Part shown: positions 1-64,000 of the stretch, piece after piece
Layout of the letters: each line of letters begins with the position of its first letter
How positions within the stretch are numbered: the first letter of the stretch is position 1
Assembly (NCBI GenBank): GCA_050747525.1
Contig: JBOGOC010000060.1
Location: 69,558 to 133,557, forward strand
Direction: 5' to 3'
Length of the DNA stretch: 64,000 nt
From: Candidatus Polarisedimenticolia bacterium
Lineage (GTDB): Bacteria > Acidobacteriota > Polarisedimenticolia > JACPZX01 > DASXTC01
Notes under the pieces: model-generated
What the model saw: the letters and a program-made list of their open reading frames with translations, nothing else
Database searches by the model: none
Told to the model about the DNA's origin: nothing
Made by a program: the position numbers and the translations under genes

Positions 1-359
1 TGGTCGCGCGCGGCAGGCACCAGGATCGCCGAGACGTTGCCCACACCCAGCCAGCTCATCGTGGATCCTTTCGCGTCGAACGACGCGGCCGCCAGGGACA
101 CACCCCGCGTCCCGCGCAAACCCTCATGGCACCGCGTCACGAGCTGCTCAAGGGGTCGTTCCGCGTGCTGCACCAGCAGCGTCGCGCAGCGCCTCGCCGC
201 GGCCGCGGCCTCGGGCCCGTGCCCCAGCCCGTCCACGACGGCCACCAGTGACCCGTCCGCGAAGGACCGGACCACGTGGAGGTCGCCCGATTCCAGTTCC
301 GGCGCCAGGGCCAGCGAGGCCAGGCCCCACTCCAGCATCGCGTTGCCTACCGTTTCCAT
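1..359 (-). CDS. PP2C-family serine phosphatase, RsbX/RsbU-like (partial; continues past window start)
   Basis: Reverse-strand translation from ATG (complement of 357-359) gives METVGNAMLEWGLASLALAPELESGDLHVVRSFADGSLVAVVDGLGHGPEAAAAARRC..., containing the PP2C/SpoIIE DGxGHG metal-binding motif. It lies immediately downstream of, and overlaps the stop of, the RsbT-like gene. Not in ORF track because it lacks a stop inside the window. Confidence 0.55.
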   Translation of the reverse strand, partial: METVGNAMLEWGLASLALAPELESGDLHVVRSFADGSLVAVVDGLGHGPEAAAAARRCATLLVQHAERPLEQLVTRCHEGLRGTRGVSLAAASFDAKGSTMSWLGVGNVSAILVPAARD

Positions 360-748
360 TTTCGTGCCTTCACCGTCGTTCCCTTGCCGACCTCGGAGTG
401 GATCTCCATCTCGTCCATAAGGCGCCGCACTCCGGGCAGTCCGAGCCCGAGGCTGCCGGAGGTCGAGAACCCTCCCTGCATGGCCAGGCCGATGTCCGGT
501 ATGCCCGGTCCCGAGTCGCTCGCCACCACCTGCACCCCCTCCCGGCCGCCGTCATTGAGGAGCGCCAGATGGATCTCGCCGCGGCCCGCATACCGGACGA
601 TGTTGCGGGCCAGCTCCGAGATCGCGGTGGCGATCAGCGCCAGATCAATTGACGAAAAGCCCATCCGGGCGGCCACGGCGCGGCCCCTCTGTCTCGCCGT
701 CACGATGTCCGCGTCGGAGGCTATCGCCACATGTTCTTCATCGCCCAC
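347..748 (-). CDS. rsbT: RsbT-like anti-sigma factor / serine kinase (HATPase_c, GHKL)
   Basis: ORF 347..832 contains ...ADIVTARQRGRAVAARMGFSSIDLALIATAISELARNIVRYAG...SDSGPGIPDIGLAMQGGFSTSGSLGLGLPGVRRLMDEMEI, typical of RsbT/RsbW/SpoIIAB kinases. The 832 Met overlaps RsbS by 95 nt; a GTG at 746-748 (or 728-730) is the more plausible start. Confidence 0.65.
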   Translation of the reverse strand: MGDEEHVAIASDADIVTARQRGRAVAARMGFSSIDLALIATAISELARNIVRYAGRGEIHLALLNDGGREGVQVVASDSGPGIPDIGLAMQGGFSTSGSLGLGLPGVRRLMDEMEIHSEVGKGTTVKARKWKR

Positions 749-1124
749 GGGTCCTGGTCTCTTTCCTCGCTTCAGCGGGTTTCCGGTCGAGGGACGCAAG
801 CCCCTCTTCCAGGTCGAGCGCCGTGCCGACACCCTCCAGGGTCAGACCCAGCTGCACCATGGCGAAGGCGACCTCCGGCTGGACACCGACGATGAGTGTC
901 TCGGCTCCCCGGAGCCGGATCATGTGCGCGATGTCGCGCAACGTGCGTGATGAGAAGGAATCCATCACGTCGAGCGAGGTGACGTCGATGATGACGGCAC
1001 GAGAGCGGAACTTCCCCACCTTCTCCACGAGCGCGTCACGCAGCTCGATCAGATCCGTGTCCTTGAGAGCGGACTGAATCGTGGCGATGAGGTAGGGACC
1101 TTGCTTCAGAATCGGGACTTCCAC
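738..1124 (-). CDS. rsbS: RsbS-like STAS-domain stressosome scaffold / anti-sigma antagonist
   Basis: 128 aa, MEVPILKQGPYLIATIQSALKDTDLIELRDALVEKV...VIIDVTSLDVMDSFSSRTL...: single STAS domain, positioned between RsbR-like and RsbT-like genes. Confidence 0.7.
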   Translation of the reverse strand: MEVPILKQGPYLIATIQSALKDTDLIELRDALVEKVGKFRSRAVIIDVTSLDVMDSFSSRTLRDIAHMIRLRGAETLIVGVQPEVAFAMVQLGLTLEGVGTALDLEEGLASLDRKPAEARKETRTRGR

Positions 1125-1134
1125 GGGTCACCTG

Positions 1135-2091
1135 TCAGTTCGCTTCCACAGGAGTCTCGCCGAAGGGCGCCACCCTGTACCCGAGCAGCCGCTCGGCTTC
1201 CTCGATGCCTCCCTGCAGGTCGCCTACGGTTGTCATCTTGGTGAGATCGACCCCGATGTTCACGAGCGTCTGCGCGATCTCCGGCGAGAGCCCGGTCACG
1301 ATGACCGTGGCGCCCAGCAGACGGGACGCCTCGACCGTCTGCACGAGATGGTTTGCGACGTTGGAGTCCATGGCCGCGACACCGGTGATGTCAATGACGA
1401 CCACCTTGGCGCGGTTCGCGCGGATCCCTCTGAGGAGCTGCTCCGTGAGCTGGCGGGCGCGGTGCGGATCGATCACGCCGATGATCGGCAGGATCAGGAG
1501 CCTGTCCCTCACCTGGAGCACGGGCGTGGACAGCTCCCGGATCGCCTCTTGCTGCTCGCGGATCGTGCGCTCGCGCTCCTGCACGAACCCGACCGCCACC
1601 GTGATCGCGACCCTGTTCGCCGCGGGTTCGTAGGCGTCGAGGATGCGGTTCAGGAGGCTGGTATCACTCTGGTACTTGGCGAACAGCGACCGCGCCAGGA
1701 CGTCGCGCAGCAAGAGCACGATCCCCACCACCTCGTCGGTCTCGACGCCGCGAGGAATGATGCGCTCGGAGAGGTTGCGGGCGTAGGCCTGCAGTGCCTC
1801 GAACGTCCCTGTTTCGAGGGCCTCCACGTAGTTGTCGTAGACGGACGTCGCCTCGGCGAAGATCTCGGCCTCATCCATGGCGGTCAGCAGGCGCGCCTCC
1901 GTGATGCGTCTCGCCCATTCCTCCCTCAGCTCCGTGCGCTTCTGCCTGAGGTGGGACACGAGCTCGCGAAGCAGCTCGGTGGTGCTTTCCATACCGATTT
2001 GCTTGTTCTGGTCTTCTGTGGCCTTCACGTGAGCGTCCTCCGATGCCAGGCGCCGAAATCGGGGCAATCCCTGCGTACTCTCACGAATCAT
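1135..2091 (-). CDS. rsbR: RsbR-like stressosome sensor protein (N-terminal globin-like sensor + C-terminal STAS)
   Basis: 318 aa; C-terminal ...LILPIIGVIDPHRARQLTEQLLRGIRANRAKVVVIDITGVAAMDSNVANHLVQTVEASRLLGATVIVTGLSPEIAQTLVNIGVDL is a STAS domain. N-terminal ~150 aa is an alpha-helical sensor domain. Gene order R-S-T-X is canonical. Confidence 0.7.
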   Translation of the reverse strand: MIRESTQGLPRFRRLASEDAHVKATEDQNKQIGMESTTELLRELVSHLRQKRTELREEWARRITEARLLTAMDEAEIFAEATSVYDNYVEALETGTFEALQAYARNLSERIIPRGVETDEVVGIVLLLRDVLARSLFAKYQSDTSLLNRILDAYEPAANRVAITVAVGFVQERERTIREQQEAIRELSTPVLQVRDRLLILPIIGVIDPHRARQLTEQLLRGIRANRAKVVVIDITGVAAMDSNVANHLVQTVEASRLLGATVIVTGLSPEIAQTLVNIGVDLTKMTTVGDLQGGIEEAERLLGYRVAPFGETPVEAN

Positions 2092-2510
2092 ATACGCGTC
2101 TCCGGGGCCTCAGACCAGGGGGTAGCGGCTGTCAGAGGGGGTGGCGCGGCTGCTTCAGGCAGACTCCGCCACGTGCCGCTTCACGTTGAAAGTGTTGTCC
2201 GGTAAGGGGTTGCCGCATTCCGGGAGGGGAGGCCTCGGCGAGGGCGCCGTTCCCGAGCCTCGGGGATTCCTCCATGCTCCGCTCATGGGACTCCCGAGCC
2301 CCGTGCAGGTGATCACCCGATAGACGGGTGCGGGGCACACCAGGCGCGCTGATGGCAGAGCGTGGCGTCTTCATGGGAGGAATTGCCAACCGTCGGTCAG
2401 GTATTTATCAGGGTCATACCCGGTAAGTCATCCGAGTGTGGTCGCGGTGCGTGCCCAATAGATTGCCGGTGTCCATAGGGCATGTGTTGCTTCTCACGAG
2501 GAGTCACATC

Positions 2511-4523
2511 ATGACATTCAAGACATCGCAGGGTTCTAAGACCAGGAACATCGTGCTCGTGCTGCTGCTTGCCGCGGGCACGGCGATGCTCACGGGTGGC
2601 CAGGAGGGTCTCGCGTCCAGCGACTCCCTCTCGTTACCGCTGCCTCCCGTCCCGCCACTCCCGCTCCCGCTCCCGCTTCCTCTGCCGCCGCTGCCGCCCG
2701 AGCTGAGCCTGGGGCCTCCGGAGATGCCCACGCTCCCGACGCTGCCACAGGTACTGCCCCCGAACGCGCCCCCCACGTCGGGCTCGACCGAGCTGCCGGC
2801 GACGTCGGCGACCCTGGACGCGAAGATCCTGATCATCTCGGCAGACGGATCCGAGCCGGTGCTCGGAGCGATCCGTCAGGCGGCGGACTACCAAGGGGTC
2901 CCCTACACGCTGTACGTCGCGAGCCGCACGCCGGGCGGATTCACGCCGGAGATGTTGTCCGACGGCGATGCTCACGCGTACTACCAGGGCATCCTGCTCA
3001 CCACCGGTAGTCTGGGGTACTTCAACGGAGCAGCCTGGACCAGCGGGTTCAACATGACGGAATGGCAGACACTGTGGGACTACCAGGCGAAATTCCGGGT
3101 CCGCACCGCGATCGGCTACGTGTTCCCGACCGAGGACTACGGCTACGGCCAGGCGACCGGGTTGGACACGTCCGCGAGCCCCATCGCCGCCTCGCTCACC
3201 TCGTCAGGGCGATCCGTGTTCCCCTACGTGAACGCGGTGAACCCGATCACCATCACGAAGGCCTGGACGTACATGGCGCCTGCCACGGGAAACGGCACGA
3301 CCGTCCTTCTGGCCGACCAGCATGACAATGCCCTGGCGCTGGTCCGCGAGTATCCCGACGGCCGCCAGGTGCTGTCGATGACGTTCGATGGAAACTCCTT
3401 CCTGGTCCACAGCCTGACGCTCGGGTACGGTCTCCTGAACTGGGTGACGGGAGGGCTGTTCGTCGGAGAGCGTCACGTCTACATCACCCCGCAGATCGAC
3501 GACATCTTCCTCGACAATGACGTGTACGGAGGAGGAATCTACCGTCTCACGGCGACGGACTGGTCGGCCGTCACCGCATGGGACACGCAGAAGCGACTCA
3601 ACTCCCAGACGGCCGGCCTGCGCCTTCACATGGCCTTCAACGGCGAAGGCACGACGGGCACCTATTTCCCAGACGGGCTCACCCCGGCGGCGCGACTCAC
3701 GCAGGGCCGGTTCCCCTGGATCAATCACACCTACACCCACGAAAACCTCGACACCGCGAGCTACGACCTCGTCTACCAGGAGATCACGCTCAACAACCAG
3801 ATCGCCACTTCGATGGGATTCACGAACTACGATCGCCGCGCGCTCGTCACTCCCGACGTCTCCGGGCTCTCGAACCCGGAGGCGATGAGGGCTGCGTACG
3901 ACGCCGGCGTCCGCTTCGTGGTGTCGGACACCTCCCGTCCCGGGATGGACACGACCCCGCAGGCCGGTATCCCCAACTGGGAGGAGCCCCGCATCCTGAT
4001 GATCCCGAGGCGGCCGGTCAATCTCTACTACAACGTGACCACTCCATCCGAATGGGTGGCCGAGTACAACTCCTTCTATCGGAGCTACTGGGGGCGGGAC
4101 CTCGCTTACAGCGAGATTCTGGACAAGGAGAGCGACGTCCTGCTCCAGTACATGCTGCGGGGCGAGATCGACCCCTGGATGTTCCATCAGGCCAACCTGC
4201 GCGCCTATGACGGCGTGAAAACGTTGCTGGGGGATCTGCTCGATCGGACGTTGCAGAAGTACGGCAGACTTTTCGTCCTGCCCATCCGCAGCCCGGCCCA
4301 GGTCCAGGTCGGTGCATCCATGAAGGATCGCATGCGGTTCAATGCGGCCGGCGTGCGGGCTTCGTTCACTCCCGAGCAGAGGACGATCACCATCACCGCC
4401 TCGCAGTCGGCCGTGGTGCCCGTCACGGGTCTGTGCAAGGGGACGTACGAGGTGTACGGAGGGCAGTGCATCAGTCGCGTCACTCTCGGGCCCGGACAGT
4501 CGCTCACCTACAGCCTGCAGTGA
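2511..4523 (+). CDS. Secreted polysaccharide deacetylase-like protein (PelA/Agd3-like; NodB-type TFDG and H(T)xxH motifs) with Pro-rich linker
   Basis: ATG at 2511 preceded by GAGGAG. Signal peptide MTFKTSQGSKTRNIVLVLLLAAGTAMLTG; LPLPPVPPLPLPLPLPLPPLPP linker; MTFDGN and NHTYTHENLD motifs resemble CE4/CE18 deacetylase motifs 1 and 2. First gene of a pel-like operon. Confidence 0.4.
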   Translation: MTFKTSQGSKTRNIVLVLLLAAGTAMLTGGQEGLASSDSLSLPLPPVPPLPLPLPLPLPPLPPELSLGPPEMPTLPTLPQVLPPNAPPTSGSTELPATSATLDAKILIISADGSEPVLGAIRQAADYQGVPYTLYVASRTPGGFTPEMLSDGDAHAYYQGILLTTGSLGYFNGAAWTSGFNMTEWQTLWDYQAKFRVRTAIGYVFPTEDYGYGQATGLDTSASPIAASLTSSGRSVFPYVNAVNPITITKAWTYMAPATGNGTTVLLADQHDNALALVREYPDGRQVLSMTFDGNSFLVHSLTLGYGLLNWVTGGLFVGERHVYITPQIDDIFLDNDVYGGGIYRLTATDWSAVTAWDTQKRLNSQTAGLRLHMAFNGEGTTGTYFPDGLTPAARLTQGRFPWINHTYTHENLDTASYDLVYQEITLNNQIATSMGFTNYDRRALVTPDVSGLSNPEAMRAAYDAGVRFVVSDTSRPGMDTTPQAGIPNWEEPRILMIPRRPVNLYYNVTTPSEWVAEYNSFYRSYWGRDLAYSEILDKESDVLLQYMLRGEIDPWMFHQANLRAYDGVKTLLGDLLDRTLQKYGRLFVLPIRSPAQVQVGASMKDRMRFNAAGVRASFTPEQRTITITASQSAVVPVTGLCKGTYEVYGGQCISRVTLGPGQSLTYSLQ

Positions 4524-4529
4524 GCTTCC

Positions 4530-5966
4530 ATGAACCCCTTCTCGGCCCGACATGCGGTTCGCAGCGTAGTGGCTGCGGCGGTGCTTGCCCTCGCAGGGAA
4601 TGCAGCAGGTGATCGCGTCTGGGGGCAGGCGCCGCTCAACTCGGTGGCCACACTGGATCAGGCGGCTTCCCTGATTCAGGCGCGGGCGTTCGAGCGCGCC
4701 GCCATCGTGCTGCGAAACCTGCTGTCCGTCGATCCGGACGACCGCAGGGCCATGGAGCTGCTCGCATTCGCTCTCGAGTCGGCGGGCGACCTCGATGGCG
4801 AGCGTGAGGTACGGTCCACCCTGGCCGCGGCATTCCCTGGTGATGCGCGCATCCAGGCCGACTATGGACGGGTCCTGGAGCGTTCGGGGGATGAACGCGG
4901 GGCGCTCACCGCATACCTCCACGCTCGCTCGTTGAGTCCGGACACCCCCGATCGGGAGCTCGACACGGCGATCGATCGGATGAAGGGCCGGAGGGCCGTC
5001 GAGGTCAACACGCCGGTGGTGGTGCTGGCGGATCCTGACGCGACCGCCTCCCGATTGCAGGCGGGCGCCGCGGTGCCGTTCGGGTCCCTCCATCACCTGA
5101 CGGCGCTTGCGGCGCGTTCCGATGCCGAGGCAACGGGCAGCACTGATGCGACAGCGGCCGATTATCTCGCCTTGTCCTGCGTGCTGCGACACCGGTCCGG
5201 AGCGTGGATGAGCGTGGGCCCGAGCCTTCATGTGATCTCGCCACAGGGCGAACCTCGAAAGGACGTCGGCATCGGTGGTGAAATCGCGGGACGATCTCGG
5301 CTCGGTCCCTGGTTCGAGTTCCACGCGAGCGGGCGGATCCAGACACCCTGGGACGAGGCCGCGGTCACGTTGCTCCACGGTGGGAGGACGACGGGCGCCG
5401 AGGGACACGTCTACGCGCACGTGTTCGACCGGCGCCTGCTCCTCATGGCCGGAGCACGCCAGCGGCGGCTCTCGATCCTCGACGCGGATCCCAATTCGAC
5501 GGACCGCCTCGAGGCGTCGCAGTCCCTGCTTGTCGTCGGTGCCGACGTCGTCCTTTGGAGGAAACCCGGGGTTGCGGTCCGCGGCGAGATGCTTGATGAA
5601 GCGCTGGTCGCTCCCAGGGCCCTGTCCTCGGCGGTCACACTGGGCTACCGGCACTACGCAGTGTCCGCCCGGTCGACGCCCGAGTTCGATGCGCTCATCG
5701 CCCTCGAGCCACGCAACGCCGTCGATGAGGCATCGGCCACCGCGGCCATCGCGTCGCCGCGAGGCCGCGTGGGTCTGGAGCTGCGCGGCGGCCTCGCTCG
5801 CGATACCGAGCGCGAGGCCCGGATGTGGAGGGCCGGCGGGTCGCTGATCTGGGCGCCCAGAGCCTCGATCCGGTTCGAGCTGAGCTACGAGGAGGCCTCG
5901 GACACCGTCACCGGAATCGTCGGCCAACGTCACGTGGGATCGTTCAGCTGCCATGTCGACTTTTGA
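4530..5966 (+). CDS. PelB-like TPR + outer-membrane beta-barrel protein (short form)
   Basis: Signal peptide; TPR-like helical N-terminus (AASLIQARAFERAAIVLRNLLSVDPDDRRAMELLAFALESAGDLDG...). C-terminal half has alternating amphipathic strands and ends ...SFSCHVDF (C-terminal Phe, an OMP signature). Sits between pelA-like and pelD-like genes. Confidence 0.4.
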   Translation: MNPFSARHAVRSVVAAAVLALAGNAAGDRVWGQAPLNSVATLDQAASLIQARAFERAAIVLRNLLSVDPDDRRAMELLAFALESAGDLDGEREVRSTLAAAFPGDARIQADYGRVLERSGDERGALTAYLHARSLSPDTPDRELDTAIDRMKGRRAVEVNTPVVVLADPDATASRLQAGAAVPFGSLHHLTALAARSDAEATGSTDATAADYLALSCVLRHRSGAWMSVGPSLHVISPQGEPRKDVGIGGEIAGRSRLGPWFEFHASGRIQTPWDEAAVTLLHGGRTTGAEGHVYAHVFDRRLLLMAGARQRRLSILDADPNSTDRLEASQSLLVVGADVVLWRKPGVAVRGEMLDEALVAPRALSSAVTLGYRHYAVSARSTPEFDALIALEPRNAVDEASATAAIASPRGRVGLELRGGLARDTEREARMWRAGGSLIWAPRASIRFELSYEEASDTVTGIVGQRHVGSFSCHVDF

Positions 5967-6786
5967 GCAGAGACGCGGCATGAGAGTCCTCGAGGCGCTC
6001 GGGCTTGCGTTCGTGTTCGTCTTCCTTCCCGAGCTGCCTTGGGCGCGTTCCGGCCCGGTCCTCGAGCCACATCCGGGCTGGATCGCGGTGCTCGTGCTGT
6101 CCGCACGGTACGGCAGTCATGGATTCCTCGCCGGGATGGCCGCGGCGGCCGCCACCGTCGGGCTCGGCTCGGCAATCGGGGGGGCCGGGCTCGCGGGCTC
6201 GCTGAGCCATCTCGAATCAGGGCCCAACCTGGTGGCGCTCGGCGCCTGCCTGGCCGTCTCCTGGGTCGCCTCGTGCCATACCCATCGGCAGGCCGTTCTC
6301 TGCAAGCAGCTGCAAGTGCTCTCCGACCGTGCCGGCCATGCCGAGTCGATGGTTCAAGCGCTCCAGGGCGTGGTCGAGACGCTCCGATCGCGGGTCGATC
6401 GCACGTCCGCCTCTCTGAGCTTTCTACGCGACGTCGCATCGCGCCTGGAAGGAACGGATCCGGTGGCCGCCGCCGAAGGGGCGGCTGACCTCGCTCTCGT
6501 GCGCAGCGGGGCGTCGGTCGTGGCACTCAAGGTGGGCACCGGTGACTCCGAGCGCCGCCTGGTCGTCCGCGATGCAGGCGGACCCGACTCTTTCATGCCG
6601 GCCGACCTTCGCAGCGCCGAGCTCTGCGTGCCGATTCGCGCCGGCAGCGACCGGGTAGGCGTCATCGAGCTCTGGGGGCTCCCTCGAACCACCCTCGATC
6701 GGGCGACGGCGCACGATCTGGCCGTCATCGCCTCGTGGTGTGGGCCCGTGCTCAGTCATGCTCTGTGGCAGCAGGAGGCTTCATGA
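5953..6786 (+). CDS. PelD-like inner-membrane protein, TM segments + GAF domain only (no GGDEF domain)
   Basis: 277 aa: N-terminal hydrophobic segments (LGLAFVFVFLPELPW..., WIAVLVLSARYGSHGFLAGMAAAAATVGLGSAIGGAGLAG) followed by a GAF-like domain (...VALKVGTGDSERRLVVRDAGG...CVPIRAGSDRVGVIELWGLP...). Overlaps neighbours on both sides (ATGA with next gene). Confidence 0.4.
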   Translation: MSTFEQRRGMRVLEALGLAFVFVFLPELPWARSGPVLEPHPGWIAVLVLSARYGSHGFLAGMAAAAATVGLGSAIGGAGLAGSLSHLESGPNLVALGACLAVSWVASCHTHRQAVLCKQLQVLSDRAGHAESMVQALQGVVETLRSRVDRTSASLSFLRDVASRLEGTDPVAAAEGAADLALVRSGASVVALKVGTGDSERRLVVRDAGGPDSFMPADLRSAELCVPIRAGSDRVGVIELWGLPRTTLDRATAHDLAVIASWCGPVLSHALWQQEAS

Positions 6787-7415
6787 TTGCGGAAGCATTG
6801 CCGCTTCGGGCGGTTGCGAAATCGAACCGAGAAGAGCGCGCGCCCTGGGCGGCAGCCGTCGTCCTGTGCGCCGTGATCGATGCCATGGCGGGTGGGGTGC
6901 TGCTGCTCGACACGGCGCTTCCGCAAGAGCTCGAGCTTATTGCCGCAATGGTCCTGCATGCGATGGCGGCGCTGCTCCTCTCAGCATTGCTGCGCGCGCA
7001 ACCCAGCCGCCGGTGGGTTTGCGTGGCGGCGCTGCTGGCCGTGCCGTGCGTCGGCGCCGTGGTTGCCGTCGCGCTCCTCGGTACCCGGGGACGAGGCACG
7101 GCGAGGATCGGGCTGCGCAGGAAGGCACGCCGCCGGCCAGCGTTCAGGCTCGCCGTAGCGCGACCCATCGGGGACGTTCTATCACCCTGCGACGCTCTCG
7201 ATTGCGACGACGAGGAGCTGCGCCGGGCCGTACTCTCGTCGCTCGCCAGGCGGTCGGACCCCGAGGCGATCACGCTGTTGCGCCGGGCGGCGGGAGGACG
7301 CGATCTCGATCTGGCTCTGTCTTCCGCACTGTCCCTGGATGAGATCGCTGAGCGTGCAGAACGACACCGGGACGATCCGCCCTATCCGGCAAAGATGCGG
7401 CATGCAGCCGGTTGA
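6783..7415 (+). CDS. PelE-like membrane protein with C-terminal helical-repeat (TPR/HEAT-like) region
   Basis: ATG at 6783 overlaps PelD-like stop (ATGA). Two TM helices then DCDDEELRRAVLSSLARRSDPEAITLLRRAAGG... repeats. Position matches pelE. Confidence 0.35.
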   Translation: MIAEALPLRAVAKSNREERAPWAAAVVLCAVIDAMAGGVLLLDTALPQELELIAAMVLHAMAALLLSALLRAQPSRRWVCVAALLAVPCVGAVVAVALLGTRGRGTARIGLRRKARRRPAFRLAVARPIGDVLSPCDALDCDDEELRRAVLSSLARRSDPEAITLLRRAAGGRDLDLALSSALSLDEIAERAERHRDDPPYPAKMRHAAG

Positions 7416-8985
7416 GGCCGATGGCGGTACGGCCGCCGCCGACGTCTGCCTCGTGCTGGAAGGAACCTATCCCTATGTGAGCGGAGGCGTGTCAACGTGG
7501 GTGCACGACCTGATCCGCAGCCTGCCCGATCTTCGCTTCGCGCTGGTGCACATCGGCCCGGAGCGAGGCGCGTGCGCCGAAAAACGCTATCCGCTGCCGG
7601 CCAATGTGACCGGGCTGACCGACCTGTATTGTCGAGACCCGTCCCCACGCGGTCGCGATACGGCCGCTCTTCAACGTCAGGCCGATGCAGAGCGCCGCCG
7701 CCACGCCGACGCGCCTCGTACCTCCCGCGTCCTGGGCGCGATCCGGCGGCTGCACCTCGAGAATGAGGTCGATGAGGCGCTGTTCGACGATCTCGCGAGC
7801 AACGACCTTTCGGTTGGCGCGTTCCTCCACGGACAGACCTCGTTGGACTTGACGATGGACCTGTACGAACGGCTGGCGCCCGGGGCCTCATTCCTCGATT
7901 TCTTCTGGCACTATCGGTCGATGCACATGCCGCTCGTCCGTCTGCTCGCGGCGCAGCCGCCCATCGCGGCCGTCTACCACGCCGTCTGCACCGGTTACGC
8001 GGGAGTCCTGGCAGCTGTGTGGAGCCATCGGACAGGTCGTCCGCTCTTGCTGACCGAACACGGCCTCTACAGCCGAGAGCGAAACCTGGAGCTCAACCGC
8101 GCAGCCTGGTTCCGGGAGCCTGGCGAGGATCGCCCGAGCCGGGCCGAGGAGGCGATCGATGACGCCACCGCCGCCTGCCTGCGCAGGATGTGGATGCATT
8201 TCTTCCGCGCACTGGCGCAGTGTACCTATACTCGCGCATCGGTCATCGTCTCGCTGAGCGATCTCCACAGAAAGAGGCAGATCGTGGACGGGGCTCCTTC
8301 AGGCAAGACCCTCGTGGTCCCCAATGGCATCGACCTCGAAAGGCTGCACACGCGCCTCCGCAGAGCGGCGTCCCCGGGCACGCACCAGCGTCCCGTGAGC
8401 GTCGGGTTCGTGGGAAGAGTGGTGCCGATCAAGGACGTCGTCACGTTCATTCGCGCCTGCTCTCTGGCGTTGAGGGCTGTCGAGCTGGACGTGCGCATCA
8501 TCGGTCCGATCGACGAAGACCCGGCGTACGTCCGTCGGTGCCGGCGCCTGGTGGCGAAGCTCGGTCTCGGGCGGGCGGTTCGCTTCGAAGGGCTGTGGCC
8601 GCCCGAACGCATCTACTCCGAAATCGACGTCCTGGTTCTCACGAGCTTCAGTGAAGGCCAGCCGCTCGTCATTCTGGAATCAAGCGCCGCCGGGATTCCG
8701 GTGGTCGCCACCGACGTCGGCGCCTGTCGGGAGCTTCTCGAAGGACGTGGCGACGTCGATCGGCAGTGTGGGCCGAGCGGCATCGTGACGAGGCTCGCCG
8801 CACCGGAAGAGACCGCTGCGGCAATCGTTCGACTGGCTCGGGACCCCTGGCTTCGCCGCCGGATGGGAGCCGCAGGCCGGCGCCGGGTGGCAACGTTCTA
8901 TCGTGAGAGCTCCACGATTTCGACGTACCGGGCTCTCTATAAAGGCGAATCATGGCCGGCATCGGGTGGCGTCTCGACCGCTTGA
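7402..8985 (+). CDS. pelF: PelF-like GT4 glycosyltransferase
   Basis: N-terminus ...ADVCLVLEGTYPYVSGGVSTWVHDLIRSLPDLRFALVHIG is the characteristic PelF N-terminal signature. C-terminal half is GT4/RfaG-like (...IGPIDEDPAYVRRCRRLVAKLGLGRAVRFEGLWPPERIYSEIDVLVLTSFSEGQPLVILESSAAGIPVVATDVGACRELLEG). Confidence 0.65.
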   Translation: MQPVEADGGTAAADVCLVLEGTYPYVSGGVSTWVHDLIRSLPDLRFALVHIGPERGACAEKRYPLPANVTGLTDLYCRDPSPRGRDTAALQRQADAERRRHADAPRTSRVLGAIRRLHLENEVDEALFDDLASNDLSVGAFLHGQTSLDLTMDLYERLAPGASFLDFFWHYRSMHMPLVRLLAAQPPIAAVYHAVCTGYAGVLAAVWSHRTGRPLLLTEHGLYSRERNLELNRAAWFREPGEDRPSRAEEAIDDATAACLRRMWMHFFRALAQCTYTRASVIVSLSDLHRKRQIVDGAPSGKTLVVPNGIDLERLHTRLRRAASPGTHQRPVSVGFVGRVVPIKDVVTFIRACSLALRAVELDVRIIGPIDEDPAYVRRCRRLVAKLGLGRAVRFEGLWPPERIYSEIDVLVLTSFSEGQPLVILESSAAGIPVVATDVGACRELLEGRGDVDRQCGPSGIVTRLAAPEETAAAIVRLARDPWLRRRMGAAGRRRVATFYRESSTISTYRALYKGESWPASGGVSTA

Positions 8986-18600: not shown

Positions 18601-21338
18601 GAAAGGGTGACCGTCGGGTTCTGTGGAATGCAGACGGGCTCCACTCCCACCTTCACGTTCACCGTGGCGCCGGAGTGCGAGGCCGAGTTGACGTTCATGA
18701 AGATGTCGTACACGCCGGGCTGGGCGTCATGGGGAACGCTCCCTCCGAACGGCTGCGGCCGGCTCTCGCCGGGAGGGATCGGGAGCGTGGGATGACAGGC
18801 GGGGATGCAATCGCTCACGGGGAAGAGCTCCCAGTCCTCGGGGCCCGAAACGAGCAGGGTGAAGGTGACGGGAGCGCACGTCGGAGAGTCGTTGTTCGCC
18901 ACGGTCCCCGTGAAGACGGCGAAATCGAACGGCGCCGCGATCATGGCCGTGGGCGAGGCGGTCACGGTGGGCTCCGCGTGGGTGCAGGGGCCCTTGACCG
19001 TCAGCTCGGCCGTGTCGGTGCCGATGTGGGGAACGGCGGGCGGCGTGAGCGGCCTCGATGTGCCGATGGCGTTCACGACGTGCGTGCTGTCGATCGGGGT
19101 CCCGGCCGGGATGAACTTCCTGAGCTGGACGAAGCCGGGAGGGCCGTTGCCGGCCAGGTTGAGGAACGAAGGATTGATGGTGCCGGACCACCCGGCGGGG
19201 AGGGTCGACGTGATGTCGAAACGGTGCACGCCGCAGCCCGCCGTGTCGGTGCTGCGCACCTCCACGGTGAAATTGGCCGGCTCGTTGATGGCGACGTTCT
19301 GAGCGGAGGGCTGCACGTTCACCAGGGGATCACCCAGGACGCAATTCGAGATCACGTCCACGGTCTCGGTCCCCAGGCCGGTGACCGTCGTCCAGGCGGC
19401 CGCCACCGTCACCGTGTACGTCCCCGCTTCCGTGGCCCGGGGGACCGACACGATGGCGGTGCTCGGCTCCGAAGCGCCGGGCGCGATGTCGAGCGTAGGT
19501 GGCTGGAAGGTCGCGGCCCAGCCGGGGGTCGCCGAGCTGAGCTGGTAGGACGCCGTGGGGCAGGAGGCCTCGTCCGGGTTGGTCACGGTGACCGTGAAGG
19601 TCACCGAAGTGCCGTTGTTCACCGTCTGGCCGGCCGGGGAGAGCTGCACGATCGGAGGACGGTGGCATGTGCGCTCGCCGAAGGTCGCGGTCACGTCCAG
19701 CGTCCCCGCGCCGTGGGCCGGGGTCAGCGACAGGCCGGTGTAGCGATCGAAGAACGTCGACCCCGTGGGGAGCGGCGCGTCATTGATGTCGAACGGGGTG
19801 TTTCTCGTGAAATCGATCATGTAGGTGAAGAAGTTCCCGAGGTCGTAATGGATCAGGGCGCCGTCGCAGTCCTGCGGCTCGTTGGAGCGGCAGTCGTAGT
19901 TGCTCTGGTTCGTGCGGGACTCGACCCACAGCCACTCGTTCTCGGTGCCGCGCTGCACCTTGAGCACCCGGGTCCCGGCGGTCGCCAGCTCGTACGGGGG
20001 CAGGGAATAGGTTCCGTCCGTGGTGACCGTGCGCACGTGGATCGCGGGATCGAGCCAGCCGAGCCGCAGCTTGTGGGGCGCGGCGTAATGACCGTAGAAG
20101 GGGCTCCCCATGGCGCTGAACGGATCGCCGTACTCGAGGATCTGCACGGGCTGGGTTCCGGGGAGTGAGAGGGGCTCGCTCCCGAAGTTGATCCAGTTGG
20201 CATGGTGCAGGCCCAGGTTGTGCCCTCCTTCGTGCGCCGACACGAAGACGCCGTACCGGCGCGGGTCGGGCTGATTCGCGATGTGGGTGCCCCAGAGGAA
20301 GGCTCCGGAGGCGGTGAACTGTCCGTCCCCGGAGGTGTGCGTGCTGCAACCCAGGTCGGCCACGCCGCCGAAGGTGCAGGTCGATTGGGGAAACACGATG
20401 AAGATGCGGGTGTACTGACGGAAGTCGACGTCCGCGTCCGCCGCGGCGATGGCCGCGGGCCGTATCGCGTTGTACCCGTCACATGTGAAGTTCTGGCCCA
20501 GCTGATAAGGGCCGAAGACGTCCCCCGAGGCGGATGCGAGCCCGTAGGAGGTCTCCTGCCAGTAGCCGTTCAGGGAGGTGCCGCCGTCGTTGCCGAAGAA
20601 GAAGTTGCGCACGTTCTCGACGCTGAGATAGGGCGGGAGGGTATGGTTCGGAAAGTTCACCAGGAGCACCACGGTGCGCTGGTCCCCCGTCACCGAGCAG
20701 CTCTGCGCCATGACGCCCGCCTGGACCTCGCTCGAAGATGCGGCGATCCGGTCGCCGGCGAGCACCCCTTCCACCTCGAGGAACATCCCGCACATCAGAG
20801 AGTCGGGCGGCGGCCCGGCGAAGTGCACCCTCACCTGCCGACCCCCCAGCTCCAGGGTGATCCGCGTCTCCGACGTCCCTTTGACGAAGTCATCGGCGAC
20901 CTGGACATCCACGGGCCCCTGGAACCGGCCGACCGTCTCCAGGTCGTCCTTGGCCCCGGGGACGTTCGATCCCACGCGCGCCACCGCTTCGGCGTCCAGC
21001 GACGTGGCGAGCGCCGCGGCGGGGTCTTCCTCGATCAGCGACACGAGCTCGACATGACGCTCTCTCAGCAGCTGTTCCGCTCGTCTCTCGATTTCAACGA
21101 CGGCGCCGGGGGGGCCCGCCTCGATCACGTCCTGAAGGCGCAGAACCTCCTCCGTGAGCGCGCTCACCCGTTCGGCGCGGGTCTTCGCGGGAATCGCCGC
21201 GCCGGCCCCATCTCCCCCTGCGGAGGTCCGGGCTTCGTCCGTCTCGACCATCCGTGACCGGGCGGCCATGACGAGGCCGCTCACGCAGCAGAAAACAACC
21301 ACCATCATCGTGAAGCGCGCTCGTGTGCGTCGGCTCAT
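15642..21338 (-). CDS. Giant secreted multidomain protein: metzincin zinc-metalloprotease domain + Ig/CARDB-like domains + 7 RCC1 repeats + beta-propeller repeats + C-terminal FN3-like domain
   Basis: Start ATG (complement 21336-21338) after GGAGGAGG SD; signal peptide MSRRTRARFTMMVVVFCCVSGLVMAA. HEGGHNLGLHH = HExxHxxGxxH metzincin motif. Seven GQLGDGT-type RCC1/ATS1 repeats. Repeated ...PRISY... beta-propeller blades. 1898 aa. Confidence 0.7.
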   Translation of the reverse strand: MSRRTRARFTMMVVVFCCVSGLVMAARSRMVETDEARTSAGGDGAGAAIPAKTRAERVSALTEEVLRLQDVIEAGPPGAVVEIERRAEQLLRERHVELVSLIEEDPAAALATSLDAEAVARVGSNVPGAKDDLETVGRFQGPVDVQVADDFVKGTSETRITLELGGRQVRVHFAGPPPDSLMCGMFLEVEGVLAGDRIAASSSEVQAGVMAQSCSVTGDQRTVVLLVNFPNHTLPPYLSVENVRNFFFGNDGGTSLNGYWQETSYGLASASGDVFGPYQLGQNFTCDGYNAIRPAAIAAADADVDFRQYTRIFIVFPQSTCTFGGVADLGCSTHTSGDGQFTASGAFLWGTHIANQPDPRRYGVFVSAHEGGHNLGLHHANWINFGSEPLSLPGTQPVQILEYGDPFSAMGSPFYGHYAAPHKLRLGWLDPAIHVRTVTTDGTYSLPPYELATAGTRVLKVQRGTENEWLWVESRTNQSNYDCRSNEPQDCDGALIHYDLGNFFTYMIDFTRNTPFDINDAPLPTGSTFFDRYTGLSLTPAHGAGTLDVTATFGERTCHRPPIVQLSPAGQTVNNGTSVTFTVTVTNPDEASCPTASYQLSSATPGWAATFQPPTLDIAPGASEPSTAIVSVPRATEAGTYTVTVAAAWTTVTGLGTETVDVISNCVLGDPLVNVQPSAQNVAINEPANFTVEVRSTDTAGCGVHRFDITSTLPAGWSGTINPSFLNLAGNGPPGFVQLRKFIPAGTPIDSTHVVNAIGTSRPLTPPAVPHIGTDTAELTVKGPCTHAEPTVTASPTAMIAAPFDFAVFTGTVANNDSPTCAPVTFTLLVSGPEDWELFPVSDCIPACHPTLPIPPGESRPQPFGGSVPHDAQPGVYDIFMNVNSASHSGATVNVKVGVEPVCIPQNPTVTLSPSTVQRNAGQPASFTATIANNDIGSTCGPVSFALSASVPAGWGSSLASPVTVAPGASAQVPFTATSPVTAASGPYDVSVTATSTFRSGSGSAVVNVTAPPTTLEAGYGHSLSSGANGVVWAWGINTTGQLGDGTLTNRNGPVRSGSLTGILEVGAGVFHSVALENDGTVWAWGDNAQGQLGDGTTTPRNVPGEVPGLSGIVALASGASHSLALKSDGTVWAWGDNDGGQLGDGGTTDRHAPFQVPGLSGVTALAAGFYHSVALKSDGTVWTWGRNAEGELGDGTHTDRPTPGPVPGLTGVTRVSCGAYFTMTVLADGTSKGWGHNFFGQLGDGTTVERTTPVSVTGLTGVSRIAAGSAFTLALRGDGSVWSFGQNVAGQLGDGTTTHRSTPQQIAGLSSIVEVAAGEDHSLARNAAGLIYGWGKNLYGQIGAGPWPQTTPIVVFDESQPVPLGLISPVGGESWQPGSARTVSWTGQGPISVSLSLDAGETYTTLVSSTSLQDVPITVPADATTVQGRLRIDRVGPPASFAQTGAYLKIQHDPWLVTTVDASPPVTGEFASIALDPWGRTGIAYVDRTNGDLKFALRTGATWSIETVDAVNSTGWYTSLAFGGDGSPRISYMDGTRTYLRYAFKTGSVWTREDVANTNCTLPTSLGFDTADRPFIAIQDCASTKVKVFAKSGGVWSQIRSLTGASPSLRMHGNLPRISYFLHTANPTQLRYLSASGTFGSFTWTDEAVPGSGGATTSSIAMDSQGNPRISFYEAGTRSLRMAKKIGGAWSVEVVDATGGDVGNWSSIALDSSSRPRISYLANGIVKLAEWTGTAWRLDAVDVSGPTPAATALAVDSGGNKRIAYFDTAGGDLRYAISQPDVTPPATPSLVLDAGRTTIVVAWTAPGDDGSTGTASTYDLRRSSSPIDESNFAQATIVPKGPPGPAGMMECADFQSMPSCTPHYFALRVLDDLGNPSGLATGQIVTLCSGFQEVLCF

Positions 21339-21451
21339 GATCCCCTCCTCCTGCTGGATCAGTCGGCCCCCGCGCAGAAATCTGACGCTGGATCGAGGTC
21401 TTTTCGGCGTAGACTGGCTCCACCACGTCTTCAGCGGCACGGGAGAGGAGA

Positions 21452-23920
21452 ATGGGTCGAGCGATCCGCTTGGGCAGCATCGGCATTCTCCTCGCGACGA
21501 TCCTCGGGCCGCTCCCCGTGGCGTCCCCGCCGTGGCCCGCGCCACCCGCAGCCGATCCCGTCCTCGACAGGCTCGTGCGCCAGGAGCGCTATGCCGAAGC
21601 GATGGAGCACGCCGTAGCCATCTTGCGCTTCCATGCGGAGCGATCGGGCCTCATGGCCGAGGACACCCTTGCCGGCCTGGAGCGCGTGGGGAGGACCGCA
21701 TGCGATGCGGGCGACCACGCGACCGCCGAGGCCCTGCTGCGGGCTGCGATCGCGGCGTGGCGCGAGGTGGCGGGCCCGGACGATCCGCGGTTGTCGACGT
21801 GCTGGCTGGCGCTTGCACGGGTGGCCCGACTGAAGAACCTGCGTGAAGCCGCCAGGCAGCACCATCTGGAGGCGCGCCGCCTTCTGCGCGGGGCCGGCCA
21901 CGCATGGGAGGCCATTCTCGCCGATCTGGAGCAGGCCGAGGGAAACTGGATCCGCAAAGAGGACATGAACGAGGCGCTGCGCGTGTACCGGAGATCGCTC
22001 GTCCGGCACCGGCGAGCAGCTCCGGGGATCTCGTTCGAGACCGCGGACAAGCTCACATGGATCGGATGGATGCTGGGCAGGATGGGCCGGTTCGAGGAAG
22101 CCGAGCCCTATCTCCTTCAGGCGCGGGACGAGCTTCGGGCGCTTGGGCTTGCCGGGCACAGCCTCAACGGCGTGATCGCCAACGCCTTCGGCGAGCGCCT
22201 CGCGCTGGCCGGCCGCTGGGATGAGGCCGCTCCGTTCTTCCGGGAGGTGGCCGCGATCTTCGCCGCCTCCCGCGACAGGCACCCGCCGGGATTCTCACGC
22301 CGCGTCCGCCCGCTGGATGGCTTCGAGGGGCTCACCTTCGTCTCGCTGCGGCAGGGCCGCGGCGAGGAGGCGTGGACGACCCTGCAACGGACGCGGGGCG
22401 CGATCCATCTGGACTTCGCGCGCCTCGGCCTCTGGCACGAGCGCGACGAGCAGGGGCACCGGGCTGCGCAGAGCCTTGCACGGGAGCTGCTCGAGCTGCG
22501 TCCCCTGATGGCCTCGCGGCCCGCCTCCGGCCCTCCGCTCTGGTCCCGGACCACTTGGAGGGACGTGCTGCGCTACCTCGAAGTGCAGGGGCGCCTGCGA
22601 TCCATGCAGATGCGGTACCTGGACGCGTTCCCGGTCCCCGAGGCCTCGCTGCCGCGCGTGCAGGCCATGCTCGGTCCGAAGAGCGCGCTGCTGGGCTTCC
22701 TGGAGCCGGAGCTGGGAAGCGACGCCGCGGACGACGTATCGGCGCCGCGCCGCGAGGGCTGGCTCTACGTGGTGCGCCGCACGGGCCCCATCGTCTGGGT
22801 GCCGCTCCCCAGGATGGACGGCGCCGACGCCATCAGGCTGCGCCAAGGCTGGAGCCGCACGAACCGCGCGGCTTTCTGGCCCCTGCACGTGGATCCGGAC
22901 CCCGAAGTGACGGCCGACCACCGGGCGCTCGGCCGCCGGTATCTCGACGCGGCTCTGCCGCAACTGGAGGGGATCGAGCATCTGATCGTCGAGGGGCCCG
23001 TCTTCCCCTTCGACGTCATGATCGGACCGGATGGACGGCCGGTCGCGGACATGTTCGACATCACCTACGTGCCGTCGGCCCACGTGGCATCGATGCTGAA
23101 CGAACGCCGGCGTGAGGCTCCCCGGCAGCCGCCGCGCTCGATCCTGGCCATCTCCGCGGCGGCGCCCGAGCACGGGATCGGCACGCCGGATCGCCTGGCG
23201 CTCGCCTCAGGAGAGGAGCGGGCTCTGCGGCGGGCCAGAAAGGCGTATGCGCGAAGCGAGACGCCGCTCGATCGGCTCCCGCCGCTTCCCTATGCGGCCC
23301 TGGAGGCGTCGCTGGTGGCGGGGAAGTTCCAGGACGCGCTCCTCCTTCAGGGTCCGCGGGACGTGGAAGGGAGACTGGGCGCCATCGCCCGGGCCGGGCG
23401 CCTCGGCCGGTTCGACGTCCTGCATTTCGCCGGCCACTCGCTGAGCGACGGCGCACCCGAGCTGGCCGGGCTCGCCGTGGCCCGGGAGGGCAACGCCGGA
23501 TCGCGCGCCGACGACGGGATCCTCGACGTGGAGGAGATTCTTCTCACCTGGGATCTGGACGCTCAGCTCCTGACCCTCAGCGGCTGCGAGACGGCGCGTG
23601 TCTCCGGGGCGCAGCGCGGCGAGATCCTCGGATTCACTCCGGCGTTGTTCGCGGTGGGAGCGCGCAACGTCCTGTCCAGCCTCTGGCCGGTGGACGATCG
23701 CGCCACGGCTCATCTCATGGATCGCTTCTACGACAATGTCATGGGGCGATACACGGACGAGAGGCTGGGCTCGAGAGGCGGTCCGATGCCCCTGGCCAGG
23801 GCTCTGCGCGAGGCCAGGATGTACCTGCGCTCCATGCGTGACGAGGCCGGGCGGCGCCCCTTCGAGCACCCCGTTTACTGGGCGGGCTTCGTCCTGATCG
23901 GACTGCCCGACGGGAGCTGA
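21452..23920 (+). CDS. Secreted TPR-repeat + CHAT-domain (caspase-like) protease
   Basis: 822 aa; signal peptide. N-terminal TPR-like helices. C-terminal ...RFDVLHFAGHSL...LLTLSGCETARVSG...NVLSSLWPVDDRATAHLMDRFY... matches CHAT domain with catalytic His/Cys dyad. Confidence 0.6.
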   Translation: MGRAIRLGSIGILLATILGPLPVASPPWPAPPAADPVLDRLVRQERYAEAMEHAVAILRFHAERSGLMAEDTLAGLERVGRTACDAGDHATAEALLRAAIAAWREVAGPDDPRLSTCWLALARVARLKNLREAARQHHLEARRLLRGAGHAWEAILADLEQAEGNWIRKEDMNEALRVYRRSLVRHRRAAPGISFETADKLTWIGWMLGRMGRFEEAEPYLLQARDELRALGLAGHSLNGVIANAFGERLALAGRWDEAAPFFREVAAIFAASRDRHPPGFSRRVRPLDGFEGLTFVSLRQGRGEEAWTTLQRTRGAIHLDFARLGLWHERDEQGHRAAQSLARELLELRPLMASRPASGPPLWSRTTWRDVLRYLEVQGRLRSMQMRYLDAFPVPEASLPRVQAMLGPKSALLGFLEPELGSDAADDVSAPRREGWLYVVRRTGPIVWVPLPRMDGADAIRLRQGWSRTNRAAFWPLHVDPDPEVTADHRALGRRYLDAALPQLEGIEHLIVEGPVFPFDVMIGPDGRPVADMFDITYVPSAHVASMLNERRREAPRQPPRSILAISAAAPEHGIGTPDRLALASGEERALRRARKAYARSETPLDRLPPLPYAALEASLVAGKFQDALLLQGPRDVEGRLGAIARAGRLGRFDVLHFAGHSLSDGAPELAGLAVAREGNAGSRADDGILDVEEILLTWDLDAQLLTLSGCETARVSGAQRGEILGFTPALFAVGARNVLSSLWPVDDRATAHLMDRFYDNVMGRYTDERLGSRGGPMPLARALREARMYLRSMRDEAGRRPFEHPVYWAGFVLIGLPDGS

Positions 23921-23942
23921 GGGCCGCGGCCGCCTTGCTAAG

Positions 23943-24698
23943 TCAGGGGGCGGCGGCCAGCTGCCCGGCCGCTCTGTCCGAGAGCTCGCCGGGGCGCGAG
24001 GCGAGGTCGGCCAGGATCGCGCGCGCGGCCGCGTCGTCTCCCGACTGGCGCAGCGCGGTCGCCAGGATCCATCGCGCGCGATCGCGCGCCGGCAGCGGCA
24101 AGGTCTCGACCTTCAGCTCCGCGAGGAGGGCCCGCGCCTGATCGGGCCGACGCTCCCACACCAGTGCGCTGGCCAGGATCAGCTTGAGCGGCTCGTGCTC
24201 GTTCAGGGCCGCGCTCCCCTGGAGCAGCTCGACCACCCGGCTCGTCTCGTGCCGCCGGTAGGCGTCGATGGCTTCCCTGACCGCGCGATTGGCTGCATCG
24301 GCGGATCCGGATCGCGCGACGATGCGCTCCTGCTCCACGGGGAGCCAGTAGTCGAGGCGGCGCTCGTTCCGCGGCCAGAACACCATCGCGGCCACGACCA
24401 GGATGCCGGCGGCGGCCGCGCCTGCCCAGGCGACGAGCCGGCTGCGCGCCGCGGGTGGCGGGTGGTGGCTCGCCCTCGCGGCCCGCCCGGTTGACGGCCG
24501 TTGGAGCGTGATGCCGGCCGGCCCGGCCAGACCCCGCAGCAGCTCCGATTCGCGGCAGAGCTCCTGGAATCGCTTCTCGCACGCGGGGCAGGCGAGCACA
24601 TGGTCCAGCGCGCGCCGCTGCTCGCCCGGCTCTGGAAGCTCGAGGACCAGATCGATGAGGCGATCGTCGGAGACATGTGTCTCGGCCGCGCTTCTCAT
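23943..24698 (-). CDS. Anti-sigma factor (zf-HC2 zinc-finger, single TM, periplasmic TPR-like domain)
   Basis: Start ATG (complement 24696-24698) overlaps sigma stop (ATGA). ...LACPACEKRFQELC... putative zinc-binding motif; TM LVAWAGAAAAGILVVAAMVFW. Confidence 0.55.
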   Translation of the reverse strand: MRSAAETHVSDDRLIDLVLELPEPGEQRRALDHVLACPACEKRFQELCRESELLRGLAGPAGITLQRPSTGRAARASHHPPPAARSRLVAWAGAAAAGILVVAAMVFWPRNERRLDYWLPVEQERIVARSGSADAANRAVREAIDAYRRHETSRVVELLQGSAALNEHEPLKLILASALVWERRPDQARALLAELKVETLPLPARDRARWILATALRQSGDDAAARAILADLASRPGELSDRAAGQLAAAP

Positions 24699-25444
24699 CC
24701 CGCCTCCTGCCGCTGGAGCGCGCTGCCGGTCCGCTCCCCTGCGAGCAGCTCCCAGAGAAGGGTGAAGGTGCCGGCAGGGATGACCCCCGGGTCGAAGCCT
24801 TTCCTTGCCATGCAGGCCCTCATGAGCTGTCGGCAGCGTCTGAGCATCGCGTCCACGCCCGCCGAAGTGCTGGAGACCTCGGGGTGGCGGGCGATGTCGG
24901 CTGAGGGCAGATCGTAGAAGACGCGCAGGAACCACGCGTGGCGCGCTCTCTGTGAAAGACACCGCGCGCAGTCCAGGATGGCCCGGGCATGCTCGGCCGG
25001 GCCCAGGTCGGGAGACTCGAGACCGGAGGGCTCGGGAGGATCCGAGCGAAAGCGGATCTCGCGCTCGAGAGCGCGGAGCCTGTCGATCACGCCGTGCCGC
25101 GCCACGCCGGCGAGGAAGGCGCACAGCTCGGCGGCCGTGGATGCGCCCGGGTCCCACTGGTGCGACGCCAGGCGACGGAGCAGCTCGAGACCCTTGTCCG
25201 CGGCGATGTCGCGGATGTCTTCGGGATCCAGCGCCCCGAACCGCCGCGCGGCCGACCGCGCGTATCGCTGGAGGGTGAGGTTGATGAGCATCCAGAGGTC
25301 GCCGAGGCGCCGCTCACCCTCCGCGCCATCCGGCGCGGCGCGCCATGAGGCGGCGAGCTCCACGATCCGCTCCGGCCACAGAATCTTCTCCGGCTGCGGG
25401 CCGGCCTCGCCCGAGATCCGGGGTAAAGTGCGCTGCTGGTGCAT
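24695..25444 (-). CDS. ECF-type RNA polymerase sigma-70 family factor
   Basis: Sigma70 region 2 (...DIRDIAADKGLELLRRLASHQWDP...) and region 4 HTH (...RVFYDLPSADIARHPEVSSTSAGVDAMLRRCRQ). Translationally coupled to downstream anti-sigma. Confidence 0.65.
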   Translation of the reverse strand: MHQQRTLPRISGEAGPQPEKILWPERIVELAASWRAAPDGAEGERRLGDLWMLINLTLQRYARSAARRFGALDPEDIRDIAADKGLELLRRLASHQWDPGASTAAELCAFLAGVARHGVIDRLRALEREIRFRSDPPEPSGLESPDLGPAEHARAILDCARCLSQRARHAWFLRVFYDLPSADIARHPEVSSTSAGVDAMLRRCRQLMRACMARKGFDPGVIPAGTFTLLWELLAGERTGSALQRQEAG

Positions 25445-25479
25445 GATTCGCCCAGAGTGCGCCTGTGGGCGGCTCTTTG

Positions 25480-25663
25480 TCCAGCAGAAATTATCGGGAG
25501 CTCAAGGCCTGGGAGTCTTCCCACGCGCTTCCTCTCGCTTAGCACCGAGAGAGCGGCCCTTCGGGAGAGTTGAATCCGCCGAGCTCTTCGTCCCACGCGC
25601 CTACGCCCAGGCCGCTGTCGCGACCAGGGCTCGGCTAGCCCCCGCTCGTGGGGCGGAAGGAAC
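25480..25663. repeat. Copy of a dispersed structured intergenic repeat family (shares cttagcaccgagagag..., ...ccacgcgcc, ...gctcgtggggcggaaggaact blocks with 29.85-30.23 kb locus)
   Basis: Direct sequence comparison of 25500-25660 with 29980-30215: three conserved blocks in the same order. Confidence 0.4.
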
Positions 25664-27145
25664 TCACTCGCACCCCTCGAATGTCTGCAAGGGCATCCCG
25701 CTGGGCGCTGACGAGGGCAGGTGCTGGCAGAACTCTACGACTCGCTCGTCGAACAGCCCGTCCCGCACGAAGGTGACCAGGTCGCGGAATTCCGCCGGCG
25801 ATAGATGGATCGGCTTGCGCAGCAACGGGTCGATCCCCGCCAGCAGGATGCCCCGGAACGGGCCAGCGAAGAGATCGGCCGGAAGCGCGGTGACTGCGGG
25901 GTTGTATCGGCGCAGGGATCTTTCCACGCTGAGGTGATGCTCGATGGCCTGCTCCAGAGTGCCGAAGGCCCCATTGTGGAAGAAGCCGGGCGCGACCTTG
26001 AGATTGCGCAGGGGCGCCGTCCGGAACATGTAGCGCAGGGCGAAATCCCCCTCGGTCTGCTGAAATCCGAAGTCCTCGTTCTCACCCGGGCCGTCGAAGA
26101 TGACGTTGCCGGTTCCGGCGCCGAAGACCGGCGCCACCTGCGGGCCTCCGATGCGGTGCGGCTGGAAGTCGCTGAACATCTCGTTGGATGGACCGGCCAC
26201 CGCATGGCAAGTGACGCATCTCGCCTTGCCGAAGAAAAGCAGTGCTCCGCGCTTCTGGGCCCTTGTCATCGCCCTATGGTCGCCGCGCGCGAACCTGTCC
26301 AGTGGCGCGTCCGCGGCGGTGAGGCTGGCCTGGAATTCAGCGATGGCCAGCCGGCGCATGTGTACGGTGATCGCGCCGGCCGCCAGCGGCAGGCCGCCAT
26401 TGAACACCTTGCCGAACTTCTCAAGATAAGCCGGGATCGCGTTCAGCCGTGCGTCCACCGCGTCCTGGATCGGAAGGTTGTGAAAGCCGGACGCGTCGGG
26501 GTCCGGAAGCGTCTGGCCGTGCCCGTCGTCGAACTCGAAGTGCCTTGGGCCGAACGGTCCGGGGTTCTCCGTTATGCCCGTGAATCCGGCCATTTCCACT
26601 AGCTCCGTGGAAGGTAGGGACCCCTGCGCCGCCAGCAGGGTCGGCACGCCGGTCACGATGCCTTCGGGCGGCGGGAACTTGAATCCCAGGGAAGCGTCGA
26701 AGGGATCGCCGGAGAGAGCAACGAAGCGCGGTGTCCACATGAGAGCGGGATAGAAGATAGTGTTGGCCACCATCGGGGATCGGCGCTGATTGCGGGGCCC
26801 GCGGCGGTTTGGCCCAACGACGTCGTTGTTATCCACACCGATGGCCATGCGCTGTGAGTCCCCGAACCCGAACGCCGGCGAGTGACATCCCGCGCAGGAG
26901 TTGTCGTCATGTAGGCCGAGGACCTTGTCGAAGAAGAGCAGGCGGCCAAGATCGGCCAGATCGGGATCGAGGGGTCTGCCCAGCCGGGCTTCGAGAGTCG
27001 ATTCGATCCGGCCCGTGAATTGCGAGCGGGTCAGCGCGCGAGCCAGTCGGACGTCGACGCCGTCCTCCTGGAAGACACTGGGAGCAGTCTGAGCGGCCGC
27101 CGGCAGGAGCGCCATCAGACACGACAACCAGATGAGACGGGACAT
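25664..27145 (-). CDS. Di-haem cytochrome c peroxidase family protein (CCP/MauG/MbnH-like)
   Basis: Signal peptide MSRLIWLSCLMALLPAAAQ; two CxxCH haem sites (CAGCH, CVTCH); FRTAPLRNL...GFFHNGAFGTLEQAIEHH CCP signature. Confidence 0.8.
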   Translation of the reverse strand: MSRLIWLSCLMALLPAAAQTAPSVFQEDGVDVRLARALTRSQFTGRIESTLEARLGRPLDPDLADLGRLLFFDKVLGLHDDNSCAGCHSPAFGFGDSQRMAIGVDNNDVVGPNRRGPRNQRRSPMVANTIFYPALMWTPRFVALSGDPFDASLGFKFPPPEGIVTGVPTLLAAQGSLPSTELVEMAGFTGITENPGPFGPRHFEFDDGHGQTLPDPDASGFHNLPIQDAVDARLNAIPAYLEKFGKVFNGGLPLAAGAITVHMRRLAIAEFQASLTAADAPLDRFARGDHRAMTRAQKRGALLFFGKARCVTCHAVAGPSNEMFSDFQPHRIGGPQVAPVFGAGTGNVIFDGPGENEDFGFQQTEGDFALRYMFRTAPLRNLKVAPGFFHNGAFGTLEQAIEHHLSVERSLRRYNPAVTALPADLFAGPFRGILLAGIDPLLRKPIHLSPAEFRDLVTFVRDGLFDERVVEFCQHLPSSAPSGMPLQTFEGCE

Positions 27146-27282
27146 GCCGCACCTCTTTCTGAGAAACTTCTGAGCGGAGCCAGGTACCAGCCATCGGGGA
27201 CCGGCAGACTTCTGACTTCGCGGCGCTTCCCGGACCCAAATGGTTGCGCCAATCATCGGGAAGCGCCGCAAAACACTCCTAT

Positions 27283-28611
27283 CTACTCCTCGAACCTCCA
27301 GTGCTTGGTAAACCGCCCCGTCTCCGAGTCCCAGATCGCAGGAGCAGACTCCCTGTCAATGGTGAAAATCTCATCCGGAATGACTTGGTTGATCTCCACG
27401 ACATCAATGGTCCATCCAAGGTGCGCGAGGACGTTTCCAGCGTCGTCGTACACATGTTCTTCGATATGACGCGCAAATTCGCCGCCGCCCTGGTCCGCTG
27501 GCCGGTAGTCGGAAAAACGCGTCGTGCTCAGGACCCGCCCGCGGGTGAGCCGGTCAATGCTTTCCAGCTTTGTGCCTGCCCCGCCCCCCTGGAAGGCGAG
27601 GCGGTATACAAGGGGCAACCCATGCAATACCTGGCCGGGCACGAGCACGGTCTCCCCCGCCCGCTGGGCGGTCTCCTCGGAGTGCGCCCGGTCCAGCACG
27701 CGGCTCCACCGACGGGCGTTCCTGAGATCGCCGGGGGAGGTCAGGCAAGTCGGACACGAGTCGCTGTCGCGGGTGAGGAACATCGTCTCCAGGAAGAAGG
27801 GATTAGGCAGTGCGGCGGACACCATTCCAGGGTCTGTCCTCTGGATCGATAGCACTGAGTCAGAGGGACGAAAGAACTGGAACTCTTTGGAGTTCCATGC
27901 TGTCTGGCTATCGCCCTCGAGGCCAAGGGCGGGGTCGCTGGAACTGTTCACGCGGTACTTGTCCCCGGAGGCCCAGTACTCGAACTGACCGAGCCCTGCT
28001 ACATGCTCCTGATTAGCCCCCTCCTGCTCAGCCCCCAGGAACTTCACTACCCTGGCGGTAGCCTTGATGTGGACGGAGTCCAACCGGGAGAAGCGCGACT
28101 TCAAAGCAGTGAGTGCAGATCCCCCCTTGACTCGCAGTCTGCCGCTTCGGAGATGCTGGAACTCCTGCTCCCCCACCAATTCCTCTTTATCCCAACCCGC
28201 AGGGCGACCAGGTACGACGATCACCTGGTCTCGAAGCAGCTCATCCATCTTGACCTTCGCTGGCGGGCCGCTCAGCGCTTCGCAGGGCACGCCCATTCCG
28301 CAATCGCATTCTGAAATGGGTGTTCCCGCTTCGCATAGGTCGTTGCTGAGCTGGTTGCCACATGGACATCGGAAAACGAGCAAGCATGACTGCGTCCCAC
28401 ATGCGCTCTTGCCGAACCAGCCATCCGCGTCCTTCTTAGCGAAGGTGCTCAAGGGCCGCAGGCTCGTCGGGACGCCGACGCAGCTGCCGTCGGGCACCAG
28501 GCAGACGCCGACGTCGACCTTGCACCCACCGGCTTCGGCTGGCGATCCGCCGAGGACCATCGGCGTAAGCGCCAGCAGGCAAGTCAGATAACGAAGTACT
28601 GGTTTCATCAC
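27283..28611 (-). CDS. Secreted cysteine-rich hypothetical protein (possible partner/substrate of adjacent di-haem peroxidase)
   Basis: 442 aa; signal peptide MMKPVLRYLTCLLALTPMVLGGSPAEA; N-terminal 100 aa has ~14 Cys (GGCKVDVGVCLVPDGSCVG...CGTQSCLLVFRCPCGNQLSNDLCEAGTPISECDCGMGVPCE). 140 bp upstream of CCP gene on same strand. Confidence 0.5.
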   Translation of the reverse strand: MMKPVLRYLTCLLALTPMVLGGSPAEAGGCKVDVGVCLVPDGSCVGVPTSLRPLSTFAKKDADGWFGKSACGTQSCLLVFRCPCGNQLSNDLCEAGTPISECDCGMGVPCEALSGPPAKVKMDELLRDQVIVVPGRPAGWDKEELVGEQEFQHLRSGRLRVKGGSALTALKSRFSRLDSVHIKATARVVKFLGAEQEGANQEHVAGLGQFEYWASGDKYRVNSSSDPALGLEGDSQTAWNSKEFQFFRPSDSVLSIQRTDPGMVSAALPNPFFLETMFLTRDSDSCPTCLTSPGDLRNARRWSRVLDRAHSEETAQRAGETVLVPGQVLHGLPLVYRLAFQGGGAGTKLESIDRLTRGRVLSTTRFSDYRPADQGGGEFARHIEEHVYDDAGNVLAHLGWTIDVVEINQVIPDEIFTIDRESAPAIWDSETGRFTKHWRFEE

Positions 28612-28802
28612 TCATGCTCCTCCTCTGTAATGAAGGCTGCTGCTTCCCATCTCAGCGCCTTCGTTTGTTGAAACCGCACAGTGCAGGCGAGGCGACTCAC
28701 TCGTGACGCGCGAGAACCTCCATTCCAGGCCGATCTCCTGCTGCGCCGGCTGCGTGAGTGTCCGGCGAACACTGTGAAGAGGCTTGGATGTGGTGAGCGT
28801 CC

Positions 28803-29723
28803 ATGGAACAAAAGAAGCGCGCGCGCGCGGACGGAGTAATCCATCACGCCGCCGACGGTGTCCCTATCCACGTTCCTTCTCTCCGCGCCGGAGTGAAGAG
28901 CGTGAAGTCAACCAGGTACGTTCCCGTCACGATGGGTGCCTCGGCTTTCCTTCGTCGGGACCTGCCGGGTCTTCGAGTGGTGGAGTTGCGGTTCGCTCCC
29001 CATGTCCTGCTCCCCCCCCACGAGCACGATCGCGCCTCGTTCTTCGTCATGCTGGAAGGTGGCATCGAGATGTCGATGTCGAGTCGCACCTTCACGTGCC
29101 TGCCCACCGTGACGACGGTCGAGCCCCCGGGCGCCCGACACACGAACCAGATGTCCCCCCAGGGCGCGCGCCTTCTCGTCATCCAGCCCGATGTCATAGA
29201 GCGCCCGCTGCCGCTTGCCTGCGAGTCGCTGCTCGCCGCTCCATCCCAATTGAAGAGCTCCCGCCTGTTCCATCTCGCGTGGGCGCTCGCTCGCGAGCTG
29301 GAGTTCCCCGGGAAGGCGTCGGACCTCTACGTCGAAGGACTCGCCTGCGAGATGCTCGCGCACGCGGTCCGCCACAGGGCCAACGGCGCTACACGTCGCC
29401 GCCCCGCGTGGCTGGCGCGAGTGGAGGAGCTCCTGCGGGAGAAGTTCCTGGAAGGGGTGTCGCTCGGGGAGCTGGCGCGCGTGGCCGGTGTGCATCGGGT
29501 GCACTTGGTCCGGACGTTTCGCGAGCACAACAGCACGTCGCCGGGTGCGTACCAGCGGGAGCTGCGCCTGCAGTGGGCGAGCGATCGATTGGCCCATTCT
29601 GACGATCCGCTCGGCTTGATCGCGCACGAGGCCGGCTTTACCGACCAGAGCCACTTCTGCCGAATGTTCCGGCGCTTCACGGGTCTCACCCCAAGCCGAT
29701 TCCGCCAGAACAGACGGCGCTGA
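28803..29723 (+). CDS. AraC-family transcriptional regulator (cupin sensor + HTH_AraC)
   Basis: C-terminal ...LGELARVAGVHRVHLVRTFREHNSTSPGAYQRELRLQWASDRLAHSDDPLGLIAHEAGFTDQSHFCRMFRRFTGLTPSRFRQ is a canonical AraC HTH pair. Confidence 0.7.
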   Translation: MEQKKRARADGVIHHAADGVPIHVPSLRAGVKSVKSTRYVPVTMGASAFLRRDLPGLRVVELRFAPHVLLPPHEHDRASFFVMLEGGIEMSMSSRTFTCLPTVTTVEPPGARHTNQMSPQGARLLVIQPDVIERPLPLACESLLAAPSQLKSSRLFHLAWALARELEFPGKASDLYVEGLACEMLAHAVRHRANGATRRRPAWLARVEELLREKFLEGVSLGELARVAGVHRVHLVRTFREHNSTSPGAYQRELRLQWASDRLAHSDDPLGLIAHEAGFTDQSHFCRMFRRFTGLTPSRFRQNRRR

Positions 29724-29829
29724 ACCCACCGTCGCTCGGACCCACCCGAGGGTTCGTCCTGGCAGTCAGGACTCTAGAGAAGCGGGACTTCGACGTCATC
29801 GCCGAGGCGATGCCGTGGGGACGCGGGCG

Positions 29830-30235
29830 GATCTCACCTGAAGGGCGGTTTCATTATCGTTGCGTTGGCCACTTAACATCCGGAGAGCAGTTCCCACCGC
29901 TGTTAAGTGGCTTGCTTAACAGCCGGAGAGAGTCGGGAGAGTTTCGGAAGAGGCGGCGTTCTGGGGCACACTGGGCTAGGCCATCCGCTTAACACCGAGA
30001 GAGTCGCTCTCCCGACCCGCTCGATCCGCGAGAACGTCCGCACCACGCGCCAAAACACGAGAACCCTGACCGCTCTCGCGATCAGGCCTCATGTATCGTC
30101 AGCACCACCTCGTGGGGCGAAAGGAACTGCTCCCCAGCCACCGGAACGTTCAGTTGCCCTTACGCTTCTTCGAACTCGTCAGCCCCACCTCGTGGGGCGG
30201 AAGGAACTGGCTCCTCAGGAGAGGATTCGCACCTG
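29830..30235. repeat. Structured intergenic repeat region between convergent genes: 11-bp-stem hairpin, 3x cttaacaNccggagag sub-repeats, 2x ~31-bp ctcgtggggcgRaaggaactg direct repeats
   Basis: Hairpin gccacttaaca-(22 nt)-tgttaagtggc at ~29862-29905. cttaaca[tgc]c[cg]gagag at ~29871, ~29915, ~29986. accacctcgtggggcgaaaggaactgctcc (~30098) and cccacctcgtggggcggaaggaactggctcc (~30178). Related copy at 25.5-25.66 kb. Confidence 0.45.
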
Positions 30236-30256
30236 CAACCCTCCGGTCAACACGGC

Positions 30257-31843
30257 TCATCTCTTCAGATCCTTAAAGATCTCCCGCGCCGCGTTCGCTC
30301 CCGACTGGCCGGGGACGCCGCCGCCGGGGTGGGTGCCGGCGCCGCAGAGGTAGAGGCCGGCGATCGGCGTGCGGTGCTGCGACCAGCCGAGCAGCGGGCG
30401 CATGGTGAAGAGCTGATCGAGCGACATCTCGCCGTGCAGGATGTGTCCGCCGGTCAGGCCGCACACCGCTTCCAGGTCGGCGGGGGTGATCACCTGCCGC
30501 GCCACGATCAGGGAACCCAGGTTGGGCGCGTACTCCGACAGAGTCTTCTCCACCGCGCCGGCCAGCGCCGCCCCCTGCGCGGCCCAGTCAGTCCCGCGCA
30601 GGCGGTACGGGGCGAACTGGACGTGCACCGACATCACGTGCGCCCCCGAGGGCGCCAGTGACGGATCGGCGATGGTGGGGAGGGTGACGTCCAGCCAGGG
30701 GCTCTCCGAAAAGCCTCCGTACTTGGAGGCGTCGAAGGCTCGCTCCAGGTAGTCGATCCCGGGCCCGATGTGGATGCGCCCCGCCAGAGCGCGCGCGCCG
30801 TCCGCAGGCAGGCCGGCGAAGTCTGGAAGGCCGGCCAGGGCATAGTTCAACTTGGCGGCGGTCCCCGCGCAGCGATAGTTCCTGATCTTGTGGGCGAAGT
30901 CGGGCTCCAGGTCGGCGGGATCGATCATGCCCAGGAACGTGGAGCGAGGATCCGCGCTCGAGATCACCGCGTCGACGGCGATCTCATCGCCCGAATCGAG
31001 CACAATGGTGCTCACGCGTCCCCCCTTGGTCACGATCCGGGCCACGCGGGCTCCGGTGCGGATCTCGGCTCCGGCCTGACGCGCGGCGTCCGCGAGAGAA
31101 CGGGTCAGTGCGCCGGGACCACCTTTATATGTGGCGGAAGGCCAGATGGCCTGGCCATCGGTGGCGGCCTGGAAGAGAAGAGGCAGGCTGGTCCCCGCCG
31201 ACCAGGGGCCCGCGGCGGCGCCATGGATGCCGCGCGCCGCCACCACTGCGCGCAGCAGGTCCGACTCGAACCACTCCGCCGCCAGATCGGCCACCGCCAT
31301 AGGCCCCCACCGCAGCAGGCGGTAGCCATTCTTGCGGCCCAGGCTGCGGAACCCCTTCCCCAGCTTCAGCAGGCGCCACGTCTCCGGGAGCGTGGGGGCA
31401 TCCACGGAGGGGGGCGTCATCGAGAGGATCGGCCGCAGGAAGCGCCCGATCCGATCGAAGCAGGCGGCGAACTCCGCGTAGCGCGCGGCATCGGCCGGCC
31501 ATGCGCGCGCCAGCTCGGCCGCCGTGCGGGCGGGATCGTCGTACAGCGTGACCGGAGGGCCGCCGCCGGGCGACAGGGCCAGCACGCGCACGTCGGGTCT
31601 GAGCGCCTCGAGGCCGTGCCGCACGAGGCCCAGGTCCTGGGCGAGCGCGGGCGCGAGGGTCGAGCCGTGAGAGAGGATGGGGGCCTGGAACCCCGGGTGC
31701 ACCTCCTCGGTGACCGAGCACCCGCCCACGAGCGAGCGCTTCTCCACCACCAGAGGCTTCATCCCGGCGCGCGCCATCGCGCAGGCGGTGACCAGCCCGT
31801 TGATCCCCGCGCCGATGATGACGGGGCCGCGCGCAGCGGTCAT
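30257..31843 (-). CDS. Phytoene-desaturase-family FAD-dependent oxidoreductase (CrtI/CrtD-like) paralog 1
   Basis: Start ATG (complement 31841-31843): MTAARGPVIIGAGINGLVTACAMARAGMKPLVVEKRSLVGG (GxGxxG Rossmann). C-terminal ...LYLCGAGTHPGGGVPGQSGANAA typical of CrtI family. ORF-track entry 30257..32872 is an over-extension. Confidence 0.7.
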   Translation of the reverse strand: MTAARGPVIIGAGINGLVTACAMARAGMKPLVVEKRSLVGGCSVTEEVHPGFQAPILSHGSTLAPALAQDLGLVRHGLEALRPDVRVLALSPGGGPPVTLYDDPARTAAELARAWPADAARYAEFAACFDRIGRFLRPILSMTPPSVDAPTLPETWRLLKLGKGFRSLGRKNGYRLLRWGPMAVADLAAEWFESDLLRAVVAARGIHGAAAGPWSAGTSLPLLFQAATDGQAIWPSATYKGGPGALTRSLADAARQAGAEIRTGARVARIVTKGGRVSTIVLDSGDEIAVDAVISSADPRSTFLGMIDPADLEPDFAHKIRNYRCAGTAAKLNYALAGLPDFAGLPADGARALAGRIHIGPGIDYLERAFDASKYGGFSESPWLDVTLPTIADPSLAPSGAHVMSVHVQFAPYRLRGTDWAAQGAALAGAVEKTLSEYAPNLGSLIVARQVITPADLEAVCGLTGGHILHGEMSLDQLFTMRPLLGWSQHRTPIAGLYLCGAGTHPGGGVPGQSGANAAREIFKDLKR

Positions 31844-33447
31844 GCCGTGTGCCGCCTGCGCCGCGCGTCGGCCAGAACTCGATGCGCGGCGTTGCGACCC
31901 GGCGCGCCCATGATGCCACCGCCCGGATGCGTGGCCGAGCCGCTCATGTAGAGGCCGCGGATGGGCGTGCGGTACTGTGCCCATCCGGGAGCGGGGCGCA
32001 GGAAGAAGAGCTGCTCGAGGCTCAGCTCCCCCTGGAAGATGTTCCCTTCGCTCAGACCGAACTCGCGCTCCAGGTCGAGGGGCGTGAGCACTTGGCGATG
32101 GAGGATCCGATCCTTGATGTTGGGAGCGTGCTCGGCGATGGTGTCGATCACCGTGTCGCCGAACGCCTCGCGCTGCGCGTCCCAGTTGCCTTCCTTCAGA
32201 TGATAGGGGGCGTACTGCACGAAGCAGGACATGACGTGCTTGCCGGGGGGCGCCACCGACGGGTCGGTCAGGCTGGGGATCACGATGTCCATGTAGGGGC
32301 GGCGCGAGTAGCGGCCGTACTTGGCGTCGTCGTAGGCGCGCTCCATGTAGTCCACCGACGGCGAGATGGAGATGGCGCCGCGCAGGTGACGGCCCGGCCC
32401 CGGCAGCGCGCGGAAGTCGGGAAGCCCGTCGAGCGCCAGGTTCACCTTCCCCGACGATCCGCGGAACTTGTAGCGCTGGATCTCCTCCACGAACTCGCCG
32501 TCCAGGTGCTCGCGCCCCACCAGCTTCATGAACGTGAGGCGCGGGTCGACGCTGGACGAGACGATGGGCGCGCGGATCTCGTCGCCGTTCTCGAGCACCA
32601 CGCCGGCGGCGCGGTCGCCCGTCACCAGGATCTTCGCCGCGGGCGCGCTGGCGCGGATCTCCACCCCCGCCTCGCGGGCCGCGGCGGCGATGGCGTTGGA
32701 GATGGCGCCTGTCCCTCCGCGCGCGAACCCCCACGACCGGAAGGCGCCGTCGATCTCTCCCATGTAGTGATGCAGCAGCACGTACGCGGTTCCGGGAGAG
32801 CGCACGCCCAGGAAGGTGCCGATGATCCCCGAGGCGGACATGGTGGCCTTGAGCACGTCGGTCTCGAACCACTGGTCCAGGAAGTCGACGGCGCTCATGG
32901 TCATGAGCTGCACCTGGTTGTACTTGTCCTGGTAGGGAAGCTTCTGGAAGCGACGCAGCAGGAACAGCAGGTCCTTCATCCCCTGGTAGCCGAGCCGGGC
33001 CGGATCGGGGGGCGTCATCCCCAGGATCGGCTTGACGAAGCGGGCCATCTCCACCATGGCTTTCGCGTACTCGTCGTAGGCTTCGGCGTCCACCCGGGAA
33101 TGGCGCGCGATCTCACGGCGTGTCTGGCCGTGATCGTTGGTGCGCCACAGGTGGTTGCCATCCAGCATCGGGGTGAAAGTGCCGTCGAGCGGCAGGATCT
33201 CCAGCCCGTGACGCGGCAGGTCCAGCTCGCGGATGATCTCCGGCCGCAGCAGGGAGACCACGTAGGAGCACACCGAGAATGTGAACCCCGGGAAGACTTC
33301 CTCGGTGACGGCGGCGCCCCCCAGCACGTGGCGGCGCTCCAGCACCAGCACCTTCATGCCGGCCAGCGCCAGGTAGGCCGCGTGCGTCAGGCCGTTGTGG
33401 CCTCCGCCGATCACGATCGCGTCGTAGGACGTAGCCATCCCTGTCAT
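31840..33447 (-). CDS. Phytoene-desaturase-family FAD-dependent oxidoreductase paralog 2
   Basis: MTGMATSYDAIVIGGGHNGLTHAAYLALAGMKVLVLERRHVLGG...; C-terminal ...LYMSGSATHPGGGIMGAPGRNAA. ATGA overlap with paralog 1. Confidence 0.7.
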   Translation of the reverse strand: MTGMATSYDAIVIGGGHNGLTHAAYLALAGMKVLVLERRHVLGGAAVTEEVFPGFTFSVCSYVVSLLRPEIIRELDLPRHGLEILPLDGTFTPMLDGNHLWRTNDHGQTRREIARHSRVDAEAYDEYAKAMVEMARFVKPILGMTPPDPARLGYQGMKDLLFLLRRFQKLPYQDKYNQVQLMTMSAVDFLDQWFETDVLKATMSASGIIGTFLGVRSPGTAYVLLHHYMGEIDGAFRSWGFARGGTGAISNAIAAAAREAGVEIRASAPAAKILVTGDRAAGVVLENGDEIRAPIVSSSVDPRLTFMKLVGREHLDGEFVEEIQRYKFRGSSGKVNLALDGLPDFRALPGPGRHLRGAISISPSVDYMERAYDDAKYGRYSRRPYMDIVIPSLTDPSVAPPGKHVMSCFVQYAPYHLKEGNWDAQREAFGDTVIDTIAEHAPNIKDRILHRQVLTPLDLEREFGLSEGNIFQGELSLEQLFFLRPAPGWAQYRTPIRGLYMSGSATHPGGGIMGAPGRNAAHRVLADARRRRHTA

Positions 33448-33495
33448 CCTGCCGTGTGTGGGGGCGGTTGCTGGAATCGCCGTAGTCTATTTATA

Positions 33496-34737
33496 ATGTC
33501 GCCCTTCGACAACCCATCTCACGAGGCCCGCTTGCCCATCGGCACCGCGCTGCACGAGAAGACCTTCGCCCTCTGCGAGAGCCTCAGCTATCGCGAATGG
33601 GCCGGATACTACGCGGTCAGCTCGTACGAGGTCCATCACGAGCACGAGTACAACGCCATCCGCAACGCGGCGGCCGTCATCGACATAACCCCGCTCTACA
33701 AGTACCGTCTGACCGGCCGGGACGCCACGCGCCTTGTGGACCGGGTGATCACCCGGGACATGCGCAAGGTGTCGGTGGGGCAGGTGCTCTACACGCCGTG
33801 GTGCGACGAGCATGGCAAGGTGATCGACGACGGCACGGTGTCGCGCCTGGCCGAGAACACCTACCGCTGGACCGCCGCGGACCCCAACCTGCGCTGGCTC
33901 ACGCAGAACGCGGCCGGGCTGGAGGTCCGCATTGAGGACATCTCCGAGCAGGTGGCGGCACTCGCGCTGCAGGGGCCCACGTCGGCGGCCATCCTGCGCG
34001 CCGCGGCCGAGGCCGACCTTTCCACTCTGAAGTATTTCCGCGTCACCAGCGGCACCATCGCCGGCGTGGCCGTGGACATCTCACGCACCGGATACACCGG
34101 CGACCTGGGGTACGAGATCTGGATCCCGTGGAGCGACGCGCCCCGCGTCTGGGATGCCCTCATGCAGGCGGGCCGCCCGTTCGACATCCGCCCGGCCGGC
34201 ATGCTGGCGCTCGACGTGGCGCGCGCGGAGGCGGGGTTGCTGCTGATCGACGTGGACTTCTTCGGCAGCAAGAAGGCCATCATCCCGTCGCAGACCTACA
34301 CCCCGTTCGAGATGGGCCTGTCGCGCCTGGTGAACCTCGACAAGGAACGTTTCGTGGGGCGGGCGGCGTTGGTGGAGGAGAGCCGCCGAGGTCCCGCGCG
34401 CGAGATCGTGGGGCTGGAGCTGAGCTGGGACGAGATCGAGCAGCTCTATGACCGGCGCGGGCTGGCGCCGCAGATCCCGGCGGCGGCCTCGCGCGTGGCG
34501 GTCCCCGTCTACAAGGACGGGCGCCAGGTGGGCAAGGCCACCACCACGGCCTGGTCCCCCACCCTCAAGAAGCTGGTCGCGCTGGCCACCATCGATCGCC
34601 CTCACAACAAGGTCGGGACGTCGCTGGCGATGGAGATGACGGTGGAGGCGGCGCGCCATCAGGTGGCGGCGCGCGTGGTGAAGATGCCGTTCTTCAACCC
34701 GCCGCGCAAGACGGCCACCCCTCCCCGCACGGCATGA
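33496..34737 (+). CDS. Aminomethyltransferase-family protein (GcvT/LigM-like, probable THF-dependent demethylase)
   Basis: MSPFDNPSHEARLPIGTALHEKTFALCESLSYREWAGYYAVSSYEVHHEHEYNAIRNAAAVIDITPLYKYRLTGRDATRL... matches GcvT N-terminal fold; ...GYTGDLGYEIWIPW... conserved GcvT motif. Confidence 0.65.
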   Translation: MSPFDNPSHEARLPIGTALHEKTFALCESLSYREWAGYYAVSSYEVHHEHEYNAIRNAAAVIDITPLYKYRLTGRDATRLVDRVITRDMRKVSVGQVLYTPWCDEHGKVIDDGTVSRLAENTYRWTAADPNLRWLTQNAAGLEVRIEDISEQVAALALQGPTSAAILRAAAEADLSTLKYFRVTSGTIAGVAVDISRTGYTGDLGYEIWIPWSDAPRVWDALMQAGRPFDIRPAGMLALDVARAEAGLLLIDVDFFGSKKAIIPSQTYTPFEMGLSRLVNLDKERFVGRAALVEESRRGPAREIVGLELSWDEIEQLYDRRGLAPQIPAAASRVAVPVYKDGRQVGKATTTAWSPTLKKLVALATIDRPHNKVGTSLAMEMTVEAARHQVAARVVKMPFFNPPRKTATPPRTA

Positions 34738-35879
34738 AGAGCCTGCGCGAGGTCCTCGACGCGTACGACCCGAAGGCCTCGCTCGAGCGGGCCTTCACCA
34801 TCCCGGCTTCGTGGTACGTGGACCCGCGCGTGGCCGACCTGGAGGCGAAGGGCGTCTTCGGCGGAACGTGGCAGATGGTAGGCCGCGCCGATCAGGTGGC
34901 CTCCGCGGGGGACTACGTGACCGCCACCCTGGCCGGTGAGCCGGTGGTGGTGGTGCGCGGAGACGACGGCGAGCTGCGCGGGTTCTTCAACGTGTGCCGC
35001 CACCATGCCGCCGCGGTGATGACGGAGCCGGCCGGCCGGGCCAGGAGCCTGCGCTGCCCGTATCACGGCTGGACCTACGGGCTCGACGGCGCGCTCAAGG
35101 TGACCCCCGACTTCACCGGCGTGTGCGACTTCGATCGCGCGCGCAACGGCTTGGTCCCGCTGGCCGCCGGCATCTGGGAGAACTGGGTGTTCGTGCGGCT
35201 GTCGCAGGACGGTCCGTCCCTCGAGGAGTTCGTGGGAGCCGATCTCATCGCGCAGATCGGGCCGCTGGGGCTCTCGGGGCTCCACTGGATGGAGCGGCGC
35301 CACTACGCCTTCGAGTGCAACTGGAAGGTGTTCGTCGACAACTACCTCGACGGCGGATACCACGTCCCCTACCTGCACAAGGGCCTGGACAGCGTGCTGG
35401 ACTACGGGCGGTACGCGATCGAGAACGGCGAGCGCCACTGCCTGCAGCACAGCCCCATTGTGAAGGAGGGCGCCGAGGCGCAGACCGGCGCGGTGCGCGG
35501 GGGGGACCGCGCGCTCTACTACTGGGTCTATCCCAACTTCATGATCAACTGGTACGAAGGGGTGATGGACACCAACCTCGTGCTGCCGCGCGGCGTGGAC
35601 AGGACCGAGGTCATCTTCGACTTCTGGTTCCCCGACGTCACGTCCGAGCAGGCGCGCGCCCGCAACAAGGCCAGCATCGAGGTGGGGCAGCGCATCCAGG
35701 ACGAGGACACCGCCATCTGCATGCAGGTGCAGCGCGGGCTCGCCTCGCGCGCGTATCAGGCGGGGCGGCTGTCGGTGCGGCGGGAAGCGGGGGAGCACCT
35801 GTTCCACCGCCTCCTGCACGCGGACCTGAGCAGGACGCTTGGGGGCGAAGGATCCTTCTCACCACCACCCTCTCACTAG
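34734..35879 (+). CDS. Rieske [2Fe-2S] non-haem iron oxygenase alpha subunit
   Basis: CRHHAA...(17 aa)...CPYHGW Rieske motif; downstream catalytic domain with conserved His/Asp. Overlaps upstream gene by 4 nt (ATGA). Confidence 0.75.
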   Translation: MKSLREVLDAYDPKASLERAFTIPASWYVDPRVADLEAKGVFGGTWQMVGRADQVASAGDYVTATLAGEPVVVVRGDDGELRGFFNVCRHHAAAVMTEPAGRARSLRCPYHGWTYGLDGALKVTPDFTGVCDFDRARNGLVPLAAGIWENWVFVRLSQDGPSLEEFVGADLIAQIGPLGLSGLHWMERRHYAFECNWKVFVDNYLDGGYHVPYLHKGLDSVLDYGRYAIENGERHCLQHSPIVKEGAEAQTGAVRGGDRALYYWVYPNFMINWYEGVMDTNLVLPRGVDRTEVIFDFWFPDVTSEQARARNKASIEVGQRIQDEDTAICMQVQRGLASRAYQAGRLSVRREAGEHLFHRLLHADLSRTLGGEGSFSPPPSH

Positions 35880-36047
35880 CGGCAAAGCCTTCATCGCCCC
35901 TGGGGGGTTCCTTCCCGAACTCCGCGTCAGAGCCCGACGGAGAGGGGGGGAGCCCCCCTTGACGCTCCTTCCGCCGGGCCATAGATTCCGCCTGTCTCTC
36001 GGTGTGTGCTCTCGGGCAGCCCTGCCCGCGGAAAGGCGGCACGGCGC

Positions 36048-36848
36048 ATGATTCTTCGGTTCATGTTCCGGTGCGGACAGTGCCGGGAAATCTGCAGCCT
36101 GAAGGTCCAGTGGGTGAACCGGGCGCCTGCGCCCGTCCGCTGCACACATTGCGGCGCCACGTACAGCCTCCCCTATGATGCGTCGCGCGACCCCTCCCGT
36201 CCGACCTACCGCCAGGAGATTCACAGGCTGGCCGCCACGTTCAAGCTGGATCCGGCCAGCGCCTGCTCGGTGCGCGAGAAAATCATGACTCTGGATCAGG
36301 CCAAATCACGCGGTCGGGCGATGGCCGGGAAGCCCAGGGCCGCGCGCCAGAAGGCCGCTTCCGGGATGGGCAGGCAGGTGATGATCGGCGCGGGCCTTGT
36401 GTTGATCGCCATCGCGTCCACCGCCATACCCTGGCAGCGGGCTGGAACGCCACCGGCCGCGGAGGCCGCGCCAAGGCCGGCGCGTGTCGAGAAGCGCGAG
36501 CCGGAGCCGATGCCTCCTGCCGAGTACCACGCTCCTCTCAACTTCAGCACCGACCCGATGGGCGAGCTCACCCGGATCTGGGGGCCCGATCCGCGCAGTG
36601 TCCTGATGGCGCTGTGCGAGCATCCACAGACCAGATCCAGGATGGCCGCCGCGTTCATCGCGCCCGGGAGGCCCCCCGGCCCCGCGATCCGGGTGGGGCT
36701 GGTGCGCGACCTGGCCGATTTCGGTGCCCTGCGCGCGCTCACGATTCGCAGAGACTCGCGCACCGGCCGGTGGTACGCGGGGAACGGGAGCGAGCCGATC
36801 ACCCTGGAGCGGCAGGAGACGGTCCCCGCCGGTGCCGATCCGGTCTGA
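36048..36848 (+). CDS. Hypothetical membrane protein with N-terminal zinc-ribbon (CxxC...CxxC)
   Basis: MILRFMFRCGQCREICSLKVQWVNRAPAPVRCTHCGATYSLPYD...; one TM helix (QVMIGAGLVLIAIASTAI); Pro/Ala-rich periplasmic region. Confidence 0.35.
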   Translation: MILRFMFRCGQCREICSLKVQWVNRAPAPVRCTHCGATYSLPYDASRDPSRPTYRQEIHRLAATFKLDPASACSVREKIMTLDQAKSRGRAMAGKPRAARQKAASGMGRQVMIGAGLVLIAIASTAIPWQRAGTPPAAEAAPRPARVEKREPEPMPPAEYHAPLNFSTDPMGELTRIWGPDPRSVLMALCEHPQTRSRMAAAFIAPGRPPGPAIRVGLVRDLADFGALRALTIRRDSRTGRWYAGNGSEPITLERQETVPAGADPV

Positions 36849-37695
36849 GGCTCCTTCCGCGCCCTTTCTCTTCAGCGTCGACCTGGAGGACGTGCGCGAC
36901 ATGATCCCTGGCGGCGCCGCCTGCCGGGAGGCCGTGCCGGAAAACACCTTGCGCTACCTCGACTGGCTCGATCGGCAGGGCGCGGCGTGCACCTTCTTCG
37001 TGGTCGGCCGGACCGCCCGGGCCTATCCCGATCTGATCCGCGAGATCCACCGCAGGGGCCACGAGGTGGCCTGCCACTCCGACAGCCACCGCCCGCTCCC
37101 GGAGCTGGGGCCGCAGGGCCTGCGCGCCGACCTGGCCCGCAACATGGAGGCGCTCTCCCGTTGCGGGGTGTCGACGATACGCGGCTTCCGGGCCCCCGCG
37201 TTCTCGCTGACCCGGACCACGCGCTGGGCCTACGAGATCCTGCGGGAGTCGGGCCTGACCTATTCCAGCTCGGTCCTTCCCGCGCGCAACCCGCTCTTCG
37301 GCTGGCCCGGATTTGGCGGGGAGCGGACCCTCGATGGGATCCTGGAGATCCCCATGACGGTGGGGCCGCGGCCCATCGCGGTTCCGTTCGCCGGTGGGAT
37401 CTATCTGCGCTGCCTGCCCGGCCCCATCCTGAGGCGCCTGGTCGACGGCGCCGCCCGGCGGCAGGCTCCGCTGGTCGGCTACGTCCATCCCTACGACATC
37501 GATACACGGCAGGAGCGGTTCACCCATCCGCACCTGGGGCGACTCCGCCTGCTGAACCGGCTCATGTACGTCAACCGCGATCGCGTCTTCGATCGGCTCG
37601 ACGACGTGATCCGCAGGGGCTTCCGGATCCTCACCTACCGGCAGTACGCGGCGGCTCGTGGCGGGGCCGTGATGACGGCGGGGGCCCGCTCGTGA
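36832..37695 (+). CDS. Polysaccharide deacetylase (DUF3473 / XrtA-system-associated type, NodB homology)
   Basis: ...FLFSVDLEDVRDM...ACTFFVVGRTARAYPDLIREIHRRGHEVACHSDSHRPL...GFRAPAFS... matches the EPS-locus DUF3473 deacetylase family. Start assigned to GTG 36832 (uncertain). Confidence 0.6.
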   Translation: MPIRSEAPSAPFLFSVDLEDVRDMIPGGAACREAVPENTLRYLDWLDRQGAACTFFVVGRTARAYPDLIREIHRRGHEVACHSDSHRPLPELGPQGLRADLARNMEALSRCGVSTIRGFRAPAFSLTRTTRWAYEILRESGLTYSSSVLPARNPLFGWPGFGGERTLDGILEIPMTVGPRPIAVPFAGGIYLRCLPGPILRRLVDGAARRQAPLVGYVHPYDIDTRQERFTHPHLGRLRLLNRLMYVNRDRVFDRLDDVIRRGFRILTYRQYAAARGGAVMTAGARS

Positions 37696-39497
37696 CGCTC
37701 CTTCGAGGCCTCTTTCCCTCCGTCCTGCTCGCGGCGCTCGTCGTCCTCACGTTCGCGACCTCGCTGCCGGGAGCCTTCGTCTGGGACGACCGCCCCCTGA
37801 TCGTGGAGAACGCTCTGATCCGTGACTCGGGGAGCCTTGGAGAGCTTCTGACGTCGGGCTTCTGGCAGACGGGAGACATGCACGATCGGTTTCGCTCGTT
37901 CTTCCGCCCCGTGGTGAGCGCCAGCTACGCCGCCGACTACGCCCTGTGGGGGCTCGAGCCGCTCGCCTATCGCCTGACGAACCTTCTGCTGCACCTGGCG
38001 TGCTGCGTGCTCATCCTGAGGATCGCGATGGGAGAGGGGCTGCCCCTGTGGGCCTCATGGGCGGGGGCGGCGGTGTTCGCCGTGCACCCCGCGCACGTGG
38101 AATCGGCGGCCTGGATCTCCGGGCGGACCGATCTCCTGTGCGGCCTCTTCGTCCTGCTCTCGTTTGCCGCCCACCGCAGGGCGGAGACGGCCGGGTCGGG
38201 GCGCGGATGGCGGATCGCCTCGCTGCTGGCCTTCGCCGTGGCCCTCTTCTCCAAGGAGATGGCCGCGACGCTGCCCGTCCTGATCGCCGCCGACCGCGCG
38301 ATGAGGCCCTCTTCGAGGCCCTGGATGAGACGCGCGTTGTCGGCGGGGCTCCCCTACCTGGCGGTCCTGGGCCTGTATCTGGTGGCCCGCCACTTCGCAT
38401 TGGGGCACGAGGCGTCTCCTCTGTACCGGCTCACCCCATGGGCCCACGCGGCCACGGGGATGTTCGTCCTCGGCCGCTACGTGGCGCTCCTGCTGGTGCC
38501 GGCAGGGCTGGACGCGCACTACCCGTATGAGCCCATTCAAACCTTGGCCAGCCCGCTGGCGATCCTGTCCGCCTTCATGCTCGGCGTCATCGCCTGGGGA
38601 GCGTGGAGACTCAGGCGTCTGAGCCCGATCTCGTGCTACTGGATCGTGTGGATCTTCGTCTCGCTGACCCCGGTGCTCACCTTCGGCACGTTCGGGGACG
38701 TGCTGATGGCGGACCGCTTCCTCTATATCCCTTCGGTGGGGCTCTGCATGCTGGCCGCCCGGTGCGCCGCTGCCTGGGCGAGTCATGCGGACCGCCCCGG
38801 CCTGAGGCCGATGACGTATGCGGCCGTGGCCGGATTCCTCGCGGTCCTGACCTTCGGCTCGGCGGCGCGCGCCAGGGTCTGGACGGACGACCTCAGGCTT
38901 TTCAGCAGGATGGTGGAGACGTCGCCCCATTCCCCCATGGTGAGGTGCAACCTGGGTCTGGCGTACTACAACAAGGGGCATTTCAAGGCCGCCACACAGG
39001 AGTTCGAATCGGCGATCCGTCTGTACCCGAAGTTCTCCATGGCGCACAACAACCTGGCCGCGGCCCTCGAGCGCGAAGGCAGGCTCGGCGAAGCGCTCGC
39101 CTCATACGAGCGGGCGCTCAGGGTGGCTCCAAGACAGGTGGAGAGCCGGATCAACGCCGCGAGCCTGCGCGTGCGCCTGGGCATGCAGGAGCGCGGGATC
39201 CAGGAGCTGGACGCCCTCATCGAGCTGCACCCGCGCTACACGCCCGGGATCTACGCTTATGCGGACGCCATGGATCAGATCGGCCGCGACGACGACGCGT
39301 TGATGTGGACGCGCCGCGTTCTGGCGATCGATCCTGCCTACCCCAACGCCCACTATCTGGAAGGGAAGCTGCTCGCCCAGAAGGGCGAGACGCGCCAGGC
39401 GGCCGCCGCCATGCGACGCTTCCTCGAGCTGTGGCCCTCCGAAGGGGTCCATGCCGCCGCGGCACGCCGCGTCATTGCCCAGGCCGAAGGCTCATGA
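37692..39497 (+). CDS. Multi-pass membrane protein with C-terminal TPR repeats (GT39/PMT/TMTC-like glycosyltransferase architecture)
   Basis: GTG start overlapping previous stop. ~11 TM helices including ...FVWDDRPLIVENALIRDSG... (conserved TMTC/PMT-like loop), then 5-6 TPR repeats (...CNLGLAYYNKGHFKAATQEFESAIRLYPKFSMAHNNLAAALEREGRLGEALASYERALRV...). Confidence 0.55.
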   Translation: MTLLRGLFPSVLLAALVVLTFATSLPGAFVWDDRPLIVENALIRDSGSLGELLTSGFWQTGDMHDRFRSFFRPVVSASYAADYALWGLEPLAYRLTNLLLHLACCVLILRIAMGEGLPLWASWAGAAVFAVHPAHVESAAWISGRTDLLCGLFVLLSFAAHRRAETAGSGRGWRIASLLAFAVALFSKEMAATLPVLIAADRAMRPSSRPWMRRALSAGLPYLAVLGLYLVARHFALGHEASPLYRLTPWAHAATGMFVLGRYVALLLVPAGLDAHYPYEPIQTLASPLAILSAFMLGVIAWGAWRLRRLSPISCYWIVWIFVSLTPVLTFGTFGDVLMADRFLYIPSVGLCMLAARCAAAWASHADRPGLRPMTYAAVAGFLAVLTFGSAARARVWTDDLRLFSRMVETSPHSPMVRCNLGLAYYNKGHFKAATQEFESAIRLYPKFSMAHNNLAAALEREGRLGEALASYERALRVAPRQVESRINAASLRVRLGMQERGIQELDALIELHPRYTPGIYAYADAMDQIGRDDDALMWTRRVLAIDPAYPNAHYLEGKLLAQKGETRQAAAAMRRFLELWPSEGVHAAAARRVIAQAEGS

Positions 39498-40194
39498 GGC
39501 CGCGCGCCGCGGGGGCCGACGCCACGAAGAGGCGGTGCGACAGGTAGCTCCAGCGATCGAGCCGCTCGGAGTCGGTCTCCAGGCCGAGCGACCTCAGCTC
39601 GTCGGCCAGCTGCGCGGCGCTCCAGAGATGGACTCCCGACGGCGCCATGTCCGCCCAGGAGCGTGACCCTCCCAGGGTCACCTTGACGCCCACCACCAGG
39701 TATTCCTGAAGCCTCACCAGCGCGGACTTCCAGGCCGGCTCGCGGGTCTGCTCCTTGATCAGAAGCACGCCGCCGGCCGACAGCCGCGCCGACAGGATCC
39801 GCAGCAACTTTCTCTGGGCGGGGAGCGGGCGGTAGAAGAGGACGTCGGCCACCACGATGGCGTCGAACAGGCCGTCTGGTGGATCCTCGATGTCGCGGCG
39901 CTCGAAGCGCACGTTGGCGAGCCCCCGGCGGCGGGCCACGGCGCGGGCGACCTCGAGCCGGGCCTCCAGCAGATCGATCCCCACCACGTCGCGGGCCCGG
40001 CTCCCCTCCGCCACCATCAGGGCCAGCAGCCCGTGCCCGCATCCCACGTCCAGGATCCTGCCGGATGCAGGGAACGTGGACACGAGGCGATGGAAGTGGG
40101 GGAATCCCAGCCAGCGGAACGAGAGGTGGGCGGCCGCGGCCGGGGAAACGCGGCCGTACCGCCCAATCCAGCCGAGCGCGGAGACGGCGCCCAT
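39472..40194 (-). CDS. Class I SAM-dependent methyltransferase
   Basis: ...GRILDVGCGHGLLALMVAEGSRARDVVGIDLLEARL... (motif I) ...FDAIVVADVLFY... (motif II/III). Confidence 0.6.
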   Translation of the reverse strand: MGAVSALGWIGRYGRVSPAAAAHLSFRWLGFPHFHRLVSTFPASGRILDVGCGHGLLALMVAEGSRARDVVGIDLLEARLEVARAVARRRGLANVRFERRDIEDPPDGLFDAIVVADVLFYRPLPAQRKLLRILSARLSAGGVLLIKEQTREPAWKSALVRLQEYLVVGVKVTLGGSRSWADMAPSGVHLWSAAQLADELRSLGLETDSERLDRWSYLSHRLFVASAPAARGLMSLRPGQ

Positions 40195-42317
40195 CAGGCC
40201 GGGCCTGTCGAGAGCAGGGATGCTTTGCGCACCTCCATGATGGCGTCTCCCTTCCTGGTGGTCACGACGACCTGACTCGGGCGGCACCCTTCGGGGATGT
40301 CGAACCGGGCCTGGTAAGCGTGCCCCCAATAGTGGCTCGCCGAGACATTGTCGCGCCACCAGGACTGGATCACGTGCGTCTTCTCCAGCCCGTGCTTCAT
40401 GAAGGGCCGCGACTCGAAGCGATCCGGGGCCGTCTCGGCGGTCTCCAGGCCGGCGCGGATCTCGAACACGGTGCCGGAGCACAGATGCCCTTGCAGGCGC
40501 GCCCACGCGACCACCTGTCCCTCTTCGACAGCACCGCCGTTCAGCAGCAATGTGACCAAGTCGAGCTGGAGGCGCTCTCCGTGAATCGGCTCCACGGGTG
40601 CGCTGACGGTCGCCGTGGGCTGGTCGATGGTCGGGCCCGAGGGGGGAGCCGCGAGCTGCAGCCGGGCGCTGCTGCCCGGCAGCACCTTGGTGGGCGCGGA
40701 TGTCTCGGCCACCAGGCGCGTGGCGTCGTGGTTTCTCGAGACGGCGGCCACTCCGGCCGTGGCCGCGATCACGCAGACGAGCGCCACCGCGGGCCATGAC
40801 CTGAACCGTCCCTCACGCTGCAGCAGCAGGGTGGCGCCTACGATGACTCCGCATGCGGCGCAGGCCGCCGCCAGCCATCCCAGCATGCGGCCCCAGCTTC
40901 CGTCCTGGATCGCGGCCTTCACCTGCTCGACCACGAGCACCTGGTTCCATCCGTGGGATTGGGTGAGGCCGTCCAGCAGCCATGCGGGAGCCTCGTGGAT
41001 CTGGCGCTCCAGGATTTCCCTGAATCGGGGGGGCCGGTTGTGCTCTATCCACTCCAGCCGGAACTGCGCCATCAGCAGCAGATTCCAGTACACGAAGGGG
41101 GTCGACGCCAGCGCGATCCCGAGTGTGCCGAGACGGCGCGCCGCCGCGGCCAGGGCCATGGCGAAGCCGAGTGCCAGGACCGGCCACACGCTCAGGAAGT
41201 ACCTCGCGCCGAACGAGGCCCCTCCCCACCAGTATCCGTACGAGGCGATGGCCCACCATTCCAGCACCAGGAGCGACAGGGCCCCGCGGAACAGGCGCGG
41301 ATGCTCGCGGCGCAGGAGAAACAGCCCCGCCGCCCCCACGGCGCACAACGGGGTCCACGTGAACAGGCCGTTGTAGTCGGAGAAAAGGACCTGCAGGAAG
41401 GCGGGCCGGCTCCAGATGAAGGGATCTCCGATATCGGCATAGACATGAGGCAGAGGATGTCCGGAGGTCCCGATCCAGGCGGCGATCTGGGGAGCGACGC
41501 CGAGCAGCGTGCCGCCTCCCAGCAGCGCACCGCCTTTCAGCGCCGAGCGCCATCTCGAGGGACCCGGAGCGGTCAGCAGATCGAGGGCCGGCAGCGCCAG
41601 GTAGACGACATCCTGAGGATGAACGAGCGCCAACGCTCCCGCCAGGATCCCCAGGAGCAGGAGCCGGCCCGGTCCGTGCTCTCCTTCCCCATGGAGCCAC
41701 ACCAGCAGGAAGCATGCGCCGAGAAAGATGGTGGCCGCGTGCGGATACGCGGGCCAGATGAACGCGAACCAGGCGAGCGGCGTGGCGTAGGTCATGGCGA
41801 TGGCCGCGATGGCGGCGGGTGAATCCCCGGCGAAGCGGCGGGCCAGACGATAGGTGAGGGCGATGCCGGCCACGGCCAGCATCATCGATCCGAAGGTGTA
41901 GGCTCCCGTCTCGAGCGGTCCGTAGCCATCCCCTCCGGGCAGGACGCCGTGCCGCGCCAGGGCCGCCGCCACGGGCTTCACGGCGATGGCCAGGGGCGTC
42001 ACCAGCAGCGAAGAGCCCAGGTGGAAGACCGGCGTGGAAGGAGGAGGCAGGTACATGCCGTTGGGATTGCGCAGGACGAACTCTTCGTAGGTGTCGAGGT
42101 CGGCGTCGAACAGCGCGGAGCGCAGATAGCTGTAGTACCAGAGGGCGTCGTGGACCAGGACGTTCTGGAAGAGGAGGACGAACCCGGCGGCGCAGGCGGC
42201 ACCGAGGATCGCGGCCTGTCTGTGGCGTGACGCGGGAAGGCGTCGCACCACCGCGACGACGACGGCGCATAGCGCGAGCGAGAAGGACAGCCCCGAAAGG
42301 AAGGGAAGCAGAGTCAC
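40194..42317 (-). CDS. Large integral membrane protein (ArnT/GT39/DUF2723-like N-terminal 12-TM domain + C-terminal periplasmic domain)
   Basis: 707 aa; N-terminal 450 aa highly hydrophobic with multiple helices; soluble C-terminal ~200 aa. Same strand as downstream methyltransferase. Confidence 0.45.
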   Translation of the reverse strand: MTLLPFLSGLSFSLALCAVVVAVVRRLPASRHRQAAILGAACAAGFVLLFQNVLVHDALWYYSYLRSALFDADLDTYEEFVLRNPNGMYLPPPSTPVFHLGSSLLVTPLAIAVKPVAAALARHGVLPGGDGYGPLETGAYTFGSMMLAVAGIALTYRLARRFAGDSPAAIAAIAMTYATPLAWFAFIWPAYPHAATIFLGACFLLVWLHGEGEHGPGRLLLLGILAGALALVHPQDVVYLALPALDLLTAPGPSRWRSALKGGALLGGGTLLGVAPQIAAWIGTSGHPLPHVYADIGDPFIWSRPAFLQVLFSDYNGLFTWTPLCAVGAAGLFLLRREHPRLFRGALSLLVLEWWAIASYGYWWGGASFGARYFLSVWPVLALGFAMALAAAARRLGTLGIALASTPFVYWNLLLMAQFRLEWIEHNRPPRFREILERQIHEAPAWLLDGLTQSHGWNQVLVVEQVKAAIQDGSWGRMLGWLAAACAACGVIVGATLLLQREGRFRSWPAVALVCVIAATAGVAAVSRNHDATRLVAETSAPTKVLPGSSARLQLAAPPSGPTIDQPTATVSAPVEPIHGERLQLDLVTLLLNGGAVEEGQVVAWARLQGHLCSGTVFEIRAGLETAETAPDRFESRPFMKHGLEKTHVIQSWWRDNVSASHYWGHAYQARFDIPEGCRPSQVVVTTRKGDAIMEVRKASLLSTGPA

Positions 42318-42324
42318 GCGCGCA

Positions 42325-43668
42325 TCAGGCGACTTGGCTCGCGGCCAGGCCGATCCCGGCGACCAGATCGAGCGCCTGCCGGATCCCCTGGGCCGTGCTG
42401 CCGTACCAGAACGAGCCCTGCCGCCCGCACAGGTGAAGGTTCCGGATGCTCCTGAGGGACGCTTCGATCACCGCGAAGTGGCGGTCGTAGCCCACCTTGT
42501 AGACAGGGTAGGCGCTGGGAGCGCGCCGCACCCACGAGGCCTCCACCTCCGAGGCGGATCCGATCCAGCCGATCTTCACCAGGTCGTTCACCGCCCGGCG
42601 GACCTGCGCCTCGTCGTCCTCGCGCCAGACGCCATCTCCCACGTCGCAGGCCACCTCCAGGCAGAGACCGGTCTTCCCCGGGGGGGCCATGGCCGGAGAG
42701 TAGTTGGTGGTCTCGCTCAATCGGTTGAACCGGATGGAGGGGTCGGGCACGTACACCCAGTGATCCTCGGTGAGGCGGTCCCTGGCGATGCCGAGATAGA
42801 CGCCGATCATCGCCCTGTTGCGCAGGGCCGCGGCGGACGCCAGGGGTTCCGGACCCGCGGACGGCTCGAGCGCCTGCAGAAGGCCCTTCAGCGGGATGGT
42901 GGAGACGACGAGGTCGGCGGGAAGATCGAGCCGGCCGTCGCCGGAGCGAACTTCGACGCTTCGGATCGCGCCGCCGCGGCGCAGGAGCCTTTCCACCCGG
43001 TGTCCGAGCAGCAGCCGGCCTCCGGAGGTCTGAAAGAGCCTGGCCATGCCGTCGGGGATCTCCATGAAGCCGCGGGCCGGGTAGAGGAAGTCGTCCCAGG
43101 GGTCGGCGCGCCTGATGAGGCGCTGGACGAGCTGGCGGAGCACGCCGGCGTCGGGAACGGCCCCCACCGCGAGGTCGGTCGAGAGGTCCTGGGGCGGGCA
43201 GCCGCACAGTTTCTCCGTGTAGGGCCCGAAGAAAACGTCGAACAGAGGCGCGCCGTAGCGCGACACCAGGTAGGCCCGGAAGTCATCTCCGCCCGGGCTC
43301 TTCCCGAAGCGCGCGGAGGCGTAGCCTGCTGCGGCCCGCAGCGCGAACAGGGCCGATCCCCCCACCAGGAGATCGCGCAAGTCGATGGGATAGTTGTAGA
43401 GGCGGCCATCCAGCAGGATGCGGCTCACCTTGCGGCGCGAGACGAGCGGCTCGCCCACGCATTCCCGCACCAGGCTCAGCACGTCGCTGTCACGGGTCCA
43501 GAGGCGGTGGGAGAACAGATCGAAGGTGTAGCCGCGGTCGCGGAAGCCCCAGGCCAGGCCCCCGGGATACGGCGCCGACTCGACGATCGTGGTGTCGGCG
43601 CCGGCGCGGGTGAGGGCTATCCCGGCGGTCAGGCCCGCCACGCCACCGCCCAGGACAACGGCCTTCAT
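42325..43668 (-). CDS. FAD-dependent oxidoreductase (amine-oxidase/protoporphyrinogen-oxidase-like fold)
   Basis: MKAVVLGGGVAGLTAGIALTRAGADTTIVESAPYPGGLAWGF... (GxGxxG + ...E...GG). Confidence 0.65.
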   Translation of the reverse strand: MKAVVLGGGVAGLTAGIALTRAGADTTIVESAPYPGGLAWGFRDRGYTFDLFSHRLWTRDSDVLSLVRECVGEPLVSRRKVSRILLDGRLYNYPIDLRDLLVGGSALFALRAAAGYASARFGKSPGGDDFRAYLVSRYGAPLFDVFFGPYTEKLCGCPPQDLSTDLAVGAVPDAGVLRQLVQRLIRRADPWDDFLYPARGFMEIPDGMARLFQTSGGRLLLGHRVERLLRRGGAIRSVEVRSGDGRLDLPADLVVSTIPLKGLLQALEPSAGPEPLASAAALRNRAMIGVYLGIARDRLTEDHWVYVPDPSIRFNRLSETTNYSPAMAPPGKTGLCLEVACDVGDGVWREDDEAQVRRAVNDLVKIGWIGSASEVEASWVRRAPSAYPVYKVGYDRHFAVIEASLRSIRNLHLCGRQGSFWYGSTAQGIRQALDLVAGIGLAASQVA

Positions 43669-43694
43669 GGTCTCTCCTGTCGGCGGTTCGCGGC

Positions 43695-45011
43695 CTATCT
43701 CTGCCGGAAGTCCATCACCCTCAGCGGGAACCCGTTCATGACCTCGTTGATCACTTCGGTGCAGTAGATGGTTTCGTGGTTCCCGGCGCCATTGGCCTGC
43801 AGCACCGCCCGGTCGAAGCCGTCCACCGGCCCGGTGCAGTCGTCCGCGGTGCCGAAGATGTCGTCGGGCCCGGCGACGTCGGCCACCAGCGTGCTGCCTA
43901 TACTCGTGCCGTTGCCGCCGCCGTCACGCAGCATGCTGCCCTTGCCCACCACGAAGTAGACGCCTTCCAGGGAGGAGTTTCCGTCCAGAGTCAGGTTGCC
44001 GGTGACCCAGATGAATCCGCGGTAGGTCCCGGGACCCAGGTCGAGATCGCCGTCCACGAAGGTGACCGTGTTGACCGTGGCCGTGGTGTCGAGGTGCGAG
44101 CAGGAAGCCGAGTCGTAGCAGACGTAGTCGGCGACGGCCCGCACCTGGTCGGCCATCACCAGCAGGGCGTCGCAGTCCGTGTACGTCGGGTCGATGGAGC
44201 CCGACACGTCGTTGACCACGTCCACGCCGGTCTGGCCATCGGACTGATAGTCCAGAGGCTTGACGGCGCCGGCCTCCGCGGAGGCCTCCGAGGCGGTCCC
44301 GATCGTTCCCACCACGTCGACCGACAGGCCAGGCTGTCCGGTGTACGGAGTGCCTGCGCAGTCATCCCCGATGTACGTCTTGGCGCCCGAGCTGCCGCCG
44401 TAGAAATCGGCCGTGGGGCCCAGCATGGTGATGGTGGCGGGGAGCATGGGGAACGGATCGCGCTCCACCACGGCCTGCACCAGCTCGATGCCGCGATCCG
44501 GAGACGTGCCGATGGAGGTGATCATCACCCGGTCGTTGGTGTCGTTCAGGTTGGTGACCCCGTCGGTGGCGTCGTTGGTGAGGAAGGCCGCGTACCACCC
44601 GCGCCCGAAGCTCGTGAGAGGGCGCAGCGGCACGTCGTTGCCGTACCCGGTGAAGGCGGTGACGGCGCCGGACGTGTTGTAGGTGGGCGCCAACGCCGCG
44701 ACGTTGAGGTCCAGGTTCGGGTCCACGGCCGCGGCCTGCAGCTCGTCGTCCAGCGTGTACGGATCGGCGGAGACGACGTTGGCCGCGCGCAGGGCCTCGC
44801 GGGCGTCCTCGAGCCCCGCCTCGGCGACGTAGAAGGCGCGCTTGCCCTTCACGTCGATCTGGTTCATCCGAACATCCGAGTTGGCCAGGGACACCAGCGC
44901 GATCCCCATGGCCGTCACCAGGGCCAGCACCACTATGGACATGACCAGGGCAGAGCCTTTGTCCCGGTTCGGGCGTCCTTCCGCAGTCGTCGTCACGTGT
45001 GTGTCCATCAC
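43695..45011 (-). CDS. PilX-like type IV pilus minor pilin / assembly protein
   Basis: N-terminal ...GSALVMSIVVLALVTAMGIALVSLANSDVRMNQIDVKGKRAFYVAEAGLEDAREAL matches PilX N-terminal domain; last gene of a minor-pilin operon. Confidence 0.55.
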   Translation of the reverse strand: MMDTHVTTTAEGRPNRDKGSALVMSIVVLALVTAMGIALVSLANSDVRMNQIDVKGKRAFYVAEAGLEDAREALRAANVVSADPYTLDDELQAAAVDPNLDLNVAALAPTYNTSGAVTAFTGYGNDVPLRPLTSFGRGWYAAFLTNDATDGVTNLNDTNDRVMITSIGTSPDRGIELVQAVVERDPFPMLPATITMLGPTADFYGGSSGAKTYIGDDCAGTPYTGQPGLSVDVVGTIGTASEASAEAGAVKPLDYQSDGQTGVDVVNDVSGSIDPTYTDCDALLVMADQVRAVADYVCYDSASCSHLDTTATVNTVTFVDGDLDLGPGTYRGFIWVTGNLTLDGNSSLEGVYFVVGKGSMLRDGGGNGTSIGSTLVADVAGPDDIFGTADDCTGPVDGFDRAVLQANGAGNHETIYCTEVINEVMNGFPLRVMDFRQR

Positions 45012-45598
45012 AGGCCGCCTCTCAGGTAGACGTCGCTTTCGACGGTGTAGCGCAGGTACTGGCGCGTCCGCGGGTCAGGTTCCGCGGAACGCGTCGTGAT
45101 CTTGATGGTGATGCGTTGCGGGTTCGTGGTGTCGTCGGGCGTGAACAGCGGCTCGGCGGTCCCGTCGCCGTCCGCGTCGTTGGTGACGTTCTCCGCCAGC
45201 ACCACGAACGGCACGTTCGGATCGGCGACGCGTCGCCATTCCAGCGTGTTGTTGAAATGGCGGATGGTCACCGACTCGCCGTCGTCATCGATGTTGTTGT
45301 TCTCGAGGAGGTCCGCGTTCGCCGTGATGAAGTTGTCGGTGTTGGGATCAGGGTCCAGCACGATGGCCGCGAATCCGTTGTTGCGCGGATCCCACCCGGC
45401 GGTGCGCAGCGTGTTCACGATGAGGGTCATGCAGTTCCGGGCGTCCGCCTGCGCGGCCAGCTTCATTTGCTGCACCTTGTTGGTCTGCGCGCTCTGGATC
45501 AGCAGAGGCGCGGCCGCAGCGAAGGCCACCGCCACCAGAGTCATGGCGACCAGGATCTCGACCAGGCTGAAGCCGCGCTCGCGGCGCCGGGTGCTCAT
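45008..45598 (-). CDS. PilW-like type IV pilus minor pilin (prepilin N-methylation motif)
   Basis: MSTRRRERGFSLVEILVAMTLVAVAFAAAAPLL: class III signal peptide G|FSLVE. ATGA overlaps with neighbours. Confidence 0.6.
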   Translation of the reverse strand: MSTRRRERGFSLVEILVAMTLVAVAFAAAAPLLIQSAQTNKVQQMKLAAQADARNCMTLIVNTLRTAGWDPRNNGFAAIVLDPDPNTDNFITANADLLENNNIDDDGESVTIRHFNNTLEWRRVADPNVPFVVLAENVTNDADGDGTAEPLFTPDDTTNPQRITIKITTRSAEPDPRTRQYLRYTVESDVYLRGGL

Positions 45599-45993
45599 CG
45601 CGTCCTCTTCGTGGCCAGCTGGCATTCCTTGGTCAGCCCTATGGAGGTACGCGTCGCGATCGCCCGCACCACGATGGTCTTCACCTTGGGCGGGCTGACG
45701 TCGTTCGTGACCGTCCACCGCACCAGAACGTCGGGATCGGAGTTGTTGAAGAACCCGGTGGTGTCGGTCGTCAGACTGCCTCCGGCGGCGAGCGAGGTGA
45801 AGGGTGTGGCACGCAGCAGCTCGAGCCGCTCGACCGCGGCGGCCGACGTGGCGCTCATGTCGTCGGACGAGGCGGTGATCCTCGACCCCTGGTAGAACAA
45901 CGGCGCCACCGCGAGGATCCCCACCCCCACCACGAACAGGGCGGTCACCACCTCAGCCAGAGTGAAGCCGGATTCCCTGCGATGTGGGCTCAT
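45595..45993 (-). CDS. PilV-like type IV pilus minor pilin
   Basis: MSPHRRESGFTLAEVVTALFVVGVGILAVAPLF: prepilin G|FTLAE motif. Confidence 0.6.
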   Translation of the reverse strand: MSPHRRESGFTLAEVVTALFVVGVGILAVAPLFYQGSRITASSDDMSATSAAAVERLELLRATPFTSLAAGGSLTTDTTGFFNNSDPDVLVRWTVTNDVSPPKVKTIVVRAIATRTSIGLTKECQLATKRTR

Positions 45994-46535
45994 GAGCCAA
46001 TCGTCCATGCAGAATCGGCCCATTTCTCGAGCTTGACCCCGCCGGCGGCGAACAGAGTCACGCGGTCGAATCTCTCCCCGCCGCTCAGGCAGACCAGGCC
46101 CGGGGTGGACGAGACGCTGCCGTTCGATTCGAACGTGGCCTGATACGTCGTGCCGGACAGCACCGGCAGGGTGACCGTGCTCCCCGAGTCGGGGCGCGCG
46201 AACGTGACCTTCTTGGGCAGGCTGGCGGTGGCCAGCAGGATGTCGTCGGTGAGGTCGGACGGATCGACCAGGTCGTAGACCTGAATCTGGCGGGTCGTCG
46301 TGTTCAGCCGGAACTGGGTGGCCCGGTTGCGGCTGATGGCATGCGCGCGCGCAGCCTGGAGCTGCGTCCGGATCTCGCTGGCGGCGTGGCGCAGGTCCTC
46401 TCGCCCCAGCCAGGAGACCGAATAGCTCGCCGTGGTTGCCAGGAGAATGCCGGTGAGCAGCAGCACCACCATCGACTCGGCGATGGTCGATCCCCGCTCT
46501 CCTCGTCGGTTTTCACAGGCCGTGACCGTCCACAT
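45990..46535 (-). CDS. FimT/GspH-like type IV minor pilin / pseudopilin
   Basis: MWTVTACENRRGERGSTIAESMVVLLLTGILLATTASYS: prepilin-type leader, hydrophobic helix. Confidence 0.55.
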   Translation of the reverse strand: MWTVTACENRRGERGSTIAESMVVLLLTGILLATTASYSVSWLGREDLRHAASEIRTQLQAARAHAISRNRATQFRLNTTTRQIQVYDLVDPSDLTDDILLATASLPKKVTFARPDSGSTVTLPVLSGTTYQATFESNGSVSSTPGLVCLSGGERFDRVTLFAAGGVKLEKWADSAWTIGS

Positions 46536-46705
46536 GCTTGAAATCCTCCTTGCCGACTTAGAAATCTAGGCCTCCCCCCGTGCCGGTCAAGACGCCGGGC
46601 GCAGTTGGTTTCTTCGTGGCCGACTGGGCGGAAATCGAAGAGAGAAGGAACAATGAGAGGCGCGCGCCGGGGCCCTCACGGACCCCGGCGGGAGGAGCGC
46701 TGATC

Positions 46706-46804
46706 CTAGAGGTCGAACCCGAGACGCTGCGCCAGCGCGAAGAAAACCGCGGGACTGTACAGGTAGATCCCGATCATGACGGTCAGGAACTTTTCGAACG
46801 ACAT
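46706..46804 (-). CDS. Small (32 aa) hydrophobic protein with strong RBS
   Basis: GGAGGTGA 7 nt upstream of ATG (complement 46802-46804); MSFEKFLTVMIGIYLYSPAVFFALAQRLGFDL single TM helix. Below ORF-track size threshold. Confidence 0.3.
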   Translation of the reverse strand: MSFEKFLTVMIGIYLYSPAVFFALAQRLGFDL

Positions 46805-46890
46805 GGCGTGCTCACCTCCCTGTCGCAGGGGCCCCATGCTCCTGCCGCGCGCCAATATAGGCGGAGGCGGGTCCATGTCCATAAGGCGTC

Positions 46891-47355
46891 TCACGGAGTC
46901 TTCGGCGCGTCCTGCTTCCCGCAGTCGCACGGGGGGCAGCCGTTGTCGAAGACGATCTTCCAGCTCCCGTCTGGCTCGCGCCTCCAGATGGAGTTGAAGG
47001 TGCCGAAGAGCTTTCCGTCCGCATCCCGCACCGGGCCGGAGGTGTGCCCCAGCGTGCCCGAATCCAGGACCTGCACGCGCTCGGGCGCCCAGGAGAAGGG
47101 GGCCTTCGGTCCCTCGAAGAGCGGCTTCCATCCGTCGGCCACGGCCTGCTTGCCGCGCAGGACCTTTGCGGAGAAGAAGACCGCCTCGTCGGACAGGTGC
47201 GCAATGAAGGCGGCATGGTTCCGGTCAGCCATGCTCTTCGCGAAGGACGTTTCGGCCGCGCGCACCTGGGCGGTCAGCTCATCGAGCCGGGGCGTCGGGG
47301 CCGCGGGTGCCGCGGCGGTGAGGATCGCCAGAGCGATCAGCATGAACGGGCTCAT
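46891..47355 (-). CDS. Secreted SnoaL-like/NTF2-fold protein (DUF4440-like)
   Basis: Signal peptide MSPFMLIALAILTAAAPAAPTP; ...FIAHLSDEAVFFSAKVLRGKQAVADGWKPLFEG...FNSIWRREPDGSWKIVFDNGCP. Confidence 0.55.
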   Translation of the reverse strand: MSPFMLIALAILTAAAPAAPTPRLDELTAQVRAAETSFAKSMADRNHAAFIAHLSDEAVFFSAKVLRGKQAVADGWKPLFEGPKAPFSWAPERVQVLDSGTLGHTSGPVRDADGKLFGTFNSIWRREPDGSWKIVFDNGCPPCDCGKQDAPKTP

Positions 47356-47430
47356 TCTGTCTCCTGGATGCGAGGTGGTCTCGCTGTGGGCGCCGGTGTC
47401 CCATGATACGGCACGAAAGGGCGGGCGGTT

Positions 47431-49503
47431 TCAGCGGGCCGCCGCGAGCGACCGGGAGAGCCCGGTATCGGCCGCGCGCATCAGGCTCTCGGCATCCTGC
47501 GCGCGCATGGGGCGGCCGAACAGGTACCCCTGGCCGTACCCGCATCTCAGGGCACGGAGCTTCAGGAGCTGGGCCCGCGTCTCGATTCCCTCGGCCACCA
47601 CATCCATGCTCAGCTTGCGCGCCAGGGCGATGATCGAGCCGGCGACCGTCTCGAGGGCAGGCTGGCGGGGCAGCCGGGAGATGAAGCTCTTGTCCAGCTT
47701 GAGCAGGTCGAACGGCAATCTATGCAGGATCGACAAGGACGAATAGCCGGTGCCAAAGTCATCCAGCGCGATCCGAAAGCCGCGGGCACGCAGGCGGTGC
47801 AGGGAGCCGGCCACGTCGTCAGGGCGCTCGATCAGGCAGGATTCCGTGATCTCCAGGTGGATACGCGAAGGATCGGCTCCCGTGTCGGCCAGCAGGTGAT
47901 CCAGGTCGCTCTCCATATGGTCATCGAACAGCCACCTGGGTGAGACGTTCATCTTGATGGCGAGGTCCTTTCGCTTCTCGAACATTTCCTGCCAGCGGCG
48001 AAGCTGCATCATGGCCACCCTGAAGGTATGGCGGCTCATGCGGGCGATGAGGCCCGATTCTTCGGCCAGAGGGATGAATTCGTCCGGCGGAACGGCTCCG
48101 CGGATGGGGTGGTCCCATCTCACGAGCGCCTCGAAGCCGGTGATCCGCTCGGATCGAAGGCTCACCACAGGCTGGTACCAGACCTGGAGCTGCCCGTCTT
48201 CGAGCGCGCGGAAGAGCTCCGTTTCCAGGTGAAGCTCCGCCTGTGCCGTCTCATGCATGTTCCGGTCGTACACTTCCACGCGCGAGCCCCCGCGCTGCTT
48301 GGCGCGGTTCATGGCCATGTGGGCGTCCCGCAGCAGGGAAGCCGCATCGCTGCTGTCGTGCGGGCCAACGGCTATTCCCACGCTCGCACCGAACCTCACA
48401 CTGTGGCCGTCCACTTGAATGGGTCGGCCCAGAGTCTGGAGGATCCGCTCCGCCAGTCCGGCGGCATCCCTGAGGGAGCGCATCTTCTCCAGCACGATGA
48501 CGAACTCGTCCCCCTGGAAACGATAGACGGTCCCGCCCGATTCCAGGCCTGGATCGGATGCGCCGCGCTCGGACACCTGCAGCACCAGCAGGCGGGCCAG
48601 CTCCCGCAACAGGCGGTCGCCCACCGTCGAGCCCAGGCTCTCGTTGATCCGCCGGAAGCGATCCGCGCCCACGTGCAGCACCGCGATGCGCGTCCTGGTC
48701 CGGTGAGCGCGGTGCAGCTGGCGCTCGAGGCGATCCATCAGGACAGCGCGGTTCGGCAGGTCGGTGAGCTCGTCGTGCAGGGCGAGGTGGCGGAGCTGCT
48801 CCTCGTTGAGCCGCAGCTCGTGGATGTCCGCCTGAGAGCCGGCTATCCGCAGCGGCTTCCCGTCGGAGTCCCGCAGGCAGGCCCCTCTTGCCAGCATCCA
48901 CCTCCAGGTCCCGTCCCTGTGTTGCATGCGATACTCGAGCCGAAGGTGTGAGGCGCCCTGAGCGAGATGCTCGCGGATCCCTTCGCGCACGCGCTCGGAG
49001 TCTTCTGGATGCACCCGGTCGAGCCACTCGGCGGGGCGGTCGCCGATCTCTTCCTCCGCGAAGCCCAGCATCGTCTTCCAGCGAGGTGACAGGTAGAGCC
49101 GGTCCTCGTTGAGGTCCCATTCCCAGATGCCATCGTTGGACCCCGCCAGGGCCAGCGTGTGGCGTTGCTCGCTGCGAGACAGCTCGCTCGTACGCTCCTG
49201 CACGAGATCTTCCAGGCGGCTGGAGTAGAAGAGGACGCGGTCCTGAAGCCAGCCGGTCACGCCCGCCGCGACGGCCAGAATCAGGGCGAACAGATCCGCG
49301 AAGTAGTGCACGGGGGTGATGCTGTGCAGACCCGCCAGGAGGCCGACGCTCGGCCAGTCGGGAAGCTCGCCATAGAGATGATGGTAGTCGAACAGGTATC
49401 CGCAGGCCGTCAACGATGCCCCGAAAGCGAAGCCTGCGGCTGCGTAGAGGGCCGTGCGCGGGATGCGCGGCCGGTGCCGCGCGGTGTCCGTCATCGTCGG
49501 CAC
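47431..49503 (-). CDS. Membrane-anchored PAS-GGDEF-EAL sensor (diguanylate cyclase/phosphodiesterase)
   Basis: N-terminal TM helices; PAS (...NDGIWEWDLNEDRLYLSPRWKTMLGF...); GGDEF (...RFQGDEFVIVL...); EAL (...EALVRW...EITES...; ...KLDKSFI...). Confidence 0.8.
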   Translation of the reverse strand: MPTMTDTARHRPRIPRTALYAAAGFAFGASLTACGYLFDYHHLYGELPDWPSVGLLAGLHSITPVHYFADLFALILAVAAGVTGWLQDRVLFYSSRLEDLVQERTSELSRSEQRHTLALAGSNDGIWEWDLNEDRLYLSPRWKTMLGFAEEEIGDRPAEWLDRVHPEDSERVREGIREHLAQGASHLRLEYRMQHRDGTWRWMLARGACLRDSDGKPLRIAGSQADIHELRLNEEQLRHLALHDELTDLPNRAVLMDRLERQLHRAHRTRTRIAVLHVGADRFRRINESLGSTVGDRLLRELARLLVLQVSERGASDPGLESGGTVYRFQGDEFVIVLEKMRSLRDAAGLAERILQTLGRPIQVDGHSVRFGASVGIAVGPHDSSDAASLLRDAHMAMNRAKQRGGSRVEVYDRNMHETAQAELHLETELFRALEDGQLQVWYQPVVSLRSERITGFEALVRWDHPIRGAVPPDEFIPLAEESGLIARMSRHTFRVAMMQLRRWQEMFEKRKDLAIKMNVSPRWLFDDHMESDLDHLLADTGADPSRIHLEITESCLIERPDDVAGSLHRLRARGFRIALDDFGTGYSSLSILHRLPFDLLKLDKSFISRLPRQPALETVAGSIIALARKLSMDVVAEGIETRAQLLKLRALRCGYGQGYLFGRPMRAQDAESLMRAADTGLSRSLAAAR

Positions 49504-50444
49504 CCATCCGGTCTCGAAGGGACGGCCTCGATCGAGGCCGCGAGCACGTCCAGGCGCGCGCCGAGGTCGCGCGAGCCCCCGGCCACGCTGATCGCGTTCA
49601 CGAGCCGCAATCGCTCCAGCTCCTCCAGGGAGAGCATCTTCTGAAGCGGAGTCTGCCCCTTCAGGGATCGAACGGCGTCAAGGCGCTTGCGGATGCGGTG
49701 AGCGAGAGCCGTCCCCAGCTTGCTCAGCCCGGCCGCGTCGGCGGCCGCCAGTCCGGAGGGAGCCTGGCCGATGAACTCCATGAGCAGCTTCTGCTCCCGC
49801 TGCCGCGAGGATCGTGCCGCCGCCAGCTCTGCGGAGAGCGACATGATTTCGCGCTTGAGCGTCTCCATACGCGCGGTCAGAAGCGTCGCCTGCTCCCCTT
49901 CGGCACAGGAGCCGAGCGGGAAGTCTTCGCTCAGCTCCGGCAGGGAGCGCGCCATCATCGTGCGCAGGGCTCCCTGATAGAGGTCGGCCTGCATCAGGCC
50001 GCCTCGATCCGTGCCTGGAGGCACCGTGCCGGTGATCCGGTCGAGCTCCGCGATCACCTGGGTCGCCGCCTCATTCTCCGCCTCCAGGAAGTGGGCGAGC
50101 TCGGTGTCGTCGTCGACGGGGCGTGCTCCTTCCAGGCGCCGGGATGACCTCTGCAGCAGCAGGTTGGTTGCGCTCGAGGCCGACCGCAGAGTGGCGATCC
50201 GTTTCTCGAGCGCGGGAAGCTGGGAGGAGGCAATGCGTCCGTCCGGATCCCAGCGGGCGTCGGATTTCAGGAGGGCTCGAAGCCGCGAGGCAGCTGATGC
50301 GGCGCTTGCGACGTCTCCCGTCACGAGGGCGCCCTGGATACGTGTGAGCAGAGCCTGAGGGTCGTCGCGAAGCTCGGCCGAAGCCACCGTCCAGAGGCTC
50401 GACACGGCAGCGAGGACCAGACCGACCCTAACGACAGCGTTCAT
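49491..50444 (-). CDS. Secreted alpha-helical hypothetical protein
   Basis: Signal peptide MNAVVRVGLVLAAVSSLWTVASA; remainder predicted coiled-coil/helical. Confidence 0.4.
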   Translation of the reverse strand: MNAVVRVGLVLAAVSSLWTVASAELRDDPQALLTRIQGALVTGDVASAASAASRLRALLKSDARWDPDGRIASSQLPALEKRIATLRSASSATNLLLQRSSRRLEGARPVDDDTELAHFLEAENEAATQVIAELDRITGTVPPGTDRGGLMQADLYQGALRTMMARSLPELSEDFPLGSCAEGEQATLLTARMETLKREIMSLSAELAAARSSRQREQKLLMEFIGQAPSGLAAADAAGLSKLGTALAHRIRKRLDAVRSLKGQTPLQKMLSLEELERLRLVNAISVAGGSRDLGARLDVLAASIEAVPSRPDGCRR

Positions 50445-50931
50445 GGAACGTCCCATCTGCGGTGAGGAACCACGGAGGGCTCGCCTCGGCATCGAGGCGC
50501 AGACAGGTCCGATCGGCCGCTCCGTACCGTGACATGCGTGCTCTTGCGAGAGAGCCTCGTGGCAGGGCAATGGAACGGTATGAGGCTGTGCGTGTCCCGG
50601 CGACAGGGGCCACCTCCCAGAGATGGCCGAAGCCTTCTCCGATGATGTAGAAGCGGCCCAGGTGCAGCATGAGCTGGAGCTTCTCGACACGCGATCGTTC
50701 TGCCCTCAGAATCGGACCGGCATCGAGGCGTCCCTGGAAAGGAGCCTGGTCCGACAGGTGGATGGTTCCGCCGGGACCGACCGCCAGGACCATCCTGAAT
50801 GAGCTCTGGTCCAGGGACAGCGTGGCATCCGGGCCGGATGGCTGTCCGGGGGGGCGGCGCTCGGAGCATGCCGCCAGGAGCAAGACGGCGGTGAGGGCCG
50901 CGGCGCATCGGCTGAGGCGCGATGGGAGCAT
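50428..50931 (-). CDS. Lipoprotein (lipobox LLAAC)
   Basis: MLPSRLSRCAAALTAVLLLAACSERRPPG... Confidence 0.45.
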   Translation of the reverse strand: MLPSRLSRCAAALTAVLLLAACSERRPPGQPSGPDATLSLDQSSFRMVLAVGPGGTIHLSDQAPFQGRLDAGPILRAERSRVEKLQLMLHLGRFYIIGEGFGHLWEVAPVAGTRTASYRSIALPRGSLARARMSRYGAADRTCLRLDAEASPPWFLTADGTFHERCR

Positions 50932-51067
50932 CAGAGCGTCCTTGACGAGGTCCGGCCTCGTGAGACGGAGAATGTAGGGCGCGCAGGTGAGAGCTTCGAA
51001 TCGACCGGGCGGCGGAATCTTGGATGTCGTGTCAGTTCGGAGCGACGCGGTGTATGATGACCCGCCC

Positions 51068-51874
51068 ATGAAGCGCCGCTGGAATCTGTCCATCTGGCTC
51101 GGCTTCCTGCTCTTTGCGGCCGTAGCCGTCGCGTACCCGCTGGTGGTGGAGCGCTTCCCCGCCGTGGGAGACGCGACCTGGCCGACCCTTCTGATCTTCC
51201 TGGCCTCGCTGATGCTGATCGGCCGCGGGCTCCTGCGGGCCTTCCGCCGGCCGGCCGAGTACCGCGGGCGCATCGCCGGACCGATCTTCATGGTCCTGGC
51301 GGTCGCCGGCACGGGGCTCTTCGCGTTCAGCCTGCTGTACATGACGCGCCAGCTCCCCTCCTCCGGGCAGGCGCCGCAGGTGGGCGAGATGGCGCCGGAC
51401 TTCCGGCTGGCCGACCTCGACGGCAACCAGGTCGCCCTGGCGGATCTCCTGGGCGGAGGGGGCGCGAGGCCCGGGCATGCCGCTCTCCTCATCTTTTACA
51501 GAGGCTACTGGTGACCGTTCTGCAACTCCGAGTTGCGGAGCTTCCAGAACGATCTTCCCGCGTTCGACGCGCGTGGCGTGAAAATCGTTGCCATCAGCGT
51601 GGATCCTCCCGAGGTGACCCGCGAGCACGCCCGCAAGCAGGGTTACTCCTTCCTGTTCCTTTCCGACCCTGCGGCGGAGACGATCCGCCGCTATGATCTT
51701 CTGCATGAGGGCGCGGCGCCCGGGGGCGGTGACATCGCCCGCCCGGCCGAGTTCCTGATCGACGCCTCGGGCATGGTCCGCTGGACCAACATCACGAAGT
51801 CCTACGCGGATCGGACACGCCCATCCGAAGTGCTGGGAGCCGTGGATTCCCTGGGGCTCGGCGTCCCCCGCTGA
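51068..51874 (+). CDS. Membrane-anchored thioredoxin-fold (redoxin/AhpC-TSA) protein with in-frame TGA at the first Cys of WCxxC: candidate selenoprotein (UxxC), alternatively a nonsense pseudogene
   Basis: ORFs 50987..51514 and 51533..51874 are in the same frame separated only by TGA 51512-51514. Read-through gives ...ALLIFYRGYW-[TGA]-PFCNSELRSFQNDLPAFDARGVKIVAISVDPPEV..., i.e. a perfect redoxin W-C/U-x-x-C motif with TGA at the first Cys. Hairpin tctgcaact-ccg-agttgcgga at 51519-51539 starts 4 nt after TGA. Confidence 0.45.
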
Positions 51875-51939
51875 TTCTTACGCTTGTTCCGTAAGGCGTC
51901 GCAGTTGTTGGAAACGCCGTCTCACCGTATACACAGGAG

Positions 51940-53475
51940 GTGAGCGCCATGCCCGGCCGTGCCGCGGACTTCCACAGGGTTTCTCATCTCTACAGGCTGG
52001 GTGTCCTCCCCACGGAGCAGCCGCACCCCGACACGCACCAGCTGTCCCGCTGGGCGGCCGAGGACCTCCCGCGGGCGATCGCCGTCCTCAGGAGGATCGA
52101 CGAGCAGGCTCTCGACACCATGCTGCGTTACGCCGCGCACGTGGATCGCCTCGCGCGCGCCATCGAGCGCACGCTGGATGCCGGCGGCCGCGTGTTCCTG
52201 TGCGGCTGCGGGGCCACGGGACGGCTGTCGCTCAGCGTGGAGTCGCTGTGGAACCACGGAGGAGGCGACCCGGACCGGATCCGGTCCTTCATGGCCGGAG
52301 GCGACGTGGCCCTGGTGCACGCCCTGGAGGGGTTCGAGGACCATCCCGAGTACGGAGCGCGCCACCTGGAGGAGATGGGGTTCGGCGGCCACGACCTGCT
52401 GGTCAGCTGCACCGAAGGAGGAGAAACCCCCTACGTCATCGGCGCCACGCTGAGAGCGGCGGAGCTCTCGTCCGTCCCCCCGTTCTTCCTCTACTGCAAT
52501 CCCGATGCGATCCTCGCACGGCACGTGGAGAGGTTCCGCAATGTCCGCGAGCATCCCGGCATCGATCCCGTCTGCCTCGACGTGGGACCGATGGCGCTGG
52601 CGGGAAGCACCCGCATGCAGGCCAGCACCGTGCTGCAGCTCGCGGTGGGCATCGCCCTGCTGCACCCCGAGCGCCGCGCCTGCGAGTCGATCGCGCGCCA
52701 CCGCGACCAGGTCCGCGACACGGACTTCTCGTTCCTGGAGGAGTTCGTTCGCACCGAGGCGGCCACCTACGCGGCCGGGCATCACGTGACCTACCGGGTG
52801 CGTGATTTCGGCATCACGGTTCTCACCGACACCACAGAGCGGGCGCCCACCTTCAGCCTGGTCCCGTTCGACCAGCTCGAAGAGAGGCGCGAAACGCACT
52901 CGCTTTGCTACGTGGCTCTGGAGGATGCGCCGACCCCGGGCGAGGCGTGGCGCCGCCTGCTGGGCCGCCCTCCCCGGGCGCTGGACTGGCCCGACGTGGA
53001 CTCCAGGACCGGCGAAGGCTACCTGCATGGCTTCGACTTCAGCGCGGAGGCGGCGCGCCGCCGGCGCGATCAGATCCCAGGCAGGAGGCACGAGGAGCTG
53101 TGCATCGGCCGCACCTCGGCGGGTTTCTCGCTGGAGATGGCGGGCCGGCGCCACGAGGTCCGCGCGGCGCACCTGCCCGACCTGTTCCAGCACCTCATGC
53201 TCAAGCAGATGCTCAACATCCAGTCCACCCTGGTGATGGGGCGGCTGGGACGGTACGAAGGGAACCTCATGACCTGGGTGGCTCCCACCAACGGCAAGCT
53301 GATCGACCGCGCGGCGCGCTACGTGATCCATCTGCTGTCGCGCGCGGGGCGCGGCGAGCCCTCCTACGAAGATGTCGTGGATCAGCTCTTCGCCCAGATG
53401 GAGGACGCCCGTCCCGGCGAGCCGCTGGTTCTGAACGCCTGTCAGGCTCTCCTGCGCCGCCGCGCGGCGAGTTGA
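51940..53475 (+). CDS. Double SIS-domain protein of the GCKR / MurNAc-6-P etherase (MurQ) family
   Basis: 511 aa; ...VFLCGCGATGRLS...; ...LAGSTRMQASTVLQL... closely resembles the MurQ/GCKR conserved GSTRxKAGTAQK motif. Confidence 0.55.
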   Translation: MSAMPGRAADFHRVSHLYRLGVLPTEQPHPDTHQLSRWAAEDLPRAIAVLRRIDEQALDTMLRYAAHVDRLARAIERTLDAGGRVFLCGCGATGRLSLSVESLWNHGGGDPDRIRSFMAGGDVALVHALEGFEDHPEYGARHLEEMGFGGHDLLVSCTEGGETPYVIGATLRAAELSSVPPFFLYCNPDAILARHVERFRNVREHPGIDPVCLDVGPMALAGSTRMQASTVLQLAVGIALLHPERRACESIARHRDQVRDTDFSFLEEFVRTEAATYAAGHHVTYRVRDFGITVLTDTTERAPTFSLVPFDQLEERRETHSLCYVALEDAPTPGEAWRRLLGRPPRALDWPDVDSRTGEGYLHGFDFSAEAARRRRDQIPGRRHEELCIGRTSAGFSLEMAGRRHEVRAAHLPDLFQHLMLKQMLNIQSTLVMGRLGRYEGNLMTWVAPTNGKLIDRAARYVIHLLSRAGRGEPSYEDVVDQLFAQMEDARPGEPLVLNACQALLRRRAAS

Positions 53476-53558
53476 AAGAGCGCGGGCGGGGCCACGGCGC
53501 GCAATAATAAGGATGTGACGGGACTTGGGGGGCCCGGGAACGTGAACGGAGCTTGAAC

Positions 53559-53999
53559 ATGGCAAGTCGAAAGGAAAAACCGGCGGAGGACGCCGCCGCG
53601 ACCGATCAGGCGCCGCCCGTCCCCGTGGAAGAGGAAGTCTCGGAAGTCGACGAGGAATTCCAGGAAGCCGGGAAGCTGGGAATGCCGGAGCGCGCTTTCA
53701 AGCAGAAGCTGCGCCAGCACTACCCGGACTCGCCCAAGATCACCGCGGGCGACGTGGACGCCGCCTGGGATCGCTCCGACGTGGGCGAGGAAACGCCGGG
53801 AGGCTCGGTGGCGACCCCCGACCAGGACATCGTGGAGCAGATCGGCGAAGCGATCGGACAGACGTTCGAGGACAACGAGCCGCTCGACCGCCCCGAGAAA
53901 CTGGAGCGGCGGGGCGGGCCCCGATGGGAGCTCGACCCCGCTTCGTCGGAGGACTACCAGGAGCGCCACGGGTCCCCTCACATCCCCCGCAAGCGCTAG
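53559..53999 (+). CDS. Acidic hypothetical protein
   Basis: 146 aa, highly acidic (EEEVSEVDEEFQE...), no TM; coding potential supported by codon bias only. Confidence 0.35.
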   Translation: MASRKEKPAEDAAATDQAPPVPVEEEVSEVDEEFQEAGKLGMPERAFKQKLRQHYPDSPKITAGDVDAAWDRSDVGEETPGGSVATPDQDIVEQIGEAIGQTFEDNEPLDRPEKLERRGGPRWELDPASSEDYQERHGSPHIPRKR

Positions 54000-54051
54000 G
54001 GCGCCGGCCCTCACCCCGTCCCGCGGCCGATGCTAGGATGCGTTCCTCGCT

Positions 54052-56712
54052 ATGGCGCTCGCGTCCGGCTCACGCCTCGGTCCCTACATCATCCTGTCGC
54101 CCCTTGCCGCGGGCGGGATGGGTGAGGTCTACCGCGCCCGCGACACCAGGCTGGACCGCGAGGTGGCCATCAAGGTCCTTCCCCAGAAGACCGCCTCCGA
54201 CCCGGAGGCGCTCGCGCGCTTCGAACGGGAGGCGAGGGCGGTCGCCGCCCTGTCGCACCCCAACATCCTGGCCATCCATGACTTCGCGGTGGACGGCGGC
54301 GTGGCCTTCTCGGTCACCGAGATGCTGACCGGCCAGACGCTGCGCGAGCGGATGGGCGGGTCGCCCCTTCCGGTGCGCAAGGCGGTCGACTACGCGCTCC
54401 AGATCGCGCGAGGGCTGGCCGCGGCGCACGACCGTGGCGTCATCCACCGGGACCTGAAGCCCGAGAACCTCTTCGTCACCAACGACGGCCAGATCAAGAT
54501 CCTGGACTTCGGCCTGGCCAAGGTGGGCGGATCCGTCGAGAGCGAGGAAACGGCAGCCCCCACGGTCGACGCAGCCACGAAGCCCGGCACCATCATGGGA
54601 ACGATGGGCTACATGTCGCCCGAGCAGGTCCGCGCCCAGGCCGTGGATCACCGCACCGACATCTTCTCGCTGGGGGCCGTCCTGTACGAGATGCTCTCGG
54701 GGAAGCGCGCCTTCCATCGCGACACGGCGGCCGACACGATGAGCGCGATCCTGCGGGAGGACCCCGCCGAAACCGGGTCGTCGCGCGCGATGGTGCCGCC
54801 GGCCCTGGACCGGATCGTCCGGCACTGCCTGGAGAAGAGCCCCGCCGAGCGCTTCCAGTCCTCGCGCGACCTGGCCTTCGATCTGGAGGCCTTCTCCGCG
54901 GGGAGCGGCGCGACCGATTCCGCGGTGGGCCGCCCGCCGGCCGCGGCACGCCGGGCCTCGAGTGCGGTCGTGGGGATGGCCGCCTGCCTTCTCGCGGGGC
55001 TCCTGATCGGCGGGGGCGTGGCCTGGTGGCTCAGGCCCGCGGTGAGCGCCGAGCCTCCGGTGCTGAGGTTCCTGAGCGGCTCGGGGTTCGATCACGAGCC
55101 TTCGTCCTCGCGCGATGGCCGGCTGATCGCCTACGTGTCCACGCGCGACGGCCGCTCCGGCATCTGGCTCAAGCAGCATCCGGGAGGCGACCAGAAAGCC
55201 CTGACCAACGGGCCGCTCGACACCGGGCCGCGCGTGTCTCCGGATGGATCCCAGGTGCTCTTCGTGCGCGATGAGCAGGGGCACACCTCCCTCTTCCGGA
55301 TCCCGGTGCTGGGAGGCGAGCCGCGGAAGGTGGTGGACGGCGCATACGGAGGAGACTGGTCGCCCGACGGCAGACGCGTGGTCTTCCTTCGCACGGTGGA
55401 GGGGGAGGCGATCCTCCGCACGCAGATTGGCATCGGGGACATCAGCGGACAGGAAGTCTCGGTGATCACGCAGGTGGACCACGCCAGCCTGGCCTTTCCG
55501 AGATGGTCGCCGGATGGCTCCACCATTGCCTTCACCAGGGTGGCGGCGGAGAACTCTCCCAACGACGTCCTTCTGGTCAGTGCGGACGGAAAACAGGTCA
55601 GGGCGATGGACCCACCTCCTCCGGCGGGGATCCTCTCCGGGGCGGCCTGGTCGGCGTCGTTGCTCATCTATGCCAAGGCGGAGAGCTTCGCCACGAGCGG
55701 GGCCACGGGTCCGGGACGGCTCATCCTGCAGGACACACGCTCCTCGCGCGCGGAGACGCTTCTGTGGCTTCCGGCGCAGACCGACGTGGTGGACGTCCTG
55801 GGTCCCGGAACGGTGGTCATGGGGATCACGCAGCAGCGCCGGAACCTGCGGGAGATCCGGCTGCCCCCCGCGATCGCGGAAGAGAGGTGGCTGACACACG
55901 ACGTCAGCTCCGATCGCCAGGCCACGGTCTCGCCGGACGGCGAATGGGTGCTGTTCTCGTCGACGCGCAGCGGCAACCTCGATCTGTGGAAGCTGTCCCG
56001 CAGCACGGGGGCCATCCATCGGCTCACGGATGACCCGGCGGATGACTGGGACCCGGCCTTCTCGCCCGATGGCCGGCAGGTGCTATGGAGCTCGAGCCGC
56101 GGCGGCCACTTCGAGATCTGGATGGGAGGGTCCGACGGGACCGGCGCGCGCCAGCTCACCCACGACGGCGTCGATGCGGAGAACCCGACCATGACCCCGG
56201 ACGGGCAATGGGTGGTCTACAACTCCAGCAACCCGAAGAGCTCGGGCATCTGGAAGATGCGCGTGGACGGCCGGGACGCCGTGCGGCTCGTGGCGGGCAC
56301 CTGGTCCACCCCGGATGTCTCTCCGGACGGCCGTCACGTCGCGTTCCGCACGGGTGGCGCGCAGCGTGACGTCCTGGTGGCGCGCGTGTCGGATGGAGGC
56401 CTGGTGGGAGATCCCGTCGAGCTGCCGGGTGACCTCCTCAACGCACGCCCGCGCTGGATGCCGGACGGGAAAACCCTGCTGTTCATCGGGACCGACGACG
56501 CCGGCCGGCGCGGAGTGTTCGCTCAGGACTTCGTCCCCGACGAGGGCCTGCGCGGCACGAGGCGGCCGCTGATCGATCCCGGACTGACCGGTGGCCCCGA
56601 GTCGTTCGGGGTCACCCCCGACGGGACGCGGCTCATCTTCTCGTCCGCCGAGCAGACCGACAGCCTCATGACCGCCGAAGGGCTCCGGAAGGTCGGCCCG
56701 AACATCCGGTAG
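54052..56712 (+). CDS. Eukaryotic-type Ser/Thr protein kinase with TM helix and C-terminal TolB-like (PD40) beta-propeller
   Basis: GxGxxGxV (LAAGGMGEVY), VAIK, HRDLKPEN, DFGLAK, SPE kinase motifs; TM ...AVVGMAACLLAGLLIGGGVAWW; repeated ...SPDG..., WD/PD40-like blades. Confidence 0.8.
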   Translation: MALASGSRLGPYIILSPLAAGGMGEVYRARDTRLDREVAIKVLPQKTASDPEALARFEREARAVAALSHPNILAIHDFAVDGGVAFSVTEMLTGQTLRERMGGSPLPVRKAVDYALQIARGLAAAHDRGVIHRDLKPENLFVTNDGQIKILDFGLAKVGGSVESEETAAPTVDAATKPGTIMGTMGYMSPEQVRAQAVDHRTDIFSLGAVLYEMLSGKRAFHRDTAADTMSAILREDPAETGSSRAMVPPALDRIVRHCLEKSPAERFQSSRDLAFDLEAFSAGSGATDSAVGRPPAAARRASSAVVGMAACLLAGLLIGGGVAWWLRPAVSAEPPVLRFLSGSGFDHEPSSSRDGRLIAYVSTRDGRSGIWLKQHPGGDQKALTNGPLDTGPRVSPDGSQVLFVRDEQGHTSLFRIPVLGGEPRKVVDGAYGGDWSPDGRRVVFLRTVEGEAILRTQIGIGDISGQEVSVITQVDHASLAFPRWSPDGSTIAFTRVAAENSPNDVLLVSADGKQVRAMDPPPPAGILSGAAWSASLLIYAKAESFATSGATGPGRLILQDTRSSRAETLLWLPAQTDVVDVLGPGTVVMGITQQRRNLREIRLPPAIAEERWLTHDVSSDRQATVSPDGEWVLFSSTRSGNLDLWKLSRSTGAIHRLTDDPADDWDPAFSPDGRQVLWSSSRGGHFEIWMGGSDGTGARQLTHDGVDAENPTMTPDGQWVVYNSSNPKSSGIWKMRVDGRDAVRLVAGTWSTPDVSPDGRHVAFRTGGAQRDVLVARVSDGGLVGDPVELPGDLLNARPRWMPDGKTLLFIGTDDAGRRGVFAQDFVPDEGLRGTRRPLIDPGLTGGPESFGVTPDGTRLIFSSAEQTDSLMTAEGLRKVGPNIR

Positions 56713-56722
56713 CGCGGGACAC

Positions 56723-57277
56723 TCAGCCGCGGGCATGCCGCGCGGCGAGCACGGGCATGGCGCCCGCGATCAACCCGGCGGCCATCCCGGCCACACCGAT
56801 GAGACCGTAGATCAGGCACCCGACGGATCCCGCCAGCCCTGCGATCAGGCTGGCCGCCACCAGCGGGATGCCGCGCCCTTCGCCTGGGCGCGGAGCCAGC
56901 AGAGGCAGGGCGATCCCTCCGGCCACCCCCGCCAGGATGCACACGGTGGGGTACAGGGAGCAGCCCGCCGGCGTGCAGGCGTGCGATATGGCCTGCGCCA
57001 CGATGGGCACGAGCATCGGGGCCGCTCCCGCCAGCAGGCCCGGGCGAACGCCGCGCCCCCAGGCCTGACCGCGCCAGAGGCAGAAGGCGACGGCCAGCAC
57101 CAGCGCCGCGGCGCTGGCCACGATCCTTCCAGGCTCCGGGCAGCAGAGGTACGCGGCGCCGGCCGCGGGGAGGAGCCACGCCGCGCGCGCCAGCGACCAG
57201 GATGCGCGCCCCGCCTCGTACGCGCGCAGGGCACGGACGCGCAGGGCCTGGTGTCGCATCGCCTCAACGGCGTTCAT
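56723..57277 (-). CDS. Polytopic membrane protein, probable anti-sigma factor partner of upstream ECF sigma
   Basis: Starts 13 nt inside sigma gene end; 4-5 TM helices. Confidence 0.4.
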   Translation of the reverse strand: MNAVEAMRHQALRVRALRAYEAGRASWSLARAAWLLPAAGAAYLCCPEPGRIVASAAALVLAVAFCLWRGQAWGRGVRPGLLAGAAPMLVPIVAQAISHACTPAGCSLYPTVCILAGVAGGIALPLLAPRPGEGRGIPLVAASLIAGLAGSVGCLIYGLIGVAGMAAGLIAGAMPVLAARHARG

Positions 57278-57806
57278 CGATGGTCCTCCATGCCTCGCGC
57301 AGCCGCGCCAGGGCCCGCTCCACCCGCTTGCGGAACGTGGCCGCGGCCACGGCGGCGCGGTCGCCTCGCGCGTAAAGGCGCAGCGTCTCGGCGTCCTCGG
57401 GCCGAAGCGCCCCAAGCGCCTCACGCAGCATCGATTCCAGATCGGCCAGCATCGCGGCGTCTTCCGGTCCGGGGCCGGGATCGGGCGTCTCTGCCATCCG
57501 GGAGGAGGCCGCCTGTTCGCGGCGCCGCATCCTGCGCTTTCTGAGGGTGCGCACCTCGAACCCGGCGATCCCCAGGGCCCAGGCCAGCGCGCTGCGGGAA
57601 GAATCGAACTCCGAGGCTCTCCGGAGGATGCGCACCAGCGCTTCCTGGGCCGCGTCCTCGGCGTCCTCCGGCCCCAGGTGGCGGCCGGTGAACCTGCGCA
57701 GCAGCGGCCACAGAGACTCGAAGACCGGATGGAAGGCCCCGCGATCCCCGTCGGCGAGCCGCTCCATGAGCCGCTGAAGGCTTTCGTCGGAGATGGGGCG
57801 ATCCAT
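57264..57806 (-). CDS. ECF-type sigma-70 family factor
   Basis: MDRPISDESLQRLMERLADGDRGAFHPVFESLWPLLRRFTGRHLGPEDAEDAAQEALVRILRR (region 2) ... region 4 HTH ...AETLRLYARGD... Confidence 0.65.
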   Translation of the reverse strand: MDRPISDESLQRLMERLADGDRGAFHPVFESLWPLLRRFTGRHLGPEDAEDAAQEALVRILRRASEFDSSRSALAWALGIAGFEVRTLRKRRMRRREQAASSRMAETPDPGPGPEDAAMLADLESMLREALGALRPEDAETLRLYARGDRAAVAAATFRKRVERALARLREAWRTIDERR

Positions 57807-57828
57807 CCGGCCTCTTAGAGAGCAGGAC

Positions 57829-57957
57829 TCACGAACAGCAGGAGGGGCAGCAGCAACAGGCCTCCACCGCCTGTTCCGCCGCCCAGACGGCCCACGCCGT
57901 CCCGGACACCGCGACCACGAACAGTGCCGGTGCGAAACGCTTGAGTGACTGCAGCAT
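57829..57957 (-). CDS. Small (42 aa) signal-peptide-bearing peptide with C-terminal CCCCPSCCS
   Basis: GGAGGT SD 6 nt upstream of ATG; MLQSLKRFAPALFVVAVSGTAWAVWAAEQAVEACCCCPSCCS*; directly upstream of ECF sigma. Below ORF-track threshold. Confidence 0.3.
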   Translation of the reverse strand: MLQSLKRFAPALFVVAVSGTAWAVWAAEQAVEACCCCPSCCS

Positions 57958-58112
57958 CGTCGGACCTCCACGAGCACGCGCCGTCTCAGGCTCATGAGAA
58001 GCCGGGGGGCGGGCTCTGCCGGGATAGGCGCATCAAGCCCGGAGCGTGACACCTATAACGCGCCCCACCAGGCCTTGATTCCTGGAGTATCCTCACCCCG
58101 GAGAGACGCCCC

Positions 58113-58646
58113 ATGGACTTCGTCAGGGTCGCGGCCGCCCTATCAGACTTCCTGCGAAAGGAGCGCTTTCCCTTCGCGGTCGCGGGGGCCTTCGCCCTTC
58201 ATGCCTATGGTGTCTCCCGTGCCACCGCGGATCTGGACTTCGTCACCGATGCCGGCGCGCGCGATCCACTGGTTGCCTTCCTCGTTTCGCTCGGTTATGA
58301 GACGCTTCACGTGAGCCAGGGCTTCTCGAACCACGTGCACCAGGATCCCGCGCTCGGACGCGTGGACATCATCTATGTGGAAGGGGACACATCGCGGCGG
58401 CTGTTCGCCGAAGCGGCGACCGTGCTGCGGCTCGACTCGGGACTCGAGCTGCCGGTCCCAACCCCCGAGCACATCATCGCCATGAAGGTCCACGCCATGA
58501 AGAATGATCCTCGCCGCACATTCCAGGAGATGGCCGACATCCAGCGGCTGCTTCTTCTTCCCGGGATCGACCGGGCCCAGGTCGCCCTGGCCTTCGAGAG
58601 GGCGGGACTCCGCCGGAAATACGATGAGATCCTCGAATCACTCTGA
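58113..58646 (+). CDS. Nucleotidyltransferase-fold protein (MNT/AbiEii-like)
   Basis: ...FPFAVAGAFALHAYGVSRATADLDFVTD... matches minimal NTase G[SG]x(9-13)DxD pattern. Confidence 0.5.
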   Translation: MDFVRVAAALSDFLRKERFPFAVAGAFALHAYGVSRATADLDFVTDAGARDPLVAFLVSLGYETLHVSQGFSNHVHQDPALGRVDIIYVEGDTSRRLFAEAATVLRLDSGLELPVPTPEHIIAMKVHAMKNDPRRTFQEMADIQRLLLLPGIDRAQVALAFERAGLRRKYDEILESL

Positions 58647-58833
58647 GCCGCTGGACTTGGATGACGGCCTGCCGGTGACGGCGCAGGACATCGAGGCACT
58701 GTTCCGCGCCAGGATGCAGAGCACCCCCCTATCCTTCGCTCTCTACATCGCGTTCCTGGCAGGGCTCCCCCCGATGGATCAGGAAAGCCTCCGGTCGAGG
58801 CCGGGACCCGGCGGCGAGCCATTCAGGCTGTGA
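58634..58833 (+). CDS. Small hypothetical protein translationally coupled to the nucleotidyltransferase
   Basis: ATGA overlap with NTase stop; 66 aa MRSSNHSEPLDLDDGLPVTAQDIEALFRARMQSTPLSFALYIAFLAGLPPMDQESL... Confidence 0.3.
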
Positions 58834-58834
58834 C

Positions 58835-59647
58835 TTAGCGCGTCGCCGCCTTCATGTCCGCCACGAGCTTCTGCAGTGTCTCGATCAGGCGGGGGGGATC
58901 TTCCCGATGCTCGCCGATTTTCCCGGCCAGGGCCGATCCGGAGATGGCGCCGGCGGCCCCCATGCGCAGGGCTTCGCGCACGTGGGCCGGGGACGCGATC
59001 CCGAACCCCAGCAGGGGAGGGGCCGACTCGAGCGCGCTCAGGCGACGGATGACCCCGGCCGCGTCGTCGCGAAGGCGGGCGTCGGCGCCGGTCACGCCGG
59101 GGCGGGAGGTGACGTAGACGTAGCCGTGGCTGGCTCGGGCGATCCGCCGCAGCCGCTCGTCGTCCGCGTTGGGAGGCGCGATGAAGACGGGGTCGATCCC
59201 GCGCGCGGCGCAGGCCTGAGCCAGCGGAAGGCATTCGGCCACCGGCAGGTCGGCCACCAGCACCGAGTCGGCTCCCGCATCGGCGGCACGCGCGCAGAAC
59301 GTCTCGTATCCCTGATGGACGACCAGATTGGCGTACACCAGCAAGCCGATGGGGAGATCGGGGGACTCATCCCGGATCGCGGCGAGAATCTTCCAGGCGT
59401 CCGCGGGGCGTGCCCCGGAGGCCAGCGCGCGCCCGCACGCGGCCTGGATCGCCGGGCCGTCGGCCACCGGGTCGGAGAAGGGGAGCCCCAGCTCCAGCGC
59501 GTCGGCCCCCGCGCTCACCAGACAGCGCACGATCGACAGGCTGGTGGCCGGATCGGGATCCCCCAGCACCACGAACGGGACGAACGCCCCCTCCCCGCGC
59601 TCGCGCAGGCGCTGGAACATCGCCTGGTAGCGGTGGGCCCGGGTCAT
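58835..59647 (-). CDS. trpA: Tryptophan synthase alpha chain
   Basis: [68 protein letters not shown]... Confidence 0.85.
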
Positions 59648-60831
59648 GGCGAGGTTCCCCCGGGGCCGCGCTCGCGCGCCACGGTGGCCAGGTCCTTGTC
59701 GCCACGGCCCGACAGGTTCACCAGGATGTCGAAAGGACGCGAGCCGGCGCGCGCCATGCGCAGCGCCGCGGCGAGCGCGTGGGCCGACTCGAGCGCGGGC
59801 AGGATCCCTTCGTGCCGCGCGAGGGCCTCGAACGCGTCGAGCGCCTCGGTGTCGGTGCAGGCCTCGTACTGGACCCGGCCCGTCTCCCGCAAGTGCGCGT
59901 GCTCGGGCCCGACGGCCGGATAGTCGAGGCCGGCGGAGACCGAATGCGACGGGATCACCTGGCCGTCGTCATCCTGAAGAAGCAGGGTGAGCGCGCCGTG
60001 CAGCACCCCGGTGCGCCCGCGCTCCAGCGTGGCCCCGTGCCGCCGCGTGTCGAGCCCCTCGCCCGCCGCCTCCACGCCGACCAGCCGCACCGTCTTGTCG
60101 TCCAGGAAGTCCGAGAAGATCCCCAGAGCGTTGGAGCCTCCTCCCACGCACGCCACGACCACGTCGGGCAGTCGTCCATTGCGCAGCAGGAACTGCGCGC
60201 GCGCCTCGCGGCCGATCACGCGCTGGAACTCGCGCACCATCAGGGGAAAGGGATGCGGGCCCGCCACGGTCCCCAGCAGGTAGTGCGTCGTCTCGTACGA
60301 TCCGGACCAGTCGCGCATCGCCTCGTTGATGGCGTCCTTGAGGGTGGCCGATCCCGCGCTGACCGGGATCACCTCGGCTCCCATGAGCCGCATGCGCTGC
60401 ACGTTGAGGGCCTGGCGCTCGATGTCTTCGGACCCCATGTAGATGCTCGCGCGCAGGCCGAGCACCGCCGCCGTGAGCGCCACCGCCACCCCGTGCTGGC
60501 CGGCTCCCGTCTCGGCGATGAGCCGCCGCTTGCCCATCCTGCGGGCGAGCAGCCCCTGGGCCAGGGCCTGATTGGTCTTGTGGGCGCCGCCGTGCAGCAG
60601 GTCCTCGCGCTTGAGCCAGAGACGGCAGGCCGTGTCGCTCGCCAGGTTGCGGCAGGCGTACAGCGGCGTGGGCCGCCCAGCGTAGTCACTGAGCAGTTGA
60701 TCGAGCTCGCTGATGAATCCCGTGTCGTCGCGCGCCTCCAGCCACGCGGCCTCCAGCTCCTCGAGCGCGGCGAACAGCACCTCCGGGACGAAGGCGCCGC
60801 CGTACTTTCCGAAGTAGCCGTCCAGCTTCAT
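59644..60831 (-). CDS. trpB: Tryptophan synthase beta chain
   Basis: [17 protein letters not shown]..., ...[15 protein letters not shown] (PLP Lys), ...[10 protein letters not shown]... Confidence 0.9.
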
Positions 60832-62204
60832 GCGCGCCCCCTCGTCGTCCCGCGCAGCGCCGAGAAGAAGTCGTCCAGGCGCGCGCGGCTCTTGATCCCG
60901 GGGGAAGCTTCCACCCCGGAGCCGACGTCCAGCATCCCCGCCCCCAGGGCGCCGGCCGCTTCCACGTTGTCCGGCTCCAGCCCTCCGGCCACGATGATTC
61001 GATCCAGATCGGGGTGGCCGTGCAGGAGAGACCAGTCGAAACGCCGGCCGGTCCCTCCGCGGGCGTCCGGATCGTATCCATCCAGCAGCAGGCGATCGGC
61101 CCCCGTTTCGGCGAGCCGGGGGGGACGGCCCTGCACGCGCCATGCCTTCCAGATCTCGCAGCGCGGAGGAAGCAGCGTCCGAAGCCGGGCCACGCAGGCG
61201 GCGTCCTCCTCGCCGTGAAGCTGCACCGCGTCGAGCGACAGCATGCGGGTGTGCCAGGCGATTCGCTCGGGGCTCTCGTTGACGAACACGCCGGCCCACG
61301 ACAGGTCCGCTCCCGAGCGGACCCCGGCCGCCTGCGCCGCGTCCAGCCGGCGGGGGGACTCGGGCGCGAAGACGAGCCCTCCCCACGTGGCGCCGGCCTC
61401 CCTGGCGGCCGCGGCGTCGTGCGCCCGCGTGAGGCCGCACACTTTCACCTCGCCGAAGATCAGGGTGCGCACTCCATGGTCGAGGCGCGGTTGCCGGACC
61501 AGCGACGATCCCACCAGGAAGGCGTCGGCATGCGCGCTCAGGGAGCGCAGGTCCGCCCGCGACGTGATCCCCGATTCTGCCACCACGATCCGGTCGGACG
61601 GAACCAGAGGCGCCAGGGACCGGATCGTCGCCAGGTCCACCTTCAACGTCGCGAGGTCCCGGCTGTTGATCCCGATGAGGGGCGCGTCGAGGGCCAGCGC
61701 CCGGCGCAGCTCGGTCCCGGTGTGCACTTCGGTCAGGATGTCCAGGCCGCAGGCCTTCGCCTCGGCGGCGCACGCCTTCCAGGCCTCGTCGTCCAGCACC
61801 GAGAGCATCAGCAGCACGGCGTCGGCCCCGGCCGCGCGCGACTCGGCGATCTGGCAGGGATCCACCATGAAGTCCTTCCTCAGCAGGGGCAGGGAGACCG
61901 CCTCTCTCACGCGGCGCAGGTCGTCCAGGGAGCCTCCGAAGAACGGGCCGTCCGTGAGCACCGACACGGCGTCGGCGAACGGGGCGTAGGCGCGCGCCAC
62001 CTCCACGGCATCGTACGGCTCGCGCAGCGGTCCGGAGGAAGGAGACCTCCCCTTGCACTCCAGGATGAGGCGGGCCCGCCCGGGCCCGAGCGCGGCGGCG
62101 AAGGAGCGTCTCTCCGGGAACGGGCCCGCCGCACGCGGCCTCCGCTCGCTCTTCGCGCGCGCGACCTCGCGGCGCTTGGCGGCCAGGATCTCGTCAAGCG
62201 CCAT
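60828..62204 (-). CDS. trpCF: Bifunctional indole-3-glycerol-phosphate synthase / phosphoribosylanthranilate isomerase
   Basis: N-terminal IGPS (...[15 protein letters not shown]...) + C-terminal PRAI (...[33 protein letters not shown]...) domains. Confidence 0.8.
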
Positions 62205-63220
62205 GGGAGGCCTCCACGCACCGCTTCAGGCAGAGCGCCGCCCGCCCCGATGCGATCGTCTCGCGCGCCATGCGCGTCCCCTCGCCCAGGTTCGAAGCCA
62301 TCCCCCACACCCAGGCCAGCGCGCCCGCATTGAGGCAGGCGGCGTCGCGGAAAGGGCCGTCTTCGCGCCCCTCGACCACGGCGCGCAGGGCGGCCGCGTT
62401 GTCGGGAGCGTCACCGCCCCGAAGGTCGTCCACGGGGCGGCTAGCCAGCCCCGCCTCCTCGGGGGTGAGAGTCATCTCGGTCATCCGGCCGTTTCTCCAC
62501 GCCACCGCGCGCGTCGGCCCGTGCAGCGCCACTTCGTCCAGGCCGTCGCCGTGCACCACCAGCGCCGCCGTGGCCCCCAGCAGGGCCAGCGCGCCGGCCA
62601 CGGGATGGCAGAGCGACGGATCGGGGACGCCCACCATCTGCACCACCGGGCGGGCCGGATTCACCAGCGGGCCGAGCAGGTTGAAGAGGGTGCGGGTCCC
62701 CAGCTCGCGGCGCACCGGCATGGCGCGCTTCACCGCCTCATGGTAGCTGGGAGCGAACAGGAAGCAGAGCCCCGTCTCGTCGAGACAGCGGCGCGCCACC
62801 TCGGGAGCGGCGTCGATCCGCACACCGAGGTGCTCCAGCACGTCGGCCGAGCCGCACCGCGACGAGGCCGCCCGATTGCCGTGCTTGGCGATCGGGATCC
62901 CCATGGCGGCGGCCACGATGGCCGCGGCCGTGGAGACGTTGAGCGTGCCGGCGCCGTCTCCTCCGGTTCCGCAGGTGTCGGCGAAGCGGTAGTCGGGCCG
63001 GGGGAAGCCGCGCGCTGCGCGCCGCAGAGCGAGCGCGGCGCCCGCGATCTCCTCGGCCGTCTCCCCGCGCGCCTTGAGGGCGCCCAGGACGCTCGACAGC
63101 CCCACGTCGGACCAGCCCCCCGCCAGGAACCGGTCGAAGGCCCTCTCGGCCTCGTCGCGCGTGAGGCTGCGCCGCGCCAGGATGTCCAGCACGCCGGCCA
63201 CGGTGCTCATGGCGCCGCTC
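62194..63220 (-). CDS. trpD: Anthranilate phosphoribosyltransferase
   Basis: ...DTCGTGGDGAGTLNVSTAAAIVAAAMGIPIAKHGNRAASSRCGSADVLE... Confidence 0.85.
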
Positions 63221-63803
63221 CGAGGGCTTCGCGCAGCACGTTGTCGAGCAGGCGCCCGCCGTGCGGCGTGAGGATCGACTCGGGATGGAACTGCACGCCG
63301 AAGAGGGGAAGATCGCGGTGGCGCGCCGCCATCACGATCGACCCGGTCCACGCGATGGGCCGCAGCGGCTCGGGAACGGCGTGCGCCGCGAGCGAGTGAT
63401 AGCGGCCCGCCATGAACGGTGACGGGATCCCGTCGAACAGCGGGTCCCCCTGGTGATCCACGCGCGAGGCGCGCCCATGGAGGATCGTGCCGGCCGACTC
63501 GATGACGCCGCCGAATGCCTCGACCATGGCCTGGTGGCCCAGGCACACCCCCAGCAGGGGAACGCGCCCGGCCGCCATCCGGACCAGCTCGGGGCAGCAC
63601 CCCGCGTCGGCGGGGCGCCCCGGGCCGGGCGACATCACCACCAGGCACGGGCCCGCCGCGGAGCCGGCGCGGTCCAGGACGTGGGCGGCGGACACCGTGT
63701 TGCGCCACACCTCCACCTTGCACCCGCGCCGCGCGAACTCGTCCACCAGGTTGAAGGTGAACGAATCGAAGTTGTCCACCATCACCACGCGCATGGTGGT
63801 CAT
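63207..63803 (-). CDS. trpG: Anthranilate synthase component II (glutamine amidotransferase)
   Basis: MTTMRVVMVDNFDSFTFNLVDEF...LLGVCLGHQAM... Confidence 0.85.
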   Translation of the reverse strand: MTTMRVVMVDNFDSFTFNLVDEFARRGCKVEVWRNTVSAAHVLDRAGSAAGPCLVVMSPGPGRPADAGCCPELVRMAAGRVPLLGVCLGHQAMVEAFGGVIESAGTILHGRASRVDHQGDPLFDGIPSPFMAGRYHSLAAHAVPEPLRPIAWTGSIVMAARHRDLPLFGVQFHPESILTPHGGRLLDNVLREALGAAP

Positions 63804-64000
63804 CGGAGCGCGGCCTCCGTGGTGAGGGCGCCCAGCACGCCCGCGGCCTTGCGCCTGGTCTCGAGCGCCTCTGTTTCCGGATCGGAATCGAGCACCACGC
63901 CCGCTCCCGCGCGCACCCGGGCCAGGCCATCGGCCACGAGGGCGGAGCGGATCACGATCCCGGTGTCGAAGCCTCCGTCGGCCGTCAGGAACCCCACCGC
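63800..64000 (-). CDS. trpE: Anthranilate synthase component I (C-terminal fragment, continues beyond window)
   Basis: ...GFLTADGGFDTGIVIRSALVADGLARVRAGAGVVLDSDPETEALETRRKAAGVLGAL. Confidence 0.7.
   Translation of the reverse strand, partial: AVGFLTADGGFDTGIVIRSALVADGLARVRAGAGVVLDSDPETEALETRRKAAGVLGALTTEAALR

Follow-up and report, generated by a model that had tools for sequence, protein, structure and literature searches.

We report that positions 51068-51874 (+) of the window, i.e., of the whole 64,000-nucleotide stretch of DNA that we analyzed, most probably encode a single 268-aa membrane-anchored selenoprotein, likely a periplasmic redoxin, in which an internal UGA is read as selenocysteine (Sec) by means of a SECIS element downstream; we place the probability of this reading at a little under nine in ten. 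Judged by sequence comparison, the TGA at 51512-51514 is almost certainly a genuine Sec codon, because both this TGA and the RNA signal after it are kept in all of the best 80 relatives of the gene. This UGA would be decoded as Sec under the direction of a SECIS element in the coding sequence directly downstream (core 51526-51540), which would recruit SelB carrying Sec-tRNA(Sec) to the ribosome. We infer that decoding depends on SelB, and we assume the Sec trait of the organism from the gene itself. The features discussed below are listed in Table 1.

Table 1. Coordinates of the features of the predicted selenoprotein gene in the window
Feature	Position	Strand	Remarks
Promoter-like site GTGTCA-18 nt-TATGAT	51029..51058	+	Consensus match only; ends 10 nt before the start codon
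Complete predicted selenoprotein gene	51068..51874	+	268 codons plus terminal TGA at 51872-51874; one internal UGA
Predicted transmembrane helix 1	51092..51148	+	Residues 9-27, by hydropathy; helical in the P0002 model
Predicted transmembrane helix 2	51179..51244	+	Residues 38-59, by hydropathy; helical in the P0002 model
Predicted transmembrane helix 3	51284..51340	+	Residues 73-91, by hydropathy; helical in the P0002 model
AhpC/TSA (Prx-fold) redox domain	51380..51784	+	Residues 105-239; the UGA lies inside
UGA, predicted Sec149	51512..51514	+	First position of U-P-F-C; TGA in 81/81 aligned genes
Full predicted stem-loop	51513..51554	+	-18.4 kcal/mol; lower stem CGUUCUG 51516-51522 / CAGAACG 51545-51551
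Hairpin of the preliminary description	51519..51539	+	tctgcaact-ccg-agttgcgga; 9 pairs including one G-U, loop CCG
TGC, Cys152	51521..51523	+	UxxC partner of the predicted Sec; invariant in all alignments
Proposed SECIS upper hairpin	51524..51543	+	Core 51526-51530/51536-51540, loop AGUUG 51531-51535

A single gene with one internal TGA

The preliminary description of this DNA had noted two same-frame open reading frames (ORFs) split by TGA 51512-51514, and the sequence agrees: the TGA is in frame, with one ORF ending there and the other at 51874, and it is the sole interruption of what is otherwise one 268-codon gene. The read-through peptide given at that time, ...LLIFYRGYW-U-PFCNSELRSFQ...VAISVDPPEV..., was reproduced exactly. 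The start proposed with it, GTG 50987, has been replaced by ATG 51068, which is set by homologues beginning MKRRWN.... The product from this ATG is 268 aa long, with the predicted Sec at residue 149 and a Cys at 152, and with three predicted helices and an AhpC-TSA domain it corresponds well to the redoxin of ~270 aa with three transmembrane segments that had been envisaged. GenBank calls the first 148 aa only (P0001, “hypothetical protein”). The window belongs to a contig of 173.6 kb, on which locus tag ACREAA_10330 is found. Two promoter-like sites are present in the region, where 0.0 are expected in shuffles. A survey of in-frame TGA codons in the window, in which the span of a large minus-strand ORF (15642-21545) was set aside, showed this to be the only one with coding-like flanks on both sides outside that span and the boundaries of adjacent ORFs; no second credible in-frame TGA was found in the window, nor did the SECIS covariance model give a second match there.

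The internal TGA is conserved in two phyla

Scanning species genomes, we found at least 570 relatives, since 570 of the 600 pattern-matched stretches listed encode one. The comparison set was made up of the best 80 of these (40 Acidobacteriota and 40 Verrucomicrobiota, with ~50% amino acid identity) and the window gene, giving 81 sequences. The gene is also present in very long assemblies such as CAVUHL010000003.1 (8.4 Mb, Holophagales) and CAVTRV010000002.1 (3.7 Mb). The internal codon is TGA in all 81 aligned genes, never TAA, TAG or a Cys codon, and each gene contains exactly one in-frame stop, while the terminal stops of the same 81 genes are mixed (TGA 41, TAG 27, TAA 13). Alignment of homologues had been set as a refuting test, and the pattern in question, Cys everywhere with TGA only here, was not found. 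As TGA is present in 81 of 81 genes, drawn from two phyla, and is followed by a structure that is conserved, the proposal of a UxxC selenoprotein of thioredoxin/Prx fold is upheld.

Protein databases reflect the same break point. For example, the sequence stops precisely at ...FYRGxW in 74 of 120 homologue clusters, and at this point also in 113 of the best 150 representatives at 50% identity. Cys occupies the UGA column in 19 full-length homologue clusters, where the DNA confirms TGC or TGT, and single exceptions are a Ser in P0013 and a Glu in P0021. A Trp or Gly is given at this column in 13 clusters, all from short metagenomic contigs, and we read these calls as TGA translated with another genetic code; in the one such cluster for which the DNA was checked, a Trp cluster (P0007/L089), the codon is TGA.

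The sequence after the UGA is translated and, on the evidence of the alignments, is under purifying selection, with dN/dS of ~0.25 both upstream and downstream of the UGA and an amino acid identity of 57% after it versus 45% before it. These observations bear on the view that a pseudogene, a sequencing error or a truly split gene accounts for the locus, with the 148-aa membrane protein as the whole product, for which the GenBank annotation of the N-terminal ORF alone could be cited; a single window, taken by itself, is also compatible with a nonsense mutation. We regard this as very improbable, as all 81 independent assemblies, from two phyla, show TGA at this one codon, purifying selection is at least as strong downstream as upstream, an internal stop is never TAA or TAG while the terminal stops are mixed, and the break point falls inside the Prx-fold domain, with strand beta-1 before the UGA and the active-site helix after it. 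The recent nonsense mutation that had been offered as the alternative is contradicted by the same data.

A conserved hairpin directly downstream of the UGA

Examination of the region downstream of the UGA demonstrated a hairpin, AACUCCG/AGUUR/CGGAGUU, that is stable throughout the relatives (-6.5 to -9.4 kcal/mol), with its core paired in 79 of 79 distinct sequences and the loop A-G-U-U invariant. In the window, the core is extended by the A-U pairs 51524-51543 and 51525-51542, with C51541 bulged. The published model of bacterial SECIS elements has a loop of 3-9 nt, a stem of 4-16 bp, a distance of 16-37 nt from the UGA (PMC13188914, Fig. 2), a G in the first two loop positions and a minimum free energy (MFE) of -7.5 kcal/mol or lower (PMC13188914). 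The hairpin has a loop of 5 nt, a stem of 5-7 bp, a G as the second loop nucleotide with a U after it, and a gap of 16 nt between UGA and loop, a spacing at the lower edge of the model. For the 45 nt from the UGA onward, the MFE is -7.9 kcal/mol or lower in all 81 sequences and -18.4 kcal/mol in the window, where 2 of 200 dinucleotide shuffles fold equally well (z = -3.6). A search of Rfam placed the window in no family at the gathering score, giving chance matches only at E <= 10.

Conservation of this element is seen at the nucleotide level. Codons +4 to +9 (AAC UCC GAG UUR CGG) are frozen in all 81 sequences, and 13 of 15 core nucleotides are identical in these genes from two phyla. A single codon is used for each of Asn153 (AAC, in 77 of the 77 sequences with Asn), Ser154 (TCC), Glu155 (GAG) and Arg157 (CGG), with only TTR at Leu156, whereas 4-5 codons occur at Arg145 and Gly146, which are invariant residues just upstream. 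In diverged Cys or Ser homologues the same codons drift (AAT, GAC/GAA, CTG/ATG, CGC), and their covariance-model scores are 8-34 bits, down from 64 bits. Recent Sec-to-Cys converts, for their part, retain a “fossil” SECIS. Because most positions of the element are invariant, support from covariation is thin: direct covariation amounts to one compensatory change, A-U to U-A (in L042), and 14 A-to-G changes occur at position 28, each of which leaves a U-G pair in place.

The hairpin at 51519-51539 that had been named as a possible SECIS does exist, and it overlaps the one described here, so that the two are mutually exclusive. Across the family, pairing is 94.4% for the hairpin at 51524-51543 versus 92.8% for the earlier one, which lacks covariation (411 of 500 shuffles do equally well), has a C-A mismatch at pair 12-24 in 18 relatives, varies in stability from -0.8 to -11.2 kcal/mol among relatives, and departs from the SECIS model in its loop G and its spacing. 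It is probably the hairpin at 51524-51543, rather than that at 51519-51539, that serves as the SECIS. We also considered a family-wide lower stem (51516-51522/51545-51551); its pairing in the family as a whole is 50.6%, which does not exceed that of shuffles, and we treat it as lineage-specific.

Sec machinery and the decoding of the UGA

As had been stated before, selA, selB and selD are absent from the window, in so far as NCBIfam and Pfam scans of 30 of its 39 predicted ORFs identified none of them. ARAGORN found no tRNA of any kind in the window, and no tRNA-Sec in the window or in 60 of the relatives' loci (L001-L060). A tblastn search with an E. coli SelD sequence, which is a weak test, gave no match in the window or the loci. 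In the flanks of the 80 loci, none of selA, selB, selD and tRNA-Sec was seen (tRNA scan: L001-L060). No gene neighbor that could point to a pathway is conserved across phyla, synteny being confined to Udaeobacter/Chthoniobacterales, and none of the ccdA, dsbD and cytochrome-maturation families stood out among the conserved neighbor clusters that were read, which are specific to Verrucomicrobiota.

That the Sec machinery was not observed in the window or in the loci flanks scanned would also suit a UGA decoded as Trp, Cys or Gly, either by reassignment or by hairpin-stimulated near-cognate read-through. The Trp or Gly called on the 13 short metagenomic contigs points the same way, as does the C that follows the UGA in 79 of 81 sequences; UGA followed by C is a leaky termination context. 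We judge this explanation improbable. TGA is the commonest true terminator, standing at the end of 30 of the 38 window ORFs whose stop codon is complete and of 287 among 516 long ORFs at the relatives' loci, and reassignment as in codes 4 and 25 was rejected on the ground that TGA is a normal terminator in both. Furthermore, there is one in-frame TGA per gene, at the active-site column that holds Cys in 19 clusters, and in its G-U loop and its spacing the hairpin matches the SECIS elements that SelB binds. Sec use in Acidobacteria has been described before (PMC1794560, Table 2; PMC12013277, Table 2), which likewise argues for decoding as Sec.

A Prx-fold domain with a predicted membrane anchor, and its active site

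The redox domain matches Pfam AhpC-TSA (PF00578) with E = 1.2e-28 (100 bits versus a cut-off of 26; residues 105-239) and Redoxin with E = 7e-18. Three N-terminal transmembrane helices would anchor the protein, with the Prx-fold domain most likely on the outer, periplasmic side. In an AlphaFold model (pLDDT 92.9) of P0002, a Cys homologue 53% identical to the window protein, helical segments at 7-34 (three DSSP elements, H7-21, H23-29 and H31-34), 38-60 and 70-94 are followed by the Prx fold. The N-terminus and loop 2 carry charges of +2.6 and +3.7, versus +0.6 for loop 1 and +1.1 for the stretch after the third helix, and the bias toward N-in/C-out is present across the 81 sequences. Because this charge distribution predicts N-in/C-out, the positive-inside rule makes a redox domain outside the cytoplasm the most likely arrangement.

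Alignments to PDB entries showed that Cys152 lies in the column of the peroxidatic Cys of peroxiredoxins, and that Sec149, in the motif W-U149-P-F-C152, lies in a column that is Thr in peroxiredoxins and the attacking Cys in thioredoxin-like proteins. The active-site stretch F-Y-R-G-Y-W-U-P-F-C does not conform to the PxxxTxxC of peroxiredoxins, with Arg145 at the Pro column, Sec at the Thr column and the Cys alone kept. Pro226 occupies the catalytic Arg column, with a nearly invariant Arg225 one residue earlier, where a one-residue shift of the alignment is possible. We envisage a redox cycle between the selenol/thiol and selenenylsulfide forms, with Sec as the nucleophile, and a role as a thiol:disulfide oxidoreductase that would act outside the cytoplasm in the manner of ResA/TlpA. 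We infer the topology and the substrate, and likewise the redox partner.

A less probable but still credible alternative is that the selenoprotein works as a peroxidase, with Sec149 converted to the selenenic acid by hydroperoxides, Cys152 resolving it and a periplasmic reductant completing the cycle, i.e., a GPx-like enzyme on a Prx scaffold. Glutathione peroxidases use Sec at the equivalent structural position. The position of Cys152 at the peroxidatic column is consistent with such an activity, as are the nearly invariant Arg225 next to the catalytic Arg column and the closest solved structures and sequences, all of which are peroxiredoxins (BCP/PrxQ, AhpE) ranking ahead of ResA. Against it, PxxxTxxC is lost through the replacement of Pro by Arg145 and of Thr by Sec, and the catalytic Arg column holds Pro226, like ResA-type proteins with a cis-Pro. 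Proteins with PF00578 and UxxC are filed as thiol:disulfide oxidoreductases, an assignment that is itself a prediction (PMC1088965, PMC9312934).

A misannotated clade of soil bacteria

By the naming used in the field (PF00578 plus UxxC), the window protein is a Prx-like thiol:disulfide oxidoreductase selenoprotein, a type that has been known since 2005. New here is a soil-bacterial clade whose members are anchored by three helices and nearly always contain Sec, and which is truncated in GenBank to a 148-aa “hypothetical protein”. Going further, we see an even chance that this clade is a distinct, undescribed and systematically misannotated subfamily, namely a periplasm-facing three-helix U-x-x-C Prx-fold redoxin with nearly obligate Sec that is spread over hundreds of Acidobacteriota and Verrucomicrobiota species from soil, Candidatus Udaeobacter among them, and whose SECIS core is the same from phylum to phylum and also fixes the peptide N-S-E-L-R.

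If this is true, the subfamily would provide genome surveys with a simple marker for the use of selenium by dominant soil bacteria. The gene implies that the Sec machinery is retained in many soil Acidobacteriota and Verrucomicrobiota to serve a probably extracytoplasmic redox enzyme. Gene callers currently shorten or mistranslate the gene of this clade, giving Trp or Gly at the active site on short contigs, and a clade profile together with the 13-nt SECIS core would correct hundreds of records. The preference for Sec over Cys is far stronger here than in most thiol-oxidoreductase families. The element also offers an example of dual coding, in which an RNA signal freezes five codons, and it leaves the current understanding of Sec decoding unchanged.

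Comparison with known systems

The hairpin resembles the bacterial SECIS consensus (Zhang and Gladyshev; PMC13188914, PMC10778597) in its small loop with G and U at positions 2 and 3, its upper stem of 5-7 bp, its distance of 16 nt from the UGA and its location inside the ORF. It differs in that the core of the window family is unusually invariant, the spacing is the minimum allowed, and no Rfam model detects it.

Among Prx-fold families related to selenoproteins, the SelL-related NF040769 and PrxU NF040737 match the window protein weakly, with 49.6 bits versus a cut-off of 120 and 22.1 bits versus 270, i.e., both far below the family score. In PrxU, Sec is at the peroxidatic position (TxxU), which is different from its position in the window protein.

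ResA, TlpA and CcmG (DsbE) share with the window protein the W-C/U-x-x-C with which the active-site helix begins, the occupation of the cis-Pro column by Pro (RPAEF), a Glu three residues past the second Cys and an N-terminal anchor with the domain predicted to face outward. The best NCBIfam match is ResA NF002854 (E = 1.4e-13), which at 51.2 bits lies far below its cut-off of 170; TlpA and DsbE gave no NCBIfam match at E <= 0.01, and MauD gave 19.6 bits versus a cut-off of 188.6. Unlike these proteins, the window protein has three helices rather than one and Sec in place of Cys, and its sequence and fold are nearer to BCP/PrxQ.

BCP/PrxQ and AhpE (2ywn, 2cx3, 3hjp, 1xvw) are the closest solved sequences (E = 1.7e-15) and the closest folds, with TM-scores of 0.87-0.89 to the targets for the P0002 model, ahead of ResA. 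Relative to them, the Pro and Thr of PxxxTxxC are changed to Arg and Sec and the Arg column is Pro226; these proteins are soluble, whereas the window protein is predicted to be membrane-anchored.

The Prx-like selenoproteins show the same PF00578 domain, UxxC in place of the TxxC/TxxU of Prx and a SECIS right after the UGA (PMC1088965, PMC2398784, PMC9312934, PMC13188914), and Cys-containing homologues exist in both. Prx-like 1 of ocean metagenome surveys has PF00578 and UxxC/UxxU, with WP_010940744.1 as the reference member in reviews; we place the window protein with this family by Pfam domain and motif only. The word “transmembrane” is absent from the main text of PMC2398784, and neither passage with “membrane” in PMC13188914 concerns the Prx-like family. 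In contrast to these selenoproteins, the window clade has a three-helix N-terminal membrane anchor and occurs in soil Acidobacteriota and Verrucomicrobiota rather than in Deltaproteobacteria or marine samples. Sec also far outnumbers Cys in the window clade (74 truncated and 13 Trp or Gly clusters versus 19 Cys clusters), whereas the ocean survey counted 225 Sec versus 2,740 Cys forms of Prx-like 1.

Conservation of the in-frame TGA

Direct reading of the window confirmed an in-frame TGA, flanked by one ORF that ends at this codon and another that ends at 51874, and translation gave the read-through peptide of the preliminary description (...LLIFYRGYW-U-PFCNSELRSFQ...). The GTG at 50987 proposed there as the start was not upheld, since homologues begin MKRRWN..., and we place the start at the ATG listed in the table. 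In the protein database the gene matches itself as a 148-aa "hypothetical protein" on a 173.6-kb contig of a Candidatus Polarisedimenticolia (Acidobacteriota) MAG.

Truncation at this position is widespread. Among the 120 homologue clusters listed by our protein search, 74 stop exactly at ...FYRG(Y/F/H)W, while 19 have Cys in the Sec column, one has Ser and one Glu; 12 full-length JGI "peroxiredoxins" continue with W (P0005-P0007, P0009-P0012, P0015, P0017, P0019, P0029 and P0033) and one with G (P0016). We interpret these W and G residues as TGA decoded under genetic code 4 or 25, to which the JGI gene caller apparently switched over this single codon on short contigs, and in the one W cluster inspected at the DNA level (P0007) the codon is TGA. 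When the 148-aa N-terminal part served as query in an exhaustive HMMER search, 451 cluster representatives matched at E<=1e-3, and 113 of the best 150 of these end at the same codon. One NCBI protein of 449 aa (P0052), which shares a 46.6-kb contig with the truncated P0043, consists of the redoxin C-terminal half, starting just past the SECIS (MRSFEERL...), in an annotated fusion with glycosyltransferase family 2 domains; either this downstream fusion is real, or the unrecognised Sec codon led to an annotation artefact.

Scanning one genome per species gave at least 600 matching stretches, and 570 of the 600 listed encode a relative. The best 80 loci comprise 40 from Acidobacteriota (Polarisedimenticolia, Thermoanaerobaculia, Terriglobia, Bryobacteraceae, Pyrinomonadaceae and Holophagales) and 40 from Verrucomicrobiota (Udaeobacter and Chthoniobacterales). 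Alignment of these loci with the window demonstrated that the homologous codon is TGA, not Cys, in 81 of 81 genes. Each gene contains exactly one in-frame stop, and this internal stop is always TGA while the terminal stops of the same genes vary (TGA 41, TAG 27, TAA 13), which would not be so for an ordinary stop. Reassignment of TGA is ruled out, since these genomes use it as their usual stop: among window ORFs that have a complete stop codon it closes 30 of 38, and among long ORFs of the loci 287 of 516. Purifying selection downstream of the TGA equals that upstream (dN/dS ~0.25 on both sides), and relatives are 57% identical to the window in amino acids downstream versus 45% upstream. We therefore reject a nonsense lesion inactivating the gene, which the preliminary description had raised as its alternative.

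A constrained RNA element downstream of the UGA

Numbering the U of UGA as 1, the first 51 nt align without gaps across the 81 genes, and positions 15-23, 25-27 and 29 are invariant. The constraint is visible in codon choice: Asn153 is AAC in all 77 sequences that have Asn, Ser154, Glu155 and Arg157 use one codon each in 81 of 81 (TCC, GAG and CGG), and Leu156 is TTG or TTA only; the invariant Arg145 and Gly146 just 5′ of the UGA use five and four codons, respectively. In our alignments this constraint is absent from the diverged non-Sec homologues, where Cys forms read GAC CTG CGC, AAC CTG CGC or GAA ATG CGG and the Ser form AAT TCC GAA TTG CGC. Three Cys (TGC) forms retain a nearly intact element, with AAC TCC GAG TTG CGG in L083 and L084 and CGG changed to CAG in L086; these are probably recent Sec-to-Cys conversions with "fossil" SECIS elements. 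Trained on the 81 sequences, a covariance model scored the window at 64 bits, these three forms at 46-58 and diverged forms at 8-34, and detected no second copy in the window. The Ser form (P0013, on a 7.3-Mb contig) has AGC for Sec and Ala for the preceding Trp (RGHA-S-PFC), with decayed SECIS codons (AAT, GAA, CGC); the activity of this SxxC variant, if any, must differ.

The invariant block folds into two mutually exclusive hairpins: the one originally proposed (8-16/20-28, loop CCG) and an overlapping alternative (13-19/25-31, loop A-G-U-U-R). For the first, pairing holds in 92.8% of cells, 18 sequences have a C-A mismatch at pair 12-24, stability varies between -0.8 and -11.2 kcal/mol and covariation is absent, 411 of 500 shuffles scoring as well. 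The alternative is paired in 94.4% of cells, with a 5-bp core paired in every sequence and a narrow stability of -6.5 to -9.4 kcal/mol; its single compensatory change, A-U to U-A, occurs in L042, A28 is G in 14 sequences with a U-G pair kept in all 14, and 5 of 500 shuffles reached its covariation score. E. coli and Moorella SECIS-SelB complexes give a basis for expecting sequence-specific SECIS recognition by SelB, and the invariance of the A-G-U-U in the loop is what such recognition would produce.

The bacterial SECIS model has a loop of 3-9 nt, a stem of 4-16 bp, a G at loop position 1 or 2 (usually then G/U), a distance of 16-37 nt from the UGA and an MFE <= -7.5 (PMC13188914 Fig. 2; spacing also PMC10778597). 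The alternative agrees with this model throughout, with a spacing of exactly 16 nt, whereas the first hairpin has no G at either of these loop positions and lies at 13 nt. Thus, a SECIS-type hairpin does follow the UGA, but we reject the one first proposed in favour of the overlapping alternative, a choice resting mainly on model criteria and uniform stability because most positions never vary. A lower stem lengthens the window hairpin (-18.4 kcal/mol, z = -3.6) and is not conserved in pairing across aligned relatives.

Taken together, the TGA in 81 of 81 genes, the selection downstream and the RNA element bear out the UxxC selenoprotein reading, save for the hairpin and start codon, and we put the probability of a genuine selenoprotein gene at about 0.88.

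Predicted protein and genomic context

The product has an AhpC/TSA domain (residues 105-239, E=1.2e-28, Pfam), inside which the stop codon lies, and hydropathy supports the three N-terminal transmembrane helices described previously. In the AlphaFold model of a 53%-identical Cys homologue (P0002, pLDDT 92.9), membrane helices at 7-34, 38-60 and 70-94 precede a Prx fold in which helix 155-166 opens with the CxxC. Positive charge in the 81 sequences is far higher at the N-terminus and in loop 2 than in loop 1 and the post-TM3 segment, which predicts a periplasm-facing redox domain.

Our best guess for function is an extracytoplasmic selenol/thiol-disulfide oxidoreductase; a peroxidase role, its main rival, appears less likely. 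By sequence, the nearest solved structures are BCP/PrxQ and AhpE peroxiredoxins (E=1.7e-15), then ResA, the P0002 model has Foldseek TM-scores of 0.87-0.89 to Bcp4 and AhpE, and Cys152 aligns with the peroxidatic Cys. In these alignments Sec149 falls on the conserved Thr of TxxC, Arg145 on the Prx Pro, and Pro226 on the catalytic-Arg column, with a nearly invariant Arg225 one residue earlier; the Prx signature is thus not kept, and the active site resembles a thioredoxin-type CxxC with cis-Pro on a Prx scaffold.

No neighbour gene is common to the loci flanks of both phyla. Synteny is confined to Udaeobacter/Chthoniobacterales (L009-L075, from roughly -1.5 kb to +3 kb relative to the TGA), where a ~516-aa ORF, membrane-transporter-like by eye, lies upstream, a ~234-aa ORF whose C-terminal end carries Cys-x-x-Cys pairs (by eye) downstream, and a ~374-aa ORF that by eye shows a GTP-binding motif at its N-terminal end and a tRNA-Pro(GGG) nearby; neither the Acidobacteriota loci nor the window share any of these. 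Neighbours in the window (68% G+C) have no link to redox or selenium functions. As described previously, the 64-kb window shows no selA, selB or selD, with none among the 30 of 39 predicted ORFs scanned; it also has no tRNA-Sec and no second candidate selenoprotein. A sigma-70-like promoter match stops 10 nt before the ATG, which would mean a very short leader or leaderless mRNA. The window also encodes a protein that, judged from its sequence, is a second extracytoplasmic-type redoxin and not a selenoprotein, and a probable Pel-like exopolysaccharide locus. Several in-frame-TGA "candidates" opposite a very large ORF are artefacts of that ORF.

Features of the window and of homologous loci
Feature	Sequence	Coordinates	Strand	Remarks
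Probable selenoprotein gene	window	51068-51874	+	ATG start; 268 aa; Sec149, Cys152
In-frame TGA	window	51512-51514	+	
Promoter-like match	window	51029-51058	+	GTGTCA, 18 nt, TATGAT; consensus match only
Lower stem	window	51516-22/51545-51		
PAS-GGDEF-EAL protein	window	47431-49503	-	neighbour
Unassigned ORF	window	49491-50690	-	neighbour
SIS-domain protein	window	51940-53475		neighbour
DUF6335 protein	window			neighbour
Ser/Thr kinase with beta-propeller repeats	window			neighbour
Same-strand ORF run	window	2436-10319		probably Pel-like
PelF-type GT4 glycosyltransferase	window	7339-8985	+	within ORF run; E=4.8e-136
Redoxin, Cys form	window	12465-13661	-	398 aa; C-terminal part TlpA/ResA-like, W-C-G-T-C; weak match to selenoprotein family NF041054 (WAxxUGC), 38 bits, cut-off 300
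Very large ORF	window	15642-21545	-	1,967 aa; high GC3
MauG/MbnH-like di-heme enzyme	window	25664-27271	-	E about 1e-33 to 1e-29, under family cut-offs
Element in Cys form	L083	762-812		
Element in Cys form	L084	1972-2022		
Element in Cys form	L086	1744-1794		
TGA of P0007	L089	872-874		
Ser form (P0013)	L090	10001-10945		

Comparison with known selenoproteins

The best NCBIfam matches (ResA, SelL-related, BCP and PrxU) all fall far under their cut-offs; no curated NCBIfam model covers the clade above cut-off, which explains the annotation failure. The selenoprotein literature passages searched do not describe the three-helix anchor, the distribution in soil Acidobacteriota and Verrucomicrobiota, the marked excess of Sec over Cys forms or the near-identical SECIS core across phyla. 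Our findings represent a sound annotation correction and possibly a useful new clade, with no new mechanism. Acidobacteria are recorded as Sec users in the tables consulted (PMC1794560 Table 2; PMC12013277 Table 2), and selenoprotein families are defined in the passages searched by domain and Sec motif. The gene fits this definition and thus belongs to an already known kind, the Prx-like thiol:disulfide oxidoreductase selenoproteins with PF00578 and UxxC (PMC1088965, PMC9312934).
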